A stretch of DNA of 64,000 bases. Origin: Dehalococcoidia bacterium (GTDB taxonomy: Bacteria; Chloroflexota; Dehalococcoidia; UBA6926). The translations under genes were made by a program, and so were the position numbers. The notes under the pieces were generated by a model. It was not told the DNA's origin, did not search any database, and saw only the letters and a program-made list of their open reading frames with translations. The stretch is taken from positions 1,218,444 to 1,282,443 of the forward strand of contig OZ252041.1 in the NCBI GenBank assembly GCA_965247995.1, read 5' to 3'. Shown here piece after piece: positions 1-64,000 of this stretch (positions within the stretch are counted from its first letter, which is position 1; each line of letters starts with the position of its first letter).

Positions 1-162
1 ACTTTGCGTGATCCCGAAGCCTGCGGCGGAGTTCTCACCGTTGGCAGTAACCAAGTCCAACCGTAGCTCGGTGCGCAATCCGGGTAGGAACTCGCTCACC
101 GCGCGGCGGCCCGGCCGACCGACCACATCACCGATCATCAAGATCCGCACGTGACCGGCCTC

Positions 163-1698
163 CTAGCGAGCGTATTCGACGGCGCGGGTCTCGCGAATAA
201 CCATCACCTTGATCTGCCCCGGGTATTCCAGGGACTCTTGGATCTTCTTGGTGATGTCCCTTGCCATCCGCATCGCCTCCACGTCGTCGACCTTCTCCGG
301 ACGGACCATGACGCGCATCTCGCGACCGGCCTGAATGGCATAAGCTTTCTCGACGCCTTCGTATCCGAGCGCGATCTGTTCCAGCGTCTCCAGCCGTTTG
401 ATATAGGCCTCCGCGTTCTCGCGCCGGGCACCCGGGCGTGCTCCTGAGATGGCGTCGGCAGCGGCGACGACAAAGGCATCGACACTGCGCCACCCCTCTT
501 CGCCATGATGGTCTGCGACGGCCCGAACGACGCGGTCGTTGATGTTGTATCGCTCTAGGAGCTCGCCGCCGATGATTGCGTGCGGGCCCTCGACCTCATG
601 CGTCAGCGCTTTCCCGATGTCGTGCAGGAAGCCTGCCCGGCGTGCGGTGTCTTGGTTGATGCGGAGTTCACCTGCGATCGCACCAGCAAGGTGACCCACC
701 TCGATGCTGTGCTGCAGGACGTTTTGCCCGTAGCTGTGCCGGAACTTCAGGCGGCCGATGGTCTTGACGAGGTCAGGGTGGAGACCCTGGACGCGGACCT
801 CATAACAGGCCTCTTCGCCTGCCTTTTGCATGATCTCGTCGATCTCCTCCTGAGCTTTCGCCACCACCTCCTCTACTCGAGCTGGCTGGATGCGGCCGTC
901 ATGGATTAGACGCGAAACGGCCATTCTGGCGATCTCACGGCGGACGGGATCGAACGCTGAGATGGTGACGACTTCCGGTGTGTCATCGACGATGAGGTTG
1001 ACGCCAGTCGCGTTCTCGAGCGCGCGAATATTCCGGCCCTCCCGGCCGATGAGGCGGCCCTTCATCTCGTCCGATGGGAGCGGAACGACGGCGGTGGTCA
1101 GTTCTGAAACGACGTCGTTCGCGTAGCGCTGCATGGCCGTTGCCATGATTTTGTAGGCCCGCTCCGTGGACTCCGCCTGGATCGCCTCGTCGCTTTCTCG
1201 TACACGCCGCGAGGCTTCGATGCGGATTTCTTCATCGACCTGTTCGAGGAGCTTGTCCTTCGCCTCGGAGACGGTCATCTGCGAGACACGCTCGAGGGCG
1301 CGAAGCTGCTCCTCCCGGGTCTCTTGGAGTTCGCTGCGAATACCCTCGAGCTCCTCCCGTTGCGTGTTCAGATGCTTGTCGCGCTCGTCGAATTCCTCCG
1401 AGCGCTTGTCGAGCTGTTCTTCCTTGCGGGCGACTCGGCGTTCTTGTTGCTGAATCTCGCGTCGGCGCTCGCGCGCGTCGGCCTCGGATTCGTCACGGAT
1501 CTCGATGCCCTCTTGCTGGGACCGGAGGATGATCTCTCTTGCCTCGGTCGCGGACTCTTCGAGACGCCGGCTGGCGGCCGACTCGGCGTTGCGGAGTTGA
1601 GTAATGGCGACACCGAAACGGAGGGTGAGACCGGCTGCGACGCCAATCGCGCCGATTCCGACCAACACGGCGAACAACGCGGCTCCTGCTAATTCCAT
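163..1698 (-). CDS. rny: Ribonuclease Y (N-terminal TM helix, coiled-coil, KH domain, HD domain)
   Basis: 511-aa ORF; KH motif [11 protein letters not shown] and HD motif HDIGK..HH; SD GAGGTGA upstream of ATG. Confidence 0.9.
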
Positions 1699-1876
1699 GG
1701 AAACGTCACCTCAGGTACGGATGTGATGGGCCGTGAGCGACGAGCGCGCCGCGGCGGGGGGATTGGGTTGGTTGATACGGCGGCGGCAAGACGGGGCATC
1801 GGCCAAAAAAAGGCGAGGGGGCTGTGAGCAACCCTCACAGCCCCCTCGGGCCCAGCTCTGTACTGTCTTTCTCTGG

Positions 1877-2932
1877 TCAGATTTCGGGACCCTCGTCATC
1901 TTCGCCCGGAATAGCGACGGTCGTGGGTGGGAGGCCATCGGGAGCGGCGCTGAGCGCTTCTCTGATGTCGCGCTCGAGCGCCTCCGAGAGGTCCCCATTC
2001 TCGTCCAGGAACGTCTTGGCATTCTCGCGTCCCTGGCCAATGCGAACGTCGCCGTATGTGAAGAACGCGCCGGACTTTTTGAGGGCGCCGGTCTGAACGC
2101 CTAGGTCAAGGAGGTCTGCCTCGCGACTGATGCCCTTATTGAACATGATGTCGAACTCGGCGATACGGAAGGGCGGTGCGACCTTGTTCTTCACAACGCG
2201 GGCGCGGAGGTGGAGGCCGATGCTCTCCGTCCCCCGCTTGATGGTTTCCAGGCGGCGCAGGTCGATGCGCACAGAGCTGTAGAACTTCAACGCGCGTCCG
2301 CCGGGGGTGACCTCCGGGTTGCCGAAGAGGACACCGACCTTCTCGCGGAGCTGGTTGATGAAGATCACAGCTGTTTTCGAGCGGTGCGTCGTTCCCGTGA
2401 GTTTTCGCAACGCCTGGGACATGAGGCGGGCCTGGAGACCAATATGCGAGTCTCCCATGCGGCCCTCGATCTCGGCTCTGGGTACCAAAGCGGCAACGCT
2501 GTCGATCACAATGGCGTCGACGGCTGCGCTGTTGACGAGTGCTTCGGTGATGTCGAGTCCCTGCTCACCATCGTCTGGTTGTGAGATGAGAAGGTCGTCG
2601 ATGTTTACGCCACAGGCTGCTGCGTAGATCGGGTCGAGCGCGTGCTCGGCGTCGATGTATGCGGCGGTCCCGCCCGCTTTTTGCGCTTCCGCAATGATGT
2701 GTTGGGCGAGCGTGGACTTTCCCGAGGATTCTGCACCGTAGATCTCGGCGATGCGTCCGCGAGGGACGCCACCGATACCAAGGGCAATGTCCAGCGAGAG
2801 GGAGCCTGTTGGAATGGCATCCACCGTGAAACGCGATCCGGCTTCGCCGAACCGCATGATGGAGCCCTTCCCGAAGCTCCGCTCGATCAGATTCAGGGCT
2901 TGATCGAGGGCTTTGTCTTTTTCGGTAACCAT
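1877..2932 (-). CDS. recA: Recombinase RecA
   Basis: Walker [10 protein letters not shown], typical RecA core [11 protein letters not shown]; start chosen at MVTEKDKAL (alternative ATG at 3022). Confidence 0.9.
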
Positions 2933-3061
2933 GACCGGACCCTCAGTGGACGCCTTGGTCTTGTCTGATGCGGCGTCGAGTCTGGGGGCCGCCTCGTGCT
3001 TGGGATAGGATACCACGGCCATTGGATGCATCCTTTCACTTCCGAACGTTTGTGCTGATAT

Positions 3062-3077
3062 GCGAATGGATGTTCGC
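3062..3077. promoter_or_regulatory. Cheo-type LexA box-like palindrome GCGAATGGATGTTCGC upstream of recA
   Basis: Matches CGAAC-N4-GTTCG consensus with one mismatch, located between recA start and divergent ORF. Confidence 0.4.
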
Positions 3078-3135
3078 ATTCCCAAACGTCGTGTGTCAAG
3101 CCAGCGGTCGACGGGACGACTAGGGAGAAGACCAC

Positions 3136-3462
3136 ATGTCGGAGATGCCGGCGCTGACTGAATGGATCGAAGCAGCCCGGGAAACGGTGCCCGTTTTCGG
3201 CCGAGATCGTGAGTTAATGCAGCTACTGATGGAGCGGTTTCGGAACAAATACCTTCGGGCGGCGATGGCGGCGCGGAACGAGGCAGCGGAAGAACGGGCT
3301 TGGGATGGATTCTTCTACTGGCTTGTGGCTGGAGCAACCGCCCGAAAGCCGTTCTCGGCCACTGATGCGCAGGCGGACGCCTTGATCATCCGGTTCCGTG
3401 CATTGGCGGAACGGGTCAAGGACGTGTCGAGAGGGACGGTCGACCGACCCCCGGGCGAGTAG
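3136..3462 (+). CDS. Hypothetical protein (108 aa), divergent from recA
   Basis: ORF with purine-rich SD GGGAGAAG before ATG; no recognisable domain. Confidence 0.4.
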
Positions 3463-3469
3463 GCGGCGT

Positions 3470-4807
3470 CTAGCGCAGAGGGAACGACGGCATCCGTGGG
3501 GCCCGCCCGCCACCGGCCATGCGTTTCATCATCTTCCGCATCTGGTCGAACTGATTGAGCAGCCGGTTGACGTCCGCGGGAGTCGTACCGCTGCCGCGCG
3601 CGATACGCCGGCGCCTGCTTCCCCCGATGATCTCCGGGCGGCGACGCTCGTCCGGTGTCATCGAAAGGACTATGGCCTCGACGCTCTTCATCGCGTCCTC
3701 ATCGAGCGCGCCCGCCGGTAGATTCTTCTGCACCGACGAAAAGCCTGGAATCATCTCCAACAGGTTGGAGAGCGGCCCCATGTTCCGCAATTGCTCCAAT
3801 TGCTCCAGGAAGTCTTCCAGGGTGAAGGACGCGTTGCGGAGCTTGCGCTCCATCTCCTTTGCCTTGCCCTCGTCGACGGTCCTCTGAGCCTTCTCGACGA
3901 GGCTGACGATATCGCCCATTCCCAAGATCCGTCCGGCGAGGCGGTCGGGGTAGAAGGCCTCCAGGCCGTCCAGTCGTTCGCCCGTGCCGATGAAGTACAC
4001 GGGGAGGCCGGTAACGGACACGATGGACAGCGCGGCGCCACCGCGCGCGTCACCGTCCATCTTGGTCAGGATCAAGCCGGTGAGTGCTACTTGCCGGTGG
4101 AACTCCTGCGCAACGTTCACGGCTTCCTGGCCGGTCATGGCATCGACGACGAGTACGACCTCGGCAGCGTCTATCGCCGTCCGGAGGCCCGCGAGCTCGC
4201 GCATCAACTCATCGTCGATCTGAAGGCGGCCGCCGGTGTCGACAATGAGGTAGTCGGCGTGCTGGTCCTTCGCGGTGCGACGCGCGTTCCGGACGAGGGT
4301 CCGGGCGTCGGTCGCTCCCGGTTCTTGATAGACCGGGACCCCCACTTGCGACCCGAGCGTCGCCAACTGTTGGACGGCAGCCGGCCTGCGCAGGTCCGCG
4401 GCCGCCAGCGTGACAGTCTGACCCTGGCCCTTTAGGTGTGCGGCCAGCTTGGCGGCGGTGGTCGTCTTGCCGGACCCCTGTAGGCCGACCAACACGATGG
4501 GAACCGGAGGCTCTCGGCCGCGCGCGGCGAGGTCATGCTTCTCGGCCCCGAGGAGCTGGGTCAACTCTTCATGGACGATTTTGACGATCTGCTGGGCCGG
4601 CGTGACGCTCTGGAGGACCTCGGTGCCGACGGCACGCTCTCGGATTCGTGATTGGAGATCGCGGACGACTTGGAGGTTGACGTCGGCTTCCAGCAGCGCG
4701 CGGCGTATCTCTCGCAGCGCGTCGTCGACGTCGGACTCGACAATGCGACCCTTGCCGGAGAGTCGGCTGAAGACGCCGTTGAGACGGTCGGTTAAGGCTT
4801 CGAACAC
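3470..4807 (-). CDS. ffh: Signal recognition particle protein Ffh
   Basis: GTPase motifs GLQGSGKTTT, DTGGR, TKMD; M-domain with Met-rich C-terminus. Confidence 0.9.
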   Translation of the reverse strand: MFEALTDRLNGVFSRLSGKGRIVESDVDDALREIRRALLEADVNLQVVRDLQSRIRERAVGTEVLQSVTPAQQIVKIVHEELTQLLGAEKHDLAARGREPPVPIVLVGLQGSGKTTTAAKLAAHLKGQGQTVTLAAADLRRPAAVQQLATLGSQVGVPVYQEPGATDARTLVRNARRTAKDQHADYLIVDTGGRLQIDDELMRELAGLRTAIDAAEVVLVVDAMTGQEAVNVAQEFHRQVALTGLILTKMDGDARGGAALSIVSVTGLPVYFIGTGERLDGLEAFYPDRLAGRILGMGDIVSLVEKAQRTVDEGKAKEMERKLRNASFTLEDFLEQLEQLRNMGPLSNLLEMIPGFSSVQKNLPAGALDEDAMKSVEAIVLSMTPDERRRPEIIGGSRRRRIARGSGTTPADVNRLLNQFDQMRKMMKRMAGGGRAPRMPSFPLR

Positions 4808-4816
4808 GTGCGTGTG

Positions 4817-5914
4817 CTAGTCAAGATCGATTGCAACACGTCGCCCCGTTTCGGAGGATTCGACGACTGCGTCCAAGACTTGTTGGATACGGTAGCCATC
4901 CTCGAAGTTGGGTGTCGGTGATGTGCCGTTACGGATGCCGTGAACGAAATCCCGGACCATGAGCCGGAATGGGAGAAGACGATGATCGCGCTCGTCGTCG
5001 AACGGGACGAGGTCCGCTGGCATTGGCAGCTCAGTACGGGTTTCGTCGCCGAACTTGGCGCCATACACTTTGCCGTCAGGTGGCGGGTTGAAACCCGGAA
5101 GTGGTTGGGGGGTGGACAGGGAACCCTCGCTCCCGAAGACTTCTATCTGGGCACCCTGCCCGAAGGGCGCTGCACTGGTTCCGCTGAACATGCCCCAACC
5201 ACCGTTCTCGAACTCCATCAAGACGGCGAAGGTGTCGTCCGTTTGAGTGGCAACCGGGGCGCCCGAGGCGTCCGCGCGCTCAGGAAACTCGGCTCGCATG
5301 ATCGACTGGACCGCGACGATCTCGCCGAACCAGTGACGGAACGCGTCGAGATAGTGGGAACCGAGGCCCCAGAGGAAACCGCCACGGCGGCCGAGGTCTG
5401 GGTCGGGCGCTGGACGGAGCGTCGACGGCTGTCGTCGGGGACCGACCTCGAGGCTTCCGCGAACGAACCTGAAATCACCGATGTACCGCTGGTCGAGGAG
5501 ACGTCGAACGTAGGACCGTTGGGGAGCCCAGCGGAACTCGTGGGCGATCATCGCTGTGGCGGAACTGGCACGGGCTGCTTCACGCATGGCGCGAGCTTCC
5601 GCGGCGTTCACTGCGGTTGGTTTCTCACACAGAACGTGCTTCCCGGCTTCCAGGGCGGCGACGGCCATTTCCGAATGCAGAGCGTGCGGAGAAGCGATGC
5701 TCACAACATCCACTTCCGGGGCTGACACGAGTTCACGCCAATCGCCAGTGGCGTTCGGGACACCAAACTGCGCTGCAGTCTCGCGGGCACGCGCTTCGCG
5801 GCGAGCCGCGACGGCGACCACTTCAAGGCCTTCCGATTGGAATCCAGGTACGTGGACGGTGGTGCCGAAGCCGACACCAATAACCCCCACGCGTAGATTC
5901 GGCCCTGCGGTCAT
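4817..5914 (-). CDS. Gfo/Idh/MocA family NAD(P)-dependent oxidoreductase
   Basis: N-terminal Rossmann VGVIGVGFG, EKP motif; start at MTAGPN preceded by AAGAAGGG. Confidence 0.8.
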   Translation of the reverse strand: MTAGPNLRVGVIGVGFGTTVHVPGFQSEGLEVVAVAARREARARETAAQFGVPNATGDWRELVSAPEVDVVSIASPHALHSEMAVAALEAGKHVLCEKPTAVNAAEARAMREAARASSATAMIAHEFRWAPQRSYVRRLLDQRYIGDFRFVRGSLEVGPRRQPSTLRPAPDPDLGRRGGFLWGLGSHYLDAFRHWFGEIVAVQSIMRAEFPERADASGAPVATQTDDTFAVLMEFENGGWGMFSGTSAAPFGQGAQIEVFGSEGSLSTPQPLPGFNPPPDGKVYGAKFGDETRTELPMPADLVPFDDERDHRLLPFRLMVRDFVHGIRNGTSPTPNFEDGYRIQQVLDAVVESSETGRRVAIDLD

Positions 5915-6028
5915 TGACCCTTCTTGCGACACCATCCTGCCAGCGAGTATACGAGCGCAGCGGTCGCGGACGACTAGAATCGGGGTGATGCCGAAGCACA
6001 GTCATTATTCGGATCAGGGAGCAGGCGA

Positions 6029-8623
6029 ATGTTGCCACTCCGGCTGACGCTGGAGAACTTCCTCCCCTATCGGGGCCGTCAGGCGCCGCTGGACTTCACG
6101 GGGCTGGGAATTGCCTGTCTCGCCGGAGAGAACGGCGCAGGAAAGTCCTCGATCCTCGATGGGATTACCTGGTGCCTGTGGGGCCGCTCACGGGCAGGGG
6201 CCTCGGCTGATCCGCTGGTATCCGCTGGCGAATCGGAGATGGCGGTGGAACTCGAATTCACCGCTGGTGAAGGCCGGTACCGCGTGATCCGCCGTCATCG
6301 GCGCCCTCGCGGAAGGACAAGCTCCGGGCTCTCGGCGCTCGAGTTGCAGGCGTGGGACGGGGAACAGTACCGGGCCCAGACGAGCACACGCTCGCGGGAG
6401 ACGCAGGAGCAGATCATTGCTCTCCTCCGGCTCGACTACGACACCTTCGTGAACACTGCGTTTCTGGTGCAGGGACGGGCCGATCTGTTCACAACAATGC
6501 GGCCCGCGGACCGAAAACGGCTGCTCGGAGAGGTGTTAGGACTGTCCCACTACGAAGACCTCGCGGACCGGGCTCGGGTACAAGCTCGGGAGCGCGAGTC
6601 GGCACGTCGCGCGCACCAGGTAGTCGCGGCGAGCTTCGAGGACACGTTAGAGCGCGAACCCCAAGTGCGGCAAGACCTTGAGACAACGACCCATGAACTG
6701 GAAGCCAACCAAGAACGATTGGGCGCGGTGACTGATGAGGCACGGACGCTGCAGGGCAGCGTTGCGATGCGACGGGCGACCCAGAGCGAGTTGGAACGTC
6801 TGTCGGTGGACACCGCGAGGCTGGAGCGGGAATTCGACCGTCTTCAGGCTGAGATCGTTTCAGCGACGGCGCGCGCCGAGGCAGCTCAGGCAACCGTGGA
6901 ACGCGCGGGAGAGATCCAGGATGGCTACTCGTCGCTTCTGGCAGCGCGCGCGGCGCTGACCGACCATGGTGAACGGGCACGAGGTGTTACCGAACTGACA
7001 TCAACGAAACCAGCACTCGAAGCCGTGGTCGAGGCCGCACGGACCGGTCTGGAGCGCGACCTGGCCACGACTAACGCGCGGGCGAAAGAACTGGAAGTAC
7101 AAGCCAGCCGCAAGAGCGCTCTCCAGCAACGACTCACCGACGCGGAGAATCGCCGGCAACAACAGACGACAGCGCGATCCGAATTGACCGTCAGGTCCGA
7201 CGAACGCGAGGCACTTGGCCGGGAACTGGAATCGAAACGGGTTGTTGTCACTCGGCTGCAGGAAGAGTCGAAGCGTATCCAGGAGAGTCTGGCGATCGTC
7301 GAGTCGCCGAATCGCCCTGACGAGATTTGCCCGGTGTGCGGGACGGAATTAGGTACGCACGGGTTGGAGAGGGTGAAGGACCACTACGCGCAACGGAAGT
7401 CGGAGGTGGCCCGCGAGACCACCGAACTGACCGCAGAGGGTCGTCTGCTGCGGGAGCGGTATGACGAGCTCGGTAGATGGGTGCGAGAGCGGAACGTTCT
7501 CCTTCAACGCGAGTCCGCAGAGATCGAATCGGAGGCGGGGGCGATTCAGGCGGATATGCGGGCTGCGGATGTGGCAGAGGCGGAATTACCAAAGGTTCAG
7601 GAGGACGCAGTACGAATTCGAGGCCAGCTGGAGCGGGGGCAGTACGCAGGGGAAGAGCGGTCTGCTCTCGAGGCGATCGAGCAGCAAATCATGGCCGTCG
7701 ACTATGACTCCGAGGCACACGCAGTAGCACACTCATGGGCTGTGGGACTGGAACGGTGGGACGCGGAACACCGGGCGCTCGACGACGCCCGCTCGACGCT
7801 AGCGAGCCAGACTTCGCGAGTAACAGATTTGAACGCTCGGCGCGACGAGACCGAAGCCAGGATTGCGGACCTGATGGCGCGGGCCGCTCGCTTGACGGAG
7901 GAGGTCGATCAGAGCGCGGGGATGCCGGACCGGTTGGCGAATCTGGAGGCTACCGCCGGCCAGCTCAGCCAGTTGGTCTCGGAATTGGAGCGGAGAAAAG
8001 GAGCGCTGGAGCGCGACACGACGCACATTGCCCAACAACGGGCGAGTCTAATGGCGGCACGTGAGGACGAGCGCCGGTCTTCGATCGAGAAAGGGATCTA
8101 TGACGAACTAACGGTGGCGTTCGGGGTCCGTGGAATCCAGGCTCTCCTTGTCGAGACGGCGATCCCGGAGATCGAGGAAGAAGCGAACCGGCTCCTTTCT
8201 GCGATGACCGATAACCGCATGCACCTCCGATTGGATACACAGCGAGAGACGCAGGGCGGGGCCCAACGAGAGACGTTGGAGGTGATGATCAGCGACGAGT
8301 GGGGGACCCGACCGTACGAGATGTTCAGCGGGGGCGAGGCATTCCGCATCAACTTCGCGCTCCGGGTGTCGTTGTCGCAGGTGCTTGCGCGGCGGTCCGG
8401 TGCAGAGGTGCCGCTGCTGTTCATCGACGAGGGGTTCGGGACGCAGGACACCGTTGGGCGCCAACGGTTGGTCGAGGCGGTTTCGACACTGTGGCGCGAG
8501 CCAGCATTTCAGGGCGGGTTGATCCTCGTCATCACGCACATTGACGAGATCAAGAACCAGTTCGACTCGAGGATCGAGGTCACAAAGACGGAATCAGGGT
8601 CTCGTTTCGAGGTCGTGGCGTAA
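6029..8623 (+). CDS. sbcC: SbcC/Rad50-like SMC ATPase (exonuclease SbcC family), no adjacent SbcD
   Basis: N-terminal Walker A GENGAGKSS, long coiled coil with CPVCG zinc hook, C-terminal signature FSGGEAFRINFA and D-loop LLFIDEGFG. Confidence 0.8.
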   Translation: MLPLRLTLENFLPYRGRQAPLDFTGLGIACLAGENGAGKSSILDGITWCLWGRSRAGASADPLVSAGESEMAVELEFTAGEGRYRVIRRHRRPRGRTSSGLSALELQAWDGEQYRAQTSTRSRETQEQIIALLRLDYDTFVNTAFLVQGRADLFTTMRPADRKRLLGEVLGLSHYEDLADRARVQARERESARRAHQVVAASFEDTLEREPQVRQDLETTTHELEANQERLGAVTDEARTLQGSVAMRRATQSELERLSVDTARLEREFDRLQAEIVSATARAEAAQATVERAGEIQDGYSSLLAARAALTDHGERARGVTELTSTKPALEAVVEAARTGLERDLATTNARAKELEVQASRKSALQQRLTDAENRRQQQTTARSELTVRSDEREALGRELESKRVVVTRLQEESKRIQESLAIVESPNRPDEICPVCGTELGTHGLERVKDHYAQRKSEVARETTELTAEGRLLRERYDELGRWVRERNVLLQRESAEIESEAGAIQADMRAADVAEAELPKVQEDAVRIRGQLERGQYAGEERSALEAIEQQIMAVDYDSEAHAVAHSWAVGLERWDAEHRALDDARSTLASQTSRVTDLNARRDETEARIADLMARAARLTEEVDQSAGMPDRLANLEATAGQLSQLVSELERRKGALERDTTHIAQQRASLMAAREDERRSSIEKGIYDELTVAFGVRGIQALLVETAIPEIEEEANRLLSAMTDNRMHLRLDTQRETQGGAQRETLEVMISDEWGTRPYEMFSGGEAFRINFALRVSLSQVLARRSGAEVPLLFIDEGFGTQDTVGRQRLVEAVSTLWREPAFQGGLILVITHIDEIKNQFDSRIEVTKTESGSRFEVVA

Positions 8624-8708
8624 CGCGATGCTCTGTGGCTCAGGTTTTGATTGCGCCTGATTCTGGCGCCGACGTACACTAGCTGACTGTAGGAAGGAGG
8701 TTGACGCG

Positions 8709-9263
8709 ATGATCGAAATGGACATCGACAGCATTCGCGTCAGCCTGATGAACTACCAACGCGTGGTGATTCTCAAAGAGAAGGCGTCGCAGCGTTACCT
8801 TCCGATCTGGATCGGGCCGGCAGAAGCGGAATCGATCGCGATCAAGCTCCAAGACGTCAATGTCCCGCGTCCGCTCACGCACGACTTGATCAACACGATC
8901 ATCGACGAGCTGGGTGCCAAGGTCTCGGCGATCATCGTCTCAGACCTGTCGAACGACACCTTCTTCGCGAAGATTGTGTTGGACCGGGACGGGACCCAGG
9001 TTGAGGTGGACAGCCGTCCGAGCGACGCGATCGCGGTCGCGGTCCGCACGAAAGTGCCGATCTTCGCGGACGAAGGCGTGTTAGAGCGGGCCGGCGTGTT
9101 GATCGACAAGGAGACCGGCCGGCCGATCACGGAAAACGACGGTGGGGAACCCGACCGCGAAGTCTCGGAGGAAGAGTTGAAGCGACTTTCGGCGTTCAAG
9201 GACTTCGTCGACGAACTGGACCTCGACCTCGGCGAAGGAGAGAGTGAAGCCCAGCGAGAGTAG
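8709..9263 (+). CDS. Bifunctional nuclease (BFN/DUF151) domain protein
   Basis: Family-like N-terminal region with conserved PRPLTHDL segment; strong SD GGAAGGAGG; acidic C-terminal tail. Confidence 0.65.
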   Translation: MIEMDIDSIRVSLMNYQRVVILKEKASQRYLPIWIGPAEAESIAIKLQDVNVPRPLTHDLINTIIDELGAKVSAIIVSDLSNDTFFAKIVLDRDGTQVEVDSRPSDAIAVAVRTKVPIFADEGVLERAGVLIDKETGRPITENDGGEPDREVSEEELKRLSAFKDFVDELDLDLGEGESEAQRE

Positions 9264-9321
9264 GCGGCTGGTCGTGCAATTGAGTTGGGGCGATCGGTCC
9301 GGCACACCAGATATGGATTCC

Positions 9322-9351
9322 TTGACTCTCAAATTTGGCGTGTGATAGATT
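9322..9351 (+). promoter_or_regulatory. Sigma-70-like promoter of atp operon (TTGACT-N18-TAGATT)
   Basis: Seen in sequence upstream of atpZ/I-like gene. Confidence 0.35.
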
Positions 9352-9367
9352 TCGCAAGCCATCCCGG

Positions 9368-9616
9368 ATGAAACATCAGCCAGGGAGCGACCTTTTCGCA
9401 ACTGCTGCGAGGCTGGCCGGAATGGGCTGGTTTGTAGCGGTAAGCATCGTGGGTGGCGCAGTAGGGGGTTTCTGGCTCGACGGGCGGACTGGTTTGGACC
9501 CGGCGTTCACGCTTACCGGTTTGGCGCTTGGACTTGTGGTGGCTTTATACGGGGTCTTCAAGATGGCGGCCCCGCTGCTCGCGGGCCCACCCCGTAAGCG
9601 GAAAGGACGAAGGTAG
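9368..9616 (+). CDS. AtpI/AtpZ-like small hydrophobic protein preceding atpB
   Basis: Two TM helices, basic C-terminus, position first in atp operon; start ATG 9368 (track ORF from 9335 begins inside promoter). Confidence 0.5.
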   Translation: MKHQPGSDLFATAARLAGMGWFVAVSIVGGAVGGFWLDGRTGLDPAFTLTGLALGLVVALYGVFKMAAPLLAGPPRKRKGRR

Positions 9617-9622
9617 GCGAGA

Positions 9623-10690
9623 TTGGGTCGTAAGGGGTTACTGACCACAGCGGCCATCCTCGGTCTCTCTGTCGTCGGATTTTTCTATTTCGGCGCGCCG
9701 CTTGAGATTCCCACGCTGAGGGTTACAGAATTCGCCTGCATCGGGGATTGTGAAAGCCCGCTGAGTCTGAGTGGGTTCCCGTTCCGTGCGACGGTCGTTC
9801 AACAGTGGTTGGGGATGCTGGTGTTGGTCGGCATCGCGTTCTTTGCGACACGCAAGATCAAGATCGTGCCTGGCCGGTTACAAGCCCTCGTCGAGATCAT
9901 CATCGAGCTGCTGTTGGGGCTGTGCGAGCGAGCGGCCGGGGCGGTCAACGGCCGACGGTTCTTCCCAGTAGTCGCGACTATCTTCCTGTTCATCCTGAGC
10001 GCGAATTGGCTTGGCCTGATACCCGGCGTTGGAACTGTCGGGATCGTGGAACCGGCATCGGAGGCCTTGAGCCATGCCCACGAGGGCGACGAGTTGGAGT
10101 TCTTCGTGTTCGATGGGGATGTCGAGCACGACGCGGTGGTTGTGCTGCCACTTGGAGAGACGGCGTTCTTCGTCGAAGACGAACGGAAGGTCCACGTGGC
10201 GGCAGGTGAAGCTCTGCCTGTTCCGGAGGAGCGAGCCGGGCATCTCATCCCGTTCTTGCGGCCAGCGAACACGGACGTGAACACGCCGCTGGCGATCGCG
10301 CTGTGGAGCTTCATCTTCGTTGAGTTCTGGGGCATCAGCACGCTCCGGCTTAGGTATTTCCTAAAGTTCTTCAACTTCGGACGGCTGCTGCGTGGGAACC
10401 TTATGGGCGTGATCGACGTCTTCGTCGGATTGTTGGAGCTCGTAAGCGAGCTCGTCCGAGTGGTCAGCTTCACATTTAGGCTGTTCGGCAACGTTTTTGC
10501 CGGCGAGATTTTGATCGTGATGGCAGCATTCTTTCTACCGCTCGTCATGGGCGTAGGGGTGTACGTCATGGAGTTGTTCTTCGGAATGATCCAGGCCTTC
10601 ATCTTTGCGATCCTGACGTTGATCTTTGGGGTGATGGCAGTGACAAGCCATAGTGACCACGACGAGTCGGCAGAGGCGGCGCATCACTAA
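9623..10690 (+). CDS. atpB: F0F1 ATP synthase subunit a, with ~100-aa internal insertion
   Basis: Conserved LRLFGNVFAGE and C-terminal helices; TTG start; 355 aa versus ~250 typical. Confidence 0.85.
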   Translation: MGRKGLLTTAAILGLSVVGFFYFGAPLEIPTLRVTEFACIGDCESPLSLSGFPFRATVVQQWLGMLVLVGIAFFATRKIKIVPGRLQALVEIIIELLLGLCERAAGAVNGRRFFPVVATIFLFILSANWLGLIPGVGTVGIVEPASEALSHAHEGDELEFFVFDGDVEHDAVVVLPLGETAFFVEDERKVHVAAGEALPVPEERAGHLIPFLRPANTDVNTPLAIALWSFIFVEFWGISTLRLRYFLKFFNFGRLLRGNLMGVIDVFVGLLELVSELVRVVSFTFRLFGNVFAGEILIVMAAFFLPLVMGVGVYVMELFFGMIQAFIFAILTLIFGVMAVTSHSDHDESAEAAHH

Positions 10691-10753
10691 TTGGCTTGGT
10701 TTAGGCCAACGGAAGTAATACAAAGCAGGAATGTGACGGGAGGGAGCGAGCGT

Positions 10754-11125
10754 ATGTTGATCTCACGGGTCCCCTGGGGCCGAGCCGTGTCGGCCTTGTT
10801 CATCGTTGGGGCAGCCATTGTGGCCACGGGTGGCATGGTGTTTGCGCAAGATGCGACCTCGGCGGAAGCCACTGTAGCGGCCGCCAAAGGAGCGACCGAG
10901 CAAGCGGAATCCTTGCGGCAGATTGCGGCTGGACTGGCAATGGGGCTTGGCGCGATCGGACCGGGTATCGGTGTTGGTATCGCCGTTTCAGGTGCGTTGC
11001 AAGCGCTTGGGCGGAACCCAGAAGCCCAGGGTGCGATTCAAACGAACATGATCGTCGGTGTTGCGTTCGCTGAAGCGATCGCGATCTACGCGTTGGTCGT
11101 GGCGATCCTGATCAAGTTCGTGTAA
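10754..11125 (+). CDS. atpE: F0F1 ATP synthase subunit c with N-terminal signal-like extension
   Basis: C-terminal c-subunit hairpin GLGAIGPGIGVG...AEAIAIYALVVA; SD GGGAGGGAG before ATG 10754. Confidence 0.85.
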   Translation: MLISRVPWGRAVSALFIVGAAIVATGGMVFAQDATSAEATVAAAKGATEQAESLRQIAAGLAMGLGAIGPGIGVGIAVSGALQALGRNPEAQGAIQTNMIVGVAFAEAIAIYALVVAILIKFV

Positions 11126-11156
11126 GCGGCGGTTCGCTAGGAACAGGAGATCGAGC

Positions 11157-11666
11157 GTGGAAGCCATCGGTATCAATCTGCCGGGGCTGATCGCCCAGTT
11201 CGTTAACTTTGGGCTGCTACTGCTCCTCTTGGGGGTCCTTGCCTATCGTCCGGTGCTGCGCATCCTCGATCAGCGCGCTGAGCGGATCCGCGAATCGCTG
11301 GAAGCGGCGGAGCGCGCCCGGCAGGAATCGGCACGGAGCGAGGAAGAGGTGCAACGGGCGCTCGGCGAGGCACGCGAACGGGCGCAGCAGATCGTCCAGC
11401 AAGCGCAAGAACTCGGCCAACGAATGGAGGCGGACGCCCGCGACGGAGCGCGCACGGAAGCGGAAGTGCTGATCGCCCGTGCGCGGGATGAGATTCAACG
11501 AGAACGAGATGACGCGGTCGAGCAGGTACGGAAGGAGTTCGCCGATCTGGCGATCCTTGCTGCGGAACGGGTGATCAATCAGTCACTCGACACGTCGTCG
11601 CACCGTTCATTGGTCGAAGAAGTACTGCAGGACGCACAATCGCCGCCCGCTGGCGGAGGCAACTGA
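11157..11666 (+). CDS. atpF: F0F1 ATP synthase subunit b
   Basis: Single N-terminal TM then long charged helix; GTG start after GGAACAGGAGA. Confidence 0.85.
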   Translation: MEAIGINLPGLIAQFVNFGLLLLLLGVLAYRPVLRILDQRAERIRESLEAAERARQESARSEEEVQRALGEARERAQQIVQQAQELGQRMEADARDGARTEAEVLIARARDEIQRERDDAVEQVRKEFADLAILAAERVINQSLDTSSHRSLVEEVLQDAQSPPAGGGN

Positions 11667-11669
11667 GCC

Positions 11670-12215
11670 ATGCCGTCAACAGGTTCGGCGCGACGGTACG
11701 CACGGGCGGTCTTTGAGATCGCTCGTGACAACGACACATTCGATCGATGGAGCGAGGACCTGGATGCTGTAGCGGCAGTACTTGAACTCCCGGAAACGCA
11801 GGGATTTTTGACGGCCTCCCGAGTGTCAGACGAACAGAAGCAACGGCTATTGGACGAGCACCTCAGCGACGTGAGTCGTGAAGCTAGGAACTTGGTGGCC
11901 GTACTGGTCCGGCGCGGACGCGCGCACTTGGCGCGCGGCATCGACGAGGCATACCGGGACATGCTCGATGAGCACCGTGGCATCGTTTCTGCGACGGTGA
12001 CAACAGCGGTACCGCTTGCCGATGACCTCCGCGACGGCGTTGAGTCCAGTCTTAGGGACCGGATGGGCGGTCGGGACCTCCGACTCGTCTCGACGGTCGA
12101 TGAGAACATCCTGGGTGGCATGGTGGCGCGCGTAGGTGATCAGGTGATCGACGGAAGCGTCCGGACGCGCCTCAGGCACATGCGTAACTGGTTGCGGGAC
12201 GAGGCAACCTCGTAG
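11670..12215 (+). CDS. atpH: F0F1 ATP synthase subunit delta
   Basis: OSCP-like, operon position. Confidence 0.85.
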   Translation: MPSTGSARRYARAVFEIARDNDTFDRWSEDLDAVAAVLELPETQGFLTASRVSDEQKQRLLDEHLSDVSREARNLVAVLVRRGRAHLARGIDEAYRDMLDEHRGIVSATVTTAVPLADDLRDGVESSLRDRMGGRDLRLVSTVDENILGGMVARVGDQVIDGSVRTRLRHMRNWLRDEATS

Positions 12216-12293
12216 TCGGAACGAATAGTAGAGAACCCGAAAGCCCGCGGCAGTTCGGTCCGCCGAACCCCAAGCGGACGAGGAGAACAGGCG

Positions 12294-13805
12294 ATGGCGG
12301 TTCAGGGTCAAGACATAGCGTCAATCATCCGGCGGCAGATCGAGGAATTCGGGGCGACGGTCGAGGCGGTCGACGTTGGGACCGTGATCCAAACGGGTGA
12401 CGGGATCGCGACGGTCCACGGTCTCACGGGCGTCCGGTACGGCGAGTTGGTCGAGTTCGACACCGGCGCCACTGGGATGGCGCTGAACCTGGAAGAGGAG
12501 ACCGTCGGCCTAGTGATCCTGGGGGACCCCGAGGGGATCAAGGAGGGCACTGAGGTCCGGACGACCGGCAGGATCGCCGAAGTTCCCGTGGGCGATGCCC
12601 TCGTTGGTCGGGTGATCGACTCGCTCGGTAATCCACTTGATGGCAAAGGGGCTATCAACACTGCGAGGACGCGGCCGATCGAACGGGTTGCGCCCGACGT
12701 CTCCGTGCGAGCGGGCGTCGACACCCCAGTACAAACGGGACTGAAAGCCGTCGACGCGATGATCCCGATTGGGCGCGGACAGCGAGAGCTGATCATCGGC
12801 GACCGGTCCACAGGGAAGACGGCGGTCGCGATCGACACGATCATCAACCAGCGTGGCGGTGACCTCCTCTGCATCTACGTCGCCATTGGCCAGAAGGCAT
12901 CCAAGGTGGCGCAACTCGTTGCGACGCTGGAGCAGGCAGGCGCGATGGAGCACACCGTTGTTGTGGCGGCGAACTCGTCCGACCCGGCACCGATGCAGTA
13001 CTTGGCCCCATATGCGGGTTGCGCGATCGGCGAAGAATTCATGGAGCAGGGGAAGGATGCCCTGATCGTCTATGACGACCTCTCCAAGCATGCGTGGGCA
13101 TACCGGCAGATCTCACTCTTGCTCCGCCGACCACCAGGGCGGGAGGCGTATCCCGGCGACGTGTTCTATCTGCATAGCCGCCTGCTCGAGCGGGCGGCCC
13201 GAATGGATGAGGTCCATGGGAGCGGTTCGCTCACAGCGCTCCCGATCATCGAGACTCAAGCTGGAGACGTATCCGCCTACATCCCGACCAACGTGATCTC
13301 GATCACGGACGGGCAGATCTATCTCGAGACCGACCTCTTCAACGCCGGCATACGGCCAGCGGTGAACGCAGGGTTGTCCGTCTCCCGAGTCGGCGGTGCT
13401 GCCCAAACGCGCGGCATCCGAAGGGTTGCCGGAAGGCTGCGGCTTGACTTGGCGCAATACCGGAACCTGCAGGCGTTCGCGCAGTTCGGCGCCCAAGACC
13501 TGGACCCGGCCACACGTCGGCAGTTGGAGCGCGGCCAAGTCCTGACGGAACTGCTCAAACAGCGCCAATACGAGCCAGTCCCCGTTGAAAAGGAGGTCGT
13601 CATCCTCTTCGCCGCGACGAACGGCTATATGGATAGCATTCCAATGGACAGAGTGAGCGCGTACGAAAGCGCGCTGTTCACGCTTATCGAAGCCAGCCAT
13701 CCGCAGATCCTCGAATCGATCCGGAACGAGAAGGACATCACTGAGGAAATCGATGTTTCCCTTCGAGGCGCGCTCGACGAGTTCGCGCAATCCGGGGCGT
13801 TCTAA
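12294..13805 (+). CDS. atpA: F0F1 ATP synthase subunit alpha
   Basis: GDRSTGKT Walker A, 503 aa highly conserved. Confidence 0.95.
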
Positions 13806-13841
13806 GAAGAGCGCGTCGCACCCACTACGGACCAAGACGGC

Positions 13842-14723
13842 ATGCCAAGCACAAGAGAAATACGACGCAGAATCCGGGGTGTGCAAAGCACGGCCCGGAT
13901 CACGAAGGCGATGGAGTTGATCGCAGCGGCGAAGATGCGCCGCGCGCAACAGCGTGTGTTGGCGTCCCGGCCGTACGCCACCAAACTGGTGGACTTCTTG
14001 GGTGACCTGGTCGCTCGGCAATCCGGGACGGATATGAGTGACCTGCACCCTCTGATGGAAGTGCGGGAGGCAAATGCCGTTGGGATCATCTTGGTGACCC
14101 CCGACAGAGGTTTGTGCGGGGGCTTGAATGCGAACCTGATCCGCACTGCGACCCGGTTTAGCGCCGACCAGACTGCTCCTGCTTCCTGGGTGGCGGTCGG
14201 GCGTAAGGGCCGGGACTTTCTGACCCGCTACGGACGAGACGTCAAGGCTGAATTCACGGGGCTCGGCGATTTCCCTGATGCTCTGAGTACGGCGCCGATC
14301 GCGACGGTCGCCATGCAGGACTACATCGAGCATGCCGTCGATCGCGTCTACCTGGTGTTCGCGGATTACGTGAGCGTTGCCATCCAACGTCCCACCGTGC
14401 GGCAACTCCTGCCGATTCAACCGCCGTCGGAGACCGGAGAAGCGGTCACGGCGCTGCCCTCCGACTATGAGTACGAACCGGACCCCACCACGGTGCTCGA
14501 TAGCCTGTTGCCCCGTTACGTCGAGATGCTGGTATATCAGGCGACCTTGGAGAATGTGGCTTCCGAGCAGTCGGCTCGAATGGTCGCAATGCGGAACGCG
14601 ACGGACAGCGCCGAGGAGATGATCTCGGACCTGAGCTTGGTCTACAACAAGGCACGGCAAGAAACGATCACCAAAGAACTGCTGGACCTGGTGGGCGGAG
14701 TGGCCGCTCTAGAGAACGCGTGA
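13842..14723 (+). CDS. atpG: F0F1 ATP synthase subunit gamma
   Basis: IRRRIRGVQSTARITKAMELIAAAKMRRAQ N-terminal helix typical of gamma. Confidence 0.9.
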   Translation: MPSTREIRRRIRGVQSTARITKAMELIAAAKMRRAQQRVLASRPYATKLVDFLGDLVARQSGTDMSDLHPLMEVREANAVGIILVTPDRGLCGGLNANLIRTATRFSADQTAPASWVAVGRKGRDFLTRYGRDVKAEFTGLGDFPDALSTAPIATVAMQDYIEHAVDRVYLVFADYVSVAIQRPTVRQLLPIQPPSETGEAVTALPSDYEYEPDPTTVLDSLLPRYVEMLVYQATLENVASEQSARMVAMRNATDSAEEMISDLSLVYNKARQETITKELLDLVGGVAALENA

Positions 14724-15463
14724 TGACGAGCGCTCCGACGCTAGTTGACGCTGTCGTTCGCACATCGGGAAACGATGGCCAGATTCGGGCAGGGATCACC
14801 GGGGTGATCCTTGACCTCGATGGAGTACTGGCTGATACCGAGACACAGTTCTTCCGGGCCGTGAATGAGATTCTCGCTCGAGAGGGATTGACTGCGCTTC
14901 GGGATGCCGAGGCGGTTCGGCTTGTTGGGCTAGACAACGAAACGTTGTGGACCCGCCTTTGCGAGATTCGCCCCTTGCGGTTGGCGCTTGGCGAGTACAC
15001 CAGTTGGGTGGATGCGGTAGCGCAGGACCTCTACGCGCGGGACCTTGCTCCGGCTGAAGGGGCGATCGAACTGCTGGCCCGAATCAGAACCGAGCATTTG
15101 CCGCTCGGGCTCGCGACTTCGGCGGAGGCCGCTTGGGTCGACAACCGGCTCGGCGTCCTGGGGTTAACGGGGGCATTTGACGTGATCGTGACTGGAGACA
15201 CGGTCCGACACACGAAGCCACACCCGGAGATCTATCTCACCGCTGCCGCGAATCTAGGTGTGACACCGGGAGACGTGCTGGCCGTCGAGGACTCTCCGAC
15301 GGGGATCTCGTCAGCGAAGGCGGCCGGTGTGTTCGTCGCGGCGTTACGGACCCGATGGTCCAAGCATATGGACCTGTCTGCTGCTGACGCCGTCGTCGAC
15401 TCCCTGCATGACATCGCATTCGACAGGCCCATCGCAGGTCGCACCGAATTGGCGGCCGGTTAG
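14720..15463 (+). CDS. HAD-IA family hydrolase (beta-phosphoglucomutase-like) inserted in atp operon
   Basis: Motif I VILDLDGVLADTE, motif IV VEDSPTGI; start overlaps atpG stop. Confidence 0.75.
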   Translation: MMTSAPTLVDAVVRTSGNDGQIRAGITGVILDLDGVLADTETQFFRAVNEILAREGLTALRDAEAVRLVGLDNETLWTRLCEIRPLRLALGEYTSWVDAVAQDLYARDLAPAEGAIELLARIRTEHLPLGLATSAEAAWVDNRLGVLGLTGAFDVIVTGDTVRHTKPHPEIYLTAAANLGVTPGDVLAVEDSPTGISSAKAAGVFVAALRTRWSKHMDLSAADAVVDSLHDIAFDRPIAGRTELAAG

Positions 15464-15478
15464 CGAGGTGGCATTGCG

Positions 15479-16168
15479 ATGACCACAAACGCATCCGGCA
15501 TCGTGTTCGACTTGGACGGCGTGTTGATCGATACGGAGCCGATCTATCTGGAGACCATCAACCTGGTGCTCGGGGGCCATGGCGTCGGCCCTCTTTCGGC
15601 CCAGGAGTATCAAGCGTTCATCGGCAAGCACGCGGATTTCACGTGGCCAACTCTTAAAGAACGGTATGGACTCAGCGGGTCTCAGGCGACATTGAAGGCA
15701 ACGTATGACGACCTCCTGGCGAGGGTGCTGCCCGCACGTCTTCGACTCCGCCCTGATGCGGAGTCCATGCTCGCCGCGGTGGCGGAACGGGGCATTAAAC
15801 GAGCGGTGGCAACTTCTTCTCGGCGCAAGTGGTTGGAATTGAAGATCAACACGCTTGGCTTGGAGTCGTTCTTTGCCGCGGTGGTAAGCGCCGAGGAGGT
15901 GGGAAGGTTCAAGCCCGAACCCGATGTCTATCTCGTCGCCGCGGAACGGGCAGGCATAAACCCGGTTGATGCCATAGCAATCGAAGACTCCCCTTCGGGG
16001 ATCACGTCGGCCAAGCGAGCGGGTATGAGGGTCTTCGCGTTACGAACAGAATCGACTGCGGGCCTCGATCTCTCCGAGGCCGACCATGTTGTTGAGAATC
16101 TCACGGAGATCGACCTGGGCGCCCTGTTCGGCGCCGGTGATCGTGGACACGTGCCCAGCGTTGTATGA
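15479..16168 (+). CDS. HAD-IA family hydrolase, paralog of previous
   Basis: Motif I IVFDLDGVLIDTE, motif IV IEDSPSGI. Confidence 0.75.
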   Translation: MTTNASGIVFDLDGVLIDTEPIYLETINLVLGGHGVGPLSAQEYQAFIGKHADFTWPTLKERYGLSGSQATLKATYDDLLARVLPARLRLRPDAESMLAAVAERGIKRAVATSSRRKWLELKINTLGLESFFAAVVSAEEVGRFKPEPDVYLVAAERAGINPVDAIAIEDSPSGITSAKRAGMRVFALRTESTAGLDLSEADHVVENLTEIDLGALFGAGDRGHVPSVV

Positions 16169-17575
<1,407 letters not shown>

Positions 17576-17582
17576 CCCAACG

Positions 17583-18032
17583 ATGCCCACACACCTGCAG
17601 GTCATAGCACTCGACGGTATCACCTATGAGGATGACGTAGATCTTGTCGTGCTGCCTGGAATCGATGGTCAATTGGGTGTACTGCCGCGCCACGCCCCGA
17701 TCGTGACCGCCCTACAAGCCGGCGAGATTCTGGCACGCAAGGCGGGCGAAGAGGTGTCGATGTTGGTCAGCGGAGGGTTCGCTCAAGTGTCCCCTGAGGC
17801 CGTCGTAGTCCTTGCGGACGCGGCTGAACGCGCTGAGGAGATCGACGTCGAACGGGCGCAGGCCGCGCGTGATCGGGCCCAAGAGCGGATGTCTGATCGG
17901 TCCGCGATCACGGAGACCGATGCCGCCAGAGCAGCCGCCTCGCTTGCCAGGTCTCTGATGCGGTTGAAGGTAGCCGAGAGAGGTGCTCGGCGCCGCGGTT
18001 CTGGAACGCCGCCCGTATCGAGTCCGAACTAA
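17583..18032 (+). CDS. atpC: F0F1 ATP synthase subunit epsilon
   Basis: MPTHLQVIALDG beta-sandwich N-term; start ATG 17583 (track ORF extended upstream in frame). Confidence 0.85.
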   Translation: MPTHLQVIALDGITYEDDVDLVVLPGIDGQLGVLPRHAPIVTALQAGEILARKAGEEVSMLVSGGFAQVSPEAVVVLADAAERAEEIDVERAQAARDRAQERMSDRSAITETDAARAAASLARSLMRLKVAERGARRRGSGTPPVSSPN

Positions 18033-18060
18033 CCGCTAACGCCTCGCGCCGGATACGAGG

Positions 18061-18735
18061 TTACGGGCGTGGCGCCCTTCCGTCCCTGGCGACCGCGGGT
18101 TGTTCCGGGTGCCGTTGGTCCGTCAAATGGAACGTCATCGTCTGGAGCGCCTGGACGGGGTCGATGGTCCTCACGCGCACGCCGGGAGGGACCCGTGGCG
18201 TAGCGGGTGCGTAGTTCACGATGGCGCGAATGCCCGCGTCGACCAACTGTCCGACCACTGTTTGGGCTTGTTCCCCGGGCACGGCGACGATTGCGATCTC
18301 AATGTCATGTTGGCGGACGTACTCGGGAACCTCGGTGAACGGCCGGACCTCGACGCCGGCGACCCAGTTGCCGACGATTTGAGGGTCAGTGTCGAAGGCG
18401 GCTTGGATATGGAACCCCTCCGGGGTGAATCCGGGATAGGTGACGATCGCCTGCCCGAGCCGCCCGACCCCGATCAGGATGACGGGCCACGAACGTTCGA
18501 GGCCCAAGATTCGAGTAAGGTCAAGGATAAGATGCGGCACGCTATATCCGCGACCCTGCTTCCCGAACCGGCCAAAGTAGCTAAGGTCTTTCCGAATCTG
18601 GGCCGGCGTGACGCTCAACGCCTCGCCGAGCTCCTGGGAGCTTACGACTTCGGTACCCTCATCACGCAGCACTCGGAGCGCCCGTAAGTAGTACGGCAAC
18701 CGCTGCACGACAACGTCCGGAATATCTGCCGGCAT
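18061..18735 (-). CDS. rex: Redox-sensing transcriptional repressor Rex
   Basis: Winged-helix N-term LPYYLRALR, Rossmann ILIGVGRLGQA; start at MPADIPD. Confidence 0.8.
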   Translation of the reverse strand: MPADIPDVVVQRLPYYLRALRVLRDEGTEVVSSQELGEALSVTPAQIRKDLSYFGRFGKQGRGYSVPHLILDLTRILGLERSWPVILIGVGRLGQAIVTYPGFTPEGFHIQAAFDTDPQIVGNWVAGVEVRPFTEVPEYVRQHDIEIAIVAVPGEQAQTVVGQLVDAGIRAIVNYAPATPRVPPGVRVRTIDPVQALQTMTFHLTDQRHPEQPAVARDGRAPRP

Positions 18736-18815
18736 CCGATCCCGCAGCCCCCACCCGTTCGCGGCGCCCGCGTGTGGGCGGCACCGCAGATCGAAAGCTG
18801 ATTGTAGGAATGGCA

Positions 18816-18833
18816 TTGTGAAGCCGTCAACAA
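18816..18833. promoter_or_regulatory. Rex-operator-like inverted repeat TTGTGAAGCCGTCAACAA upstream of rex
   Basis: Resembles TTGTGAA-N4-TTCACAA consensus (2 mismatches in right arm). Confidence 0.3.
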
Positions 18834-18933
18834 ATCGAGCCACCATCACCGGTCAGACGGAGCGGCTCCCAGCTTATGATCGGCCTATTGTGTATGCGAA
18901 AGGGAAGCCGACACCGGCGGAAACGGCAGCCCG

Positions 18934-19224
18934 ATGACTGTGGGCTATTGCCTGCTTCAGATGCGTGTGTACGGGAGCAGGTCGCTCAAGGAGAAGCGTG
19001 CCGTCGTCCGGTCCGTGACTCAGCGCGTCCGCACCCGGTTTAACGTGGCGGTTGCGGAGGTAGGCGGGCAGGAAACGTGGCAAGCAGTCGACCTTGGCAT
19101 CGCGTACGTGAGTGCGTCCGCGGGACACTGCCACGAGGTGTTGGAGAAGGCCGTGGAGTACATCCGCGAGTCGCGGACCGACGCCGAGCTACTGGACTAC
19201 TCCATCGAGATCATTGATCCATGA
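18934..19224 (+). CDS. DUF503 family protein (YlxP-like)
   Basis: 96-aa ORF resembling DUF503 family. Confidence 0.55.
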   Translation: MTVGYCLLQMRVYGSRSLKEKRAVVRSVTQRVRTRFNVAVAEVGGQETWQAVDLGIAYVSASAGHCHEVLEKAVEYIRESRTDAELLDYSIEIIDP

Positions 19225-19236
19225 GAGGGGGCGAGT

Positions 19237-19902
19237 ATGCCTATAGAACGGTTCAGCGTGGGCCCGATGGGGAACAACACGTACGTGCTCCATGACCTCG
19301 GCTCGAAGGAAGCCGTGATCGTCGATCCGAGCATGGATGCCGAGGGGGTCTTGGAGTGGGTGCGGGAGAAAGGGTTGACGGTGAACGCGATCGTGAACTC
19401 TCACGGGCATATGGACCACGTGTTCTCGAACGCGCTTTTCGTCCGCGAGACGGGAGCCAAGTTGTACATTCACCGGGGGGACGCGCCCATGCTCGCGGAG
19501 CTCCCGAAACAGGGCCGATGGACAGGTTCTGCGCCAGAAGCATCGCCGGAACCCGACGCCTTCCTGGACGATGGTCTTGAGATTCCGGTCGGTCCGGAGG
19601 CCTTGCGCGTGATCTCGACCCCTGGGCACACACCCGGGAGCGCGTGCTTTGTCTTGGAGGACGCCGTGATGACCGGAGACACATTGTTCCGCGGTTCGAT
19701 CGGTCGGTTCGATTTCCCGGGCGGCAACCTCGGTGATCTGATCTCATCGATCAAGACAAAGCTATTTGGCGTACTCCCGCCGGAAACACGGGTGCTTCCG
19801 GGACACAACGAGGTTTCAACGATCGGCGAAGAGATGCTCTCGAACCCGTTCGTCGGCGAGCGGGCGTCGGTAGACCTCCTGCGGCAGCAGCGAGACTCCT
19901 AG
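19237..19902 (+). CDS. MBL-fold metallo-hydrolase (glyoxalase II-like)
   Basis: HxHxDH motif NSHGHMDHV, downstream conserved H and D. Confidence 0.8.
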   Translation: MPIERFSVGPMGNNTYVLHDLGSKEAVIVDPSMDAEGVLEWVREKGLTVNAIVNSHGHMDHVFSNALFVRETGAKLYIHRGDAPMLAELPKQGRWTGSAPEASPEPDAFLDDGLEIPVGPEALRVISTPGHTPGSACFVLEDAVMTGDTLFRGSIGRFDFPGGNLGDLISSIKTKLFGVLPPETRVLPGHNEVSTIGEEMLSNPFVGERASVDLLRQQRDS

Positions 19903-19964
19903 AACAGCTGATTGACGGTGGGTGGCCACTTGGCCACCCGAGCTTGCAGGTCACCAGCGCGTCG

Positions 19965-20924
19965 CTATTCTGCCAGCGGGTCATCTAGCACGATCAGATC
20001 GTCGGCGCCCCTGGCTGACAGTGAGTCCAGCAGTTGCCGTCCGATCGTTCCAGGCGGCGTCTGTTTGCTCGATGTCATCGTCTCGCGGAGTATGGTTCGC
20101 CCATCGACCGAGGCCACTAGAGCCTCAACTGAGATCTGGTCCGACTCGATGTTGGCAAAGCACGCTAGCGGGGTCTTGCAGAACCCGCCAACAGCGGCGA
20201 GGAACGCGCGCTCCACTTCGGCGGCGATGCGCCCATCGACATCCTCGGCGGTTGAGGCAACCCGCATTGCGTCAGCGTCGTCATCGCGACATTCGATCCC
20301 GATAAAGCCCTGCCCAACGGCGGGAAGCATGACCGAGGGGCCCAGATATTCGGTAATGATATCGCTCCAACCGAGGCGGATGAGTCCGGCGGCGGCGAGG
20401 ACTGCGGCGTCTGCCTCGATCTCCCGCCCGTCGCCGGTGACCTTGCGGATACGCGTGTCGACGTTGCCACGAAGGAGAACAATGGTTAGGTCCGGCCTGA
20501 CGCCGAGGACCTGGGCAGCGCGGCGCACGCTGCCAGTCCCGACTCTGCTGCCCGGGGCTAGCCCGGCGAGGTTGGTCCCGTCCCGTGTGACAAGCGCGTC
20601 CCTCGCATCTCCACGCGGCATGACTGCCGCCAGGGAGTGGCCCGGCGGCAGTTGCGTAGGCAGGTCCTTCAGGCTATGCATTGCGAGGTCGATCTCACGG
20701 TTCGCCAATGCAATCTGCAACTCCTTGACGAACACGCCTTGACCCAAGTCTGGAATAGGGACCGACTGCTTGCGGTCTCCCGTCGTCCGGATGCCGATTA
20801 CCTCTAGCTGAGACTCGGGATCCTTCGAACGAACCGCCTCCATAAAAAGCTCAGTCTGAACGAGGGCCAAACGACTGGTGCGGGTCCCGACGCGAAGGAC
20901 GCGACCGGGTTCAGCGTTCGTCAT
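19965..20924 (-). CDS. hemC: Hydroxymethylbilane synthase (porphobilinogen deaminase)
   Basis: RVGTRTSRLALVQT N-terminus, AMHSLKD motif. Confidence 0.9.
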   Translation of the reverse strand: MTNAEPGRVLRVGTRTSRLALVQTELFMEAVRSKDPESQLEVIGIRTTGDRKQSVPIPDLGQGVFVKELQIALANREIDLAMHSLKDLPTQLPPGHSLAAVMPRGDARDALVTRDGTNLAGLAPGSRVGTGSVRRAAQVLGVRPDLTIVLLRGNVDTRIRKVTGDGREIEADAAVLAAAGLIRLGWSDIITEYLGPSVMLPAVGQGFIGIECRDDDADAMRVASTAEDVDGRIAAEVERAFLAAVGGFCKTPLACFANIESDQISVEALVASVDGRTILRETMTSSKQTPPGTIGRQLLDSLSARGADDLIVLDDPLAE

Positions 20925-22431
20925 CGCTCCTGACGCTCGTTGTCGCAGCGATCATCGCGTCGAGGATTCCGGATGTCGTATGGGAGGCGGCCTCCGCGAA
21001 GACCTCAAGTCCCGCGGACTGGGCTGCGCGCGTTGTCGTCGGACCTGAGGAGACGAAAGCAACATCACGGAGTTGGTCGGAGGAATCGCCGAGCGCGTGA
21101 ACCAGGTTCCGCACTGTGGAGGGGCTCGTGAGGACGATGGCATCCACGCCCAGCTCGATCGCCTCCTGGGCTCGGGCTCGTAACCCAGGTGCATCAATCG
21201 TCCGGTAGGACACCAGGGGCAACGGGAGTAGCCCGTGCGTCCGCAGTGTCCGCGGCAATTCGTCATCTGCCAAGTCTCCGCGGGGTAGCAGGACGGTTTC
21301 GCCTGCGTGCCCAGCAACCCCAATCGTGTTGCCGAGCGAGTGCGAATCAAAGCGGTCGGGCATGACTTCATGAATGAGTCCGTACCGACGCAGCGCTGAC
21401 GCTGTTGAGGGGCCGATTGCGCCAATGCGGACGCCGGCCAGGGTGCGCACGTCACGCCCGGTCTCCATCAGACGACGGAGGAAGAAGTCGACGCCGTTCG
21501 CGCTCGTGAAGGCTGCCCACTTGTGGTCTGTGATGCGCGGCAAGACGGCATCGACGGACGTCCAGTCGAGCGGCGCCACGAACGCGACCGCAGGGATATG
21601 GAAGACCTCTGCGCCTGCCCCCTCAAGTGCGGCGACCAGTTCCATCGCGCGTGACTCGCCCCGGAGGACGACTATGCGCTTCGCGGATAGTGGCCGCCGC
21701 TCGAACCAAGCAATGCGGTGACGCATCTCGACTACGGTTCCGACCACCAAAACGGCAGGGGCTGCCAGTCGGGCACGGGAAGCCACCTCGACGGTCGTGC
21801 TCAAGGTCGCCTCGATTGTGCGTTGACGGGCAGTTGTCCCACTCTCCACCAGGGCGACCGGCGTGTCATCTGGCCAACCTTCCCCCTGTAATGACGTCAC
21901 GACCTCGGGGAGCGCCTGGACACCCATGAGGACGATAACCGTTTCGGTTCGATCCTCGGCTGGTTGGTCAGCGCTCTCTCCCCGCTGACCGGTAAGGATA
22001 CGGACCGAAGAGGCGTAACGCCGGTCTGTCGCAGGGATGCCAGCGTATGCGGGTACCGCCAGTGCTGACGTGACACCTGGGACGATCTCGAACCTGACTC
22101 CTGCGGCGGCCAACGCCTCCGCTTCTTCCCCGCCTCGGCCGAAGAGGAACGGATCGCCCCCTTTGAGGCGCACGACAGTCCTTTCAGCGTGGGCATGTTG
22201 AATGAGCAGACGGTTGATCTCGTCCTGGGGCAAGGTGTTCTGCATTGTCGGTCCCTTGCCGACATACACGAGCTCGGCGGTCTGAGGCGCCTCAGCCAGA
22301 ATCGAGACGTTCACGAGCCGGTCATACACGACGACGTCCGCTCTCCGGAGGACGCGGAGTCCCTTGGCCGTGATGAGTCCCGGGTCACCGGGACCGGCCC
22401 CAACCAAATAGACGGCGCCAACCTCAGTCAC
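20911..22431 (-). CDS. cobA: Uroporphyrinogen-III C-methyltransferase / uroporphyrinogen-III synthase fusion
   Basis: N-terminal [13 protein letters not shown]...VRLKGGDP tetrapyrrole methylase motifs, C-terminal HemD-like half; GTG start overlapping upstream stop. Confidence 0.85.
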
Positions 22432-23065
22432 TAGTCGAATCCGTAAGGATCTCCCTTAGCCGGACATGGAGCGCGCGTTGGTCTCCCGAGCGGAGCAAGT
22501 CGCGGACGGCGTCGTCGTCGAGCGCATCCTGCCAGAGTTGCGATGGGGGACGCTGTCCGACGTTCCTGATCTCCTCGCGCACTTCTGCAAGCACATCCAC
22601 CAGCATGGCGTATTCGCTGGGGAGCGCACGGTCCACTTCTCTCCGAAGAAAACTGGCCATAGCTGGGCTCCGTCCGTTCGTCGAGATCGCGATTGTGGCG
22701 TCGCCGCGTCGAACCAGAGCAGGATAGATCCAGGTGCAGAGCTCCGTTATATCGACAACGTTGAGGAGCACACGCTCCTGCAATGCCTCCCTATGGATCG
22801 CCTCGCTGAGTTGCCGGTCGTGGGTCGTGGCAGCGATGGCAAGGAACGCGCCCGCTAGGTCGCCGTCCTGATAGGGGCGAGTGTAGAGTGCTATCTCGCC
22901 CCGCCCGGCCATCTCGGCGAATGCATCCACGATGTCCCGGCAGATCACCGTGACGCGAGCACCGGCCTCCACGAGCGCCTTCGCTTTCTCGCGAGCCTCA
23001 GCATCCTCTCCGATGACGACGCAGGACCGGTCCCTGAGGTCAAGAAACACTGGGTAGTAGCCCAT
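22424..23065 (-). CDS. sirC: Precorrin-2 dehydrogenase / sirohydrochlorin ferrochelatase (SirC/Met8-like)
   Basis: NAD-binding start YPVFLDLRDRSCVVIGEDAEA typical of CysG N-domain; start at MGYYPV. Confidence 0.7.
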   Translation of the reverse strand: MGYYPVFLDLRDRSCVVIGEDAEAREKAKALVEAGARVTVICRDIVDAFAEMAGRGEIALYTRPYQDGDLAGAFLAIAATTHDRQLSEAIHREALQERVLLNVVDITELCTWIYPALVRRGDATIAISTNGRSPAMASFLRREVDRALPSEYAMLVDVLAEVREEIRNVGQRPPSQLWQDALDDDAVRDLLRSGDQRALHVRLREILTDSTSD

Positions 23066-23099
23066 GTGGGCGGTGTTGCCTTCGGTTTGGTGTTCGAGG

Positions 23100-23957
23100 C
23101 TACTGTCCGGACGCGAGTGGCCCGGTGGGAGCCGCCTCCTGGTCTTCGAAATGGGCAGCAAGTGCGAGGACCAGCGGGCCCATCTTCGGATGCTCCGGTT
23201 CGAGGTGCGGTGTCACGCCCTCGTCCACTAGCGCGCGGGCGCACACAGGGCCCACAGGTGCGACGACGACGTCTCCTGCCAAGGCTTCGGTAAGGCCTTT
23301 GCGGTGTCCCATGCGGTCAGCGATCTGGAAGAGGTTCCGCACCTGGGACTGGGTGGTGAAGAGGACGGCGTCCGCACGCCTGCCAATGATGGCGTCCACG
23401 GCATCCTCGACCGGCCTGACGTCCTCCGGGAGTGCCCACGTGTAGAGCGATACCTCCGTAAGGTGTGCACCCATTTCCTGAAGCCGGGTCCGAAGGTAGG
23501 CGTTAATCTCGCCGTAATGTTGAAGTGCAACGCGCTTTCCGCGGAGGTCCCACCCTTGATCGACGATCGCTGCCACCAAGTCCTGTGACGTAAACGGTTC
23601 AGGCGACACCAAGGCGATTGGGACGTCGTTCGTCCTCATGACGGCAACGGGCTTCGGACCGCGGCAGACAACCTTCGTGTCTCGGAGGCCGTCCAGGAAC
23701 GGGTCGTGGCGTCCCATCTCGTCAGCAGCGCTGATCAGGGCTCGCGCTCCGACGCCTGTGAGAAAGACGACCATATCGATCTCGCGATCGCAAACGGCGT
23801 CGACGAGGGCCTTCACTTCCGGTTGCATTGGAATGGGCACTTCGCGGAGGGCGGGAGCAGCGATAGGTTGGCCGCCGTGGCGCTCGACGAGCGCGCCGAG
23901 CTGAGACGGAAGCCGTGCCTCCAAGACCACGATTCGCCGCCCTCGGAGGTCTGCCAT
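23100..23957 (-). CDS. hemD: Uroporphyrinogen-III synthase (HemD) family protein, second copy
   Basis: Two-lobed HemD-like profile; start at MADLRG after GAGGAA. Confidence 0.6.
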   Translation of the reverse strand: MADLRGRRIVVLEARLPSQLGALVERHGGQPIAAPALREVPIPMQPEVKALVDAVCDREIDMVVFLTGVGARALISAADEMGRHDPFLDGLRDTKVVCRGPKPVAVMRTNDVPIALVSPEPFTSQDLVAAIVDQGWDLRGKRVALQHYGEINAYLRTRLQEMGAHLTEVSLYTWALPEDVRPVEDAVDAIIGRRADAVLFTTQSQVRNLFQIADRMGHRKGLTEALAGDVVVAPVGPVCARALVDEGVTPHLEPEHPKMGPLVLALAAHFEDQEAAPTGPLASGQ

Positions 23958-24005
23958 GGTCCGTTCCTCAAGACCCTTCTTGACTACCTGTCTGTCCAAG
24001 TGCGT

Positions 24006-25808
24006 TCAGACGGCGCACTCACCCTCGCCTCGTTCCATCAGGTACAGGATCGTCTTGTCGTAGTCGATGTATTGCTCCAAGTTTGCTTTGTTTAGAGGGC
24101 CAATGTCTGCTAATTCCTTAATCATCGACTCAAACGGGTCACGACCGACGCGGTTGGCGAAGTCCTTGAAGAGTTCATTATCCTGCCGATCGTCCTTGTA
24201 GAGCCGGAGGATCTTGAAGACTGCCTCCGTGACCTTCTTTGCTGGGATTTTACCGCGGGGACGAACACCGAAACGGACATCGCCGTGCTCGTGGCTACCA
24301 CCCAGGAAGACCTCGTAAGCCGGGACCTGACCGCCCATTGGGCCCTTGATGAACGCACCATGGAACCCAATGTCCGAGACGTGGTGGCGGCCGCAGCCGT
24401 TTGGGCATCCACTCATCTTGATGTGCATTTGCTTAATGAGTGGGTCATCCAACAATCCGGCGTGGCCGTTCGGATTCCGAACGGCATCAGCCACTGCTTT
24501 GTTCAGCCCCATGGATGACGTGATACCCAGCTTGCAACTGTCGGTCCCAGGGCATGACGTGACGTCGGTGATTTGGTTCATGCCGCCATCAGCCAAGCCG
24601 AGGCCTTGCAGGTCCTGATACACGTCGTAGAGGTAGGCGTTCGGCACCCAGCGCAGCATCAAGTTTTGCTCCGGAGTGGTGCGGACCCGGTGGCTGGCGT
24701 GCTTCCGCGCGATCTCGGCGACGCCGTGGAACTGCTCTGGTGTGAGGTCCCCACGTGTGACGGTGATGCCCACGAAGCTGTATCCATCATGCTGCTGCGG
24801 GATCACGTTCGTGGACCGCCAGTCCTGGAACGCTTGATCGTTTTCGCCACGCGGTTCTAGCCCGTTCGGGATCGGCGGAATGTCGGCCTGTTCCTCGTCG
24901 TAGAAGAGCAAGTGATCGCGATCCGCGAAGTCCTGCGCCCAATCCTCTTGGAGTTCTTCCTCGACCTGCTTGCGGAACGATTCGATCCCTTCGGTGTGGA
25001 TCAAGACCTTGATGCGGGCCTTCATCTTGTTGCGCCGGAGCCACGCCGTGCGGTTGAAGATCCGTAAGACCGCCTCGGACACGCGCAAGAAGTCCTCGAC
25101 TGGCACGAACTCATACAGCGTCTCCGCGATGAGGGGCTGAATTGAAGTGCCGCCACCCACCACAATCTTGAATCCCTTCTTTTGTTCCCCGTTCTCCTCT
25201 CGGACCCGTGCGATGAACCCGAGGTCATGCATCGGCGTGGTCGCACAGTCGTGGTCGCCACACGAGAACGCGGGTTTGATCTTCCGTGGCATGTGGAACG
25301 TGAAATCGCGACGCACGAAGTTGCGGACGAACGCACCGAGATAGGGTTGGATGTCGAACGCCTGCAGCGGATCGATTCCCGCCATGGGGCATGCGGTGAC
25401 GTTGCGCACCGAGTTGCCGCACGCTTCCTTGGTACTCAGACCCACGCTCTGGAGGATGTGCATCGCCTCGCCAGCGTCTTCCAACAGCATGTGGTGCAGT
25501 TGGACGTTCTCCCGCGTCGTGATATGGCCCTTGCGTAGCGGAGTGAACCGGTCAGCGATCTCCCCGATGGCATCGAGCTGATCTGCGTGGGCCAATCCGC
25601 CAGGAATCTTGATGCGGAACATCTGGGAGTCGGGCTGGCGTTGACCGTACACGCCCAAGCGGAGTCTGAACGACATGAACTGGTCTTCGGGGATGTCGCC
25701 CCCGCGGAATTCCTTGACCTTGTTCTCGTACTCGACGATTTCCTCATCCAGGTACTGGATGATTGACGGGCGAGCGGACTGCTGTGCGGTCTCGGATCCT
25801 GTGCTCAC
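24006..25808 (-). CDS. sir: Ferredoxin-dependent sulfite/nitrite reductase hemoprotein (siroheme, 4Fe-4S)
   Basis: Cys clusters CGNSVRNVTACP and SGCPNGCGRHH; 600 aa. Confidence 0.85.
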   Translation of the reverse strand: MSTGSETAQQSARPSIIQYLDEEIVEYENKVKEFRGGDIPEDQFMSFRLRLGVYGQRQPDSQMFRIKIPGGLAHADQLDAIGEIADRFTPLRKGHITTRENVQLHHMLLEDAGEAMHILQSVGLSTKEACGNSVRNVTACPMAGIDPLQAFDIQPYLGAFVRNFVRRDFTFHMPRKIKPAFSCGDHDCATTPMHDLGFIARVREENGEQKKGFKIVVGGGTSIQPLIAETLYEFVPVEDFLRVSEAVLRIFNRTAWLRRNKMKARIKVLIHTEGIESFRKQVEEELQEDWAQDFADRDHLLFYDEEQADIPPIPNGLEPRGENDQAFQDWRSTNVIPQQHDGYSFVGITVTRGDLTPEQFHGVAEIARKHASHRVRTTPEQNLMLRWVPNAYLYDVYQDLQGLGLADGGMNQITDVTSCPGTDSCKLGITSSMGLNKAVADAVRNPNGHAGLLDDPLIKQMHIKMSGCPNGCGRHHVSDIGFHGAFIKGPMGGQVPAYEVFLGGSHEHGDVRFGVRPRGKIPAKKVTEAVFKILRLYKDDRQDNELFKDFANRVGRDPFESMIKELADIGPLNKANLEQYIDYDKTILYLMERGEGECAV

Positions 25809-25897
25809 GGCGATCTCCCTCTTGGCTACTCGGTCACATTCGGACCGATCACGGTCTCAACGATAGCAGCGCGGCGCGATCTCAAGGACCAATGGGG

Positions 25898-27094
25898 TCA
25901 CCCGCCTCCGGCGGCCGGTGCCCGCGCCGCGTCAATAAGGATCTGGGCGACTTCTGGCCGAGTGAATTCCATGGGGGGAACCTGGCCGTTCGACAGCATC
26001 TCTCGGACCTGCGTGCCGCTGAGCGTGACCCGGTCTTCGGGTCCGTGTGGGCACGTTTTTGCCGATGCCATCCCCTCACAGCGGCTACAAAAAAAAGAGT
26101 GGTCGAAGAAGAGTGGAGTGATGTTCAGGTCCTCAGCCGGGAGGCTTCGGAGCAGGTCCTGAGCGTCGTAGGTCCCGTAGTAATTGCCGACGCCAGCATG
26201 GTCTCGCCCAACAATGAAGTGCGTGCAACCGTAGTTTTTTCGTACCAGGGCATGGAGGACCGCCTCTCGGGGTCCGGCGTAGCGCATCGCCGCAGGGAGC
26301 ACGGAGAGGTGAACGTGGTCGGCGGGGTAGTACCCATCCAGTAGCGCCTGGTAGCAACGCATCCTCACGTCGGCGGGGATGTCATCGGGCTTGGTTTCGC
26401 CCACGAGCGGGTGTAGGAGGAGGCCGTCTACGATCTCCAACGCTGCCTTCTGGATGTACTCATGAGCCCTGTGCACAGGGTTCCGCGTTTGAAATCCGAC
26501 GACCGTTCTCCAACCGCGCTCTGCGAAGGCTGCACGCGTCTCCGCTGGGTCGTTGCGGTACGGGAGGAGGTCGGATCCAATCTCCTCCCGTTCCACCACC
26601 GTTACGGTCCCCCCTAAGAGCAGTTCCTTCTGGTGATAGACGGAGGCCACACCTGGGTGAGCTTCATCCTGAGTCCCGAAGACCTCGCGGGCCTCTTCTT
26701 GTTTGTCGTAGGCGAAGACTTCTTCCAGATTCAGGACTCCGAGGAGCCTTCCCGCTTGGTCCTCCAATGCGATTTCATCGCCATGGCTCAATCCGGCGGC
26801 TTCCTGCTGAGAGACGGACAGCGTGATCGGAATGCTCCAGAGCGTTCCATCAGCGAGCCGCATCTCGTGCACGGTCCCGTGGTAGTCCGCTTTGTTCATG
26901 AAGCCCCGGAGGGGGCTGAACGCGCCGACTGCGATCAGGTCAAGGTCCGCGGACTCGCGCAGGCTGAGCGTGACGTGCCGGAGACCGGGCGCCCGCGCGC
27001 GAATCGCCTCGGATTCGCTCGGGGACGCAATCCGGTCAATGAGCCGACCGCCGTGCGGTGCGATAGTCTCGGTCACTCGGGTCGTGGTTGTCAT
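25898..27094 (-). CDS. sat: Sulfate adenylyltransferase (ATP sulfurylase)
   Basis: [11 protein letters not shown] and GRDHAG motifs. Confidence 0.9.
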
Positions 27095-27099
27095 GGTGG

Positions 27100-27681
27100 T
27101 CAGATAGCCGCCGGGGCTGTTGCTGACCGTCCGGGCGAGACCGCGGCCGACAGATACCCGCCGTCCTCGAGGGCAGCGACGACTTTGCGCACGCTCTCGT
27201 CGATCTCCTCCACGTGGGTGTGAACGACGACCTCAGGATTGATCGGCTCCTCGTACGGATCAGAGACCCCCGTGAAGTTGGGAATCTCTCCCCTGAGAGC
27301 CTTTTCATAGAGCCCCTTGACGTCCCGCCGGACGAGCTCATCTAGCGGCGCGTGGACGTACACCTCGATGAAGTCGCCGACCTCGCTGCGCACTTCGCCG
27401 CGTACGTCGCGGTACGGCGAAATCGCCGAAACGACGCTGACGACCCCATTCCGTGTCAGCAGTTTGCTAACGAAACCGATCCGCCGGATGTTGGTATCCC
27501 GGTCTTCCTTGCTGAATCCCAGTCCCTTGCTCAAGTTGGTTCGGACAATGTCGCCGTCGAGAAGCTCGGAATTGACGCCGCGCTGCTCCAGAATCGCGAT
27601 CAACCGCTCGGCGATGGTGCTCTTGCCGGCGCCGGATAGCCCGGTGAACCAGACGGTGACTCCTCGGTGCTGTGTCTCCAA
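27100..27681 (-). CDS. cysC: Adenylyl-sulfate kinase
   Basis: Walker [13 protein letters not shown] kinase fold. Confidence 0.9.
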
Positions 27682-27732
27682 AGTGGATATCCTCCTGGAC
27701 TCTTGGTTTCGTGTTCTATCCGGTTGGCCGGT

Positions 27733-28494
27733 TCAGCTGGCCACATCCACAGTCGAAGTGACCTTTCCGGTCGCCGGATCGATGTGGATGCCGCACTCGA
27801 CTTTGTCCTCGAATTCAGACCAACGCCCGGCCCGCGTGTCCTCGCCGGGCTGGACGGCCCGCGTGCAATTGGTGCAGCCGATGCTGGGGTATCCGCGATC
27901 GTGGAGTGCGTTGTAGGGCACGTCGTTCTGGCGAACGTAATCCCAGACCTGCTCCTCGGTCCAATTGGCTAACGGGTTCACCTTGATCAGGTCGAACTTA
28001 TTGTCCCACGAGACGATGGCAACGTCCTTGCGCGTGTCGCCCTGGTCCCGCCTCAGCCCGGCTATCCACGCTTGGCGGTTGGCAAGAGCCTGCTCGTTTG
28101 GCTTCACCTTGCGGATGTCGCAACAAAGGTCGGGATCGTGCTTCCAGAGCTCGGGGCCATGGATTTTGGCCTGCTTCTCAACCGAGATGTTGGTCTTGAA
28201 TCCGATCGGCTGGAACCCATACTTCCGCGCCGCCTGGTCCTTCAGGGCGTGGGATTCCGGGAAAAGGAAGTCCGTGTCCACATAGAAGACCGATGTCTCC
28301 GGGTTGATCTTTAGCGCCATGTCCAGGAGGGCCATACCGGACACGCCGCCAAAGCTGCAGGCCAACGTGATGTCTGGAAAGAAGGCATCGATGGCCCAGC
28401 GGACGATCTCGTCCGGCTCTGCGTCCTCCAGTCGTTCGTTGATCGCCGCGAGTCTCTCCGCGGTCCATTCGGCTTTGCGGTCTTCGATGGTTGT
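27733..28494 (-). CDS. cysH: Phosphoadenosine phosphosulfate / APS reductase
   Basis: PP-loop SFGGVSGMALLDM, C-terminal ECGIH; start at MTTIED (track ORF extends 150 aa upstream without support). Confidence 0.85.
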   Translation of the reverse strand, partial: TTIEDRKAEWTAERLAAINERLEDAEPDEIVRWAIDAFFPDITLACSFGGVSGMALLDMALKINPETSVFYVDTDFLFPESHALKDQAARKYGFQPIGFKTNISVEKQAKIHGPELWKHDPDLCCDIRKVKPNEQALANRQAWIAGLRRDQGDTRKDVAIVSWDNKFDLIKVNPLANWTEEQVWDYVRQNDVPYNALHDRGYPSIGCTNCTRAVQPGEDTRAGRWSEFEDKVECGIHIDPATGKVTSTVDVAS

Positions 28495-28550
28495 CATCGG
28501 TTCGTGGTCTCCCTCTGTAGCTCTTGCCCACGCCCAAGGCGCGGTGGTTG

Positions 28551-29336
28551 TTAGATCAGTCTGAGTCCCGCGAATAGCAGCACGGACCCGAGGACGGCTC
28601 GGAGCCCGCGTTCCGGGAGCTGGATGGTCATACGACTTCCGAGGATCACTCCTGGGATTGCTCCGACTAAGAGATTGGCCGCCAAAACGAGGTCCACCTT
28701 GCCAATGCTCATATGCCCCGCAGCAGCGACCGATGTGAGGATCAATGCGTGCGCGATGTCCGTCCCGACGACGCTGCGACCGCTGATGCGGTAGAGAGTC
28801 ACGAGTGCAGCGATGACGAGTGTCCCTCCGCCGACCGAGGTGAGGGTCACAAGGACGCCGACGATGAATCCCAAAGCGACGGTAAAGCCGGCGCTCGGTT
28901 CGGAAGACCGGTTGGCGTGCTCGACCTGTTGTTCCCAGAACCGGCGTACCCACGGGAGGACGCGAGCGAAGATCACAACCGAGACGGCGATCAGGACAGC
29001 GCCCAGCAGACGCGTGATCACCACGTCAGTAAGATCGGGCGAGACGCTCCTCAAGTAGGCCAGCAGAAGCAGGCCGACGAACACGCCCGGGATGCTGCCC
29101 ATCGCGAGCCGGCGCACGAGTGACCAATCGACGTTGCCCCATTGATGGTGTGTCCATGCGCCGAACGCCTTGAGGACCGCCAGGAACGCCAGATCGGTCC
29201 CGACTGCGGTCACGGGACGGACTCCTACCCAGTACACGAGCAGTGGCATCGTAAGCGCGCCGCCGCCCATTCCGGTCATGCCGACCAGGAAGCCCACGAT
29301 CAGGCCGATAAGCCCGATACCGATACCTGGTTCCAA
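28551..29336 (-). CDS. Sulfite exporter TauE/SafE family membrane protein
   Basis: 8 predicted TM helices, duplicated 4-TM halves, SD GGAAGGGAG. Confidence 0.8.
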   Translation of the reverse strand: MEPGIGIGLIGLIVGFLVGMTGMGGGALTMPLLVYWVGVRPVTAVGTDLAFLAVLKAFGAWTHHQWGNVDWSLVRRLAMGSIPGVFVGLLLLAYLRSVSPDLTDVVITRLLGAVLIAVSVVIFARVLPWVRRFWEQQVEHANRSSEPSAGFTVALGFIVGVLVTLTSVGGGTLVIAALVTLYRISGRSVVGTDIAHALILTSVAAAGHMSIGKVDLVLAANLLVGAIPGVILGSRMTIQLPERGLRAVLGSVLLFAGLRLI

Positions 29337-29381
29337 TATTCTCCCTTCCGGAGGCCTCGTTCTTCTTGGGTGATGTCCAAT

Positions 29382-29411
29382 AAAAAACCGCCCTGACGAG
29401 TGTCGGGGCGG
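29382..29411 (-). terminator. Rho-independent terminator on minus strand (10-bp GC stem + U7)
   Basis: Minus-strand CCGCCCCGAC-acuc-GUCAGGGCGG followed by TTTTTTTATT. Confidence 0.5.
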
Positions 29412-29658
29412 TCGGTGAGCCTGGTCCTATCCGCTGATCGCGGTTCGTGTCGTCTGGCAGTCGCTTAGATAGTGCCGAACCTCCGCCCCTGGTCGGGCAT
29501 ACAACAACAGAGGCAGATCACAGCGAAGCTACGCCGGTGTGAGCCGTCGCTAGCGGAGGAGCCGTCTGTGATTGTCTTCATGCGTTCGCGGAAACCACCT
29601 GACCAATACGGTACGAGCCCAAAAATCCGTTGTCAATGTTTCGTGACGAACGTCACGA

Positions 29659-30030
29659 TTAGGACTCCTCAAACTCAGATTCTCCATCACGCATCTCGTC
29701 GGATTCCTCCAACAGACGCTGGAACAAGGGCCAGATCTCCTGGATACGTGGGTCCATGCTGGAGATCGAGATCGCTCGGAATAAGACGCCTGTGCTGACC
29801 GTCGCGTTTGTGTCGGCACCTCGTGGCGGGAGCGGAACTCCCAACGCCCGCGCGACGAGTTCAGCCGTGATCCGGCCCACTCCACTGTCGTAGCAGCGCG
29901 TCAGAGCGCGGCCTCGGTGCAGCAGCGTCACGCCACCCTTCCCGCGGCGCATCGTCACTTGGACGCGACGCGACGGGCGCTCTAGCAGCGTCTCCGCGTA
30001 CGTCCAGGCCTTCGCGCGGGAAACGGACAT
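29659..30030 (-). CDS. Hypothetical protein (123 aa)
   Basis: ORF only; acidic C-terminus. Confidence 0.35.
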   Translation of the reverse strand: MSVSRAKAWTYAETLLERPSRRVQVTMRRGKGGVTLLHRGRALTRCYDSGVGRITAELVARALGVPLPPRGADTNATVSTGVLFRAISISSMDPRIQEIWPLFQRLLEESDEMRDGESEFEES

Positions 30031-30032
30031 GA

Positions 30033-30404
30033 CTACGGCTCGACCATGGGCTCGTCAACCGGGACGTACGGCGTCGTCTTGTCCAACAAGAGACAGGGCT
30101 CACCGGATTGATCCGGGATCTGTAAGCCCCACGGTTCAACAGCATCTACCGGACGCAATCGGATGCCGTCGTCGCCACCGTAGATAAGCAGAGCATGGCC
30201 CTCCCCAGAGTCCTCCACGACGGCCGCGTAAGCGGCGCACGGCCCCACGGCGCTCCAACCAGTGACCTCGAAGAATCCCACCTCCCCGCGAACCCCGGCC
30301 GTTTCAACCTGGGTGATTCGACGGGGACCGCTCACGACGCTGAAGACGCGATGCAGCGAGTAATCGCAGTTGTTGCCAGCCTCGACCTCTACCTCGATGA
30401 ACAT
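30033..30404 (-). CDS. Hypothetical protein (123 aa)
   Basis: ORF only; 2-nt gap to downstream ORF suggests operon. Confidence 0.35.
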   Translation of the reverse strand: MFIEVEVEAGNNCDYSLHRVFSVVSGPRRITQVETAGVRGEVGFFEVTGWSAVGPCAAYAAVVEDSGEGHALLIYGGDDGIRLRPVDAVEPWGLQIPDQSGEPCLLLDKTTPYVPVDEPMVEP

Positions 30405-30640
30405 GACTGCGACCCCCTTCCACGCCTTCCACTGCCGTCACGCGGCGGTCTCCATGAGCGGGTATCGACTCTCTATCCGCTCAAAGAGGTCATGCTACCG
30501 GGTTGTGGAACATGGAGGATGATTGGCCCGAAGCACGGCCATGGCAGCGGGTGGTTGTCCGACGGCGCGCTTTGACGAGATACGCTCGTTTGTTCTAGTC
30601 TCAGCCATCGTCCGGCAGCATACCGCTGTGAGAGGAGCGA

Positions 30641-32989
30641 TTGGACACACAAGGGTTCATCGACTACCTCTCCAACCGCCGTACGTATCGGGGACAGATT
30701 GCCCATGTGGAGCATCAACCCGAGCGGCCAGCGCGGCTAGATCCTGCGCCCGCTACGTTGCATCCGCTGCTGTCGGCGGCACTGGAAGTCCGTGGCGTCA
30801 CGGACTTGTATCGCCATCAAACCGAGGCTCTCGCAGCTATTGGCCGGGGCGAGCACGTTATTGTGGCAACGGGTCCGGCTTCCGGGAAGAGCCTCTGCTA
30901 CACGGTCCCAGTCCTGGACGCCTTCCTCGATGCACCGGGCCGAGCCCGTGCGTTGTACCTGTCTCCGACGAAAGCGTTGGCCCAGGACCAACTCCGCGCA
31001 TTCAAGGAGCTGACGGCTCCTCTCCCCCGGCGGCCAGTCATTGAGACCTACGACGGCGACACAGAGGGATCCGATCGGGCCGCGATACGCCGCTCAGCCG
31101 ATGTGGTCCTCACGAACCCGGAGATGCTCCATCTGGGGATCCTGCCGAACCACCGACAGTGGAGCCGACTTCTCCGGCAGTTGAAGTTCGTCGTGATCGA
31201 CGAGGCGCATGCATATCGGGGAGTCTTCGGATCACACTTCGCATTCGTCATCCGCCGGCTCCGGCGGATCGCGAGACTCTACGGTTCCGAACCGCAGTTC
31301 GTGATGGCGTCTGCGACGCTGGGGAACCCGAAGGAACACGCGGAAGCGCTTACGGGACTCAGCGTCACTCCGATCACCGAAGATGGCGCCCCCGCCGGAG
31401 GCAGGGACTTCGTGCTTTGGAACCCGCCGTTGATCGACGACGCGCGTTCGTCGAGACGGAGCTCGATGCGGGAAGGGTCGGAGCTCTTCACACAGGCCGT
31501 AGGTTCCGGGACCAAGACGCTCGCGTTCGTCCGCTCACGGCAGGCGGCGGAGTTGGTGTTCCGGTACACGAGGGACGACCTCTCCCGCGAAGGATCACCG
31601 TTCGCGAAGCGCGTCAGTTCGTATCGGGCCGGGTACGTTCCTGAGGAGAGGCGTGCGATTGAGCGGGCGTTCGCAGAGGGAGATCTCATGGGCGTCGTGG
31701 CGACGAACGCTATGGAGCTCGGGATCGACGTTGGTGATTTGGACACCGCTGTGCTCATCGGCTATCCGGGGTCGCTCGCCGCGACGTTTCAACAAGCGGC
31801 ACGAGCGGGCCGCCGCGGTGAGCGGGCGCTGGCGGTGTTGGTCGCCTTTGACAACCCGCTGGACCAGTATCTGATGCGCCACCCCGACATGCTGTTCCGG
31901 CGGGGTGTCGAGTTCGCCTTGGTCTCGACGACGAACCCAAGAATCCTTGGGCCCCAGTTCCTGTGCGCGGCGTACGAGGCGCCGCTCTCAGGAAGGGATG
32001 CCGACATCCTGTGCGATGAACCGCTACTGGGTGCGACGCTCCGCGCGATGGAACGCGAGGGCGTGCTGTTGAAACGAGCGGGCGGCCGCACCGGCGATCA
32101 GTGGCATGCGAGCCCGTCCGTCGGATACCCCGCAGAGTCGATTCACCTCCGGTCCGTCGCGGGAGACCAGTACGCGCTGATGGAGGTGGACTCTGGCCGG
32201 TTGCTCGAAACGATCGGCGAACCCGAAGCGTTCGCGAACGCGCATCCCGGAGCCGTTTACCTCCATCGAGGCGAGGAGTTCGTCGTTCAGGATCTCGACT
32301 TGATCAGCCACACCGCGACGCTTGCACCAGCGACTCGCCTGCCGTACTTCACGCAGTCGATGGACGATACGGACCTCCGTGTACGCGAACCGCGGGCGTC
32401 GACGACCGTCGGACCAACCACGGCTTCGCTCGGCGCCGTCGATATCTCTCGCTCGGTGATTGGGTATCGGCGCAGGCGCCATGACACGAACGAGACGCTT
32501 GGCGTGGATTACGTGGACTTGCCAACGCGTGAGTTCGAGACCGATGCGGTGTGGTGGACGCTTCCTGGATCGATCGTCGAGGAAATGCGTGGGCGTGGCC
32601 TGGACGTTGCCGGGGGGCTTCACGCGGTCGAGCACGCCGCGATCGGGCTGCTGCCTCTGTTTGCGCTCTGCGATCGGTGGGACATCGGTGGTCTCTCCAC
32701 TCCGCGACATCCTGATACGGGTGAAGCGACGATCTTCATCTACGATGGCCATCCGGGAGGAATCGGGATCGCTGAGCGTGGCTTCGATGTGCTCCCCGAT
32801 CTGTGGGAAGCCACACGCCAACTGCTGGTCGAGTGCCCCTGCGAGGACGGCTGCCCGTCCTGCGTGCAATCCCCCAAGTGCGGGAATAACAACGAGCCGT
32901 TGGACAAGGCGTGCGCGACGTTGATACTTGACCGCCTGCTGGAGAGCGAGAACCGGGATCAGGTGGCGGCGGCGTCCCCAGCTGGTTAG
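30641..32989 (+). CDS. DEAD/DEAH-box helicase with C-terminal DUF1998 zinc domain (MrfA/YprA-like)
   Basis: Walker A TGPASGKS, DEAH box VIDEAH, helicase C motifs, C-terminal CPCEDGCPSCVQSPKCGNNN four-Cys cluster. Confidence 0.8.
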   Translation: MDTQGFIDYLSNRRTYRGQIAHVEHQPERPARLDPAPATLHPLLSAALEVRGVTDLYRHQTEALAAIGRGEHVIVATGPASGKSLCYTVPVLDAFLDAPGRARALYLSPTKALAQDQLRAFKELTAPLPRRPVIETYDGDTEGSDRAAIRRSADVVLTNPEMLHLGILPNHRQWSRLLRQLKFVVIDEAHAYRGVFGSHFAFVIRRLRRIARLYGSEPQFVMASATLGNPKEHAEALTGLSVTPITEDGAPAGGRDFVLWNPPLIDDARSSRRSSMREGSELFTQAVGSGTKTLAFVRSRQAAELVFRYTRDDLSREGSPFAKRVSSYRAGYVPEERRAIERAFAEGDLMGVVATNAMELGIDVGDLDTAVLIGYPGSLAATFQQAARAGRRGERALAVLVAFDNPLDQYLMRHPDMLFRRGVEFALVSTTNPRILGPQFLCAAYEAPLSGRDADILCDEPLLGATLRAMEREGVLLKRAGGRTGDQWHASPSVGYPAESIHLRSVAGDQYALMEVDSGRLLETIGEPEAFANAHPGAVYLHRGEEFVVQDLDLISHTATLAPATRLPYFTQSMDDTDLRVREPRASTTVGPTTASLGAVDISRSVIGYRRRRHDTNETLGVDYVDLPTREFETDAVWWTLPGSIVEEMRGRGLDVAGGLHAVEHAAIGLLPLFALCDRWDIGGLSTPRHPDTGEATIFIYDGHPGGIGIAERGFDVLPDLWEATRQLLVECPCEDGCPSCVQSPKCGNNNEPLDKACATLILDRLLESENRDQVAAASPAG

Positions 32990-33098
32990 CTCGGATTCAC
33001 GTGGAAGTACCGCTGACGGAGGCGGCTGTGTCGTTCGCGCGCTGATTGGGCGGTGTCAGAATGACCGGGCAACAGACTGAAATGCCAGGGGAGAGCGC

Positions 33099-33740
33099 AT
33101 GCCGCAATACGCGGTCCGGATTCCGTGCGGGGGAATCGAACTCGAGGGACGGCTTCATTTCCCGGACGGCGAGGAAACGCCGATCGGTGGGGTAGTGGTG
33201 TGTCATCCCCACCCCCAGTACGGCGGGGACATGAACAACAACGTGGTGATCGAGATCGTGCGAGCCCTGCTCGAGAACGGGATCGCCGCGATGCGCTTCA
33301 ACTTCCGCGGTGTGGGTGCGAGTGGCGGCAGCTTTGGCGGCGGCGTTGAGGAGCGCAGGGACGCGATCGCGGCATTGGACTCGGTTGCGACGAACGACCT
33401 TGCGCCGCTGAGTTCGATTGGGCTGGTAGGATACTCGTTCGGTGGTGGCGTCGCCCTCAATGCAGCGCCGGAGGCGCATGATCTGAGTGCATTGGCCCTC
33501 GTGTCGGCCGTCGGCGACGGCGATGTGCCCGGAGTGGAGCGTCTCACGATGCCAAAGCTTCTCGTAACAGGAGAAGCGGATTCGTTCGCGACGGTGGAGA
33601 GGATCGAAACGCTGGCGGCGTCGATGCCACCTTCCGTCGAAACCGAAGTGTACCCGCAGACCGATCATTTCTGGTGGGGCTCGGAGGAGCGGATGGCGGC
33701 GCGGGTCTCTGACTTCTTCCATCGGGCCTTCGGGGTCTGA
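33099..33740 (+). CDS. Alpha/beta hydrolase fold protein
   Basis: Nucleophile elbow GYSFGG, small alpha/beta hydrolase. Confidence 0.7.
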   Translation: MPQYAVRIPCGGIELEGRLHFPDGEETPIGGVVVCHPHPQYGGDMNNNVVIEIVRALLENGIAAMRFNFRGVGASGGSFGGGVEERRDAIAALDSVATNDLAPLSSIGLVGYSFGGGVALNAAPEAHDLSALALVSAVGDGDVPGVERLTMPKLLVTGEADSFATVERIETLAASMPPSVETEVYPQTDHFWWGSEERMAARVSDFFHRAFGV

Positions 33741-33781
33741 TCACGGTTGTTCCGGGTACGGCCCGTTCGTAGACTGGGCCC

Positions 33782-34363
33782 ATGACGGCCGACCCGCCAC
33801 AGAACTCAACTCCCGCCTCCCCGCCGGCAAAGGGCGGATTCGTGCTGGCAATCCCGTTCGTGGCGGTGGGTGCGGTTGTCCTTGCGGCAGACCAGGCGAC
33901 CAAGCAGGCCGTCGTTACGTTTGTGGAATGGCGCGATGTGGTGACGGTGGCTCCGTTCTTTGGAATCACTCACGTGACCAATACAGGGAGCGCGTTTGGG
34001 CTACTGCAGGGCCAGTCCGGGTTTCTGATCTTGGCGAGCGTGATCGGCCTGCTGGCGGTGATCTTTTACTACCGGGCGAACGGCCGAGAGAGCCTACTCC
34101 TGCGTTTCGCGCTTGGGTTGGTGATGGGAGGGGCGCTTGGAAACCTCACCGACCGGTTGCTTCGGGGCGCGGTGGTGGATTTCATCGACGTCCAACCCTG
34201 GCCGGGATTCCACTGGCCGGCTTTCAACATCGCGGACAGCTCGCTTCTGGTTGGCTTAATGCTGCTGGCCATCTACGTCATGCGGCAGCGCGAGCGCCGA
34301 ACGGGAGCGATAGCGCGGCCCGTCCCAACGGCGACGACTATCGGTGGTGACGCGCAGTCCTGA
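33782..34363 (+). CDS. lspA: Lipoprotein signal peptidase II
   Basis: Conserved NTGSAFG and FNIAD motifs. Confidence 0.85.
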   Translation: MTADPPQNSTPASPPAKGGFVLAIPFVAVGAVVLAADQATKQAVVTFVEWRDVVTVAPFFGITHVTNTGSAFGLLQGQSGFLILASVIGLLAVIFYYRANGRESLLLRFALGLVMGGALGNLTDRLLRGAVVDFIDVQPWPGFHWPAFNIADSSLLVGLMLLAIYVMRQRERRTGAIARPVPTATTIGGDAQS

Positions 34364-35318
34364 CCCCTCCGCGTTCACGGTGGGTGAGCGCGATGCGGGT
34401 CAACGGTTGGACCGGTTCCTAGCGGACCGTATGGTGGGGTTTTCCCGGTCGGCGATTGGTCGCATCCTCCGAGAAGGCGGAGTCTCCATCAACAACGCAG
34501 CGCCCCGGAAGGCGGGCCAAATGCTCGACCCCGGGGATGTCGTGTTGGTCCAGCGGGTCACGCCGAACGAGGAGTTGACGACCCCCTCGGCTGCTGATGT
34601 CCCCCGTGTCATCTACGAGGACGAGTTCCTGCTGGCGATTGACAAGCCAGCGGGACTCCCGGTTCATCCTGGACCCGGACATTCGGTGGGGACTCTGGTC
34701 GACCGTCTGCTTGCGTTGGGCACACCGTTGTCCCAATCCGCAGGAGACGAACGTCCCGGGATTGTCCACCGGCTGGACAAAGAGACGTCCGGAGTCATGT
34801 TGGTCGCGAAGAACGACGCCGTGCACGCGGTCCTGGCGAAACAGTTCGCCCTGAGGGACGTTCAAAAAACCTACCTTGCGCTGCTCCGGGGCCGGCTCCT
34901 GCCAGAAGAAGGCATGATCGACGCACCAATTGGCAGAGACCCGGGCAACCGCCAACGGATGGCGATTGTCACGAAGGGCCGCGAAGCGCAAACGGGGTTC
35001 AGGGTCGTTCGCCACCTTGGCGACCGTTCCCTTGTAGTTGCACGGCCTCAGACAGGGAGACCGCACCAGATACGGGTCCACTTCTCATCGATCGGCCATC
35101 CTGTCGTCGGCGATCCGGTGTACGGCCGTGGGCGAGGGCGCCGGCGTCACGACACCTCGCGGATGTTTCTTCATTCGTTCCGCCTGAGGTTCGAGCACCC
35201 CGTCTCGCAGGCATCGGTTGTGGTGGAGGCAACGTTGGCGCCTGACCTCGAGGCGGACCTTCGTACGATGGCGGGCGCTGACTACGAGGCGCTGATGGAA
35301 GAGATTGCGAGCGCCTAG
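34344..35318 (+). CDS. RluA-family pseudouridine synthase (RluD-like, S4 domain)
   Basis: HRLDKETSG catalytic motif, N-terminal S4. Confidence 0.85.
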   Translation: MVTRSPDPSAFTVGERDAGQRLDRFLADRMVGFSRSAIGRILREGGVSINNAAPRKAGQMLDPGDVVLVQRVTPNEELTTPSAADVPRVIYEDEFLLAIDKPAGLPVHPGPGHSVGTLVDRLLALGTPLSQSAGDERPGIVHRLDKETSGVMLVAKNDAVHAVLAKQFALRDVQKTYLALLRGRLLPEEGMIDAPIGRDPGNRQRMAIVTKGREAQTGFRVVRHLGDRSLVVARPQTGRPHQIRVHFSSIGHPVVGDPVYGRGRGRRRHDTSRMFLHSFRLRFEHPVSQASVVVEATLAPDLEADLRTMAGADYEALMEEIASA

Positions 35319-35357
35319 CCAGTAAGATGGACCTGCTCTGAGATTGGACCGCGAGGG

Positions 35358-36965
35358 ATGAACGAACCAGTGGCAACCAACACCGTCCGCGTCCGCTATG
35401 CGCCAAGTCCGACTGGGACTCCGCACGTGGGGAACATTCGCACGGCGCTGTTCAACTGGCTGTTCGCTCGCCATCACGATGGAACCTTCATCGTCCGGAT
35501 CGAAGACACCGATCAGGAGCGACGGGTCGAGGGCGCTGAACAAGAGATCCTCGATTCGCTGCGATGGCTGGACCTAGACTGGGACGAGGGACCGGACACG
35601 CCTGACGGCGCATTCGGTCCGTATGTCCAGTCCCAGCGGCTTGGGCTCTATCAAGATGTTGCCCGGCGGTTGATCGATGCGGACGCTGCGTATTACTGCT
35701 ACTGCTCGTTGGACCGTCTGGACGCCCTCCGGCAAGCACAGACGAAGCGAAAGGCGCCGACGGGTTATGACCGCAAGTGCCGGAACTTGAGCTCGGAGGA
35801 ACGCGCGGAAGCGAATGACAGCGGGGTGGCCCCCGTGGTCCGGTTCAAGATACCGCTCACTGGCAAGACCACGTTCCACGATGCGATCCGCGGGTCGGTG
35901 ACCTGGGAAAACCGGCTGATCGACGACTTCGTGTTGCTCAAGTCCGATGGATTCCCGACCTACCACTTGGCTAACGTGGTGGACGATCACGAGATGCAGA
36001 TCTCGCACGTGTTCCGAGCGGACGAATGGTTGGCTTCGACACCTCGGCATGTACTGCTGTACCAATCGTTGGAGTGGGAACCGCCAGTCTTTGCGCACAT
36101 GCCGCTGATCTTGGGGTCCGACCGTTCGAAGCTGTCAAAGCGCCACGGGGCTGTTTCGCTGCTCGACTACTCCGAGCAGGGTTATCTCCCTGAGGCCATG
36201 CTCAACTTCCTTGCGCTGCTGGGTTGGTCCCTCGATGATAAGACCACCGTCTTGTCGCGCGGCGACTTGGTCCGGGGATTCAAGCTGGACCGTGTGGTGG
36301 CGTCACCCGCCATCTTCGATCTGGACAAATTGAGTTGGATCAACGGCGTGTACATTCGCGAACTGGCCCCTGACGAGTTCGCGAAACAAGCGCTCCCGTT
36401 CCTCACCCGGGGTCTGCCGGCGGAAGTACGCCGACCGCTCGATTGGTCGTTCACACGCGAGGTCTGTGCACTCGTGCAAGACCGGGCGCGGACTCTCGGT
36501 GAGGTGACGGAGCTGGCCGAATTCTTCTATACGCACGACGTCGATTTCCCGCCGGCTTTGATTTGGGCAGGGATGGGGGACAAACAGGTCAAGAAGTTGG
36601 CGGATGCCGGAGAGGACCTGTCGAACCATGCGCTACCCGAAGACGCGGCGGTGATATTGGCTTGGCTGGAAGCGGCTGACCGCCGGCTCAACGAGTTGGA
36701 GGGCGAGTGGGAAGCGGGCCGGCTGGAGGAGACACTCCGTGCTCTGGTCACGGAGGTCGATTCGAGCACAAGAAAGCTGTTCGGTGCGCTGCGCGTCGCG
36801 TTGACCGGGCGCACCGCTGCGCCTCCGTTGTTCGAAACCATGGAGGTATTGAACCGGGACGTGTGCTTAGACCGGATCAGCGCGGCGACCGACCGGCTCC
36901 GAACGAGCTACCAACAGCGCCGGGTGGACTCTGCGAACCACGCCGTATCGTCAACGAGGGAGTGA
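35358..36965 (+). CDS. gltX: Glutamate--tRNA ligase
   Basis: HVGN (HIGH) and KLSKR (KMSKS) motifs. Confidence 0.9.
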   Translation: MNEPVATNTVRVRYAPSPTGTPHVGNIRTALFNWLFARHHDGTFIVRIEDTDQERRVEGAEQEILDSLRWLDLDWDEGPDTPDGAFGPYVQSQRLGLYQDVARRLIDADAAYYCYCSLDRLDALRQAQTKRKAPTGYDRKCRNLSSEERAEANDSGVAPVVRFKIPLTGKTTFHDAIRGSVTWENRLIDDFVLLKSDGFPTYHLANVVDDHEMQISHVFRADEWLASTPRHVLLYQSLEWEPPVFAHMPLILGSDRSKLSKRHGAVSLLDYSEQGYLPEAMLNFLALLGWSLDDKTTVLSRGDLVRGFKLDRVVASPAIFDLDKLSWINGVYIRELAPDEFAKQALPFLTRGLPAEVRRPLDWSFTREVCALVQDRARTLGEVTELAEFFYTHDVDFPPALIWAGMGDKQVKKLADAGEDLSNHALPEDAAVILAWLEAADRRLNELEGEWEAGRLEETLRALVTEVDSSTRKLFGALRVALTGRTAAPPLFETMEVLNRDVCLDRISAATDRLRTSYQQRRVDSANHAVSSTRE

Positions 36966-36969
36966 CGCC

Positions 36970-36990
36970 CCGGGCGAACGCGGTTCGCCG
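36970..36990 (+). terminator. Perfect 9-bp GC hairpin after gltX (no U tract)
   Basis: CGGGCGAAC-GCG-GTTCGCCCG. Confidence 0.25.
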
Positions 36991-37114
36991 ATGACCGAGA
37001 TTCTTGGTCGAAGACAAGCGAGTCAATGGTTTGTTGCCGACCGACGCCTTGAACTGCAGCGAGGCCGAATGGATAATGAGCGAACCCCCGAATGTAGGGT
37101 GTCAGGCTGAGCGC

Positions 37115-37193
37115 GACCCGGTGGTGTAGTCTGGTTTAACATACTGCCCTGTCAAGGCAGAGATCGCCGGTTCAAATCCGGTCCGGGTCGCCA
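37115..37193 (+). tRNA. tRNA-Asp (anticodon GTC), CCA encoded
   Basis: Cloverleaf folded by hand: acceptor GACCCGG/CCGGGTC, anticodon loop CTGTCAA with U33, T-loop TTCAAAT, discriminator G. Confidence 0.8.
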
Positions 37194-37215
37194 GGCTTTT
37201 TGCGGGGAGGTTGCT

Positions 37216-37686
37216 GTGGAGCTAATGGTCTGCAAGGTCCCGCCATCATTGGCCGGCGATCCTGGGCCCTTCCCCTTTGATCCCAGATACGAAGAACACT
37301 TCCGAGCGGCCGCCGCTCGTCGCGCAGTATTGGTGCTCGAAGGTGACGTCCTCGCCAACAGCGACGAATGGTACAGGGCGTTTCAGGTTGACACGCGGTC
37401 GCTGTTACCCGCCACGGACGCGGCTGGTCGCTACCTCTACGGGATGCCGACGGAACTATACGTTCGAGCTCAACGAGTCTGCCAGCAATATGCGATCGGT
37501 GGGGTGCCACGCGCTGGGGACCTCGGCTACACAATGGAGCACAACAAGCTTTGGTTCTTCACTCGCACACAACCGCACAGCATGGATCGGTTTGATCCCG
37601 TCCTGGATCAAATCACCGCAGACTTCTCGGCATACGTCGTGGACGATTTCTTCGGACCGCATCGGCAGCCGCTTGGCGTCGGATAG
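37216..37686 (+). CDS. Hypothetical protein, first gene of tRNA-adjacent island
   Basis: GTG start after GGGGAGG; no domain recognised. Confidence 0.4.
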   Translation: MELMVCKVPPSLAGDPGPFPFDPRYEEHFRAAAARRAVLVLEGDVLANSDEWYRAFQVDTRSLLPATDAAGRYLYGMPTELYVRAQRVCQQYAIGGVPRAGDLGYTMEHNKLWFFTRTQPHSMDRFDPVLDQITADFSAYVVDDFFGPHRQPLGVG

Positions 37687-37697
37687 GATGCCGCGGG

Positions 37698-38294
37698 GTG
37701 GTCGATACGCGAAGACGTCCTCTCGCGGTGAACGGCTCCACGGTGGTACCGTTGGCGACGGTGGTCAAGACACTCGAAGACGCGGGGACTCCCGAGGACC
37801 TTATCCACCAGGTAGTCGTGGCGAGTCAACCTATTCCAGTCACACTCCGAGAAGCCGCAGAACGGTGTAGTGCGCCTCATCGCCGGGTACGTTGGTGGCA
37901 CAGTCGGGGCCTACTCTCCGAAGTAAGTCGTGAGAAGGGCCCAGGTCCGGGTGGGAGAATCGTCTATGTCGATCTTCACGAAGTTGAACACTTGGTGAAG
38001 CACCCACCCAGCGGCGATTCGCGCCGAGCACATGACGCGCCAGCTTTCGTGCCGGGAGAGCCCAATCCGGTATTGCTCCGTGAGGCCGCTGAGCGGTGCG
38101 GGTTGCCTCTCAGCCGGATTAGGGGATGGCATGCTCGGGGCCACCTTGACGAGGTCGGCAGAGGCCCTGGCCCGGGGGGTTCGATCGTCTACGTTGACCT
38201 CAACCAGGTCCATTATCTCAGGGACAACCCTCCCCCCTACGGGCCGCGCCCCAAACTGGAGGCGTACCTCAAGATTGTCGCGAGTGTGATGTAG
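37698..38294 (+). CDS. Tandem excisionase/MerR-like HTH_17 domain protein (two ~55-aa repeats)
   Basis: Internal duplication VTLREAAERCSAP...GGRIVYVDL / VLLREAAERCGLP...GGSIVYVDL. Confidence 0.5.
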   Translation: MVDTRRRPLAVNGSTVVPLATVVKTLEDAGTPEDLIHQVVVASQPIPVTLREAAERCSAPHRRVRWWHSRGLLSEVSREKGPGPGGRIVYVDLHEVEHLVKHPPSGDSRRAHDAPAFVPGEPNPVLLREAAERCGLPLSRIRGWHARGHLDEVGRGPGPGGSIVYVDLNQVHYLRDNPPPYGPRPKLEAYLKIVASVM

Positions 38295-38611
38295 CACTGC
38301 TACTCGTCTGTTGACTTCTGCGGCGGGGGTTGACAGAGCCAAATAAAGGCATCTACCTTTCCCCCAGTCACTATCGGCTGGGGGTTTCTTGGTTCATGGG
38401 GAACGCACTCCACCGGCAACCGCGTGAGCGCAGCGTGCCCGATAGTCGAACCTTCGCTGAAGGGACGTGTCTTTCCCTAGCTATTGGGACCGCGTTTTTT
38501 GTCATGTCGCTTTGGCTCCACCAACTCCCCGAAATGCCGACGGTCGCTGCCGTCGGACTATTGGCGGCTATCCCGTTGACGTATGCCCTTGGGGCGATAT
38601 GCGGAGACGCT

Positions 38612-38803
38612 CTAGCTGGACATGCGGTTCGCTATGTAGAATCCCGCTCCGCCAATAAACGTGCTGACGACGAGCAGAACCGCCGCACCACCCCAATTGC
38701 CCACGATGGCGTTGAACACGATCAGCACGAACGCCGTGATCAACAGTAGTGCAAGTAGCACGCGAATGACCGCCGCAATGCCAGCTCCAATTACTCCGCC
38801 CAT
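38612..38803 (-). CDS. Small membrane protein (~63 aa, two TM helices)
   Basis: Strong SD GGAGGAGG 4 nt before ATG; consistent GC3 codon bias. Confidence 0.4.
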   Translation of the reverse strand: MGGVIGAGIAAVIRVLLALLLITAFVLIVFNAIVGNWGGAAVLLVVSTFIGGAGFYIANRMSS

Positions 38804-39004
38804 GTCCTCCTCCGTTCTTGAGATCCGCGTACTCGACCACGTACATCCTATTGGAACGGAGGGGGGCACCAGAACACCAATCGTGCGGGTGCCGAGCGAT
38901 CTCAAACCACCTCGGCTTCGGCCGCCAGATTCCTAGGTAACAAAAACCGACCGGCCCCTATCACTTGGCGGTGCAGCGGGGCCGGTCAGAAGAAAGGAGG
39001 GCGT

Positions 39005-39313
39005 ATGCCCTCGCCGACCAATTCTACCAGCGAACCGGCATCGGCGCGAAGACATGGCCGGAACCCGCTGGACTACCAGGACTCTCGAAACCGCGACCTG
39101 GGCCGTTGGGCTCCGCTGTTGTACTGCCCGGTCCTGGAGTGCAACAGGCCGGTCGAAGACCACCCACGGTGCACCGAATGCACGATCTCCGTCGGCCCCC
39201 ACCACTTCGAGCAGTACCTCACATCAGACGGGCGCTGCCTGACGTGTGCCTACACCGATCCAGTGCGTGATCCATCTCTGGAATATCTCCCGCTGCTATT
39301 GAGGGCGGGGTGA
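39005..39313 (+). CDS. Cys-rich zinc-ribbon protein
   Basis: SD AAGGAGG; three CxxC pairs. Confidence 0.45.
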   Translation: MPSPTNSTSEPASARRHGRNPLDYQDSRNRDLGRWAPLLYCPVLECNRPVEDHPRCTECTISVGPHHFEQYLTSDGRCLTCAYTDPVRDPSLEYLPLLLRAG

Positions 39314-39316
39314 GCG

Positions 39317-39766
39317 GTGGCCATGACCAGGCTCCCTTCTCACGTGTATGAGCGCCTAATGGTGCAGGGCCTTGCGCGCGAGTACATCGATGCGGTGGTT
39401 GAGTCTGCCCGACATGCCTTCGCGTCGGGCGACCTAGATCACGCGGCGCTGGTCGAGAACAACCACACCGACACCTTCATCGCGGCGCTGTTGTTGGTAG
39501 TCGGTGCTTTGGTTGACGAGCTCTCGCTGCCACCCTCCGGCGCACCCGGGGCCGCCGCATGCGACCGCTGCGGGAAGTCGCTCAACCCCGAGCAACTTAC
39601 ACGCGCTGCCGGCTCGGTCTCCTGTCTGGACTGCACGCTGGCGACGACGACTGACGATCTGACCCGCGTCGATATCAGCGTTGGCCTCTTACGCCGATTG
39701 CGGGGCGCAGCGTTGTACCGCCCACCCGAGACACACACGGACTCCCGATTCGACGCGACGACGTGA
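39317..39766 (+). CDS. TraR/DksA-type C4 zinc-finger protein
   Basis: CDRCGKS-x19-CLDC. Confidence 0.45.
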   Translation: MAMTRLPSHVYERLMVQGLAREYIDAVVESARHAFASGDLDHAALVENNHTDTFIAALLLVVGALVDELSLPPSGAPGAAACDRCGKSLNPEQLTRAAGSVSCLDCTLATTTDDLTRVDISVGLLRRLRGAALYRPPETHTDSRFDATT

Positions 39767-40008
39767 AACGAGAAAGGAGCGACCACCGCCATGAACGAAT
39801 CCCGCGAGACACGGGCACGCATGAACGAGCCCATCGGGAAACGGAATGGGGAAAAATCCGCGGCACGTTCGAAGGGTTGCCCGGGGGCAAGGACGCAGCG
39901 AAACGCGGAGCGCAGACGCGAGCGGCGAACGGCCTCGTGCCATTCCAACGGGTCGACGACGAGGACGACGGGCTCGGCAAAGACCAGGCCGCGGATCGGG
40001 GCTGAGGA

Positions 40009-40404
40009 GTGTCCCAACAAACCATGGCCAAGCTCCATCCAAGCTCATACACACGGCTGTGGCCCGTCTTGGGCCACTACTCAGTCATGGGTGTCATCGA
40101 CGACCATCTCGCTCGGCTCCAAGAGGCGATGGGCAAGGGCATGTCGTTGCCGAGCCCAGAGGCGTATTTGACTGCGGTCCTCGCAGACGAATTGGAGGCT
40201 CTGAAAAGTCCGTCGTTCGCGTCCGAACTGAACGGCGGCTGTGATCGATGCGGGAAAACGTTCGACCCCGAACGAGTGGTCCATTCGTCTGCCGATGCTC
40301 TCGCTTGGTGCATCGATTGTGCGCTGGCCGTGGTCGCTGATGAAGCTGCCCGGGTCAACGTCAGCGTCGGCCTCCTGATCCGGCTCCGAGACGGCGTGCG
40401 TTAG
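40009..40404 (+). CDS. TraR/DksA-type C4 zinc-finger protein, paralog of 39317-39766
   Basis: CDRCGKT-x21-CIDC; C-terminal ~50 aa alignable to paralog. Confidence 0.45.
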   Translation: MSQQTMAKLHPSSYTRLWPVLGHYSVMGVIDDHLARLQEAMGKGMSLPSPEAYLTAVLADELEALKSPSFASELNGGCDRCGKTFDPERVVHSSADALAWCIDCALAVVADEAARVNVSVGLLIRLRDGVR

Positions 40405-40433
40405 CCATCGGCACGATCCAGACGACGAGGAGG

Positions 40434-40664
40434 GTGACCATGCCGAATCGCAAGCAACACCGGGGCCTCAGCGTGCCAGCACGACCCGTTCCACCCGCGG
40501 ATGCACGCCGAATCGTCTACGTGTGTCGACTCCGATGCGGTCGCTGCGCGGCCCGAAACACGATCCGATGGATGTCCGACACGACTCCGCCGGCCGGCGA
40601 GTTGTGTGCCCGGTGCGGAGCTGGACTCCCCCTCCACGTCGAAGACGCATCCGAACCCCAATGA
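40434..40664 (+). CDS. Small zinc-ribbon protein
   Basis: CRLRCGRCAAR...CARCG. Confidence 0.3.
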   Translation: MTMPNRKQHRGLSVPARPVPPADARRIVYVCRLRCGRCAARNTIRWMSDTTPPAGELCARCGAGLPLHVEDASEPQ

Positions 40665-40770
40665 CACCCAGCGCTGCTGACCCTCGCGTCGTTGCCCTTG
40701 CTTACCGGCGTCCGGTGGTGTCGTGGGTGCTGAGGAGCTTCCGCGGCGCTCGTACCAGGTTCTACTAGTC

Positions 40771-50507: not shown

Positions 50508-50893
50508 GCGGGCACGAATCGAAGGGGGGCCGCACTCAGATGATGAAACAGCGCCTAGAAGTGCTCCGCATCCGTGCGGGGTTGTCTCACGCGGAGTTGG
50601 CAGATCGTCTGGCGCCAGGGCGCTCGTTGCGGAGCTCAACGCGCGCCGAGAAGGAAGTTGATCTCGGGTTGAGGATCCTGTCGCTCGCCCGAGAAATCGA
50701 GGGTGGGATCGAGGTTGTCCTCGGTGACGGCGAACCGACGGACGAGGAACTCAGGACAATGTGGAACGATCTCTCTAACCCGACGTGGCCGGGGCGCGGA
50801 CGCGGCGATCCAAAAATTGAGCGCGAGCCGCATGGCCCGCGGTCGAGCAGGTCGCCGAAGAGCAAGGGGAAAGACACACCCCAGAAGGCTTGA
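50504..50893 (+). CDS. Small HTH-like protein with basic C-terminus
   Basis: LRIRAGLSHAELADRL helix-turn-helix-like. Confidence 0.35.
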   Translation: MSGHESKGGRTQMMKQRLEVLRIRAGLSHAELADRLAPGRSLRSSTRAEKEVDLGLRILSLAREIEGGIEVVLGDGEPTDEELRTMWNDLSNPTWPGRGRGDPKIEREPHGPRSSRSPKSKGKDTPQKA

Positions 50894-50924
50894 CGCGTGA
50901 CTATACGTAACGTATACTATTGCC

Positions 50925-51143
50925 ATGGAGTTGCGGTTCACAAGTCACGCGCGGCGCGCGATGGTTGACCGGCGCATCACCCATGAGATGGTCGTGGCGA
51001 CGATTAACGGTGCGCGGGCCATTGAGGTAGGGCGAACGGCGACCATCTACGATGCTGAGGTAGATGCGCGGCTCTTGCGTGTTGTCGTCGTGCGTGGCTC
51101 ATACCCGCCAATCGTCGTCACGGTGCACGAACGGGATCGTTAG
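50925..51143 (+). CDS. DUF4258 domain protein
   Basis: FTSHARRAM...LRVVVV...VVTV pattern. Confidence 0.5.
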   Translation: MELRFTSHARRAMVDRRITHEMVVATINGARAIEVGRTATIYDAEVDARLLRVVVVRGSYPPIVVTVHERDR

Positions 51144-51151
51144 GAGGAAGG

Positions 51152-51388
51152 ATGGAACTGCGCTATGACCCGGAGGCCAATGCCATTTATGTGTCGCTTC
51201 GGGAGTACACCGGGAAACGGCGATCGAAGAACGTGGGTGACTGGCGCCACGTGGTCGACTATGACGAAGATGGCGAGCCGGTAGGGGTGGAGATTCTCGA
51301 AGTCTCTTCGGGTATTGACCTCCACGGGCTACCCGAGGCCGAGGCAATCGCCGCACTCATCCGGTCGTTCCCGCAACTGGTGGCGTGA
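51152..51388 (+). CDS. DUF2283 domain protein
   Basis: YDPEANAIYVSL...VDYDEDGEPVGVEIL pattern. Confidence 0.5.
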   Translation: MELRYDPEANAIYVSLREYTGKRRSKNVGDWRHVVDYDEDGEPVGVEILEVSSGIDLHGLPEAEAIAALIRSFPQLVA

Positions 51389-51603
51389 GGCGGGACGGCG
51401 ATGTCGCGGCTTGGCTCCAGAGGAAACGGGCTGAGCTTGGGCTTACTCAATCCCAGCTTGGTCAGGCCCTCGGTGTGAGAACCAACACGATAGCGCGGTG
51501 GGAGCGCGGGGAATTAGTGGTGCGGCACTCGCGGATGTTGCGGCTCGCTCTGGACGCTCTCCGCGGGTCGGCGCCGGGCGACGGGACTCCGGAACGAAAC
51601 TAA
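51385..51603 (+). CDS. XRE-family HTH transcriptional regulator
   Basis: LGLTQSQLGQALGVRTNTIARWERG. Confidence 0.55.
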   Translation: MRRDGDVAAWLQRKRAELGLTQSQLGQALGVRTNTIARWERGELVVRHSRMLRLALDALRGSAPGDGTPERN

Positions 51604-51846
51604 CGATCGTGCCAAAAACGCGACGATGCTGGCAGGTTGCACCAATAGGGGGCAAACTGTCTCAATGACGGGGCGGATGACACCGCTCTCCAATAGGCGC
51701 GGACGGCGCGGAATGTACACACGGCCCGCGTCTGTGCAACCGGATTCCGGAGCAAAACGTTACATCGCCACCCAGCGGCTGCCCGACTACCTCGAGCAGA
51801 CTGGGGAAGCCTGCTTGGGATACCAAGCAATGATCTAGATCAGCCG

Positions 51847-52629
51847 ATGGCAGAATCAGAATTGCACAAGCGAGCCCGCCGATTGTTGCAGCGCGGCGAC
51901 CGTGTGGGCCAACCTTTCGGTGAAGCTCTCGTCGCCGTGGACACAGACGCGCGTGGTGTCCGAATCAAGGACGGCCCAGCCAAGGGCAAAGCGGTCGATG
52001 CCTTCGTCGAAGCCCCAGAAGGTTACCGCGTTGGACTGGAGTTCCATTATCGGCACAAGGTCGGTGCCGCCAAAATCGCACTACTCAAAGAAGACGGGCG
52101 CTATCCGGTCCTAGAAATCGATCTGTTTCAAGGATTGAACGATGCGTCGGACGATGAGCTGCGGCAATACATCGTTGGTTGGCCCGGTTCGCACCGATTC
52201 ACTCGCCGCTGGCTGTACTTGCCGTCCATGTATGACATCGAGCGACAGGTCGCACCGGAGCGGCTTGAAGCCTTGGGTTGGATACAAAACCACGCGCGCA
52301 TCGACGAACGAGGAATGTCATCGGCGGAGTTGGAGGAGCTGTGGGCTAAGGACCGATGGGCCTCCGACGTGCTCGACAATACCAGCCGATTTGGCTGGCT
52401 GAAGTGTTGTGTGCCAGGGTGCAACGGCAAACCATCAAGAGGGTCACAGACGGTTGAATCTTACGAAACGTTGCCCCGGTTCGCTTGCTCTGACCACATC
52501 ATGCACACGGAGTTGCTGACCCATCCTGACGGGGTCCGCGCTTACAAGGAAGCGTTTCCGCGCATCGCATCGGACGTCGTCCAGGGTCAACGAGTTGATC
52601 AATCAGGGCAACCAGGTGATGGTCGTTGA
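51847..52629 (+). CDS. Hypothetical protein (260 aa) coupled to recombinase
   Basis: Stop overlaps recombinase TTG start; Cys cluster KCCVPGCNG. Confidence 0.4.
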   Translation: MAESELHKRARRLLQRGDRVGQPFGEALVAVDTDARGVRIKDGPAKGKAVDAFVEAPEGYRVGLEFHYRHKVGAAKIALLKEDGRYPVLEIDLFQGLNDASDDELRQYIVGWPGSHRFTRRWLYLPSMYDIERQVAPERLEALGWIQNHARIDERGMSSAELEELWAKDRWASDVLDNTSRFGWLKCCVPGCNGKPSRGSQTVESYETLPRFACSDHIMHTELLTHPDGVRAYKEAFPRIASDVVQGQRVDQSGQPGDGR

Positions 52630-53129
52630 GACCCGCGCTCTACGCCCGCGTCTCGACTGACGATAAGGGCCAAGACCCGGAGACGCAGCTCGTACAGTTG
52701 CAGCAAGCGGTAGGGGACGCCGCAACCCGCACCTATGTTGACCGCGCCTCGGCCGCCAACCTACGCGGACGGGCGGAGTGGCGGCAGCTACTTGACGACT
52801 GCCGCCGTGGACTCGTCCAGACGATCTACATCACCAAGATCGACCGTGCCTGGCGCTCACTGGCACAGATGAGCGCCGACCTGGAGCACCTGGACCGATG
52901 GGGCGTCGAGCTGGTGGTGACGACACAGCCGATCGATACCCGTGGTCCGACCGGGCGACTCGTGCGGAACATTCTCGGAGCTGTCGCGGAGTTCGAGCGA
53001 GAGCTGATCGCGGAGCGCACGCGCGAAGGCCTTGACCGGGCGAGACAACAAGGGAAACGTCTGGGCCGCCCGAAGGGATCTCAGGACAAGCAACCCCGCC
53101 GACGTGGCGGATACTACGCAAGAGCGTGA
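52626..53129 (+). CDS. Serine recombinase (resolvase/invertase catalytic domain), C-terminal HTH missing
   Basis: YARVSTDDKGQDPETQ catalytic Ser motif; ends shortly after GRPKG. Confidence 0.7.
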   Translation: MRPALYARVSTDDKGQDPETQLVQLQQAVGDAATRTYVDRASAANLRGRAEWRQLLDDCRRGLVQTIYITKIDRAWRSLAQMSADLEHLDRWGVELVVTTQPIDTRGPTGRLVRNILGAVAEFERELIAERTREGLDRARQQGKRLGRPKGSQDKQPRRRGGYYARA

Positions 53130-53192
53130 GGACAAAGGGGGTCGGAAAATCAGTGTGCCGGCTAGGAACGAATCGGCCTCTCAGCGGGGCGA

Positions 53193-53214
53193 CAAACAAA
53201 CGGGCGTTTGTTTG
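53193..53214. promoter_or_regulatory. Perfect palindrome CAAACAAACG-GG-CGTTTGTTTG
   Basis: 10-bp arms; related to palindrome at 55029. Confidence 0.4.
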
Positions 53215-53477
53215 AGCTCGTCCAAGGACCTGTCACAACGGGAGAGGTGGCACTACCCGGACTGACCCCATAGATGGGAACGGTAGGGGGAGGGTCGGCT
53301 ACGAGTGAGAGGAGACCTTCCTCCTCAGTACGGTGCGAATGTAGTGTGGTGAGAATGTCCACGTTCTGATCAAGGTGGGCGCATGAGTGCCCGTTAAGTA
53401 GCTGCCGACCGCTAATATCATCGGCGAGGTCCGCTGGATGGTGTCGGACGCTTTAGTACAGTTGTGGTAGACATCCC

Positions 53478-54017
53478 GTGACGCCCACGCATGCGGAGAG
53501 CCATGAGTTGCACTGTCGGCCTATCCGCACAAGCAGGGATTCGGACATAGCATTGACCACTCGACAGTACAACGATGAAGAAATCAATGAGCTGAAGGCG
53601 ATGCCGAAGCGCGTGACCAATCCAGGAGCCCGGTGGGCGAGCAAGCCGGGGCACCGCCAACGTAACTTCGTGGTCGCCGGGCTTCAGGATACCGCAAACC
53701 AATTCCAAATCTATCAGCGCCAGAGCGAGGCAGACGAGCACGACTTCTCCTGCGGGATTGCGTTCCTTCCGACCGGCGGACAACGGTTGACGCTGGCTCG
53801 TTACAACGGGCCGAGTCACATTCATGGCGACATCGCTTTCCGTCCACACATTCATCGCGCAACGGCGCGCGCTATGTCTATTGGCAAGAAGCCCGAGGCT
53901 GAGGCCGAGGAAACCAACCGATTCACAACTCTTGAAGGCGCGTTCAGATGTTTGTTTGAAGACTTCAGTCTCAGCGGGATCACCCCTCCCGAGCCCGACC
54001 AAGCGAGGCTTCTCTGA
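53478..54017 (+). CDS. Hypothetical protein (start uncertain; possible MPKRV at 53601)
   Basis: ORF; His-rich HIHGDIAFRPHIHR; coupled to next. Confidence 0.35.
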   Translation: MTPTHAESHELHCRPIRTSRDSDIALTTRQYNDEEINELKAMPKRVTNPGARWASKPGHRQRNFVVAGLQDTANQFQIYQRQSEADEHDFSCGIAFLPTGGQRLTLARYNGPSHIHGDIAFRPHIHRATARAMSIGKKPEAEAEETNRFTTLEGAFRCLFEDFSLSGITPPEPDQARLL

Positions 54018-54796
54018 TGAACCTCGATGTAGACGCCTTAAGAAACCTCTTATGCGAACGCTTGTGCGAAGACGTGCGTGTCGAGACGCGCCCAGACGGC
54101 GAGCTCATGCTACGGACGCACTTCACGTTTCCTGATGGAGACGGCTACCCCTTCCACCTGTCCGAGGCGCCTGCAGGCGGTCTCCGCCTGTCGGACCAAG
54201 GGCACACGCTCATGCATGTCAGCTACGAGCACGACATCGACTCGTTCCTGACTGGGACGAGGGGGGCTCTGCTCGAACGGATTGTCAGCGAGGGTGAGTT
54301 CGGCTACGCCGATGGCATGTTCTACACCGACACTCCACCGGAGCGACTACCCGAAGCCATCTTCAGGTTCGGCCAGGTGCTGACCCGGGTATACGATCTG
54401 ACCTTCTTGTCCCGCTCCAACGTGGGCTCCACATTCTATGACGACCTTGCCGACACTCTGACGGGCCTTGTGGACGAGGCGAAGATGCAGCGCGACTACC
54501 AACCAAACGTACCGAATGCGGAGGCGTACCTCGTAGATTATCGAATCGAAGGCAAGGGCGAGGTTCCACTTTTTGTCTACGGTGTGCCTAACCGCGACAA
54601 GGCTCGACTCGCGACTATTATGTTGGCCTACTTTCACCGACATAGCGTTCAATTCGAGTCGATCATCGTCTTCCAGAACCAAGAGGAGATTCCGAGGGTC
54701 GACCTCGCGAGGCTTTCGGACGTGGGCGGAGAAATGATCTCGTCACTGGAGTCGACCGAAGACCTGAACCGGAAACTACTGCGCCGTGTAGCTTAA
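54017..54796 (+). CDS. Hypothetical protein (259 aa), possibly DUF1828/DUF1829-like
   Basis: ORF with TGATG coupling; weak resemblance only. Confidence 0.4.
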   Translation: MNLDVDALRNLLCERLCEDVRVETRPDGELMLRTHFTFPDGDGYPFHLSEAPAGGLRLSDQGHTLMHVSYEHDIDSFLTGTRGALLERIVSEGEFGYADGMFYTDTPPERLPEAIFRFGQVLTRVYDLTFLSRSNVGSTFYDDLADTLTGLVDEAKMQRDYQPNVPNAEAYLVDYRIEGKGEVPLFVYGVPNRDKARLATIMLAYFHRHSVQFESIIVFQNQEEIPRVDLARLSDVGGEMISSLESTEDLNRKLLRRVA

Positions 54797-55028
54797 AAAA
54801 CAGCGAAGAGCGTATCGCAATTTGCCAGAGTGGTTCGCCTCGTGAGCTCCTAGGTCGAGGTGACCAGCCAGGTCCTTTCCAGCGACCTCGATTCGGGGGG
54901 TCTCAAGCGCCCGCCGGTTGGCACGATCCGGCGGGTCTGAAGAAGCGGCAGCGATGGGTGCGCCAAAAACGGGTCCACCAACCGAGGGTGCCGCGGCTAT
55001 CTAGCCGACCTGCTCCCCATGAGAGGTG

Positions 55029-55051
55029 TTACAAACGAACGTTTGTGACAC
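55029..55051. promoter_or_regulatory. Palindrome TGTTACAAACG-AA-CGTTTGTGACA
   Basis: Shares ACAAACG-NN-CGTTTGT core with 53193 palindrome. Confidence 0.4.
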
Positions 55052-55460
55052 CCGTCGCCCCTTGGACTATCAGTGGGGGAGCGGTCAGAGCCCGGTGTTC
55101 GTGTAGACGCGGGGCGCGACCTCGACCTGTTTGAGCCCTACTGCCCGGCCGCGGTCAATCAAGTCTTGTCGTGAGGCGTCGTACCGGGCCGCATGCTGCC
55201 CAAAGACCGCAGTGAATGGCGGTGGTTCAGAACACTCGACGCCGATCGACGCTCCGCACTCATCGCACACGAAGTCGGTTTCTGATCGGCGCTCGAGAAC
55301 GGGTTCGTCGTACATGGCTCGGACGGTACCGTCCGTGTAGAGTGGCCGTCAACGAGGTGTGGCGTTCGAGAACTAAGCGACCCACGGTGGAGGTGTTGAG
55401 CGGAATCGGGTGAGGTGGAAACCGGTGAGTGGGAAGGCATGAAGGCGTACACGCTAACAC

Positions 55461-55489
55461 TTGACGTGTATACCCTAAGCATGTACACT
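55461..55489 (+). promoter_or_regulatory. Promoter of higBA (TTGACG-N17-TACACT), leaderless transcript predicted
   Basis: -10 ends 8 nt before higB ATG; near-palindrome ACACTTGACGTGT overlaps -35. Confidence 0.4.
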
Positions 55490-55496
55490 TCCAGCA

Positions 55497-55793
55497 ATGA
55501 GGATCGAGTTCAGCAACAACCGGCTTGCAAGGGCGTACGCGGAACCGGAGCGGGCGATCCGACAATGGGGAGACCAGATCGGCATCCGTTACGTGCAGCG
55601 CGTGCGAATGGTGGAGAATGCTGACCGGTGGGAAGATTTGCAATCGTTCCGCGCGCTGCGTATCCATCCGCTGAGGGGGTCACGGCGGGACCAATGGGCA
55701 GTGAACGTGACGGGGCGCTGGCGGCTGATTGTCACGAGGCCCGACCAGGACACGGTACGAATCGAGGAGGTGAGCGCGCACTATGGCGACTGA
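55497..55793 (+). CDS. higB: HigB-family toxin (RelE/ParE superfamily)
   Basis: HPLRGSRRDQWAVNVTGRWRLIV...VRIEEVSAHYGD pattern. Confidence 0.7.
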   Translation: MRIEFSNNRLARAYAEPERAIRQWGDQIGIRYVQRVRMVENADRWEDLQSFRALRIHPLRGSRRDQWAVNVTGRWRLIVTRPDQDTVRIEEVSAHYGD

Positions 55794-56073
55794 GGAAAGA
55801 GTTGAACCGAGGATTGCCATTCCACCGGGCCTGATGCTCAACGACGAGCTTGAGGCGCGAGGAATGAGTCAACGACAACTCGCTGCTTCGATGCGGCGTC
55901 CCGTCAACACCGTTAATGCAATCATCCACGGCCGCAAGGCAATCACGGCGCGGACCGCGGTTGAACTGGAGGGAGCGCTTGGAACCCCAGCCTATCTATG
56001 GCTCCGAGCGGAAGCGGACTATCAATTGGCCCTTGAGCGGGGGTTTCCGCCGATGGCGTCGCTCATCGAATGA
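55783..56073 (+). CDS. higA: HigA-family antitoxin (XRE HTH)
   Basis: Overlaps higB stop; GMSQRQLAASMRRPVNTVNAIIHGRKAIT. Confidence 0.7.
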   Translation: MATEERVEPRIAIPPGLMLNDELEARGMSQRQLAASMRRPVNTVNAIIHGRKAITARTAVELEGALGTPAYLWLRAEADYQLALERGFPPMASLIE

Positions 56074-56085
56074 GCTGATCCCTCG

Positions 56086-56276
56086 CCCAGATGAGTGCTG
56101 ACCTTGAGCATCTCGACCGGTGGGGTCTCGAGCTAGTGGTCACAACCCAACCGATCGACACGCGCGGTCCTACCGGCCGCTTGGTCCGAAACGTCCTCGG
56201 CGCCGTGGCGGAAATTCGAGCGCGAACTCATCGCGGAGCGGACCCGGGAAGGCCTGGATCGTATTCGAATCGGTGA
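56086..56276 (+). pseudogene. Degenerate duplicated 3' fragment of serine recombinase gene (frameshifted)
   Basis: ~80% nt identity to 52868-53043 (MSADLEHLDRWG.ELVVTTQPIDTRGPTGRLVRN), 1-bp indel. Confidence 0.6.
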
Positions 56277-56279
56277 GGG

Positions 56280-57398
56280 GTGACTAAGGGGCCAGGAGCG
56301 GTTCTTCTGGTCGCCGCGTTCTTAGCGGTCGGCGTCGCTTGCGGACCGTCGGACGAGGAGGTTCAGCAGCTCGGCGGAGAGCGGAATCAACAGCAGCCCG
56401 CACAGGCCAGTCCGACGCCCACGGTTATCGAGCTTGGTGATGCGGAGGCTGTGCACACTTCCGCCGAAATCTATGGACACATTCCTGTGAGGCCAGCTAG
56501 TTCTCAGATCGAGAGTTACCGACTCTATGCGCTAGACCTGATCAACGAAGACCGCGCGAAGCACGGCGTTCCGCCGGTGCAACTCGGCGCGAACGAGGCA
56601 GCGCAAGTCTATGCAGAGGACAAATTGGCCAAGGCTTTGGAAAACGAGGATGCGTGGGCCAACGCCTATTCGACCGAGGGTTTGAAACCCTACATGCTGT
56701 ACGCGTTGGCGGGTGGGACCGGTAGGACGCACATAGCTGGCGGTGGCCGTTGGTATCCCGACCCTTCGTTGTGCAGACAGCCCTTGGTGGTTTGCAGCCC
56801 CTTGGACATCGACGAGTCGATCCGCGTTGTTCAGTGGATGGTGACCTACAGCCACGTCGGGGCGGACAATCAGTTGTCGGGTGCGAGGGTCCGCCCCGAC
56901 GTCGATACCGTGAACATTGGGCTCGCCTGGGACGACCGACGGTGGGTATTCGCGATGTCCCAATATTTTGAATTCGTCGGCATTGAGTATGTATTCGAGC
57001 CCGGTTTCGAAAGCGGTACCTTCAGCATGACCGGGCGACCGGTAGGTGACCTGGGTATCGGTGCTGTCTCGATCTACTTTGATCCCCCGCCGCGGCCGTT
57101 GACCCGTGAAGAGCATGAGCGCGTGCGCGCTCCTTGCCTAGGTGGAGGAGTAACTGACAAGTGCGACGACGTGGAACCCATCATCCGTGTTCTGCGCCCA
57201 CCAAAGCCTGGATCCTACTATTCGGACTTGGAGCCGATTGAGGTGGTCGCGGGCGAGTGGAACAGTAGCAGTGACGGCACGGTGACCATCCGTGCGGAAC
57301 TTGGCGATCAAGTAGCTGAACCGGGTGTCTACACGATCGTCGTCTGGTCCGCCGACTTCGACCTCGTGTTGAGCGAATATTCGATCTTCGCGTACTAG
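56280..57398 (+). CDS. Secreted CAP/SCP (PR-1-like) domain protein, probable lipoprotein
   Basis: Signal peptide LLVAAFLAVGVAC; YALDLINEDRAKHGVPPV CAP motif. Confidence 0.5.
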   Translation: MTKGPGAVLLVAAFLAVGVACGPSDEEVQQLGGERNQQQPAQASPTPTVIELGDAEAVHTSAEIYGHIPVRPASSQIESYRLYALDLINEDRAKHGVPPVQLGANEAAQVYAEDKLAKALENEDAWANAYSTEGLKPYMLYALAGGTGRTHIAGGGRWYPDPSLCRQPLVVCSPLDIDESIRVVQWMVTYSHVGADNQLSGARVRPDVDTVNIGLAWDDRRWVFAMSQYFEFVGIEYVFEPGFESGTFSMTGRPVGDLGIGAVSIYFDPPPRPLTREEHERVRAPCLGGGVTDKCDDVEPIIRVLRPPKPGSYYSDLEPIEVVAGEWNSSSDGTVTIRAELGDQVAEPGVYTIVVWSADFDLVLSEYSIFAY

Positions 57399-57427
57399 GT
57401 TCGCCAACGGCGTCCCGCGCCGTTCGG

Positions 57428-58303
57428 CTAGCTGGGCTCGGAGGTCGTGGATTGCCCGCTCGGTGCCAGTGTTCCCGTGGGAACACTGCTCGATCGGCGT
57501 TTCACGTTTCCAAAGACCGGCCGGCCAACGAGAAAACTCTGATATGCCACGAGCATGATCGCAACCATATAGCCGAGCGGAACCAGGGTAAGGGCCACCG
57601 TCATGGCTGTGTACTCGGGAGCGAATTCGTAGATCTCGTACGCAATCGCCGCGGGCTTCAACACTCCCGGCAACACAACAGTTCCGCCGAGGCCGATGAA
57701 CGTCCCCCCTACGACGCCGGATCGACTTAGATTCACTATGGCCGCGGCGCCGAGGATAGCGCCGACGCCAACGACGACCGCGAGCGTCGGCAAGATCCTG
57801 ATGAGGATCGCCTTCAACCCGGTCGGTGTCGCTGCCCTGTAGCCCACGTCGATTGTGTGATCGGGGGCTTCACCGGTGAGCCTCGTGATGATGATCGTCT
57901 GCCGGTCCTCCACATTTAGAGCCGCACTTGCCGTGACATCGCCATCGATGCTGCTGGTCACCACCATGTCGGTCGTGTACGCGTACCAGTGAGGCGAGGG
58001 CAAGGTGACCGATGCTGCCGTGTCGTCGAGGGCGACCGGTGTCTCACGAAAGTGAGCGATCTCGGTGAGCCGGTTCGTCAATACGCGCTCGCCGTCAATG
58101 AGGACGGTGGCCAACCCCGAGAATGCGAGGAACACGACCACCAGGGCCCCACCACCGTACAGGGCTGCGAATAAGGCGCGCCGCGGGGCCGATTCCAGGA
58201 ACCCCCGCAACGGTGGTCGATTCACCCACTCCTCACGAGCCTTTTCGGCGACCTGTGCCCAGATCTGTGACCACTCCAGGCTCGACGTTTCCGGTGTTGT
58301 CAT
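57428..58303 (-). CDS. Membrane protein (291 aa)
   Basis: Multiple predicted TM helices; ATGA overlap with upstream gene. Confidence 0.45.
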   Translation of the reverse strand: MTTPETSSLEWSQIWAQVAEKAREEWVNRPPLRGFLESAPRRALFAALYGGGALVVVFLAFSGLATVLIDGERVLTNRLTEIAHFRETPVALDDTAASVTLPSPHWYAYTTDMVVTSSIDGDVTASAALNVEDRQTIIITRLTGEAPDHTIDVGYRAATPTGLKAILIRILPTLAVVVGVGAILGAAAIVNLSRSGVVGGTFIGLGGTVVLPGVLKPAAIAYEIYEFAPEYTAMTVALTLVPLGYMVAIMLVAYQSFLVGRPVFGNVKRRSSSVPTGTLAPSGQSTTSEPS

Positions 58304-58575
58304 TCCGCCGTATCCTTTCCGGCTGCTCGGGACTCGAACAATTCGGCCTCGAGTTCATCGACACGTCCTTCCCTGCCTAGCCCCCAACCGAGGTCGACGC
58401 ACCACAAGACAATTAACACAACCAACGCTGCCATAATTGGATCGTTAGCTACGTACACGCCGATGCCCGCAAATGGTGCGCTGCATACGTAGAACACCCA
58501 CGGGGTCGACGAGAAGCTCGATGGTCGTCTAGGCCGTTTCTCTAGCTTTGTGCGAATGTCCGTCAGGAATCGCAT
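58300..58575 (-). CDS. Small membrane protein (91 aa)
   Basis: Two TM helices. Confidence 0.35.
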   Translation of the reverse strand: MRFLTDIRTKLEKRPRRPSSFSSTPWVFYVCSAPFAGIGVYVANDPIMAALVVLIVLWCVDLGWGLGREGRVDELEAELFESRAAGKDTAE

Positions 58576-58599
58576 GGTGTACGCCCCTTTCGTTCCGGC

Positions 58600-61500
58600 T
58601 TATCGTCGGCGAGGTCGCTGTTTACGCCCGCGTTGTCCGCCGCGACGTCGCTGGATGTGCAGACCCTCGCCGACGGTCACGCGGGAACCGCCTAGGTCCA
58701 GGGTCCGCTGGCTTGGCGGGTCGCCATCCCTGCTGAGGACCGTGTACGTCTCGTGTGGAGTGGCGCCCTCGATCGCGAGCGGCGGGATGCCTGCAGGTGG
58801 GTCAGGCGAGACGACCGTCTCTCCGGTGTCGATGTCGACCGTTCTCCATAACCCCCCCGGTTCGCGGTACGCAACGACCTCCGGGTACGACGCGACCTCC
58901 TGATCAATAATGCGACGTCGGTCGATTCGTCCCCGCCGTGGTGAAGCGTCGTCTCGGGGGGAGATTGGGCGCCTCTTATGACGATTCGGCTTCTGCTGCC
59001 CTCCTTCGTCGGTTTCGATTCTTTCAGACGGTGGCCGTTGCTCGGGGGGCTTTTTTCTCTCGGGCGCCTCGCCAACTGGGTCCTCCATCGCCGCCAGTTT
59101 CTTTACGAATCGGCTCGACGTCGCGATGGTTGGGACGACTTTTGGAACCGCCGGCAGGACTTTACTTGGAATGGTATCCGTACGGGTCGTGATGTCCTCG
59201 CCGGTACGGGTCGTGATGTCCTCGCCGGTACGGGTCGTGATGTCCTCGCCGGTATGGGCGGTGATGTCCTCGCCGGTATGGGCGGTGATGTCCTCGCCGG
59301 TATGGGTGGTGATGTCCTCGCCGGTACGGGTCGTGATGTCCTCGCCGGTACGGGTCGTGATGTCCTCGCCGGTACGGGTCGTGATGTCCTCGCCGGTATG
59401 GGTGGTGATGTCCTCGCCGGTACTTGTGGCGATGCCTTCGTCGGTTTCCTGCTGGGTTTCCAGGCGACCGTTGATCGCAGCGTCGATAGGACCGCGGTCT
59501 GCTGCCGACAGCGACGCTGCGGCCTGACGGAGGACGCGGATCGGGAGCGCGGCGATATTGATCTCTAGATTCGCAAAGGCCTCCGCGGCGTCCGCAGACT
59601 CTCGTGCCCGGTCTGCTGCATTTCGGAGCCGGGCTGCGGTCTCTCGGAGCTGTCGTTCTCGCGCGATTGCCTGATCTGCGGCGTGGCGGGTTTGTTGAGT
59701 CTTTTCGAGCCCAGCGCGGTGGCTCGCTGCTTGGGAGCGTAACCCCGCACGCTCTGCGGCGGCCTGAGCGGCCTCGGCGGCAACTCGTTGGGCTTCAGCA
59801 TTTTCCGCCTGCAAGCGGGCTGAGATCGCCGCCCTTCTCTGCCGTTCGACAAGCGCCGCGGCCTGTTTCTGCTGCCTTGCAGCAAGGTCATCGGCATGCT
59901 TAGCAATCGCGGTCGCGCCTTCGCGAAGTTTCCCGCGCTCAATCGCAAGATTCACATCGCCGAACAAACGCTCAGCGCGGGCTGAGCGAGCGGCGGCGGC
60001 GATCGCCTCAGCGTTAGCCGCGGCGGCCTCCGCCTCAGCGACTGACGCACGTTCGGCCAACTGAGTAGCAGCCTGCCGCTCCGTCCGAGCGACCTGCTGA
60101 GCTGTCCTGCTGCTCAGCCCGGCATCATCGACAAGCTGCGATGCTCCTTGGGGAATCGGTAAGGTGATCCCACGCCCCGTCTTAGGGGTAAGAATTAAGC
60201 CACCGGGCCCAATGCGAATGTGGGCGGTGACGATGTCGTCAGGGGTGTGCCCCAAGGCGCGCAATAACTCTTGTACCGGTGCCGAGCGGAGGACGCGGCT
60301 GGCGCCCTCACGCGCAACGGCTCCTGCGGACGAGGCGCCGGCCCCGTGAAGGGCAAACGCGGCGGCAATCAGTGAGCCCACCGCCGCCGGCCCAAAGGCC
60401 TGTTGGTCAAGGTCTTTAACGTCGACAACGCCCTCGCCGCGGCGCTCCACGCCGATAACCTCGCCGGAGTCCGTAAACACAATCCTGTCGCCCTCACGGA
60501 CAGACACAGTAGTGCCGATGGCGAGACCGAAACTGCCGTCGGGCCGCCGAATCGGTCCGGGCGCAATCGAGCCAAGGTTATCTAGGGCCTCGGCAAAGGC
60601 CTCGGCAAGATTGAGGGTGGACTTTCCGGGGTCGATCGCTTTCGGCGATGAACGCGGCGATTGCTCGGTCTCTTGCTCGCGTTGCAGCCGCAGCATGGTT
60701 TCGTGTTCGGACGCCTCGGACTCCAATTCGTCGCGCTGCGGAATATCATCACGTTGACGGTGCAGCCGCAGGGAGGTTTCACGGTCGGAGGCCTCGGACT
60801 CTAGTTCGTCGCGCTGCGGGATATCACGTTCGTCATGCAGCCGCAGGGAGGTTTCACGGTCGGACGCCTCGGACTCCAACTCGTCGCGCTGGGGGATAAG
60901 GTAGGTAGCGGAGTCCGGCTCCTTCTCGATCGGGTCGCCGGCTTCCTCCGCCATGTCAGGCAAGGCGACGGCTTCGGCTCGTGCGCGTCGTTCCGCGTGT
61001 TGGGCGGCCACGCGGTCGGCGGCGGAATCGACCGCTCCATCCTTGCGGAGCTGATCGAGCGCCTCGATGGCGATTGCGACATCCTCCTCGGCAGCTTCGG
61101 GATCGAGGATGACTGCCTCGTAGGCTAGTGCGAGTGCCGTCTGCAGCTCTCGGCGCTCGAGCTCCGCGCGTGCGGCCTCGACGGCCGTCGCGTCTGACTC
61201 ACCGGCCAACGCCGAGTTGAGAATCTGGTCGAGGGCGGCACCGCTGATCCCCTCGTAGAGAGGTTCGTCCTGGTCGTCGTATTCACCGCCGTCCGCGGGC
61301 GCGAAGTCATCCGGCGCGAAGTCGTCCGTGATCGGGTGATCTCCCATCGAGTGGGCAGCATCGGCTGACAGCATGTCGATGGATACCGGCCCCGGTTCCG
61401 CTTTTTCTGGGGGTGCGAGAGGTGATTCGTCGACAAGGAAGTTCCCCTCCTCGTCTATGCCGGCAAACACCAGCATCGAGTCGATCGCACCGTAGCTCTG

Positions 61501-62166
61501 CAGGCGATGAAACTCCTCTTCCGGGCTGAGGCCGCTCATGTCGAGCGCGTCGGGGCCGTCGGTCATAACGACCGATTGCGCCCACTCCGGTAGAGCGTCC
61601 CACTCCTCCTGGTCGACAGACCGGAAGCTCCCGTCATCGTCCATCCCGACGAACGCCCGAGATGGATCGATATACCCCAGCTCTTGATACCGGTCGAACT
61701 GCGCTGCCGGTTCGAGGCCTCCGACGTCCAACGCGACGAGGCCCTCGTCCATGACGGCCTCCTGCGCTAGTTCGGGCTCCGCGTCGAACTCGTCCTTGTA
61801 GACGCGGGCATAGACCGATGGGCCACCGCGGCCCCAAGCGGCGGCCGTTGTATCGATCGGGACGGTGAGCACCTGACGGCCAGGTTCGTCGGTTGCGTCC
61901 GTCAGCGTGGACGGCCCAACGGCGAACCGCTCCCGTTCCTGGCGCCGCGCGTCCTCGAGGAGCGCGAGGTCGGTGAGGTGATATCTTTCGCCCGTGTTCC
62001 GATCGATCGCGAGCTGGTCGTCGCCCTCGGTAACGACATCGAAGCCCAGCTCCTGAGCGATCTCGGTTCCCTTCACCCTGTTGTCGGAGGCGAACGCGTC
62101 GTTCGTCGTTGAGAGTTTCTGAGGCTGGGTTCCGTTGCTGCTTGTGTTCGCTTTTTCTATTGCCAC
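58600..62166 (-). CDS. Giant acidic repeat protein (1188 aa) with coiled-coil and tandem repeats
   Basis: GTG start at 62166 with AGGAGG; 11 x TGEDIT[TA][RH], 3 x IPQRDELESEASDRETSLRLH, Ala/Gln-rich coiled coil, basic tail. Confidence 0.6.
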   Translation of the reverse strand: MAIEKANTSSNGTQPQKLSTTNDAFASDNRVKGTEIAQELGFDVVTEGDDQLAIDRNTGERYHLTDLALLEDARRQERERFAVGPSTLTDATDEPGRQVLTVPIDTTAAAWGRGGPSVYARVYKDEFDAEPELAQEAVMDEGLVALDVGGLEPAAQFDRYQELGYIDPSRAFVGMDDDGSFRSVDQEEWDALPEWAQSVVMTDGPDALDMSGLSPEEEFHRLQSYGAIDSMLVFAGIDEEGNFLVDESPLAPPEKAEPGPVSIDMLSADAAHSMGDHPITDDFAPDDFAPADGGEYDDQDEPLYEGISGAALDQILNSALAGESDATAVEAARAELERRELQTALALAYEAVILDPEAAEEDVAIAIEALDQLRKDGAVDSAADRVAAQHAERRARAEAVALPDMAEEAGDPIEKEPDSATYLIPQRDELESEASDRETSLRLHDERDIPQRDELESEASDRETSLRLHRQRDDIPQRDELESEASEHETMLRLQREQETEQSPRSSPKAIDPGKSTLNLAEAFAEALDNLGSIAPGPIRRPDGSFGLAIGTTVSVREGDRIVFTDSGEVIGVERRGEGVVDVKDLDQQAFGPAAVGSLIAAAFALHGAGASSAGAVAREGASRVLRSAPVQELLRALGHTPDDIVTAHIRIGPGGLILTPKTGRGITLPIPQGASQLVDDAGLSSRTAQQVARTERQAATQLAERASVAEAEAAAANAEAIAAAARSARAERLFGDVNLAIERGKLREGATAIAKHADDLAARQQKQAAALVERQRRAAISARLQAENAEAQRVAAEAAQAAAERAGLRSQAASHRAGLEKTQQTRHAADQAIARERQLRETAARLRNAADRARESADAAEAFANLEINIAALPIRVLRQAAASLSAADRGPIDAAINGRLETQQETDEGIATSTGEDITTHTGEDITTRTGEDITTRTGEDITTRTGEDITTHTGEDITAHTGEDITAHTGEDITTRTGEDITTRTGEDITTRTDTIPSKVLPAVPKVVPTIATSSRFVKKLAAMEDPVGEAPERKKPPEQRPPSERIETDEGGQQKPNRHKRRPISPRDDASPRRGRIDRRRIIDQEVASYPEVVAYREPGGLWRTVDIDTGETVVSPDPPAGIPPLAIEGATPHETYTVLSRDGDPPSQRTLDLGGSRVTVGEGLHIQRRRGGQRGRKQRPRRR
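59180..59443. repeat. 11 tandem 24-bp repeats (GTACGGGTCGTGATGTCCTCGCCG variants) inside giant ORF
   Basis: Near-perfect head-to-tail copies, unit multiple of 3. Confidence 0.8.
60665..60900. repeat. Three tandem ~63-bp repeats inside giant ORF
   Basis: Encode IPQRDELESEASDRETSLRLH units. Confidence 0.6.
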
Positions 62167-62182
62167 CGTGGACCTCCTGTAC

Positions 62183-62572
62183 CTAGAAAGGCAGAAACGC
62201 TCGAACGGTCTGTGCGACTGCGCCAATCAACGTGCCCATGGCGCTGATGAGGCGGACCCCGACGGACGTGACCACGTCCCAGAACATGATTCCGCTGAAG
62301 ACCAGTAAGAACAGCCGTGCGGGCCACAACGGGCCTCCGAGGAAGCTGAACCCCCACGTGGCCAGCGATCCGAGCGCCAGAAACAGTTCGAACGGCCCGA
62401 CCGGTATCGGGAACGGGAGATTGAACCAGGCGAACTCGTTCTCCATGCGGAGTACGTTGAACTGCAGGAGCACATTGAGCGAGCTGGTATCGGGGCTGGC
62501 CCCGCGGAGCAGGTATTCGGCGATCATGAAGACGATCCAGGTAAAGACGAGAGCGCCTTGGAACCGAGCCAC
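62183..62572 (-). CDS. Membrane protein (129 aa)
   Basis: Four predicted TM helices; 17-nt gap to giant ORF. Confidence 0.4.
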   Translation of the reverse strand: MARFQGALVFTWIVFMIAEYLLRGASPDTSSLNVLLQFNVLRMENEFAWFNLPFPIPVGPFELFLALGSLATWGFSFLGGPLWPARLFLLVFSGIMFWDVVTSVGVRLISAMGTLIGAVAQTVRAFLPF

Positions 62573-62586
62573 GCGTCATCTGTCCT

Positions 62587-63963
62587 TCATGCCCTCGAGA
62601 ACTGGTGCAGGCTGACGACCGACCCCGCCGCGATCGCGGATAAGAAGAAGTCGAGCCCATCGATCTTTCCGGCCATGAAAACAGCGCCGAGGACCGCGCA
62701 GTAGGCAACGGCCGCGAGCGGGAGGATTCCCGTCGGGGACGTCGGGCTACGTGTTGCGTGGGCCACCGAAGCGGCGACGAGCAGGCCCACCATGGCGGCG
62801 ATCACGAGCCACCACGCCTCGGGGGTCAAGAGGCCAGCGTTGGCGGCCTCATCGAGCGGTTCCGTGAACGGCGTGCCGGGCAGTTGTTCCCGAGTGCCGA
62901 TCAACTCCTCGGCGCCGGCGAACGAGTCGTCGACCACTCGGACCGGTGGTGTTGAGCTCGTGAGTGTGCCCAAATCGTCGGATGCGAGGATCTCAAGTGG
63001 ACGGACGTCGACGTCGATTGCCGACATATCGCGGACGATCGAGTACTCACCGTCACGGTTCCCACTGGAGGACTGGTCCTCGATGGACCCGAGCCACGTC
63101 CAGCTGTTGTCCGCCGTGCCGGTTTGGGTCTCCGAGACCTCGTCGGGCTCCATCTGCAGGTCCACGACCCACGTCGGGGAAGCGATATCGGTACCGCCAA
63201 GGCGCAGACTGCGGACGTAAGCGGGCACACCATCGCCGACCACGATGTCCGACGAGCTGTATGAGGTAGCCCCGTCGGAGGTAACGCTCGCGCTCCCGTC
63301 GCTCGTCCCTTCGGCGATGGAGAGATCGGTCGAATCGCGCGTGAAGGAGATCGACAACGCGCCAGGTTCGATGCCGTCCAGCGTTACCTGGTCGCTTTGT
63401 TCGTAATATTGCAATACCGCCCAAACGGCGTCGATCTTCACGGTTCGGTTAGAGGATCTCGAGGGGACAGTCACCCCGAATCGGAGGCCGTCGGTGCGCA
63501 TCTGTTCGTACGTCTGGCGTTCGGTGGAGAAGAAGGGGGCGTTGACCGTCGTCCATTGGTCGTCATCACATACGCCTGCGTATTTTTTCGAATCCGCTCC
63601 AGACGAGTCGACGGTCAGCAGATCTATGGACCTGCCTGAGTTCGTGCCGTTCACAAGACATCGCGCGTAGACAGTCATGGTCGAGATGAAACCGACCGTC
63701 GGCAGCCACTCGCTGATATCTGCGGACAACCGCAATCGACCGGACGCGAGCAGAGAACCATGCGAGACAGCCCCGTTGCCTTCGTCCTGGACGAGCTCCC
63801 ACCAGTCGGCGTTGGGGTCGCTTCGTGTTAGAGCCCCTGTAATCGTGGCGTCGGGGCTGATGCTGTCGCTCGTTATCAACGAGGACTGGGCGTGCCAGGC
63901 CACCGCACGCACCTTGTCGCCATCCCCGACCTCGATCTCCCACGCGTGGTCCCGCTTGGCCAA
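62587..63963 (-). CDS. Hypothetical Ser/Thr/Asp-rich protein with C-terminal TM helices (N-terminus may extend beyond window)
   Basis: 458-aa ORF; C-terminal hydrophobic helices. Confidence 0.45.
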   Translation of the reverse strand: MAKRDHAWEIEVGDGDKVRAVAWHAQSSLITSDSISPDATITGALTRSDPNADWWELVQDEGNGAVSHGSLLASGRLRLSADISEWLPTVGFISTMTVYARCLVNGTNSGRSIDLLTVDSSGADSKKYAGVCDDDQWTTVNAPFFSTERQTYEQMRTDGLRFGVTVPSRSSNRTVKIDAVWAVLQYYEQSDQVTLDGIEPGALSISFTRDSTDLSIAEGTSDGSASVTSDGATSYSSSDIVVGDGVPAYVRSLRLGGTDIASPTWVVDLQMEPDEVSETQTGTADNSWTWLGSIEDQSSSGNRDGEYSIVRDMSAIDVDVRPLEILASDDLGTLTSSTPPVRVVDDSFAGAEELIGTREQLPGTPFTEPLDEAANAGLLTPEAWWLVIAAMVGLLVAASVAHATRSPTSPTGILPLAAVAYCAVLGAVFMAGKIDGLDFFLSAIAAGSVVSLHQFSRA

Positions 63964-64000
63964 CGTTTCCCACTCCCCGGCTGGTGGAATCGTGGGTACG

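Follow-up and report, generated by a model that had tools for sequence, protein, structure and literature searches.

From the 3' end of a tRNA-Asp gene onward, the 64,000-nucleotide stretch of Dehalococcoidia chromosome analysed here (the window) is best read, from its sequence, as carrying an integrated, self-replicating, IME1-like virus-like element of a non-tailed (budding or filamentous) kind, a reading given a probability of about 0.6. Approximately 27 kb of this element lies inside the window, and the whole is estimated at 35 kb at least; position 37194 onward is its replication and accessory half, while the other half lies partly past the window end. Since its distal half encodes membrane proteins and a Zot/pI-like assembly ATPase, the element looks like a recently proposed non-tailed Chloroflexota virus lineage (bioRxiv 10.64898/2026.09.15.751708) rather than a helper-dependent satellite. 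An earlier note on this DNA had described an accessory island at tRNA-Asp that ended at 56280, lacked virion genes and resembled a satellite or phage-inducible chromosomal island (PICI). Its account of the gene content, the abrupt border and a mobile, self-replicating element at this tRNA largely held up, but its end point, the absence of virion genes and the satellite reading did not.

Insertion site and the replication and accessory half

Domain calls were taken from Pfam, NCBIfam and PADLOC, and phage families from PHROG. The host genes lspA-rluD-gltX lie directly 5' of tRNA-Asp, and at its 3' end these housekeeping genes give way abruptly, as the earlier note had observed, to a co-directional, translationally coupled block of regulation, replication and accessory genes (11 four-nucleotide start/stop overlaps checked: six ATGA, four GTGA and one TTGA). 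The left junction is located at or within the 3' end of tRNA-Asp. The gltX-tRNA-Asp pair is retained in about 19 Dehalococcoidia metagenome-assembled genomes (MAGs), none of which shares window content downstream of the tRNA; this comparison, which the earlier note had proposed, is a weak empty-site test because gltX is only about 64% identical to that of the window genome. Homologous elements, with primases 50-58% identical, sit directly 3' of a tRNA amid unrelated host genes, with an orientation that never varies (tRNA-Asp likewise placed in L084 and L085, a tRNA-Asp 3' fragment in L083 and tRNA-Gly in L086). The features of this half are as follows.

37115-37193, plus: tRNA-Asp(GTC) (ARAGORN; Rfam 64.5 bits), integration target
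37216-37686, plus: 156-aa ORF of uncertain coding status (weak coding score, no Pfam match, not conserved in relatives)
37698-38294, plus: 198-aa DNA-binding protein of excisionase type with tandem MerR/HTH_17 domains (Pfam; alignment to relatives)
38612-38803, minus: 63-aa hydrophobic protein with about three hydrophobic segments, status uncertain
39005-39313, plus: Cys/His-rich 102-aa protein, zinc-ribbon-like by eye only (no Pfam match)
39317-39766, plus: CxxC...CxxC zinc-ribbon protein, paralogue of 40009-40404 (38% identity)
40009-40404, plus: second CxxC...CxxC zinc-ribbon protein (L082 copy 100% identical over 103 aa)
40771-43431, plus: primase-helicase, 886 aa, with CHC2 zinc ribbon, Toprim/DnaG domain and DUF927 region (Pfam, PHROG, NCBIfam)
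43449-43744, strand not applicable: iteron origin, a ACTGGACTA array followed by an alternating CG tract (43727-43744)
44290-44853, plus: mini Pol X/Pol-beta-like nucleotidyltransferase, 187 aa (DNA_pol_B_thumb, 41 bits)
45346-45891, plus: MazG-like pyrophosphohydrolase (domain match)
45888-46382, plus: Fic-domain protein (SoFic motif match covering only about 30 aa)
46968-48719, plus: N6/N4 DNA methyltransferase (Pfam E = 8e-39; PADLOC MTase_II)
48889-49341, plus: ASCH protein (domain match), followed by a small ORF
49480-50079, plus: DnaJ-domain protein (domain match)
50076-50507, plus: dCTP deaminase/dUTPase-like protein (domain match)
50925-51388, plus: DUF4258/DUF2283 pair, toxin-antitoxin-like (domain match)
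52626-53129, plus: small serine recombinase, catalytic domain only, 167 aa (Resolvase E = 1e-36)
53553-54796, plus: two-gene accessory pair (phrog_27326; DUF1828/phrog_5059, PADLOC PDC-M24B-like)
55497-56073, plus: HigB-like toxin and HTH_3 antitoxin (HigB 23.5 bits, below the 27-bit cut-off)
56091-56276, plus: partial gene for a second serine recombinase, read as a recombination scar

The DNA-binding protein nearest the tRNA contains its domain twice (MerR_1 25.3 bits against a cut-off of 21.6; HTH_17 match weak), in keeping with the tandem Xis-like protein that had been proposed, and both halves align to the single-domain first post-tRNA gene of L083, L084 and L086; judged by its sequence, it is a candidate recombination directionality factor or regulator. 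The two paralogous CxxC...CxxC proteins likewise stood, but the TraR/DksA assignment did not, as all zinc-ribbon or DksA/TraR matches of the 39317-39766 protein were non-significant (TraR/DksA E = 0.28).

The primase-helicase matches PHROG DNA primase families and the TIGR01391 dnaG domain (E = 1.4e-13), has homologues of 45-58% identity on other Chloroflexota-type contigs, and is presumed from its sequence to be the replication initiator. Ten copies of ACTGGACTA occur within 43450-43672, seven direct (43450-43605) and three inverted (43646-43672), and they account for all but one of the 11 copies in the whole window, where 0.17 would be expected. Six elements (the window's own and those of L082-L086) have iterons directly after the primase-helicase gene, each array built on a 9-mer of its own. 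The order of regulators, primase-helicase and iterons noticed earlier is upheld. Mini Pol X is kept in L082, L084, L085 and L086.

Pfam, NCBIfam and PADLOC agree with the previous calls of primase-helicase, mini Pol X, MazG, Fic, methyltransferase, ASCH, J-like and dCD-like proteins, and the serine recombinase and HigBA were also recovered, the latter as a HigB-like protein with an HTH partner. The methyltransferase start was revised to GTG 46968, which overlaps the upstream stop, the SPPY motif being upstream of the first gene call. The small serine recombinase, whose nearest NCBIfam catalytic domains are XisF and CcrB, has no C-terminal HTH, whereas the L085 and L086 versions have one.

In agreement with the earlier note, the domain and phage-family searches gave no match to a tyrosine integrase, terminase, portal or capsid within 37194-64000, nor to a large serine recombinase, and tyrosine integrases were likewise missing from every visible element end across the family. 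ORFs on the minus strand that extend into the tRNA are not shared by relatives. The suggested search for a direct repeat of the tRNA-Asp 3' end found none elsewhere in the window, including between the two halves of the element, and neither the right end nor attR was found in the sequence reached. Integration might depend on the small serine recombinase together with the att-proximal HTH protein, on a recombinase beyond the sequence reached, or on a host recombinase. The G+C content does not differ between element (0.620) and host (0.623); this similarity, unlike the situation in IME1, is counted against the preferred reading, as are the missing integrase and attR and, in the other half, the missing capsid or coat protein.

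The membrane and secreted half and its continuation

The position at which the island had been thought to end, 56280, merely marks a switch from cytoplasmic-type to membrane or secreted proteins. Beyond it, transcription is convergent and then divergent, and almost only membrane-anchored or secreted proteins are encoded, together with a soluble ATPase. The part inside the window comprises the following genes.

56280-57398, plus: 372-aa secreted or lipoprotein-like protein (N-terminal hydrophobic segment; no family matches)
57428-58303, minus: 291-aa membrane protein with four TM segments, paralogous to the 4-TM protein heading the ATPase cassette
58300-58434, minus: 44-aa single-TM protein (TM prediction)
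58600-62166, minus: 1188-aa acidic, coiled-coil repeat protein with a very basic C-terminus (TGEDITTR, ten times)
62183-62572, minus: 129-aa membrane protein (99% identical copies on the L081 and L082 contigs)
62587-64000, minus: last 470 aa of a 630-aa protein that has a signal peptide and, towards its C-terminus, two TM anchors; gene and element run past 64000

That the 630-aa protein gene crosses the window end bears out the suspected continuation past 64000. The minus-strand products of 57428-64000 (4-TM, 1-TM and 2-TM proteins, a signal-peptide protein with C-terminal anchor, and the 1188-aa repeat protein), with the Zot/pI-like ATPase cassette just beyond, contradict the earlier denial of virion genes. 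None of the element's products was recognised as a capsid or coat protein, and its small TM proteins could be placed in no family or fold. The 372-aa protein is 49% identical to a 428-aa protein of L081, whose gene runs in the opposite orientation, and the 291-aa protein matches both 7819-8457 of L088, a second stretch of the L082 contig (31% identity, E = 3e-12), and a 227-aa protein of L087 (E = 5e-14). The 1188-aa protein gave no family matches in Pfam and PHROG searches; its orthologues in L081, L082 and L089 are variable and 1090-1200 aa long.

These three contigs are 92-97% identical to window positions 57428-64000 (94-97% over its last 2.6 kb) and may be strain variants of one chromosomal locus. 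Past the window end they bear a cassette that comprises small membrane proteins and the ATPase and was read on them as proxies for the window's own continuation, a point counted against the preferred reading. They carry the same minus-strand operon, joined at varying junctions to the replication module or to a different accessory block. Both halves occur together in the window, L081 and L082 (85-99% protein identity) around a mosaic middle of the sort typical of an actively recombining population, and L089 adds the distal half only. Because the same operon recurs at different junctions and no tRNA-end repeat separates the halves, the two halves are taken to be one element and not two. The ATPase (P0031) and the window primase (P0001) are each found on a contig of exactly 1,958,694 bp.

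The ATPase, encoded about 4.5 kb beyond the window on the near-identical contigs, is a soluble P-loop protein without a TM domain. Pfam Zot is matched by 58 of its 88 profile homologues, its best PDB sequence match by profile is 2R2A (E = 1.8e-15), and its AF2 model (pLDDT 89) has Inoviridae Zot proteins as top BFVD matches; structurally it comes nearest to the Zot/pI proteins of filamentous phages and to the packaging ATPase of STIV2. The distant relative L087 keeps this two-operon membrane/ATPase module (ATPase 40% identical) and has host-type genes within about 2 kb after the ATPase.

Alternative readings and a proposed life cycle

A helper-dependent satellite or PICI-like island, that is, a small replicon using helper phage capsids and lacking virion genes of its own, would account for the P4/PICI-like order of HTH regulator, primase-helicase and iterons and for the missing capsid, terminase and portal matches, and IME1 was once read likewise. 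It is nevertheless very improbable: PICIs measure roughly 8-15 kb against at least 35 kb here, no integrase lies beside the tRNA, no capsid-remodelling or small-terminase-type genes were found, and the element runs through 57428-64000 into a conserved module of membrane proteins and a Zot-like ATPase, with which it would need no helper. An ordinary tailed prophage with highly divergent structural genes, its capsid, portal and terminase lying further past the window, appears quite unlikely. The large proteins (1188 and 630 aa), the unseen far right end and a Phage_T7_tail match at the N-terminus of a 457-aa protein just past the window (27.3 bits against a cut-off of 25.2) fit such a prophage, but the signal peptide and three C-terminal TM segments of that protein do not fit a tail fibre, about 20 distal-module proteins have no PHROG or Pfam structural match, the sole ATPase is Zot-like rather than a terminase, L087 returns to host-type genes soon after it, and an IMG/VR search found no relatives of the element.

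It also seems unlikely that the membrane proteins and an FtsK/HerA-superfamily ATPase form the DNA-transfer apparatus of an integrative conjugative or vesicle-borne plasmid-like element: searches of the visible part found neither a relaxase nor a VirB4-size ATPase or FtsK/TraB domain, by fold and by profile the ATPase matches Zot/pI and a viral packaging ATPase best rather than conjugation ATPases, and DNase-protected particle fractions are enriched for IME1 elements, which come closest in kind among those described. The locus could instead be decayed or composite, a tRNA hot spot at which two unrelated elements, or what is left of them, have lost mobility; this would explain the resolvase fragment, the intact resolvase without a DNA-binding domain, the truncated or IS-filled relatives L083, L084 and L086, the lack of a visible integrase or att repeat, and the host-like G+C. 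Such decay is highly unlikely given that the genes are intact and tightly coupled, that both halves co-occur in three places at high identity and that no att-like repeat lies between them.

Under the preferred reading, an IME1-like non-tailed virus, a circular double-stranded DNA episome would replicate after excision, with replication starting when the primase-helicase binds its own iterons. The membrane proteins and Zot-like ATPase might then build particles that contain DNA and release them non-lytically across a wall-less, S-layer-type envelope, either by budding or by extruding filaments. The methylase could protect element DNA, MazG and the dCD-like protein could reshape nucleotide pools, and the toxin-antitoxin pairs could stabilise carriage.

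Comparison with known systems

IME1 elements of Dehalococcoides and Dehalogenimonas (Molenda et al. 2019, as cited in Nesbo et al., bioRxiv 10.64898/2026.09.15.751708) were first called satellites or PICIs and have since been reinterpreted as probable budding or filamentous viruses that dominate DNase-protected viral fractions; their modules include a pI-like ATPase with TM proteins, signal-peptide/TM proteins, a resolvase and a primase-helicase, inserted downstream of a tRNA (same preprint). The present element is likened to them by module set, not by protein homology: a Dehalococcoidia host, insertion downstream of a tRNA, a primase-helicase and small serine recombinase in the replication module, a pI/Zot-like ATPase (also resembling archaeal virus packaging ATPases) beside several small TM proteins, further signal-peptide/TM proteins near an HTH regulator, and no tailed-phage hallmark genes. 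It differs in that the replication module faces the tRNA (reverse orientation), whereas the first post-tRNA gene of IME1 is a tyrosine recombinase; in size (at least 35 kb against 21-28 kb); in its host-like G+C; in its DnaG/Toprim-type primase as opposed to the 'archaeal primase-helicase' of IME1; and in its large accessory block and the absence of a metallophosphoesterase motif from its large CDS.

Inoviruses (Tubulavirales) also possess a pI/Zot morphogenesis ATPase (Roux et al. 2019, PMC6813254). The element shares with them an ATPase of the Zot family by transitive profile search and fold, small TM proteins clustered with it, toxin-antitoxin pairs, a serine recombinase and a prophage location beside a tRNA. 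Inoviruses have 4-12 kb single-stranded DNA genomes and a rolling-circle Rep, whereas this element is far larger (at least 35 kb), carries a primase-helicase and iterons, encodes an ATPase without a TM domain and has no recognisable major coat protein.

A P4-like satellite or PICI resembles the element in its tRNA-adjacent position and in the succession of AlpA/Xis-type HTH, Toprim primase-helicase and nearby origin, but the element lacks an integrase beside the tRNA, has about three times the size and bears a membrane/ATPase morphogenesis module of its own. Archaeal budding or membrane-containing viruses (Fuselloviridae SSV1, STIV2 with packaging ATPase B204, pleolipoviruses) differ in that no jelly-roll capsid, VP1-like protein or SSV-type split integrase was identified here and the host is bacterial. 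They are resembled in the double-stranded DNA provirus at a tRNA gene, the morphogenesis module rich in membrane proteins and a host without a peptidoglycan wall, such a wall being absent from Dehalococcoides.

The tRNA-proximal half and its target site

With a probability of roughly 0.6, the DNA that follows tRNA-Asp is read here as the replication and accessory half of a non-tailed, virus-like provirus resembling IME1, the elements of Dehalococcoides and Dehalogenimonas. An earlier note had likened 37194-56280 to satellites or phage-inducible chromosomal islands (PICIs), with no visible virion genes. Instead, the element goes on beyond 56280 through membrane and secreted genes to 64000 and further, and these distal membrane proteins, together with a cassette encoding a Zot-like ATPase, point to a non-tailed virus-like provirus. 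Genes were called with a codon-usage model, the gene at 37698-38294 and the start of the methylase at 46968 were set by comparison with relatives, and family assignments were confirmed by searches including Pfam, PHROG, NCBIfam and PADLOC.

Features of the tRNA-proximal half (window positions; entries without positions were assigned by family searches)
37115-37193, plus: tRNA-Asp(GTC), directly after lspA, rluD and gltX
First ORF after the tRNA: putative 156-aa protein without a Pfam match
37698-38294, plus: 198-aa protein with two tandem MerR/HTH_17 domains
39317-39766 and 40009-40404, plus: two paralogous CxxC proteins (38% identity), upstream of the primase-helicase
40771-43431, plus: primase-helicase with CHC2 Zn ribbon, Toprim/DnaG and DUF927 region
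Start at 46968, plus: N6/N4 methylase (family search)
52626-53129, plus: serine recombinase, 167 aa, catalytic domain only
53553-54796, plus: two-gene pair, phrog_27326 and DUF1828/phrog_5059, resembling the PADLOC candidate defence family PDC-M24B (second protein, E = 4e-8)
56079-56276, plus: fragment of a second recombinase gene (family search)
Pol X-like protein, 187 aa
MazG, Fic and ASCH proteins, a protein with a C-terminal DnaJ domain, and a dCD/dUTPase-like protein
DUF4258/DUF2283 pair
HigB-like protein with an HTH partner

Most of the gene content named in the earlier note is supported by these searches, namely the primase-helicase, the tandem Xis-like HTH protein, mini Pol X, MazG, Fic, the methylase, the ASCH, J-like and dCD-like proteins, the serine recombinase and HigBA, as is translational coupling, with eleven adjacent gene pairs sharing a four-base overlap. 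The TraR/DksA assignment did not survive (E = 0.28, not significant): the proteins concerned are the two CxxC paralogues, each with one CxxC-x(16-22)-CxxC motif, at whose position relatives encode differently built small Cys-rich proteins. A gene at 37911-38213 on the minus strand was rejected, the conserved gene being 37698-38294 on the plus strand; three relatives have a single-domain version of it as the gene next to the tRNA. The two-gene pair at 53553-54796 may be defence cargo. The second-recombinase fragment lies 3 kb downstream of the intact gene and is 89% identical in nucleotide sequence to the allele on L081, a contig closely matching the distal end of the window, against 78% for the intact gene; a 47-nt direct repeat (52992-53038 and 56215-56261) flanks the DUF1828 pair, a Zn-finger gene and HigBA. 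Fragment and repeat together look like a recombination scar of cassette exchange.

The iteron array that the earlier note placed immediately 3' of the replication gene is borne out. The 9-mer ACTGGACTA occurs ten times in 43450-43672 (seven direct and three inverted copies) and 11 times in the whole window, against 0.17 expected. Homologues of the primase-helicase with 50-58% identity lie on four long contigs (L083-L086), and an iteron array stands directly 3' of the initiator gene in the window, in all four of these and in L082, a further contig close to the window that has a different initiator. The repeated 9-mers differ among the arrays (ACTGGACTA, GTGGTCAC-type, GGTGGGGCA, GTGTGGCA-type, AGTGGTAAC and ACCCGTCAT), and since a fixed position combined with a diverged 9-mer is the pattern of initiator-specific origins, the arrays look like candidate origins of this type. 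In three family members the array is succeeded by an alternating CG tract (window 43727-43744, L083 12957-12971 and L084 12886-12899), which may have a structural role in the origin.

The 3' end of tRNA-Asp, which contains CCGGGTCGCCA, is where the element begins, and the G+C content of the island equals that of its host (about 62% in the window). Judged by its gltX product, this host is an uncultured member of the Dehalococcoidia (Chloroflexota). The gene order lspA-rluD-gltX-tRNA-Asp is repeated in about 19 related metagenome-assembled genomes, which downstream of the tRNA have nothing in common with the window. The comparison with related genomes suggested in the earlier note thus finds the island absent, but it is uninformative as an empty-site test: gltX products are at most 64% identical, synteny is limited to lspA-rluD-gltX-tRNA, and these genomes are too distant because the 10 kb upstream of lspA are likewise not shared. 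In L084 and L085 the element begins right after a complete tRNA-Asp, within host flanks unlike those of the window. L083 carries a 53-nt 3' fragment of tRNA-Asp (L083 7156-7208) upstream of the element, beside IS elements, and in L086 the element follows tRNA-Phe and tRNA-Gly (L086 8149-8343). Because a tRNA-Asp 3' fragment adjoins the element in one case and tRNA-Gly in another, the family appears to be tRNA-directed and not confined to tRNA-Asp. In each of the four contigs the replication module faces the tRNA, and no integrase was seen at the tRNA-proximal end.

The absence of a visible integrase was confirmed for 37194-64000, where neither a tyrosine nor a large serine recombinase was detected by Pfam (including PF00589) or by tblastn with a tyrosine recombinase probe, and where the uncalled gaps are too short to conceal one. 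The 167-aa serine recombinase has a domain nearest to the catalytic domains of the XisF/CcrB type; its counterparts in L085 and L086 have 206-211 aa and a C-terminal HTH. Two split arrangements were considered and rejected. In the case of a large serine recombinase divided between gene g61 and the resolvase, g61 has no Recombinase or Zn_ribbon_recom match and is not conserved beside the resolvase. An integrase split as in SSV was dismissed because only the tRNA itself is conserved, the minus-strand ORFs running into it (window 37172-37534; L085 7088-7600) being Arg/Pro-rich wrong-frame products. It is plausible that the att-proximal tandem MerR/Xis-like protein acts as a directionality or targeting factor.

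The distal membrane half and its ATPase

From 56280 onward, all products are membrane or secreted proteins, except for a repeat-rich protein of 1188 aa with a very basic tail. Among the 28 products encoded at 39.3-56.3 kb, none has hydrophobic segments comparable to those of the distal half, save for a borderline stretch in g41.

Features of the distal half and of its continuation on closely related contigs
56280-57398, plus: lipoprotein-like secreted protein, 372 aa
57428-58303, minus: 4-TM protein, 291 aa
Distal half of the window: single-TM protein, 44 aa
Distal half of the window: membrane protein, 129 aa
Up to 64000: C-terminal 470 aa of a 630-aa protein with signal peptide and two C-terminal anchors
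Past the window (L081, L082, L088, L089), minus-strand operon: 457-aa protein (signal peptide and 3 TM), 128-aa HTH-like protein
Divergent cassette after the operon: proteins of 212 aa (4 TM), 163 aa (C-terminal TM), 204 aa (C-terminal TM) and 143 aa
Cassette, continued: 316-aa P-loop ATPase, 55 aa (2 TM), 220 aa (signal peptide)
Cassette, end: 142-157 aa (2 TM), 527-aa HExxH protein

The exact 129-aa protein was found on L081 and L082 (assembly set ERZ26167216), which are 92-97% identical to the matching parts of window 57420-64000. The homologue of the 372-aa protein on L081 (15242-16528) is 49% identical and lies on the opposite strand relative to the neighboring 291-aa gene; an invertible segment around 56280-57398 was considered, but a search for inverted repeats on either side of it found none. 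Two repeats lie within the 1188-aa gene: one of 24 nt with 10.2 copies at 59180-59423, encoding TGEDITTR about ten times, and one of 75 nt with 2.8 copies at 60683-60898. Its orthologues on L081, L082 and L089 have 1090-1200 aa, most of the variation being in the middle of the protein.

Used alone, the 316-aa ATPase matched only generic AAA models, and three homologues were found at cluster level among 5.8 billion proteins, whereas a profile search of 1.84 billion representatives recovered 554 relatives. The Pfam Zot model (PF05707) matched 58 of the 88 aligned relatives (best E = 1e-16), and the combined profile searched against PDB sequences gave 2R2A as the best match (E = 1.8e-15). With the large alignment, AlphaFold2 produced a model with pLDDT 89 and pTM 0.78 (a model from a seven-sequence alignment, pLDDT 53, was discarded), and in a Foldseek comparison with viral models, Zot proteins of Inoviridae ranked 1, 4, 6 and 11. 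A Cys cluster after the Walker A motif is conserved in the family. The C-terminal part is predicted to form a compact alpha/beta unit of two short strands, three helices and two short strands, which, judged by eye, resembles a winged helix and not the TM anchor of classical pI; the helix at residues 243-261 was rejected as a pI-type TM segment, not being hydrophobic in homologues. A distant relative on contig L087, with an ATPase 40% identical, keeps the whole divergent two-operon arrangement. The first cassette protein there is homologous to the window gene at 57428-58303, host-type genes lie within about 2 kb of the ATPase, and no integrase was found near it. In IMG/VR, neither the 630-aa protein nor the primase nor the ATPase alignment had a match, and a scan of JGI metagenomes likewise gave none.

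Joining of the two halves and size of the element

The replication and membrane halves appear to belong to one element. On L082, the 1193-aa gene borders at its 3' end on DNA that matches window 47359-44344 and 40659-39889 with 88-98% identity; this variant is without the 11-kb accessory block at 47.4-58.7 kb. No repeat of the tRNA end was found between the two halves. L081 differs in its accessory set, which comprises HicB, DUF5677, an 85%-identical resolvase and a KAP NTPase. The ATPase itself was read on proxy contigs. Since two of its variants (P0031 and P0034, with 4 aa differences) and the window primase (P0001) are each recorded on a contig of 1,958,694 bp, the cassette very probably follows 64000 directly in the window genome. 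This genome may hold two copies of this kind of element, much as D. mccartyi 195 has three IME1s. The 26.8 kb in the window and at least 8.5 kb on proxy contigs give a size of at least 35 kb; the L082 variant, lacking the 11-kb block, would be nearer to IME1 in size.

The point at which the L081/L082 match stops (about L082:1729) was rejected as the right end of the element, as the match is broken there by a 5.8-kb insertion within the 527-aa HExxH gene of L082 (12370-19423 on L088, a second stretch of the same contig). Encoded in the insertion are a 282-aa protein, an LRR surface protein of 1258 aa and a large serine recombinase fragment, and a 3568-aa ORF follows. L081 (26.5 kb) and L089 (32.1 kb) both end 150-430 bp past a 96-97-aa gene located after the 527-aa gene; this shared stop could be the junction between element and chromosome, or a branch in the assembly graph, such as one between episomal and integrated forms.

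Reading of the element and comparison with known systems

Most in doubt in this reading is the role of the membrane/ATPase module, which may build virions or another DNA-export device. A more specific proposal is advanced only tentatively: the element would represent a distinct, undescribed branch of non-tailed Chloroflexota dsDNA viruses of about 35 kb or more that leave the cell without lysing it, by budding or in filament form, with an iteron origin and a DnaG-type primase-helicase, a soluble Zot-like ATPase with a winged-helix-like C-terminus to package or export DNA, and integration at tRNA-Asp or tRNA-Gly without a tyrosine integrase, possibly through the small serine recombinase and the MerR/Xis-like protein. 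Apart from the small ssDNA inoviruses, hardly any non-tailed viruses that leave bacterial cells without lysis are known. The element here would extend viruses of the IME1 kind to a distant, high-G+C lineage of Dehalococcoidia, with a much larger genome and a different integration arrangement, and it offers two directly testable features, namely an element-specific iteron origin and tRNA-specific integration without a visible tyrosine integrase. A tRNA island of Chloroflexota with a primase and no capsid genes should not automatically be taken for a satellite or PICI.

Satellites of the PICI type have an integrase beside att, span about 8-15 kb, lack a morphogenesis module of their own and carry genes for helper exploitation, whereas the element here, at 35 kb or more, lacks an integrase beside the tRNA and has a membrane/ATPase module of its own. 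Inoviridae combine a pI ATPase bearing a TM domain with single-TM coat proteins of 30-90 aa and a small ssDNA genome with a rolling-circle Rep. The ATPase family matches, and small TM proteins (44, 55 and 63 aa) are present; however, the ATPase lacks a conserved TM segment, and neither the size nor the primase-helicase with iterons fits. Roux et al. 2019 (PMC6813254) define the pI ATPase as the sole marker that inoviruses conserve. A tailed phage of the Caudoviricetes is not indicated, as no terminase large subunit, portal or HK97 capsid was matched by Pfam or PHROG in the window and about 14 kb of proxy sequence beyond it. Nor is an integrative conjugative element, since the part read contains no relaxase, VirB4-type ATPase or FtsK-like TraB translocase; the 316-aa ATPase is nearest to Zot.

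The closest comparison is with IME1, described by Nesbo et al. in a preprint of September 2026 (10.64898/2026.09.15.751708) as elements of 21-28 kb in Dehalococcoides and Dehalogenimonas. They are inserted downstream of a tRNA, with a tyrosine recombinase at the start. Their ATPase is pI-like but has similarity to archaeal packaging ATPases as well, and small TM proteins are encoded after it. IME1 further encodes other proteins with signal peptides or TM segments, a resolvase of the small serine-recombinase type, a primase-helicase and, at its end, a repressor. The elements exist in circular form too and are dominant in viral fractions protected from DNase. Earlier work had regarded them as satellites or PICIs, whereas the authors propose a new budding, probably filamentous dsDNA virus lineage restricted to Chloroflexota. 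Their search looked for tRNA insertion, an XerCD-family tyrosine recombinase as first CDS, a large CDS that may include a metallophosphoesterase domain, a bifunctional primase-helicase, a terminal Cro/C1-type HTH repressor and about 23 +/- 2 kb (10.64898/2026.09.15.751708). The element here departs from this description in that its first genes encode the 156-aa protein and the MerR/HTH_17 protein, not a tyrosine recombinase; it spans at least 35 kb versus about 23 kb; and its orientation to the tRNA, G+C content and primase type differ. At the tRNA side, its terminal gene encodes a MerR/HTH_17 protein and not one of the Cro/C1 type. Its large CDS (1188 aa) has no Pfam match and no metallophosphoesterase signature (GDxxDRG or GNH[DE]), a feature that the IME1 search wording treats as optional. 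The tRNA-adjacent insertion and the domain content of the primase-helicase at 40771-43431 agree with the IME1 description. By description, the element shares with IME1 the same set of modules and the same kind of ATPase: a pI/Zot-like ATPase, read on proxy contigs, has small TM proteins as neighbors, and the replication module includes a small serine recombinase.

What the first reader, a model, noticed from the sequence alone, without database searches (positions are those of the whole stretch)
53130..55100. Two-gene coupled cassette of unknown function bracketed by related palindromes and recombinase remnants
ORFs 53478-54017 and 54017-54796 (TGATG overlap) have no recognisable function and sit in a segment flanked by two near-identical palindromes (CAAACAAACG-GG-CGTTTGTTTG at 53193, TGTTACAAACG-AA-CGTTTGTGACA at 55029). 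Further out are a truncated serine recombinase (52626-53129) and a degenerate duplicate of its 3' end (56086-56276), and HigBA is inserted in between. The layout suggests a recombinase-delimited cargo cassette, possibly invertible or excisable, of the kind that often carries defence or abortive-infection genes. Alternatively the palindromes are operators of one repressor controlling both flanks.
Basis: partly seen in the sequence, partly recalled or inferred. Interest (0 to 1): 0.7.

Follow-up and report, generated by a model that had tools for sequence, protein, structure and literature searches.

The report
Candidate defence pair in recombinase-site slot
A two-gene module from a widespread but untested candidate anti-phage family sits in a slot of a mobile element bordered by two palindromes that look like serine-recombinase crossover sites, and a sister element carries a different gene in exactly that slot.

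Summary
All the sequence features exist at, or within a few bases of, the stated coordinates. Three labels change.

1. **The two ORFs have recognisable families.** ORF2 is a DUF1828 protein that matches PADLOC PDC-M24B. ORF1 (true start TTG 53553, 154 aa) belongs to a divergent DUF6978 / PDC-M24A family. The pair is a self-contained module found in unrelated contexts, including directly after cI in temperate Pseudomonas phages. PDC-M24 is a predicted, untested defence system.

2. **The recombinase is not truncated.** It is a full-length member of a populated clade of about 165-175 aa serine recombinases. These have a conserved basic '...PRxKxGYY' tail instead of a helix-turn-helix.

3. **The palindromes go with the recombinase, not the cassette.** The core AAACG-NN-CGTTT recurs next to related recombinase genes across phyla. 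In a sister island (L167) the flanks are 91-98% identical, but homology stops inside palindrome 1 and resumes inside palindrome 2. A single DUF5677 gene replaces the pair there.

The palindromes therefore delimit an exchangeable cassette slot. The central dinucleotides differ (GG vs AA), so inversion or excision between the two present sites is unlikely. The terminator reading is not excluded.

The parts
52626..53129 (+). Short-form serine recombinase, 167 aa. It has a catalytic domain plus a conserved basic tail GKRLGRPKGSQDKQPRRRGGYYARA and no HTH. The catalytic motifs YxRxS and DRxxR are present.
   Evidence: Pfam Resolvase 1e-36 over profile positions 3-144 of 145. PHROG 125 DNA invertase 4e-41. 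Relatives of 163-178 aa share the same tail.
53193..53214 (.). Palindrome 1, CAAACAAACG-GG-CGTTTGTTTG, 64 nt after the recombinase stop. Proposed crossover-type site and left border of the cassette slot.
   Evidence: The same site type lies 24-66 nt after short-recombinase genes. Homology with L167 ends at 53209, inside the site.
53553..54017 (+). Gene A of the pair, 154 aa from TTG 53553 (the mechanical ORF starts at GTG 53478). Divergent DUF6978 / PDC-M24A-type protein with conserved RYNGxSHxH...PHIH.
   Evidence: Homologs are 154-157 aa and align from this start. PHROG 27326 7e-42. 54 of 87 family members hit DUF6978 and 34 of 87 hit PDC-M24A. AF2 pLDDT 86 with no PDB fold match.
54017..54796 (+). 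Gene B of the pair, 259 aa. DUF1828 N-domain (YbjN/T3SS-chaperone-like fold) plus a C-domain with a restriction-endonuclease-like fold in a low-confidence model.
55025..55052 (.). Palindrome 2, GGTGTTACAAACG-AA-CGTTTGTGACACC (13+2+13, one G.T). Right border of the cassette slot.
   Evidence: Homology with L167 resumes at 55032, inside the site.
55085..55315 (-). Small zinc-ribbon ORF, conserved together with the right half of palindrome 2 in the sister island.
   Evidence: 91.5% nt identity to L167 7507-7789. Weak Phage_zn_bind_8 match below cut-off.
55497..56073 (+). HigB-like / HTH_3 (HigA-like) pair in a second variable slot (55316-57419).
   Evidence: L167 has HicB-like and other genes here instead.
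56079..56261 (+). Internal, frameshifted fragment (about aa 78-140) of a second serine recombinase allele.
   Evidence: 77-83% to the resident gene. (89% to the L167 recombinase). Pfam Resolvase 3.6e-5.

Best explanation
**The setting.** The region is the variable accessory part of a mobile island that follows tRNA-Asp and carries a primase, DNA methylases, dCTP deaminase and toxin-antitoxin pairs.

**The recombinase and its sites.** An intact short-form serine recombinase is followed by its cognate type of site: an A-rich palindrome with a 2-bp centre. A second site of the same class lies 1.8 kb downstream. The two sites border a slot in which whole cassettes are exchanged between related islands. 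I infer this occurs by recombinase-mediated breakage and joining at the site centres.

**The present cargo.** The slot holds an autonomous, translationally coupled two-gene module of the PDC-M24 type (A = DUF6978-like, B = DUF1828). I infer that it protects the host or lysogen against phage. In this model B combines a binding or sensor domain with a nuclease-like effector domain, and A is its tightly coupled partner.

**Current state.** With centres GG and AA the two present sites are incompatible, so the cassette is now fixed rather than switching.

**Shown:** family memberships, conservation of the pair, the link between site and recombinase, and the positions of the homology breakpoints.

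**Inferred:** that the recombinase cuts these sites, the route of exchange, the defence function and its mechanism.
For: **The module**
- DUF1828 and PDC-M24B matches for B.
- The ORF1 family links to DUF6978 and PDC-M24A.
- The same A-then-B coupled pair sits in unrelated contexts next to TA genes, transposases and a restriction-endonuclease-like gene.
- The pair lies directly after cI in phage phita81A, at 44% and 38% aa identity.
- Nucleotide homology to other loci is confined to the two coding regions.
- PDC-M24 was nominated because it is embedded in BREX, DISARM or type I RM loci (bioRxiv 10.1101/2024.01.29.577857).

**The recombinase and sites**
- The short length and tail are conserved.
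- The site lies within 120 nt after the stop in 9 of 14 short-tail loci against 4 of 118 others, Fisher p=5e-8.
- HTH-bearing relatives carry CAAACG-NN-CG(A/T)TT palindromes about 145 nt upstream of the gene.
- Three paralogous copies in one Dehalococcoidia MAG lose homology at the site.

**The slot**
- L167 is 97.6%, 91.5% and 94% identical in the flanks.
- It is unrelated between the sites, with breakpoints inside both palindromes.
- L009/L011 show recombinase, site(AC), two genes, site(GT).
Against: - No experiment or read-level junction shows recombination at these sites.
- The central dinucleotides differ within each genome (window GG/AA, L167 GC/AC). A simple single insertion would not leave this.
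- Both palindromes fold into stable hairpins (-18 and -20 kcal/mol). Each sits 33-64 nt after a gene end, so they could be U-tract-less terminators flanking a moron slot.
- Several short recombinases at 50-54% identity have ordinary GC-rich hairpins downstream instead.
- How an HTH-less recombinase would recognise DNA is unknown.
- PDC-M24 has never been tested.
- The window's ORF1 itself misses the DUF6978 and PDC-M24A thresholds.
- The ORF2 model is poor (pLDDT 65), so the nuclease-like domain is tentative.
Confidence: 0.55

Rival explanations
1. The palindromes are hairpin terminators without U-tracts. One ends the recombinase operon and one ends the minus-strand zinc-ribbon gene. They flank a 'moron' slot, and cassettes differ between islands through homologous or illegitimate recombination at conserved flanks. 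The recombinase plays no part.
For: Stable RNA hairpins with z-scores of -2.9 and -6.0. Positions are 64 nt and 33 nt after stop codons, and palindrome 2 lies between convergent genes. Some related recombinases have ordinary GC-rich hairpins at this position.
Against: There is no U-tract, and the terminator scan does not call them. An AT-rich core is kept in a 62% GC genome. The same core is kept next to recombinases only 37-46% identical in 30% GC contigs. It also lies upstream of the gene in HTH-bearing relatives. Terminators do not conserve sequence this way. The 2-bp spacer is too short to be a hairpin loop.
Confidence: 0.25
2. The segment is a currently active invertible or excisable switch. 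The recombinase flips or loops out the two-gene cassette between the two palindromes.
For: The layout of recombinase gene, then site, then a 1.8-kb segment, then site resembles the Cin/Gin/Pin layout (from memory). In L009/L011 the two sites have centres AC and GT, meaning inverted orientation.
Against: In the window the centres are GG and AA, which match in neither orientation. The cassette has 340 bp of its own upstream DNA. No inverted or empty variant was found: the only close relative (L167) shows replacement, not inversion, and the viral scans gave nothing.
Confidence: 0.07
3. The palindromes are operators of one HTH repressor of the island (for example HigA-like 55783-56073 or the HTH at 51385-51603) that controls both flanks.
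For: Symmetric 7+2+7 cores are typical of dimeric repressor sites. Several HTH genes lie nearby.
Against: Neither site overlaps a promoter-like element. Both lie after gene ends. The same core tracks recombinase genes in distant genomes that lack these HTH genes.
Confidence: 0.06
4. The two-gene pair is an addiction or toxin-antitoxin-like stabilisation module of mobile elements with no anti-phage role.
For: It is a small coupled pair that moves between mobile contexts and sits next to other TA pairs.
Against: It sits in the lysogen-expressed slot after cI in temperate phages. Relatives are embedded in BREX, DISARM or RM loci. The two roles are not exclusive.
Confidence: 0.2

Closest known systems
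PADLOC candidate system PDC-M24 (Payne et al. 2024, bioRxiv 10.1101/2024.01.29.577857)
   Same: It is a two-gene A-then-B cassette. B matches the PDC-M24B model, and the ORF1 family matches PDC-M24A. It is found in defence or mobile contexts.
   Different: This is a divergent branch. The window's A protein itself does not reach the A model, and B matches only residues 31-177. The family is a prediction that has never been tested.
Lysogen-expressed exclusion or defence genes next to the phage repressor (for example lambda rexAB; from general knowledge)
   Same: In phage phita81A the homologous pair lies immediately downstream of cI on the same strand.
   Different: There is no sequence relation to RexAB. 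Expression and phenotype are untested.
Serine DNA invertase systems (Hin/hix, Gin/gix, Cin/cix; from general knowledge)
   Same: There is a small serine recombinase gene next to a 1-2 kb segment. The segment is bounded by roughly 26-bp imperfect palindromes with A-tract arms and a 2-bp crossover centre. The GRP-type minor-groove arm is retained.
   Different: The recombinase has no C-terminal HTH. The centres of the two sites differ. The comparative signal is replacement of the segment, not inversion. No enhancer was identified.
Integrons (IntI, attI, attC cassettes; from general knowledge)
   Same: A recombinase gene is followed by a site. Downstream lie co-oriented exchangeable cassettes whose borders are recombination-site-like palindromes.
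   Different: The recombinase is a serine type, not a tyrosine type. The sites are simple double-stranded palindromes, not folded attC. Only one or two slots are seen, not arrays.
Defence hotspots or 'morons' of prophages and satellites (for example P2/P4 hotspots; from general knowledge)
   Same: Conserved flanks at 91-98% identity enclose unrelated accessory cargo: the PDC-M24 pair vs DUF5677, HigBA vs HicB-like, and an unknown ORF vs a KAP NTPase.
   Different: Here the borders of one slot coincide with recombinase-type sites.

Membership tests
PADLOC PDC-M24 | Gene B matches the PDC-M24B HMM | tested here: met
   E=3.6e-8 and 4.1e-7 to the two B models, covering residues 31-177.
PADLOC PDC-M24 | Gene A matches the PDC-M24A HMM | tested here: inconclusive
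   The window protein has no hit even at E<=10. However, 34 of 87 diverse members of its family hit PDC-M24A, best 2.2e-8.
PADLOC PDC-M24 | A then B, adjacent and on the same strand | tested here: met
   One-base overlap in the window and four-base overlaps in L001-L007. The cassette is written FAM_00129>>FAM_00065 in the source.
PADLOC PDC-M24 | Anti-phage activity | not testable with these tools
   The source lists PDCs as untested candidates.
Pfam DUF1828 (PF08861) | Score above the gathering threshold | tested here: met
   57.3 bits against 22, residues 34-125.
Pfam DUF6978 (PF22398) | Score above the gathering threshold | tested here: inconclusive
   The window ORF1 scores 13.6 bits against 29.6. 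Its 44%-identical phage homolog scores 46.2 bits. 54 of 87 family members match.
Small serine recombinases (resolvase/invertase) | N-terminal catalytic domain with YxRxS and DRxxR | tested here: met
   PF00239 1e-36. YARVS and DRAWR are read in the translation.
Small serine recombinases (resolvase/invertase) | C-terminal helix-turn-helix DNA-binding domain | tested here: not met
   The protein ends 22 aa after the catalytic domain, and no HTH family was detected. This absence is shared by a whole clade.
Serine invertase switch (Hin/Gin type) | Two crossover sites with identical central dinucleotide in inverted orientation | tested here: not met
   The centres are GG and AA. In L009 they are AC and GT.
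Integron | Tyrosine recombinase IntI with attI and attC sites | tested here: not met
   The recombinase is a serine type. The sites are simple palindromes.
Intrinsic terminator | G+C-rich stem followed by a T-run | tested here: not met
   The terminator scan does not call either palindrome. No T-run follows either one. Hairpins are nevertheless stable.
HigBA toxin-antitoxin | HigB-like toxin followed by an HTH antitoxin | tested here: inconclusive
   HigB-like scores 23.5 bits, below the cut-off of 27. HTH_3 scores 31.4 bits, above the cut-off.

The most novel reading that the evidence does not exclude
A clade of minimal serine recombinases (catalytic domain plus a basic GYY tail, no HTH) works with an AAACG-NN-CGTTT palindrome placed just after its gene. 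Together they form an integron-like platform that captures and swaps whole defence or accessory cassettes in mobile elements of Chloroflexota and other lineages. The PDC-M24-type pair would be one such captured cassette and a working anti-phage system.
Probability: 0.3. Interest if true: 0.8.

Novelty: new variant of a known kind. Interest (0 to 1): 0.58.

Why it matters
- **A testable defence family.** The analysis ties an orphan pair to a named but untested candidate (PDC-M24, that is DUF6978 plus DUF1828). It also supplies a tractable homolog: the pair after cI in Pseudomonas aeruginosa phage phita81A. The family has over a thousand 50%-identity clusters and no known function.
- **A possible new route for cassette exchange.** If the palindromes are real crossover sites, this is a serine-recombinase counterpart of cassette capture. 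It would also show how a recombinase without a DNA-binding domain finds its site, which bears on recombinase engineering.
- **If the palindromes are only terminators,** the locus is an ordinary variable 'moron' region.

Tried and rejected
- **Palindromes as part of the two-gene module:** rejected. The core is absent from L001-L008, and homology to other loci is limited to the coding regions.
- **'Truncated recombinase':** rejected.
- **Fragment 56079-56261 as a duplication of the resident gene:** rejected. It is closer to the L167 allele.
- **tRNA-Asp 3' end repeat as the island border:** none in the window.
- **Rfam:** nothing in 50000-58000.
- **PDB by sequence:** nothing for either protein.
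- **afdb50 fold library:** not available.
- **Literature on DUF1828, DUF6978 and PDC-M24:** no functional study found.
- **The Mpi invertase repeat consensus I recalled (ARACGTWCGT):** could not be verified in the library. It is used only as a lead.
- **IMG/VR scans for the junction sequences:** one plausible related site near a Gin-like invertase (L174) and one probable chance match (L173). There was no empty site.
- **Exact look-up of the window's own protein:** not on record.

Full report
**1. Observation**

The window has about 62% G+C. The two ORFs are present and share one base, TGATG.

Palindrome 1 (53193-53214) is a perfect 10+2+10. Their common core ACAAACG-NN-CGTTTGT occurs exactly twice in 64 kb. 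With up to two mismatches there are 3 matches against 0.09 expected.

The recombinase ORF, the second recombinase piece (56079-56261) and the HigB-like/HTH pair are all present.

**2. The two-gene pair**

*Family matches.*
- ORF2 carries DUF1828 (57 bits), PHROG 5059 and PADLOC PDC-M24B (3.6e-8).
- ORF1 has no Pfam hit of its own but matches PHROG 27326 at 7e-42.
- Its homologs are 154-157 aa and align from TTG 53553, which is therefore the likely start.

*Size and links of the ORF1 family.* An exhaustive profile search finds 1029 clusters at 50% identity. Of 87 diverse members, 54 match DUF6978 and 34 match PDC-M24A. The 44%-identical homolog in Pseudomonas phage phita81A passes the DUF6978 threshold.

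*Contexts.* The pair, always A then B with overlapping stop and start, occurs in unrelated places:
- beside transposases, a restriction-endonuclease-like gene and a nucleotidyltransferase (L001);
- between housekeeping genes (L003);
- beside a PIN toxin pair (L004);
- directly after cI in phita81A.

Nucleotide homology to those loci covers only the coding regions. The pair is thus a self-contained module.

*Status of PDC-M24.* It is one of 145 untested candidates nominated because such cassettes are embedded in BREX, DISARM or type I RM loci.

*Structure.*
- ORF1 gives a confident model (pLDDT 86), a beta-sheet with helices. It has no convincing PDB neighbour.
- ORF1 has an invariant RYNGxSHxH...PHIH cluster, which suggests a metal or active site.
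- The ORF2 model is weak (pLDDT 65).

**3. The recombinase**

It has the complete catalytic domain and motifs, and ends 22 residues later in GKRLGRPKGSQDKQPRRRGGYYARA. This is not a local truncation:
- Relatives in a Dehalococcoidia MAG (three copies), in metagenomes, and dozens of database proteins of 163-178 aa cover 99% of it.
- They share the tail pattern GK(R)..(GRPKG)..DKxPRxKxGYY.
- More distant relatives have the usual C-terminal HTH.

**4. The palindromes belong to this recombinase lineage**

- In AT-rich contigs, whose short recombinases are only 37-46% identical, the sequence AAAYAAAYG-AC-CGTTTRTTT lies 24-40 nt after the stop. In the window it lies 64 nt after.
- Counted uniformly, 9 of 14 short-tail loci against 4 of 118 others have the core within 120 nt downstream (p=5e-8).
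- HTH-bearing sphingomonad-type relatives carry CAAACG-GT-CG(A/T)TT palindromes about 145 nt upstream of the gene, the usual place for a resolvase site.
- In the MAG, the three copies are 99% identical up to the site and unrelated after it.
- An AT-rich core kept in a 62% G+C genome and across phyla argues for sequence-specific recognition.
- A palindrome with A-tract arms and a 2-bp centre is the established form of a serine-recombinase crossover site.

**5. The slot**

Contig L167 (recombinase 85% identical) is a sister island:

| L167 | Window | Identity | Note |
|---|---|---|---|
| 1865-4205 | 49439-51779 | 97.6% | conserved left flank |
| 6013-6582 | 52641-53209 | 78% | recombinase; homology ends inside palindrome 1 |
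| 7507-7789 | 55032-55315 | 91.5% | homology starts inside palindrome 2 |
| 10796-12365 | 57420-58974 | 94% | conserved right flank |

Between the sites L167 has one DUF5677 gene instead of the pair.

The junctions read:
- Left, window: GCGACAAACAAACG-GG-CGTTTGTTTGAGC
- Left, L167: GCGACAAACAAACG-GC-CGTTTTTCGTTGC
- Right, window: GGTGTTACAAACG-AA-CGTTTGTGACACC
- Right, L167: GCGTGCCGCAAACG-AC-CGTTTGTGACACC

L009 and L011 show the same plan with another two-gene cargo and centres AC and GT. L168 and L010 carry yet other DNA after the recombinase.

There are also variable slots on either side. The 260-aa ORF 51847-52629 is replaced by a KAP NTPase in L167. The region 55316-57419 (HigBA, recombinase fragment, a 372-aa ORF) is replaced by HicB-like and other genes. 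The recombinase fragment is 89% identical to the L167 allele, closer than to the resident gene. It is therefore debris of an earlier exchange.

**6. Limits**

- Nothing shows catalysis at these sites.
- The centres differ within each genome, so the present pair cannot recombine productively, and a single simple insertion does not explain them.
- Both palindromes make stable hairpins just after gene ends, although without T-runs. The terminator reading therefore keeps about a quarter of the probability.
- Some short recombinases lack the site.
- The defence role of the cargo rests on context only.

**7. Verdict**

| Claim | Probability |
|---|---|
| Pair belongs to the PDC-M24 / DUF6978 + DUF1828 family | about 0.85 |
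| Pair protects against phage | about 0.6 |
| Palindromes are recombinase sites | about 0.65 |
| Palindromes delimit an exchangeable slot (by any mechanism) | about 0.85 |
| Cassette is now invertible or excisable | about 0.07 |

Noticed in passing
window 52626-53129; L009-L011, L087-L166, P0406-P0510: A populated clade of serine recombinases of about 165-175 aa has no helix-turn-helix. Instead it has a conserved basic tail (GKR..DKxPRxKxGYYxR). I could not find it described. How it binds DNA is open; the GRP-type arm plus the tail on A-tract arms is my guess.
   Followed up: partly
window 37115-52600: tRNA-Asp is followed by a mobile island: a MerR-like gene, a primase/DUF927 protein (40723-43431), a pol-beta-thumb protein, MazG-like, Fic, an N6/N4 DNA methylase (46887-48719), ASCH, a DnaJ-domain protein, a dCTP-deaminase-like protein, a DUF4258/DUF2283 pair and an HTH gene. 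No repeat of the tRNA 3' end is present in the window. Sister islands exist in L167 and in a Dehalococcoidia MAG (L010).
   Followed up: partly
window 51780-52640 vs L167 4206-6012: The 260-aa ORF with no family match (51847-52629), translationally coupled to the recombinase, is replaced in the sister island by a 487-aa KAP-family NTPase. This is another variable slot.
   Followed up: no
window 57467-57488; L167 10841-10868: A third perfect 10+2+10 palindrome of a different sequence (CAGTGTTCCC-GT-GGGAACACTG) lies inside the 3' end of the minus-strand 291-aa gene. It is 47 nt from the point where synteny with L167 resumes, and it is conserved in L167.
   Followed up: no
window 58600-62226 (minus strand): A 1208-aa ORF with no Pfam match contains a tandem array of TGEDITT(R/H) heptapeptides and repeated 'IPQRDELESEASDRETSLRLH' units. 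It is conserved next to the island in L167.
   Followed up: no
L001 4145-5786 and L002 274-1915: In the closest homologs of the pair (83% for B), a 132-aa nucleotidyltransferase (NTP_transf_2, MNT-like) gene overlaps the start of gene A. This makes a possible three-gene variant.
   Followed up: no
L009 6554-7889 (also L011, L169): The cargo between the two sites in the Dehalococcoidia islands is a different co-oriented pair (111 aa and 169 aa, no family match). It has a near-consensus TTGATT-17-TATAAT promoter inside the segment.
   Followed up: partly
L174 4776-6905 (IMG/VR UViG_3300046507_000655): A phage-like contig carries GACAAACAAACG-AC-CGTTTTCGTTAC, close to the L167 left junction. It lies about 700 nt from a Gin-like invertase with an HTH, beside a cI-like repressor and a RelE/HTH pair.
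   Followed up: partly
L055 3464-3485: A Woesearchaeota contig with a short-tail recombinase has a perfect palindrome, CAAACAATCA-GG-TGATTGTTTG. It shares the outer arms and the GG centre of window palindrome 1 but has a different inner core.
   Followed up: no
window 1814-1848: The longest perfect palindrome in the window (15-bp G+C-rich arms, 5-nt loop) looks like a terminator. It lies between ORFs 163-1698 and 1877-3337.
   Followed up: no

Follow-up and report, generated by a model that had tools for sequence, protein, structure and literature searches.

The five genes at the end of the window (the whole 64,000-nucleotide stretch of Dehalococcoidia DNA analysed here) probably form the distal part of a particle-biogenesis module carried by an IME1-like element of about 35 kb at a tRNA-Asp gene; we give this explanation, taken as a whole, a probability of roughly 0.55. 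On this reading, the element is virus-like, with neither tail nor capsid, and is integrated in the chromosome of a Dehalococcoidia bacterium. The largest of the five genes encodes a giant protein belonging to a rare, undescribed family, which is defined by a conserved C-terminal domain and a poly-arginine tail. Dehalococcoidia are environmentally important and difficult to culture, and to our knowledge almost nothing is known of their viruses.

All five ORFs are on the minus strand, spaced by 14, 16 and 24 nt and, at 58300-58303, overlapping by 4 nt, which bears out the original prediction of tightly packed co-oriented genes; the cluster looks like a membrane-protein-rich, co-transcribed unit. 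As was also predicted, no domain is recognisable, none of the five proteins (0/5) having a match in Pfam, PHROG or NCBIfam. These genes, with two others of the same window, are as follows.

62587..64000, minus strand: secreted, membrane-anchored "spike-like" protein of ~630 aa, cut by the window edge so that only its C-terminal 470 aa are present
62183..62572, minus strand: 129-aa multi-TM protein, conserved partner directly upstream of the giant gene (homologues and Kyte-Doolittle scan)
58600..62166, minus strand: acidic giant of 1188 aa with a modular build (AGGAGG Shine-Dalgarno, GTG start)
58300..58575, minus strand: small membrane protein of 91 aa, in a variable slot after the giant (Kyte-Doolittle scan, relatives)
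57428..58303, minus strand: 291-aa, ~4-TM protein, extra paralogue of the "M" protein (phmmer)
40723-43431: primase-helicase
52626-53129: resolvase

Transmembrane (TM) counts come from a simple Kyte-Doolittle scan and are lower than first proposed; the 291-aa protein has about 4 segments rather than 6-8, the 129-aa protein 2-4 and the 91-aa protein 1-2. The "458-aa" protein of the original prediction was an artefact of the window edge: its reading frame is still open through base 63999, and its homologous counterpart in a metagenome locus (L001:7688-9580) is 630 aa long, 99% identical to the window part and endowed with an N-terminal signal/TM segment. Its ectodomain is rich in beta structure. 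A Ser/Thr/Asp-rich stretch and two TM helices at the C-terminus, both foreseen earlier, are also present, the helices being seen in the TM scan. Homologues of 613-637 aa occupy the same position in L004, L087, L088 and L089 (E 1e-13 to 1e-30); Laminin_G_3 (ConA-like lectin) is matched by the L089 member above the Pfam cut-off (33.1 bits) and by the L087 member at 22.3 bits, and by neither the window protein nor that of L001. The 129-aa protein is 99-100% identical across L001-L003, with homologues of 122-134 aa directly before the giant in L004, L085, L087 and L089 (E 6e-13 to 5e-8); in L088 this slot holds a 129-aa protein for which no hit was significant. After the giant, homologues of the 91-aa protein are found in the close relatives L002 and L003 only, and other elements carry unrelated, N-terminally anchored beta-rich proteins of 67-231 aa. 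The 291-aa protein matches the M proteins (212-235 aa, signal plus 3 TM), the first core gene of the module, in L004, L087, L088, L089 and L001 (phmmer E 1e-25 to 6e-13) and in L085 (E 6e-5); the M protein of L087 comes in two tandem copies.

The original prediction had hesitated between a novel envelope or cytoskeletal system and a part of the nearby island, and the latter is the right one. The island starts at tRNA-Asp and contains primase-helicase, methylase, Fic, resolvase and HigBA genes. In the best 80 related genomes kept by a scan, the module genes are absent beside gltX; they are present in 8 related loci (L001-L004, L085, L087, L088 and L089), where integrase, resolvase and primase-helicase genes flank them. 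The cluster thus travels with a mobile element, and an envelope or cytoskeletal system is not supported. The rest of the element was read via near-identical metagenome loci. One arm of the module starts with the M protein (4 TM) and continues with two proteins anchored at their C-termini, a soluble one of small size, the Zot/pI-like ATPase and a hydrophobic protein of ~60 aa; the gene of an HTH protein resembling a repressor separates it from the second arm, with one multi-TM protein, the ~620-aa secreted anchored protein, the ~125-aa multi-TM protein and the giant. The three proteins that follow the HTH gene are one of 266-639 aa, the ~620-aa protein (with Laminin_G_3 in two members) and the ~125-aa TM protein. 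A TM scan covered the modules of 5 loci; in L001, 10 of the 13 module proteins have hydrophobic segments, the exceptions being the P4 protein, the HTH regulator and one 126-aa protein.

A tyrosine integrase stands at the edge of L087, L089 and L090 only, none being seen in the window part or L001. A search for att direct repeats of more than 10 nt, from tRNA-Asp to the far end of L001, gave none. That locus has undergone an 11-kb deletion that takes away the C-terminal tail of the giant and the resolvase, so at least some copies of the element are decaying; L085 is a 60-kb contig, probably circular ("c" in its name). Searches with Pfam and PHROGs gave no convincing match to a capsid, portal, terminase, tail, VirB4, T4CP or relaxase protein in the window island or related loci. 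No relative emerged when the ATPase, the C-terminal domain and the 630-aa protein were used to scan IMG/VR, nor from tblastn against phage (50,697 genomes) and plasmid collections, and GTDB representatives scanned with the ATPase profile gave no match. Six IMG/VR contigs reached through the primase-helicase (L091-L096) were rejected as relatives, as they have none of the module genes.

The ATPase of the same genome (P0006) lies outside the window. The family profile has its best PDB match in 2r2a (E 3e-5, over the whole ATPase domain), a structure whose sequence scores 91 bits on Pfam Zot; two members, P0007 and P0008, are above the Pfam Zot cut-off and match the Zot-like phrog_197. The module ATPases are 316-359 aa long. 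Generic AAA models score them about equally with Zot, and the AlphaFold2 (AF2) model, which we gave little weight, is poor (pLDDT 54), with Foldseek returning generic AAA+ proteins only at a TM-score of ~0.3. In one relative the ATPase has a weak match (E 5e-7) to a PHROG of terminase large subunits, of the same kind as its other generic P-loop hits. Most of the module ATPases lack a TM segment, unlike canonical pI, the hallmark of inoviruses (PMC6813254), and the ~60-aa protein that follows has no basic C-terminus.

The physical order of these genes matches that of IME1, elements of Dehalococcoides proposed to be non-lytic, membrane-assembled dsDNA viruses, probably filamentous or budding, on data from metaviromes and TEM filaments and with their DNA enriched in viral fractions (Nesbo et al., bioRxiv 10.64898/2026.09.15.751708, Sept 2026); their hosts are Dehalococcoides mccartyi and Dehalogenimonas (same preprint), and Roux et al. 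(2019) assigned them to "Densinoviridae Sf_3". Both groups have hosts in the class Dehalococcoidia, both are integrated with episomal relatives (here apparently so), and neither has tailed-phage hallmarks. The shared order runs from recombinase, seen here in relatives only, to pI-like ATPase with about five TM proteins, repressor, three signal-peptide/TM proteins, serine resolvase and primase-helicase. The pI/Zot-like ATPase, the TM proteins including the M paralogues and the trio after the repressor, which carries adhesion-type domains in both groups, are all found here; as for recombination, resolvase and primase-helicase are in the window, the tyrosine integrase being seen only in the three loci named above. 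Both groups also have two paralogous hydrophobic candidate major structural proteins, and one M protein here weakly matches the same phrog_11172, to which VP1 of SSV1 belongs, at an E of 0.72 that is no more than suggestive. The likeness is one of architecture and ATPase class. The two also differ: ~35 kb for the window element, and ~22 to 60 kb for its relatives, against 21-28 kb; a GC content of 62% against 44-52%; an ATPase arm transcribed in the opposite sense to most IME1s; a ConA-like adhesion domain instead of CARDB or PEP-CTERM; and a giant of 1.1-1.9 kaa, when the preprint describes none.

Other virus groups resemble the module less completely. Inoviridae (Ff, CTXphi) have the Zot-type ATPase, many small hydrophobic proteins, an adsorption-like protein that is secreted and anchored at its C-terminus, with a multi-TM protein of ~115-130 aa next to it (cf. 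gIII-gVI), and a non-lytic membrane-assembly logic that is suggested here too. However, the present genome is 3-8 times larger, with a primase-helicase (dsDNA type) and no rolling-circle Rep; its ATPase has no clear TM helix, a small coat protein with a basic C-terminus is lacking, and its giant cytoplasmic protein has no equivalent in inoviruses. Inoviridae sensu stricto (TM-pI, ~4-12 kb ssDNA, 30-90-aa single-TM coat) were therefore rejected, these elements being 22-60 kb long with a primase-helicase and ATPases mostly without TM. Pleolipoviridae and Fuselloviridae share a compact membrane-protein module, one spike (signal peptide and C-terminal anchor), a P-loop NTPase, integration at tRNA genes and hosts without a thick wall, but these hosts are archaeal, the giant has no counterpart in them and no sequence similarity was detected (PHROGs).

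The likely start of the giant ORF is GTG at 62166, preceded by AGGAGG, which gives 1188 aa, the same as the database protein P0001. The expected acidic protein with a basic tail is indeed encoded: with a pI of 4.66, it is most clearly acidic over residues 1-500, whereas its 38 C-terminal residues have a net charge of +10. Its parts, from the N-terminus, are the following.

61420..61803, minus strand: two tandem ~62-aa acidic domains (aa 122-249), motif LPEWAxxAVMxxGLDALDxxGLxPxxEFxRLQELG
60667..60897, minus strand: three repeats of 25/26 aa (75/78-nt period), each made of IPQRDELESEASDRETSLRLH and a spacer of 4-5 aa
60313..60399, minus strand: Ala/Gly-rich, moderately hydrophobic segment (aa 590-618), the hydrophobic maximum of the giant (KD19 1.46 at aa 590)
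59467..60111, minus strand: Ala/Arg/Gln/Glu-rich, Pro-poor low-complexity stretch (aa 686-900), from composition
59182..59445, minus strand: in-frame 24-bp tandem array encoding TGEDIT[TA][RH], 10 units and 1 degenerate unit
58651..58908, minus strand: all-beta C-terminal domain of ~85 aa (aa 1087-1172), family hallmark (HMMER, AF2)
58603..58650, minus strand: poly-Arg/Lys tail QRRRGGQRGRKQRPRRR, conserved in the family

Giants have no signal peptide, and no TM segment of the window protein is above threshold, even at its hydrophobic maximum; in a looser scan, about 16 family members have such a segment, located far ahead of the C-terminal domain. Only 5 full-length relatives came out of a search of 5.8 billion proteins. 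An HMM built from the ~62-aa acidic units finds 2 copies in P0001-P0004, 5 in P0005, 1 in P0012 and partial copies in P0014. Residues 686-900 contain 33% Ala, 13.5% Arg and 2 Pro only, and are missing or replaced in P0003 and P0004; this stretch is probably helical, but the long Ala/Gln coiled coil that had been proposed for it is not supported, heptad (3.5-residue) periodicity being no higher than in shuffles. N-terminal and middle modules of the giants are swapped between termini that are 87-94% identical.

The 24-bp array is real, although its "11 perfect" units turn out to be 10 clean, near-identical ones (59182-59421) in three variants (6+2+2, in the order ABBBACCBBB) and a degenerate one at 59422-59445, with 95% matches in TRF. 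Similarly, the three longer repeats exist, and the 63 bp first given for them is the conserved core of 21 aa and not the period. The predicted variation in copy number is observed between close variants: at the site of the array, L001 has a 24-bp unit of its own (RGDEETTT), related to that of the window, in 4.5 copies against 10(+1), the unit sequences being homogenised differently, and the 25-aa repeat is present in 3 copies in the window, 2 in P0003, 1 in P0002 and 0 in P0004. The repeat-variant strains appear to come from one population. As the repeats are in-frame, they alter length and not expression and do not constitute an on/off switch.

The family came to light through the C-terminal domain. 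A word-index search with this domain gave a single fragment, and it was an exhaustive HMMER search that revealed the family, with 38 hits, about 28 of them genuine, i.e., ~28 protein clusters among 1.84 billion. In every full-length member (237-1957 aa), the domain is at the extreme C-terminus, and in almost all genuine members K and R account for 7-15 of the 25 C-terminal residues. Its AF2 model (pLDDT 72, 7 strands) has no significant fold match in PDB or BFVD, and its sequence none in PDB. Pfam domains were found in 2 of the 28 members only (DUF3560 and DUF5710), the window giant having none. In L087, a DdrB-ParB protein directly follows the giant and ends with a PSQRDLD motif, as in the giant family, and then a short basic tail; such proteins are typically packaged phage proteins, according to Iyer et al. 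(2017; PMC5512222). The polyvalent proteins described there are, like the giants, very large, modular, quickly shuffled and encoded beside structural or transfer genes, and are co-delivered with DNA; DUF3560, DUF5710 and DdrB-ParB, present in our family members or their neighbours, belong to the same repertoire. They carry 2 to 15 effector/enzymatic domains, however, when the window giant has no recognisable enzymatic domain, and our C-terminal domain and tail do not seem to be among the packaging/transfer modules (MuF, portal fusion, ArdC-N and others) of that work.

What the giant does has to be weighed against its sequence features. The original prediction of a surface or phase-variable protein would make it an adhesin or S-layer-type cargo benefiting the host, with repeat length serving antigenic or phase variation. 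Its acidity, its Thr content, its tandem repeats and its long, probably helical stretch would suit this, membrane proteins are encoded alongside and strains differ in copy number, but we consider it very unlikely: the giant lacks both a signal peptide and a TM anchor and bears no known sorting signal, its in-frame repeats provide no switch, its gene is fixed in the core module of 8 loci rather than being variable cargo, and a polybasic C-terminus is the hallmark of its family. Such a tail next to the C-terminal domain fits nucleic-acid binding better than surface display. We give even less credence to a cryptic tailed prophage of which the giant would be the tape-measure or ejection protein, in spite of the length, probable helicity, repeats, internal hydrophobic segment and variable size of the giant, and of an upstream 457-aa protein (outside the window) that scores 27.3 bits, above the Pfam cut-off, on the N-terminal domain of Phage_T7_tail. 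That protein is itself membrane-anchored, terminase, portal, major capsid, tail tube, sheath and baseplate are found in 0 of 8 loci (Pfam, PHROGs), and there were no hits in the 50,697 phage genomes.

An Arg-rich C-terminus may just as well direct secretion or translocation as bind DNA; many T4SS substrates are recognised by a positively charged C-terminus. The ATPase and membrane proteins might thus form the channel of a conjugation-like DNA-translocation apparatus, the giant being an exported pilot or effector that escorts DNA. A membrane-rich module with a single ATPase, the domains of DNA-escorting "polyvalent" proteins (DUF3560, DUF5710, DdrB-ParB) in the slot, and the apparent existence of both episomal and integrated forms (L085 being probably circular) agree with it. 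We nevertheless find it unlikely: VirB4, coupling protein, relaxase, FtsK/TraB and pilin were not found in the readable parts of the element, the ATPase is small and nearest to Zot/pI, a virion-assembly ATPase, and the architecture is that of IME1, whose DNA is enriched in viral fractions. It is also quite improbable that we are looking at a decaying, non-functional remnant whose repeats and mosaicism reflect neutral drift. The deletion in L001 and the integrase missing from view there and in the window part would suit a dead element, but gene order is conserved, a probably circular 60-kb relative exists, and giant ORFs of 1080-1948 aa are intact across distant relatives whose C-terminal domains are only 35-50% identical.

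Returning to the particle-biogenesis module, we infer a capsid-less particle that the ATPase and membrane proteins would assemble and extrude at the cell membrane, the ~620-aa and ~125-aa proteins possibly forming an adsorption/cap pair, as pIII and pVI do in Ff phages. Our best guess for the giant is a DNA-bound, particle-associated modular protein: a cytoplasmic component that its C-terminal beta domain and flanking poly-Arg stretches would tether to the element DNA or to the assembly site, and whose exchangeable acidic N-terminal and middle modules may be a spacer or, once delivered, have the host as their target. Being in frame, the repeats would then alter only the length of the linker before the C-terminal domain, diversifying by recombination and slippage.

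The locus extends the IME1-type architecture to a distant, high-GC lineage of Dehalococcoidia and, compared with IME1, brings a new component, a conserved family of giant mosaic proteins with a new C-terminal domain and a polybasic tail. A bolder idea, which we put forward tentatively and with the odds against it, is that the giants make up a hitherto unrecognised class of cargo or "pilot" proteins tethered to DNA, in which the ~85-aa domain, with its flanking poly-Arg stretches, is a universal packaging/DNA-attachment module fused to rapidly swapped effectors or spacers, the tandem repeats among them, in capsid-less, membrane-extruded dsDNA viruses of Chloroflexota. If so, the "polyvalent protein" strategy would have been invented independently in a headless virus lineage. 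If the C-terminal domain is a handle for loading onto the genome or particle, it would show how capsid-less viruses deliver proteins and would provide a sequence marker for finding further elements of this kind.

Five minus-strand ORFs fill positions 57428-64000 of the window, with spacings of 14, 16, and 24 nt and one 4-nt overlap. In order of transcription, they are:

Open through base 63999, cut by the window edge, minus strand: truncated ORF
62183-62572, minus strand: 129-aa ORF
58600-62166, minus strand: giant ORF
58300-58575, minus strand: 91-aa ORF
57428-58303, minus strand: 291-aa ORF

The first of these had been described as encoding a 458-aa protein, a size that is an artefact of the window edge: no stop lies upstream before the window ends, and the homologue in the related locus L001 (99% identity) is 630 aa long, with an N-terminal signal/TM segment. 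A simple hydropathy scan gave two C-terminal TM segments for the truncated protein, about four for the 291-aa protein, two to four for the 129-aa protein, and one or two for the 91-aa protein. None of the five proteins matches Pfam, PHROGs, or NCBIfam, which bears out the original remark that they hold no recognisable domains. Convergent with this cluster, with 29 nt between the two stops, is a gene (56280-57398, plus strand) whose 372-aa product matches no family and has, N-terminally, a signal-type or lipoprotein-like segment (...LAVGVACGP...); the product is kept at the same place in two related loci, L002 (62% identity) and L003 (49%).

The cluster had been proposed to be either a novel envelope or cytoskeletal system or a part of the island. 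The former was not borne out, as the genes belong to a conserved module of an integrative element; we estimate at about 85% the probability that they are part of its particle-biogenesis or transfer module rather than of a cellular envelope/cytoskeletal system. Two arms are common to the loci reached via the full-length relatives of the giant (L001-L004), via the ATPase (L085, a more distant contig), and via the giant's C-terminal domain (L087-L089):

Arm 1: M protein, 212-235 aa, signal segment and three TM segments
Arm 1: ~150-aa protein and 184-334-aa protein, each C-terminally anchored
Arm 1: ~135-aa soluble protein
Arm 1: P-loop ATPase, 316-359 aa
Arm 1: 55-68-aa protein, two hydrophobic segments
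Arm 2: HTH regulator, often at the start
Arm 2: 266-639-aa multi-TM protein
Arm 2: 613-637-aa signal-plus-anchor protein, family of the truncated ORF
Arm 2: 122-134-aa multi-TM protein, family of the 129-aa ORF
Arm 2: giant, then small membrane-anchored proteins

The 291-aa protein belongs to the M family as an additional paralogue (E down to 1e-25), and L087 has a tandem pair of M genes; the window's genome has its own ATPase copy (P0006) past base 64000. Resolvases and primase-helicases come after arm 2, and tyrosine integrases are found at the edge of L087, L089, and L090, the last being a 55%-GC JGI contig that also carries the giant's C-terminal domain. L085 (60,386 bp) is circular by its naming, which is shared with a 2.65-Mb chromosome of that data set; an episomal relative thus probably exists. 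L085 also encodes a 499-aa protein (2213-3712, plus strand) with at least six repeats of the motif (A/G)GWPTP(T/N)A, for which no family match was found. In the replication/cargo region of L002, ARAGORN called a 91-nt tRNA-Thr(CGT) (21651-21741, minus strand) within a called DUF5131 gene; this could be spurious or a tRNA borne by the element.

That the cluster is part of the island was upheld by the gene content of the window:

37115-37193: tRNA-Asp, from which mobile-element-type genes run to the window end
40723-43431, plus strand: 902-aa primase-helicase (CHC2 zinc finger, DnaG-Toprim, DUF927-like NTPase), 54% identical to that of L090

The other island genes encode a MerR-type HTH protein, a DnaJ-domain protein, an ASCH protein, a small serine resolvase, DUF1828, HigBA, and a cargo block (44206-48719, plus strand) made of a Pol-beta-like nucleotidyltransferase with a thumb domain, a MazG-like pyrophosphatase, Fic/DOC, and a 610-aa N6/N4 DNA methylase, which may have an anti-defence or host-takeover role. 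The HigB-like toxin (98 aa) and HTH_3 antitoxin (96 aa) genes (55497-56073, plus strand) overlap by 11 nt; in relatives, antitoxins of HicB type take their place. Host genes (gltX, pseudouridine synthase, helicase) are bacterial; the closest GltX proteins, 65% identical at most, belong to MAGs of Dehalococcoidia, and no element genes adjoin gltX in the best 80 related species.

For the giant, the likeliest start is GTG 62166, 7 nt past AGGAGG, which gives 1188 aa identical to the database copy P0001; its pI is 4.66, with residues 1-500 strongly acidic and a net charge of +10 over the last 38. Of the 11 perfect 24-bp in-frame units originally reported, ten are clean (59182-59421), in three variants ordered ABBBACCBBB, and the remaining one is degenerate; likewise, the repeats described as 63 bp long do occur in three copies, with a period of 75/78 nt (units of 25/26 aa). 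A third small in-frame repeat, a duplicated 15-bp unit (DDFAP-DDFAP; 61298-61328, minus strand), lies in the acidic N-terminal half. Residues 686-900, taken before for a coiled coil, are Ala/Arg-rich and Pro-poor, yet their heptad periodicity is not above that of shuffled sequence, and they are probably a helical low-complexity region.

The copy-number change anticipated for these repeats was seen between the window, L001, and the related protein P0003. With 99.9% identity to the window in its host flank, L001 appears to be a strain variant of the same population; outside the arrays, the two giant genes share about 97% identity. The 25-aa repeat is present in three copies in the window, two in P0003, and one in L001, and in the 24-bp array the unit of L001 (RGDEETTT, 4.5 copies) is related to, yet different from, that of the window (TGEDITT(R/H), ten copies). 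These differences indicate that the arrays expand, contract, and homogenise; as the repeats are in-frame, it is linker length that changes and not expression. An 11-kb deletion in L001 (13235-13392, against window 47359-58707) leaves the giant gene short of its last ~35 codons and fused to a stretch close to the methylase gene; gone with the deleted DNA are the giant's tail, the resolvase, HigBA, DUF1828, and the 91-, 291-, and 372-aa genes.

Only five full-length relatives of the giant were found among 5.8 billion proteins, and comparison of P0001-P0005 shows conserved ends with exchangeable interiors. With the window giant, P0003 shares residues 1-551 (87% identity) and the last ~165 aa, and P0004 shares only residues 1-273 (94%) and the last ~94 aa; the sequence between is unrelated in both. 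The window giant has two copies of a 62-aa acidic domain, of which P0005 has five and P0012 one. An exhaustive HMMER search of 1.84 billion cluster representatives with the last ~85 residues returned 38 proteins, about 28 of them convincing, of 237-1957 aa; this domain is at the extreme C-terminus of every full-length member, usually preceded by a basic stretch and, in almost all, followed by a tail with 7-15 Arg/Lys among the last 25 residues. Upstream of the domain, the proteins are Pro-rich, acidic, or basic, with hardly any known domains (DUF3560 and DUF5710, in one each of the 28 members). An AF2 model of the C-terminal domain (22 sequences, pLDDT 72) is all-beta with seven strands, with no significant structural neighbour in PDB or BFVD and no sequence relative in PDB. 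Next after the giant, L087 encodes a 686-aa DdrB-ParB protein ending in PSQRDLD, the core motif of this domain, and a short basic tail; ParB proteins of the DdrB type are, as a rule, phage proteins that undergo packaging and whose genes adjoin structural genes (PMC5512222). L085 has a second giant (16377-19610, plus strand; 1077 aa) that opens with 26 consecutive prolines; its 36-bp tandem repeats (PPPPRKTPPPGE, 4.7 copies) are placed before the C-terminal domain as in the window giant, and this domain is small, unlike that of the window giant, and followed by a poly-Arg tail, RRRRPRRRRKGRR.

The module has a single enzyme, the ATPase. A profile built from seven ATPase family members has 2r2a as its best PDB match (E 3e-5, across the whole ATPase domain), with a common VFTN(I/M) motif past a Walker A insertion; 2r2a itself scores 91 bits on Pfam Zot, and two members are individually above the Zot gathering score and match the Zot-like phrog_197. 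As generic AAA models score similarly and the AF2 model is too poor to discriminate, "Zot/pI-like" is our best call from sequence comparison, not a certain one. Two of the ~620-aa proteins match Laminin_G_3, a ConA-like lectin domain, and one of these matches exceeds the Pfam cut-off. Modules in which membrane proteins predominate, joined by a Zot-type ATPase and by anchored proteins of lectin-like type, are the hallmark of membrane-assembling, membrane-exiting viruses.

Other readings were weighed against this one. In favour of a tailed prophage, a 457-aa L001 protein encoded before the ~620-aa family gene scores above threshold for the N-terminal domain of T7 tail fibres; this protein has TM helices at its end, however, and no protein of any locus convincingly matches capsid, portal, terminase, or tail families in Pfam or PHROGs, so that this reading is unlikely. 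A conjugation-like apparatus, for which the giant's Arg-rich tail would be a translocation signal, has a low but real probability; every canonical component is missing, with no match to VirB4, coupling-protein, or relaxase families in the parts of the loci that were read. We also consider it unlikely that the giant is a surface protein (no TM segment above threshold in the hydropathy scan, no signal peptide found in the giants) or that the element, whose module recurs across these loci, is a dead remnant.

The closest known parallel to this presumed membrane-assembled type is IME1, 21-28 kb elements of Dehalococcoides and Dehalogenimonas, integrated or circular, which encode in order a tyrosine recombinase, regulators, a pI-like ATPase, five TM proteins that include an SSV1-VP1-like paralogous pair, a repressor, three proteins that combine signal-peptide/TM segments and adhesion-type domains, a serine resolvase, and a primase-helicase (10.64898/2026.09.15.751708, preprint, 18 September 2026). 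IME1 dominate viral-fraction metagenomes, where filaments were seen by EM, and other Chloroflexota also harbour IME1-like elements (10.64898/2026.09.15.751708). Some had been binned as "Densinoviridae" by Roux et al. in 2019, with pI the only universal inovirus marker (PMC6813254). Physical gene order is the same in the present family, a likeness known here from gene order and ATPase class; the ATPase arm is inverted in IME1 of strain 195 and is likewise in the opposite sense in our family. One M protein weakly matches phrog_11172 (E 0.72), the family named for IME1's candidate capsid protein (10.64898/2026.09.15.751708), a tie that is suggestive only. Elements of this type are on record, in outline, from 2019 and 2026; in the literature examined, we found no description of this lineage, the giant-protein family, or its C-terminal domain.

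With moderate confidence, we favour a reading in which the element would be a virus of IME1 type, non-lytic and assembled at the membrane; the ~630-aa and 129-aa proteins would be its adsorption/cap pair, and the giant would be a modular particle- or DNA-associated protein, with the C-terminal domain and polybasic tail holding it in place. One host can carry several such elements, as a single 2.64-Mb genome encodes three different giant-family proteins (P0031, P0057, and P0061); several IME1 per host are likewise reported for Dehalococcoides 195 (10.64898/2026.09.15.751708).
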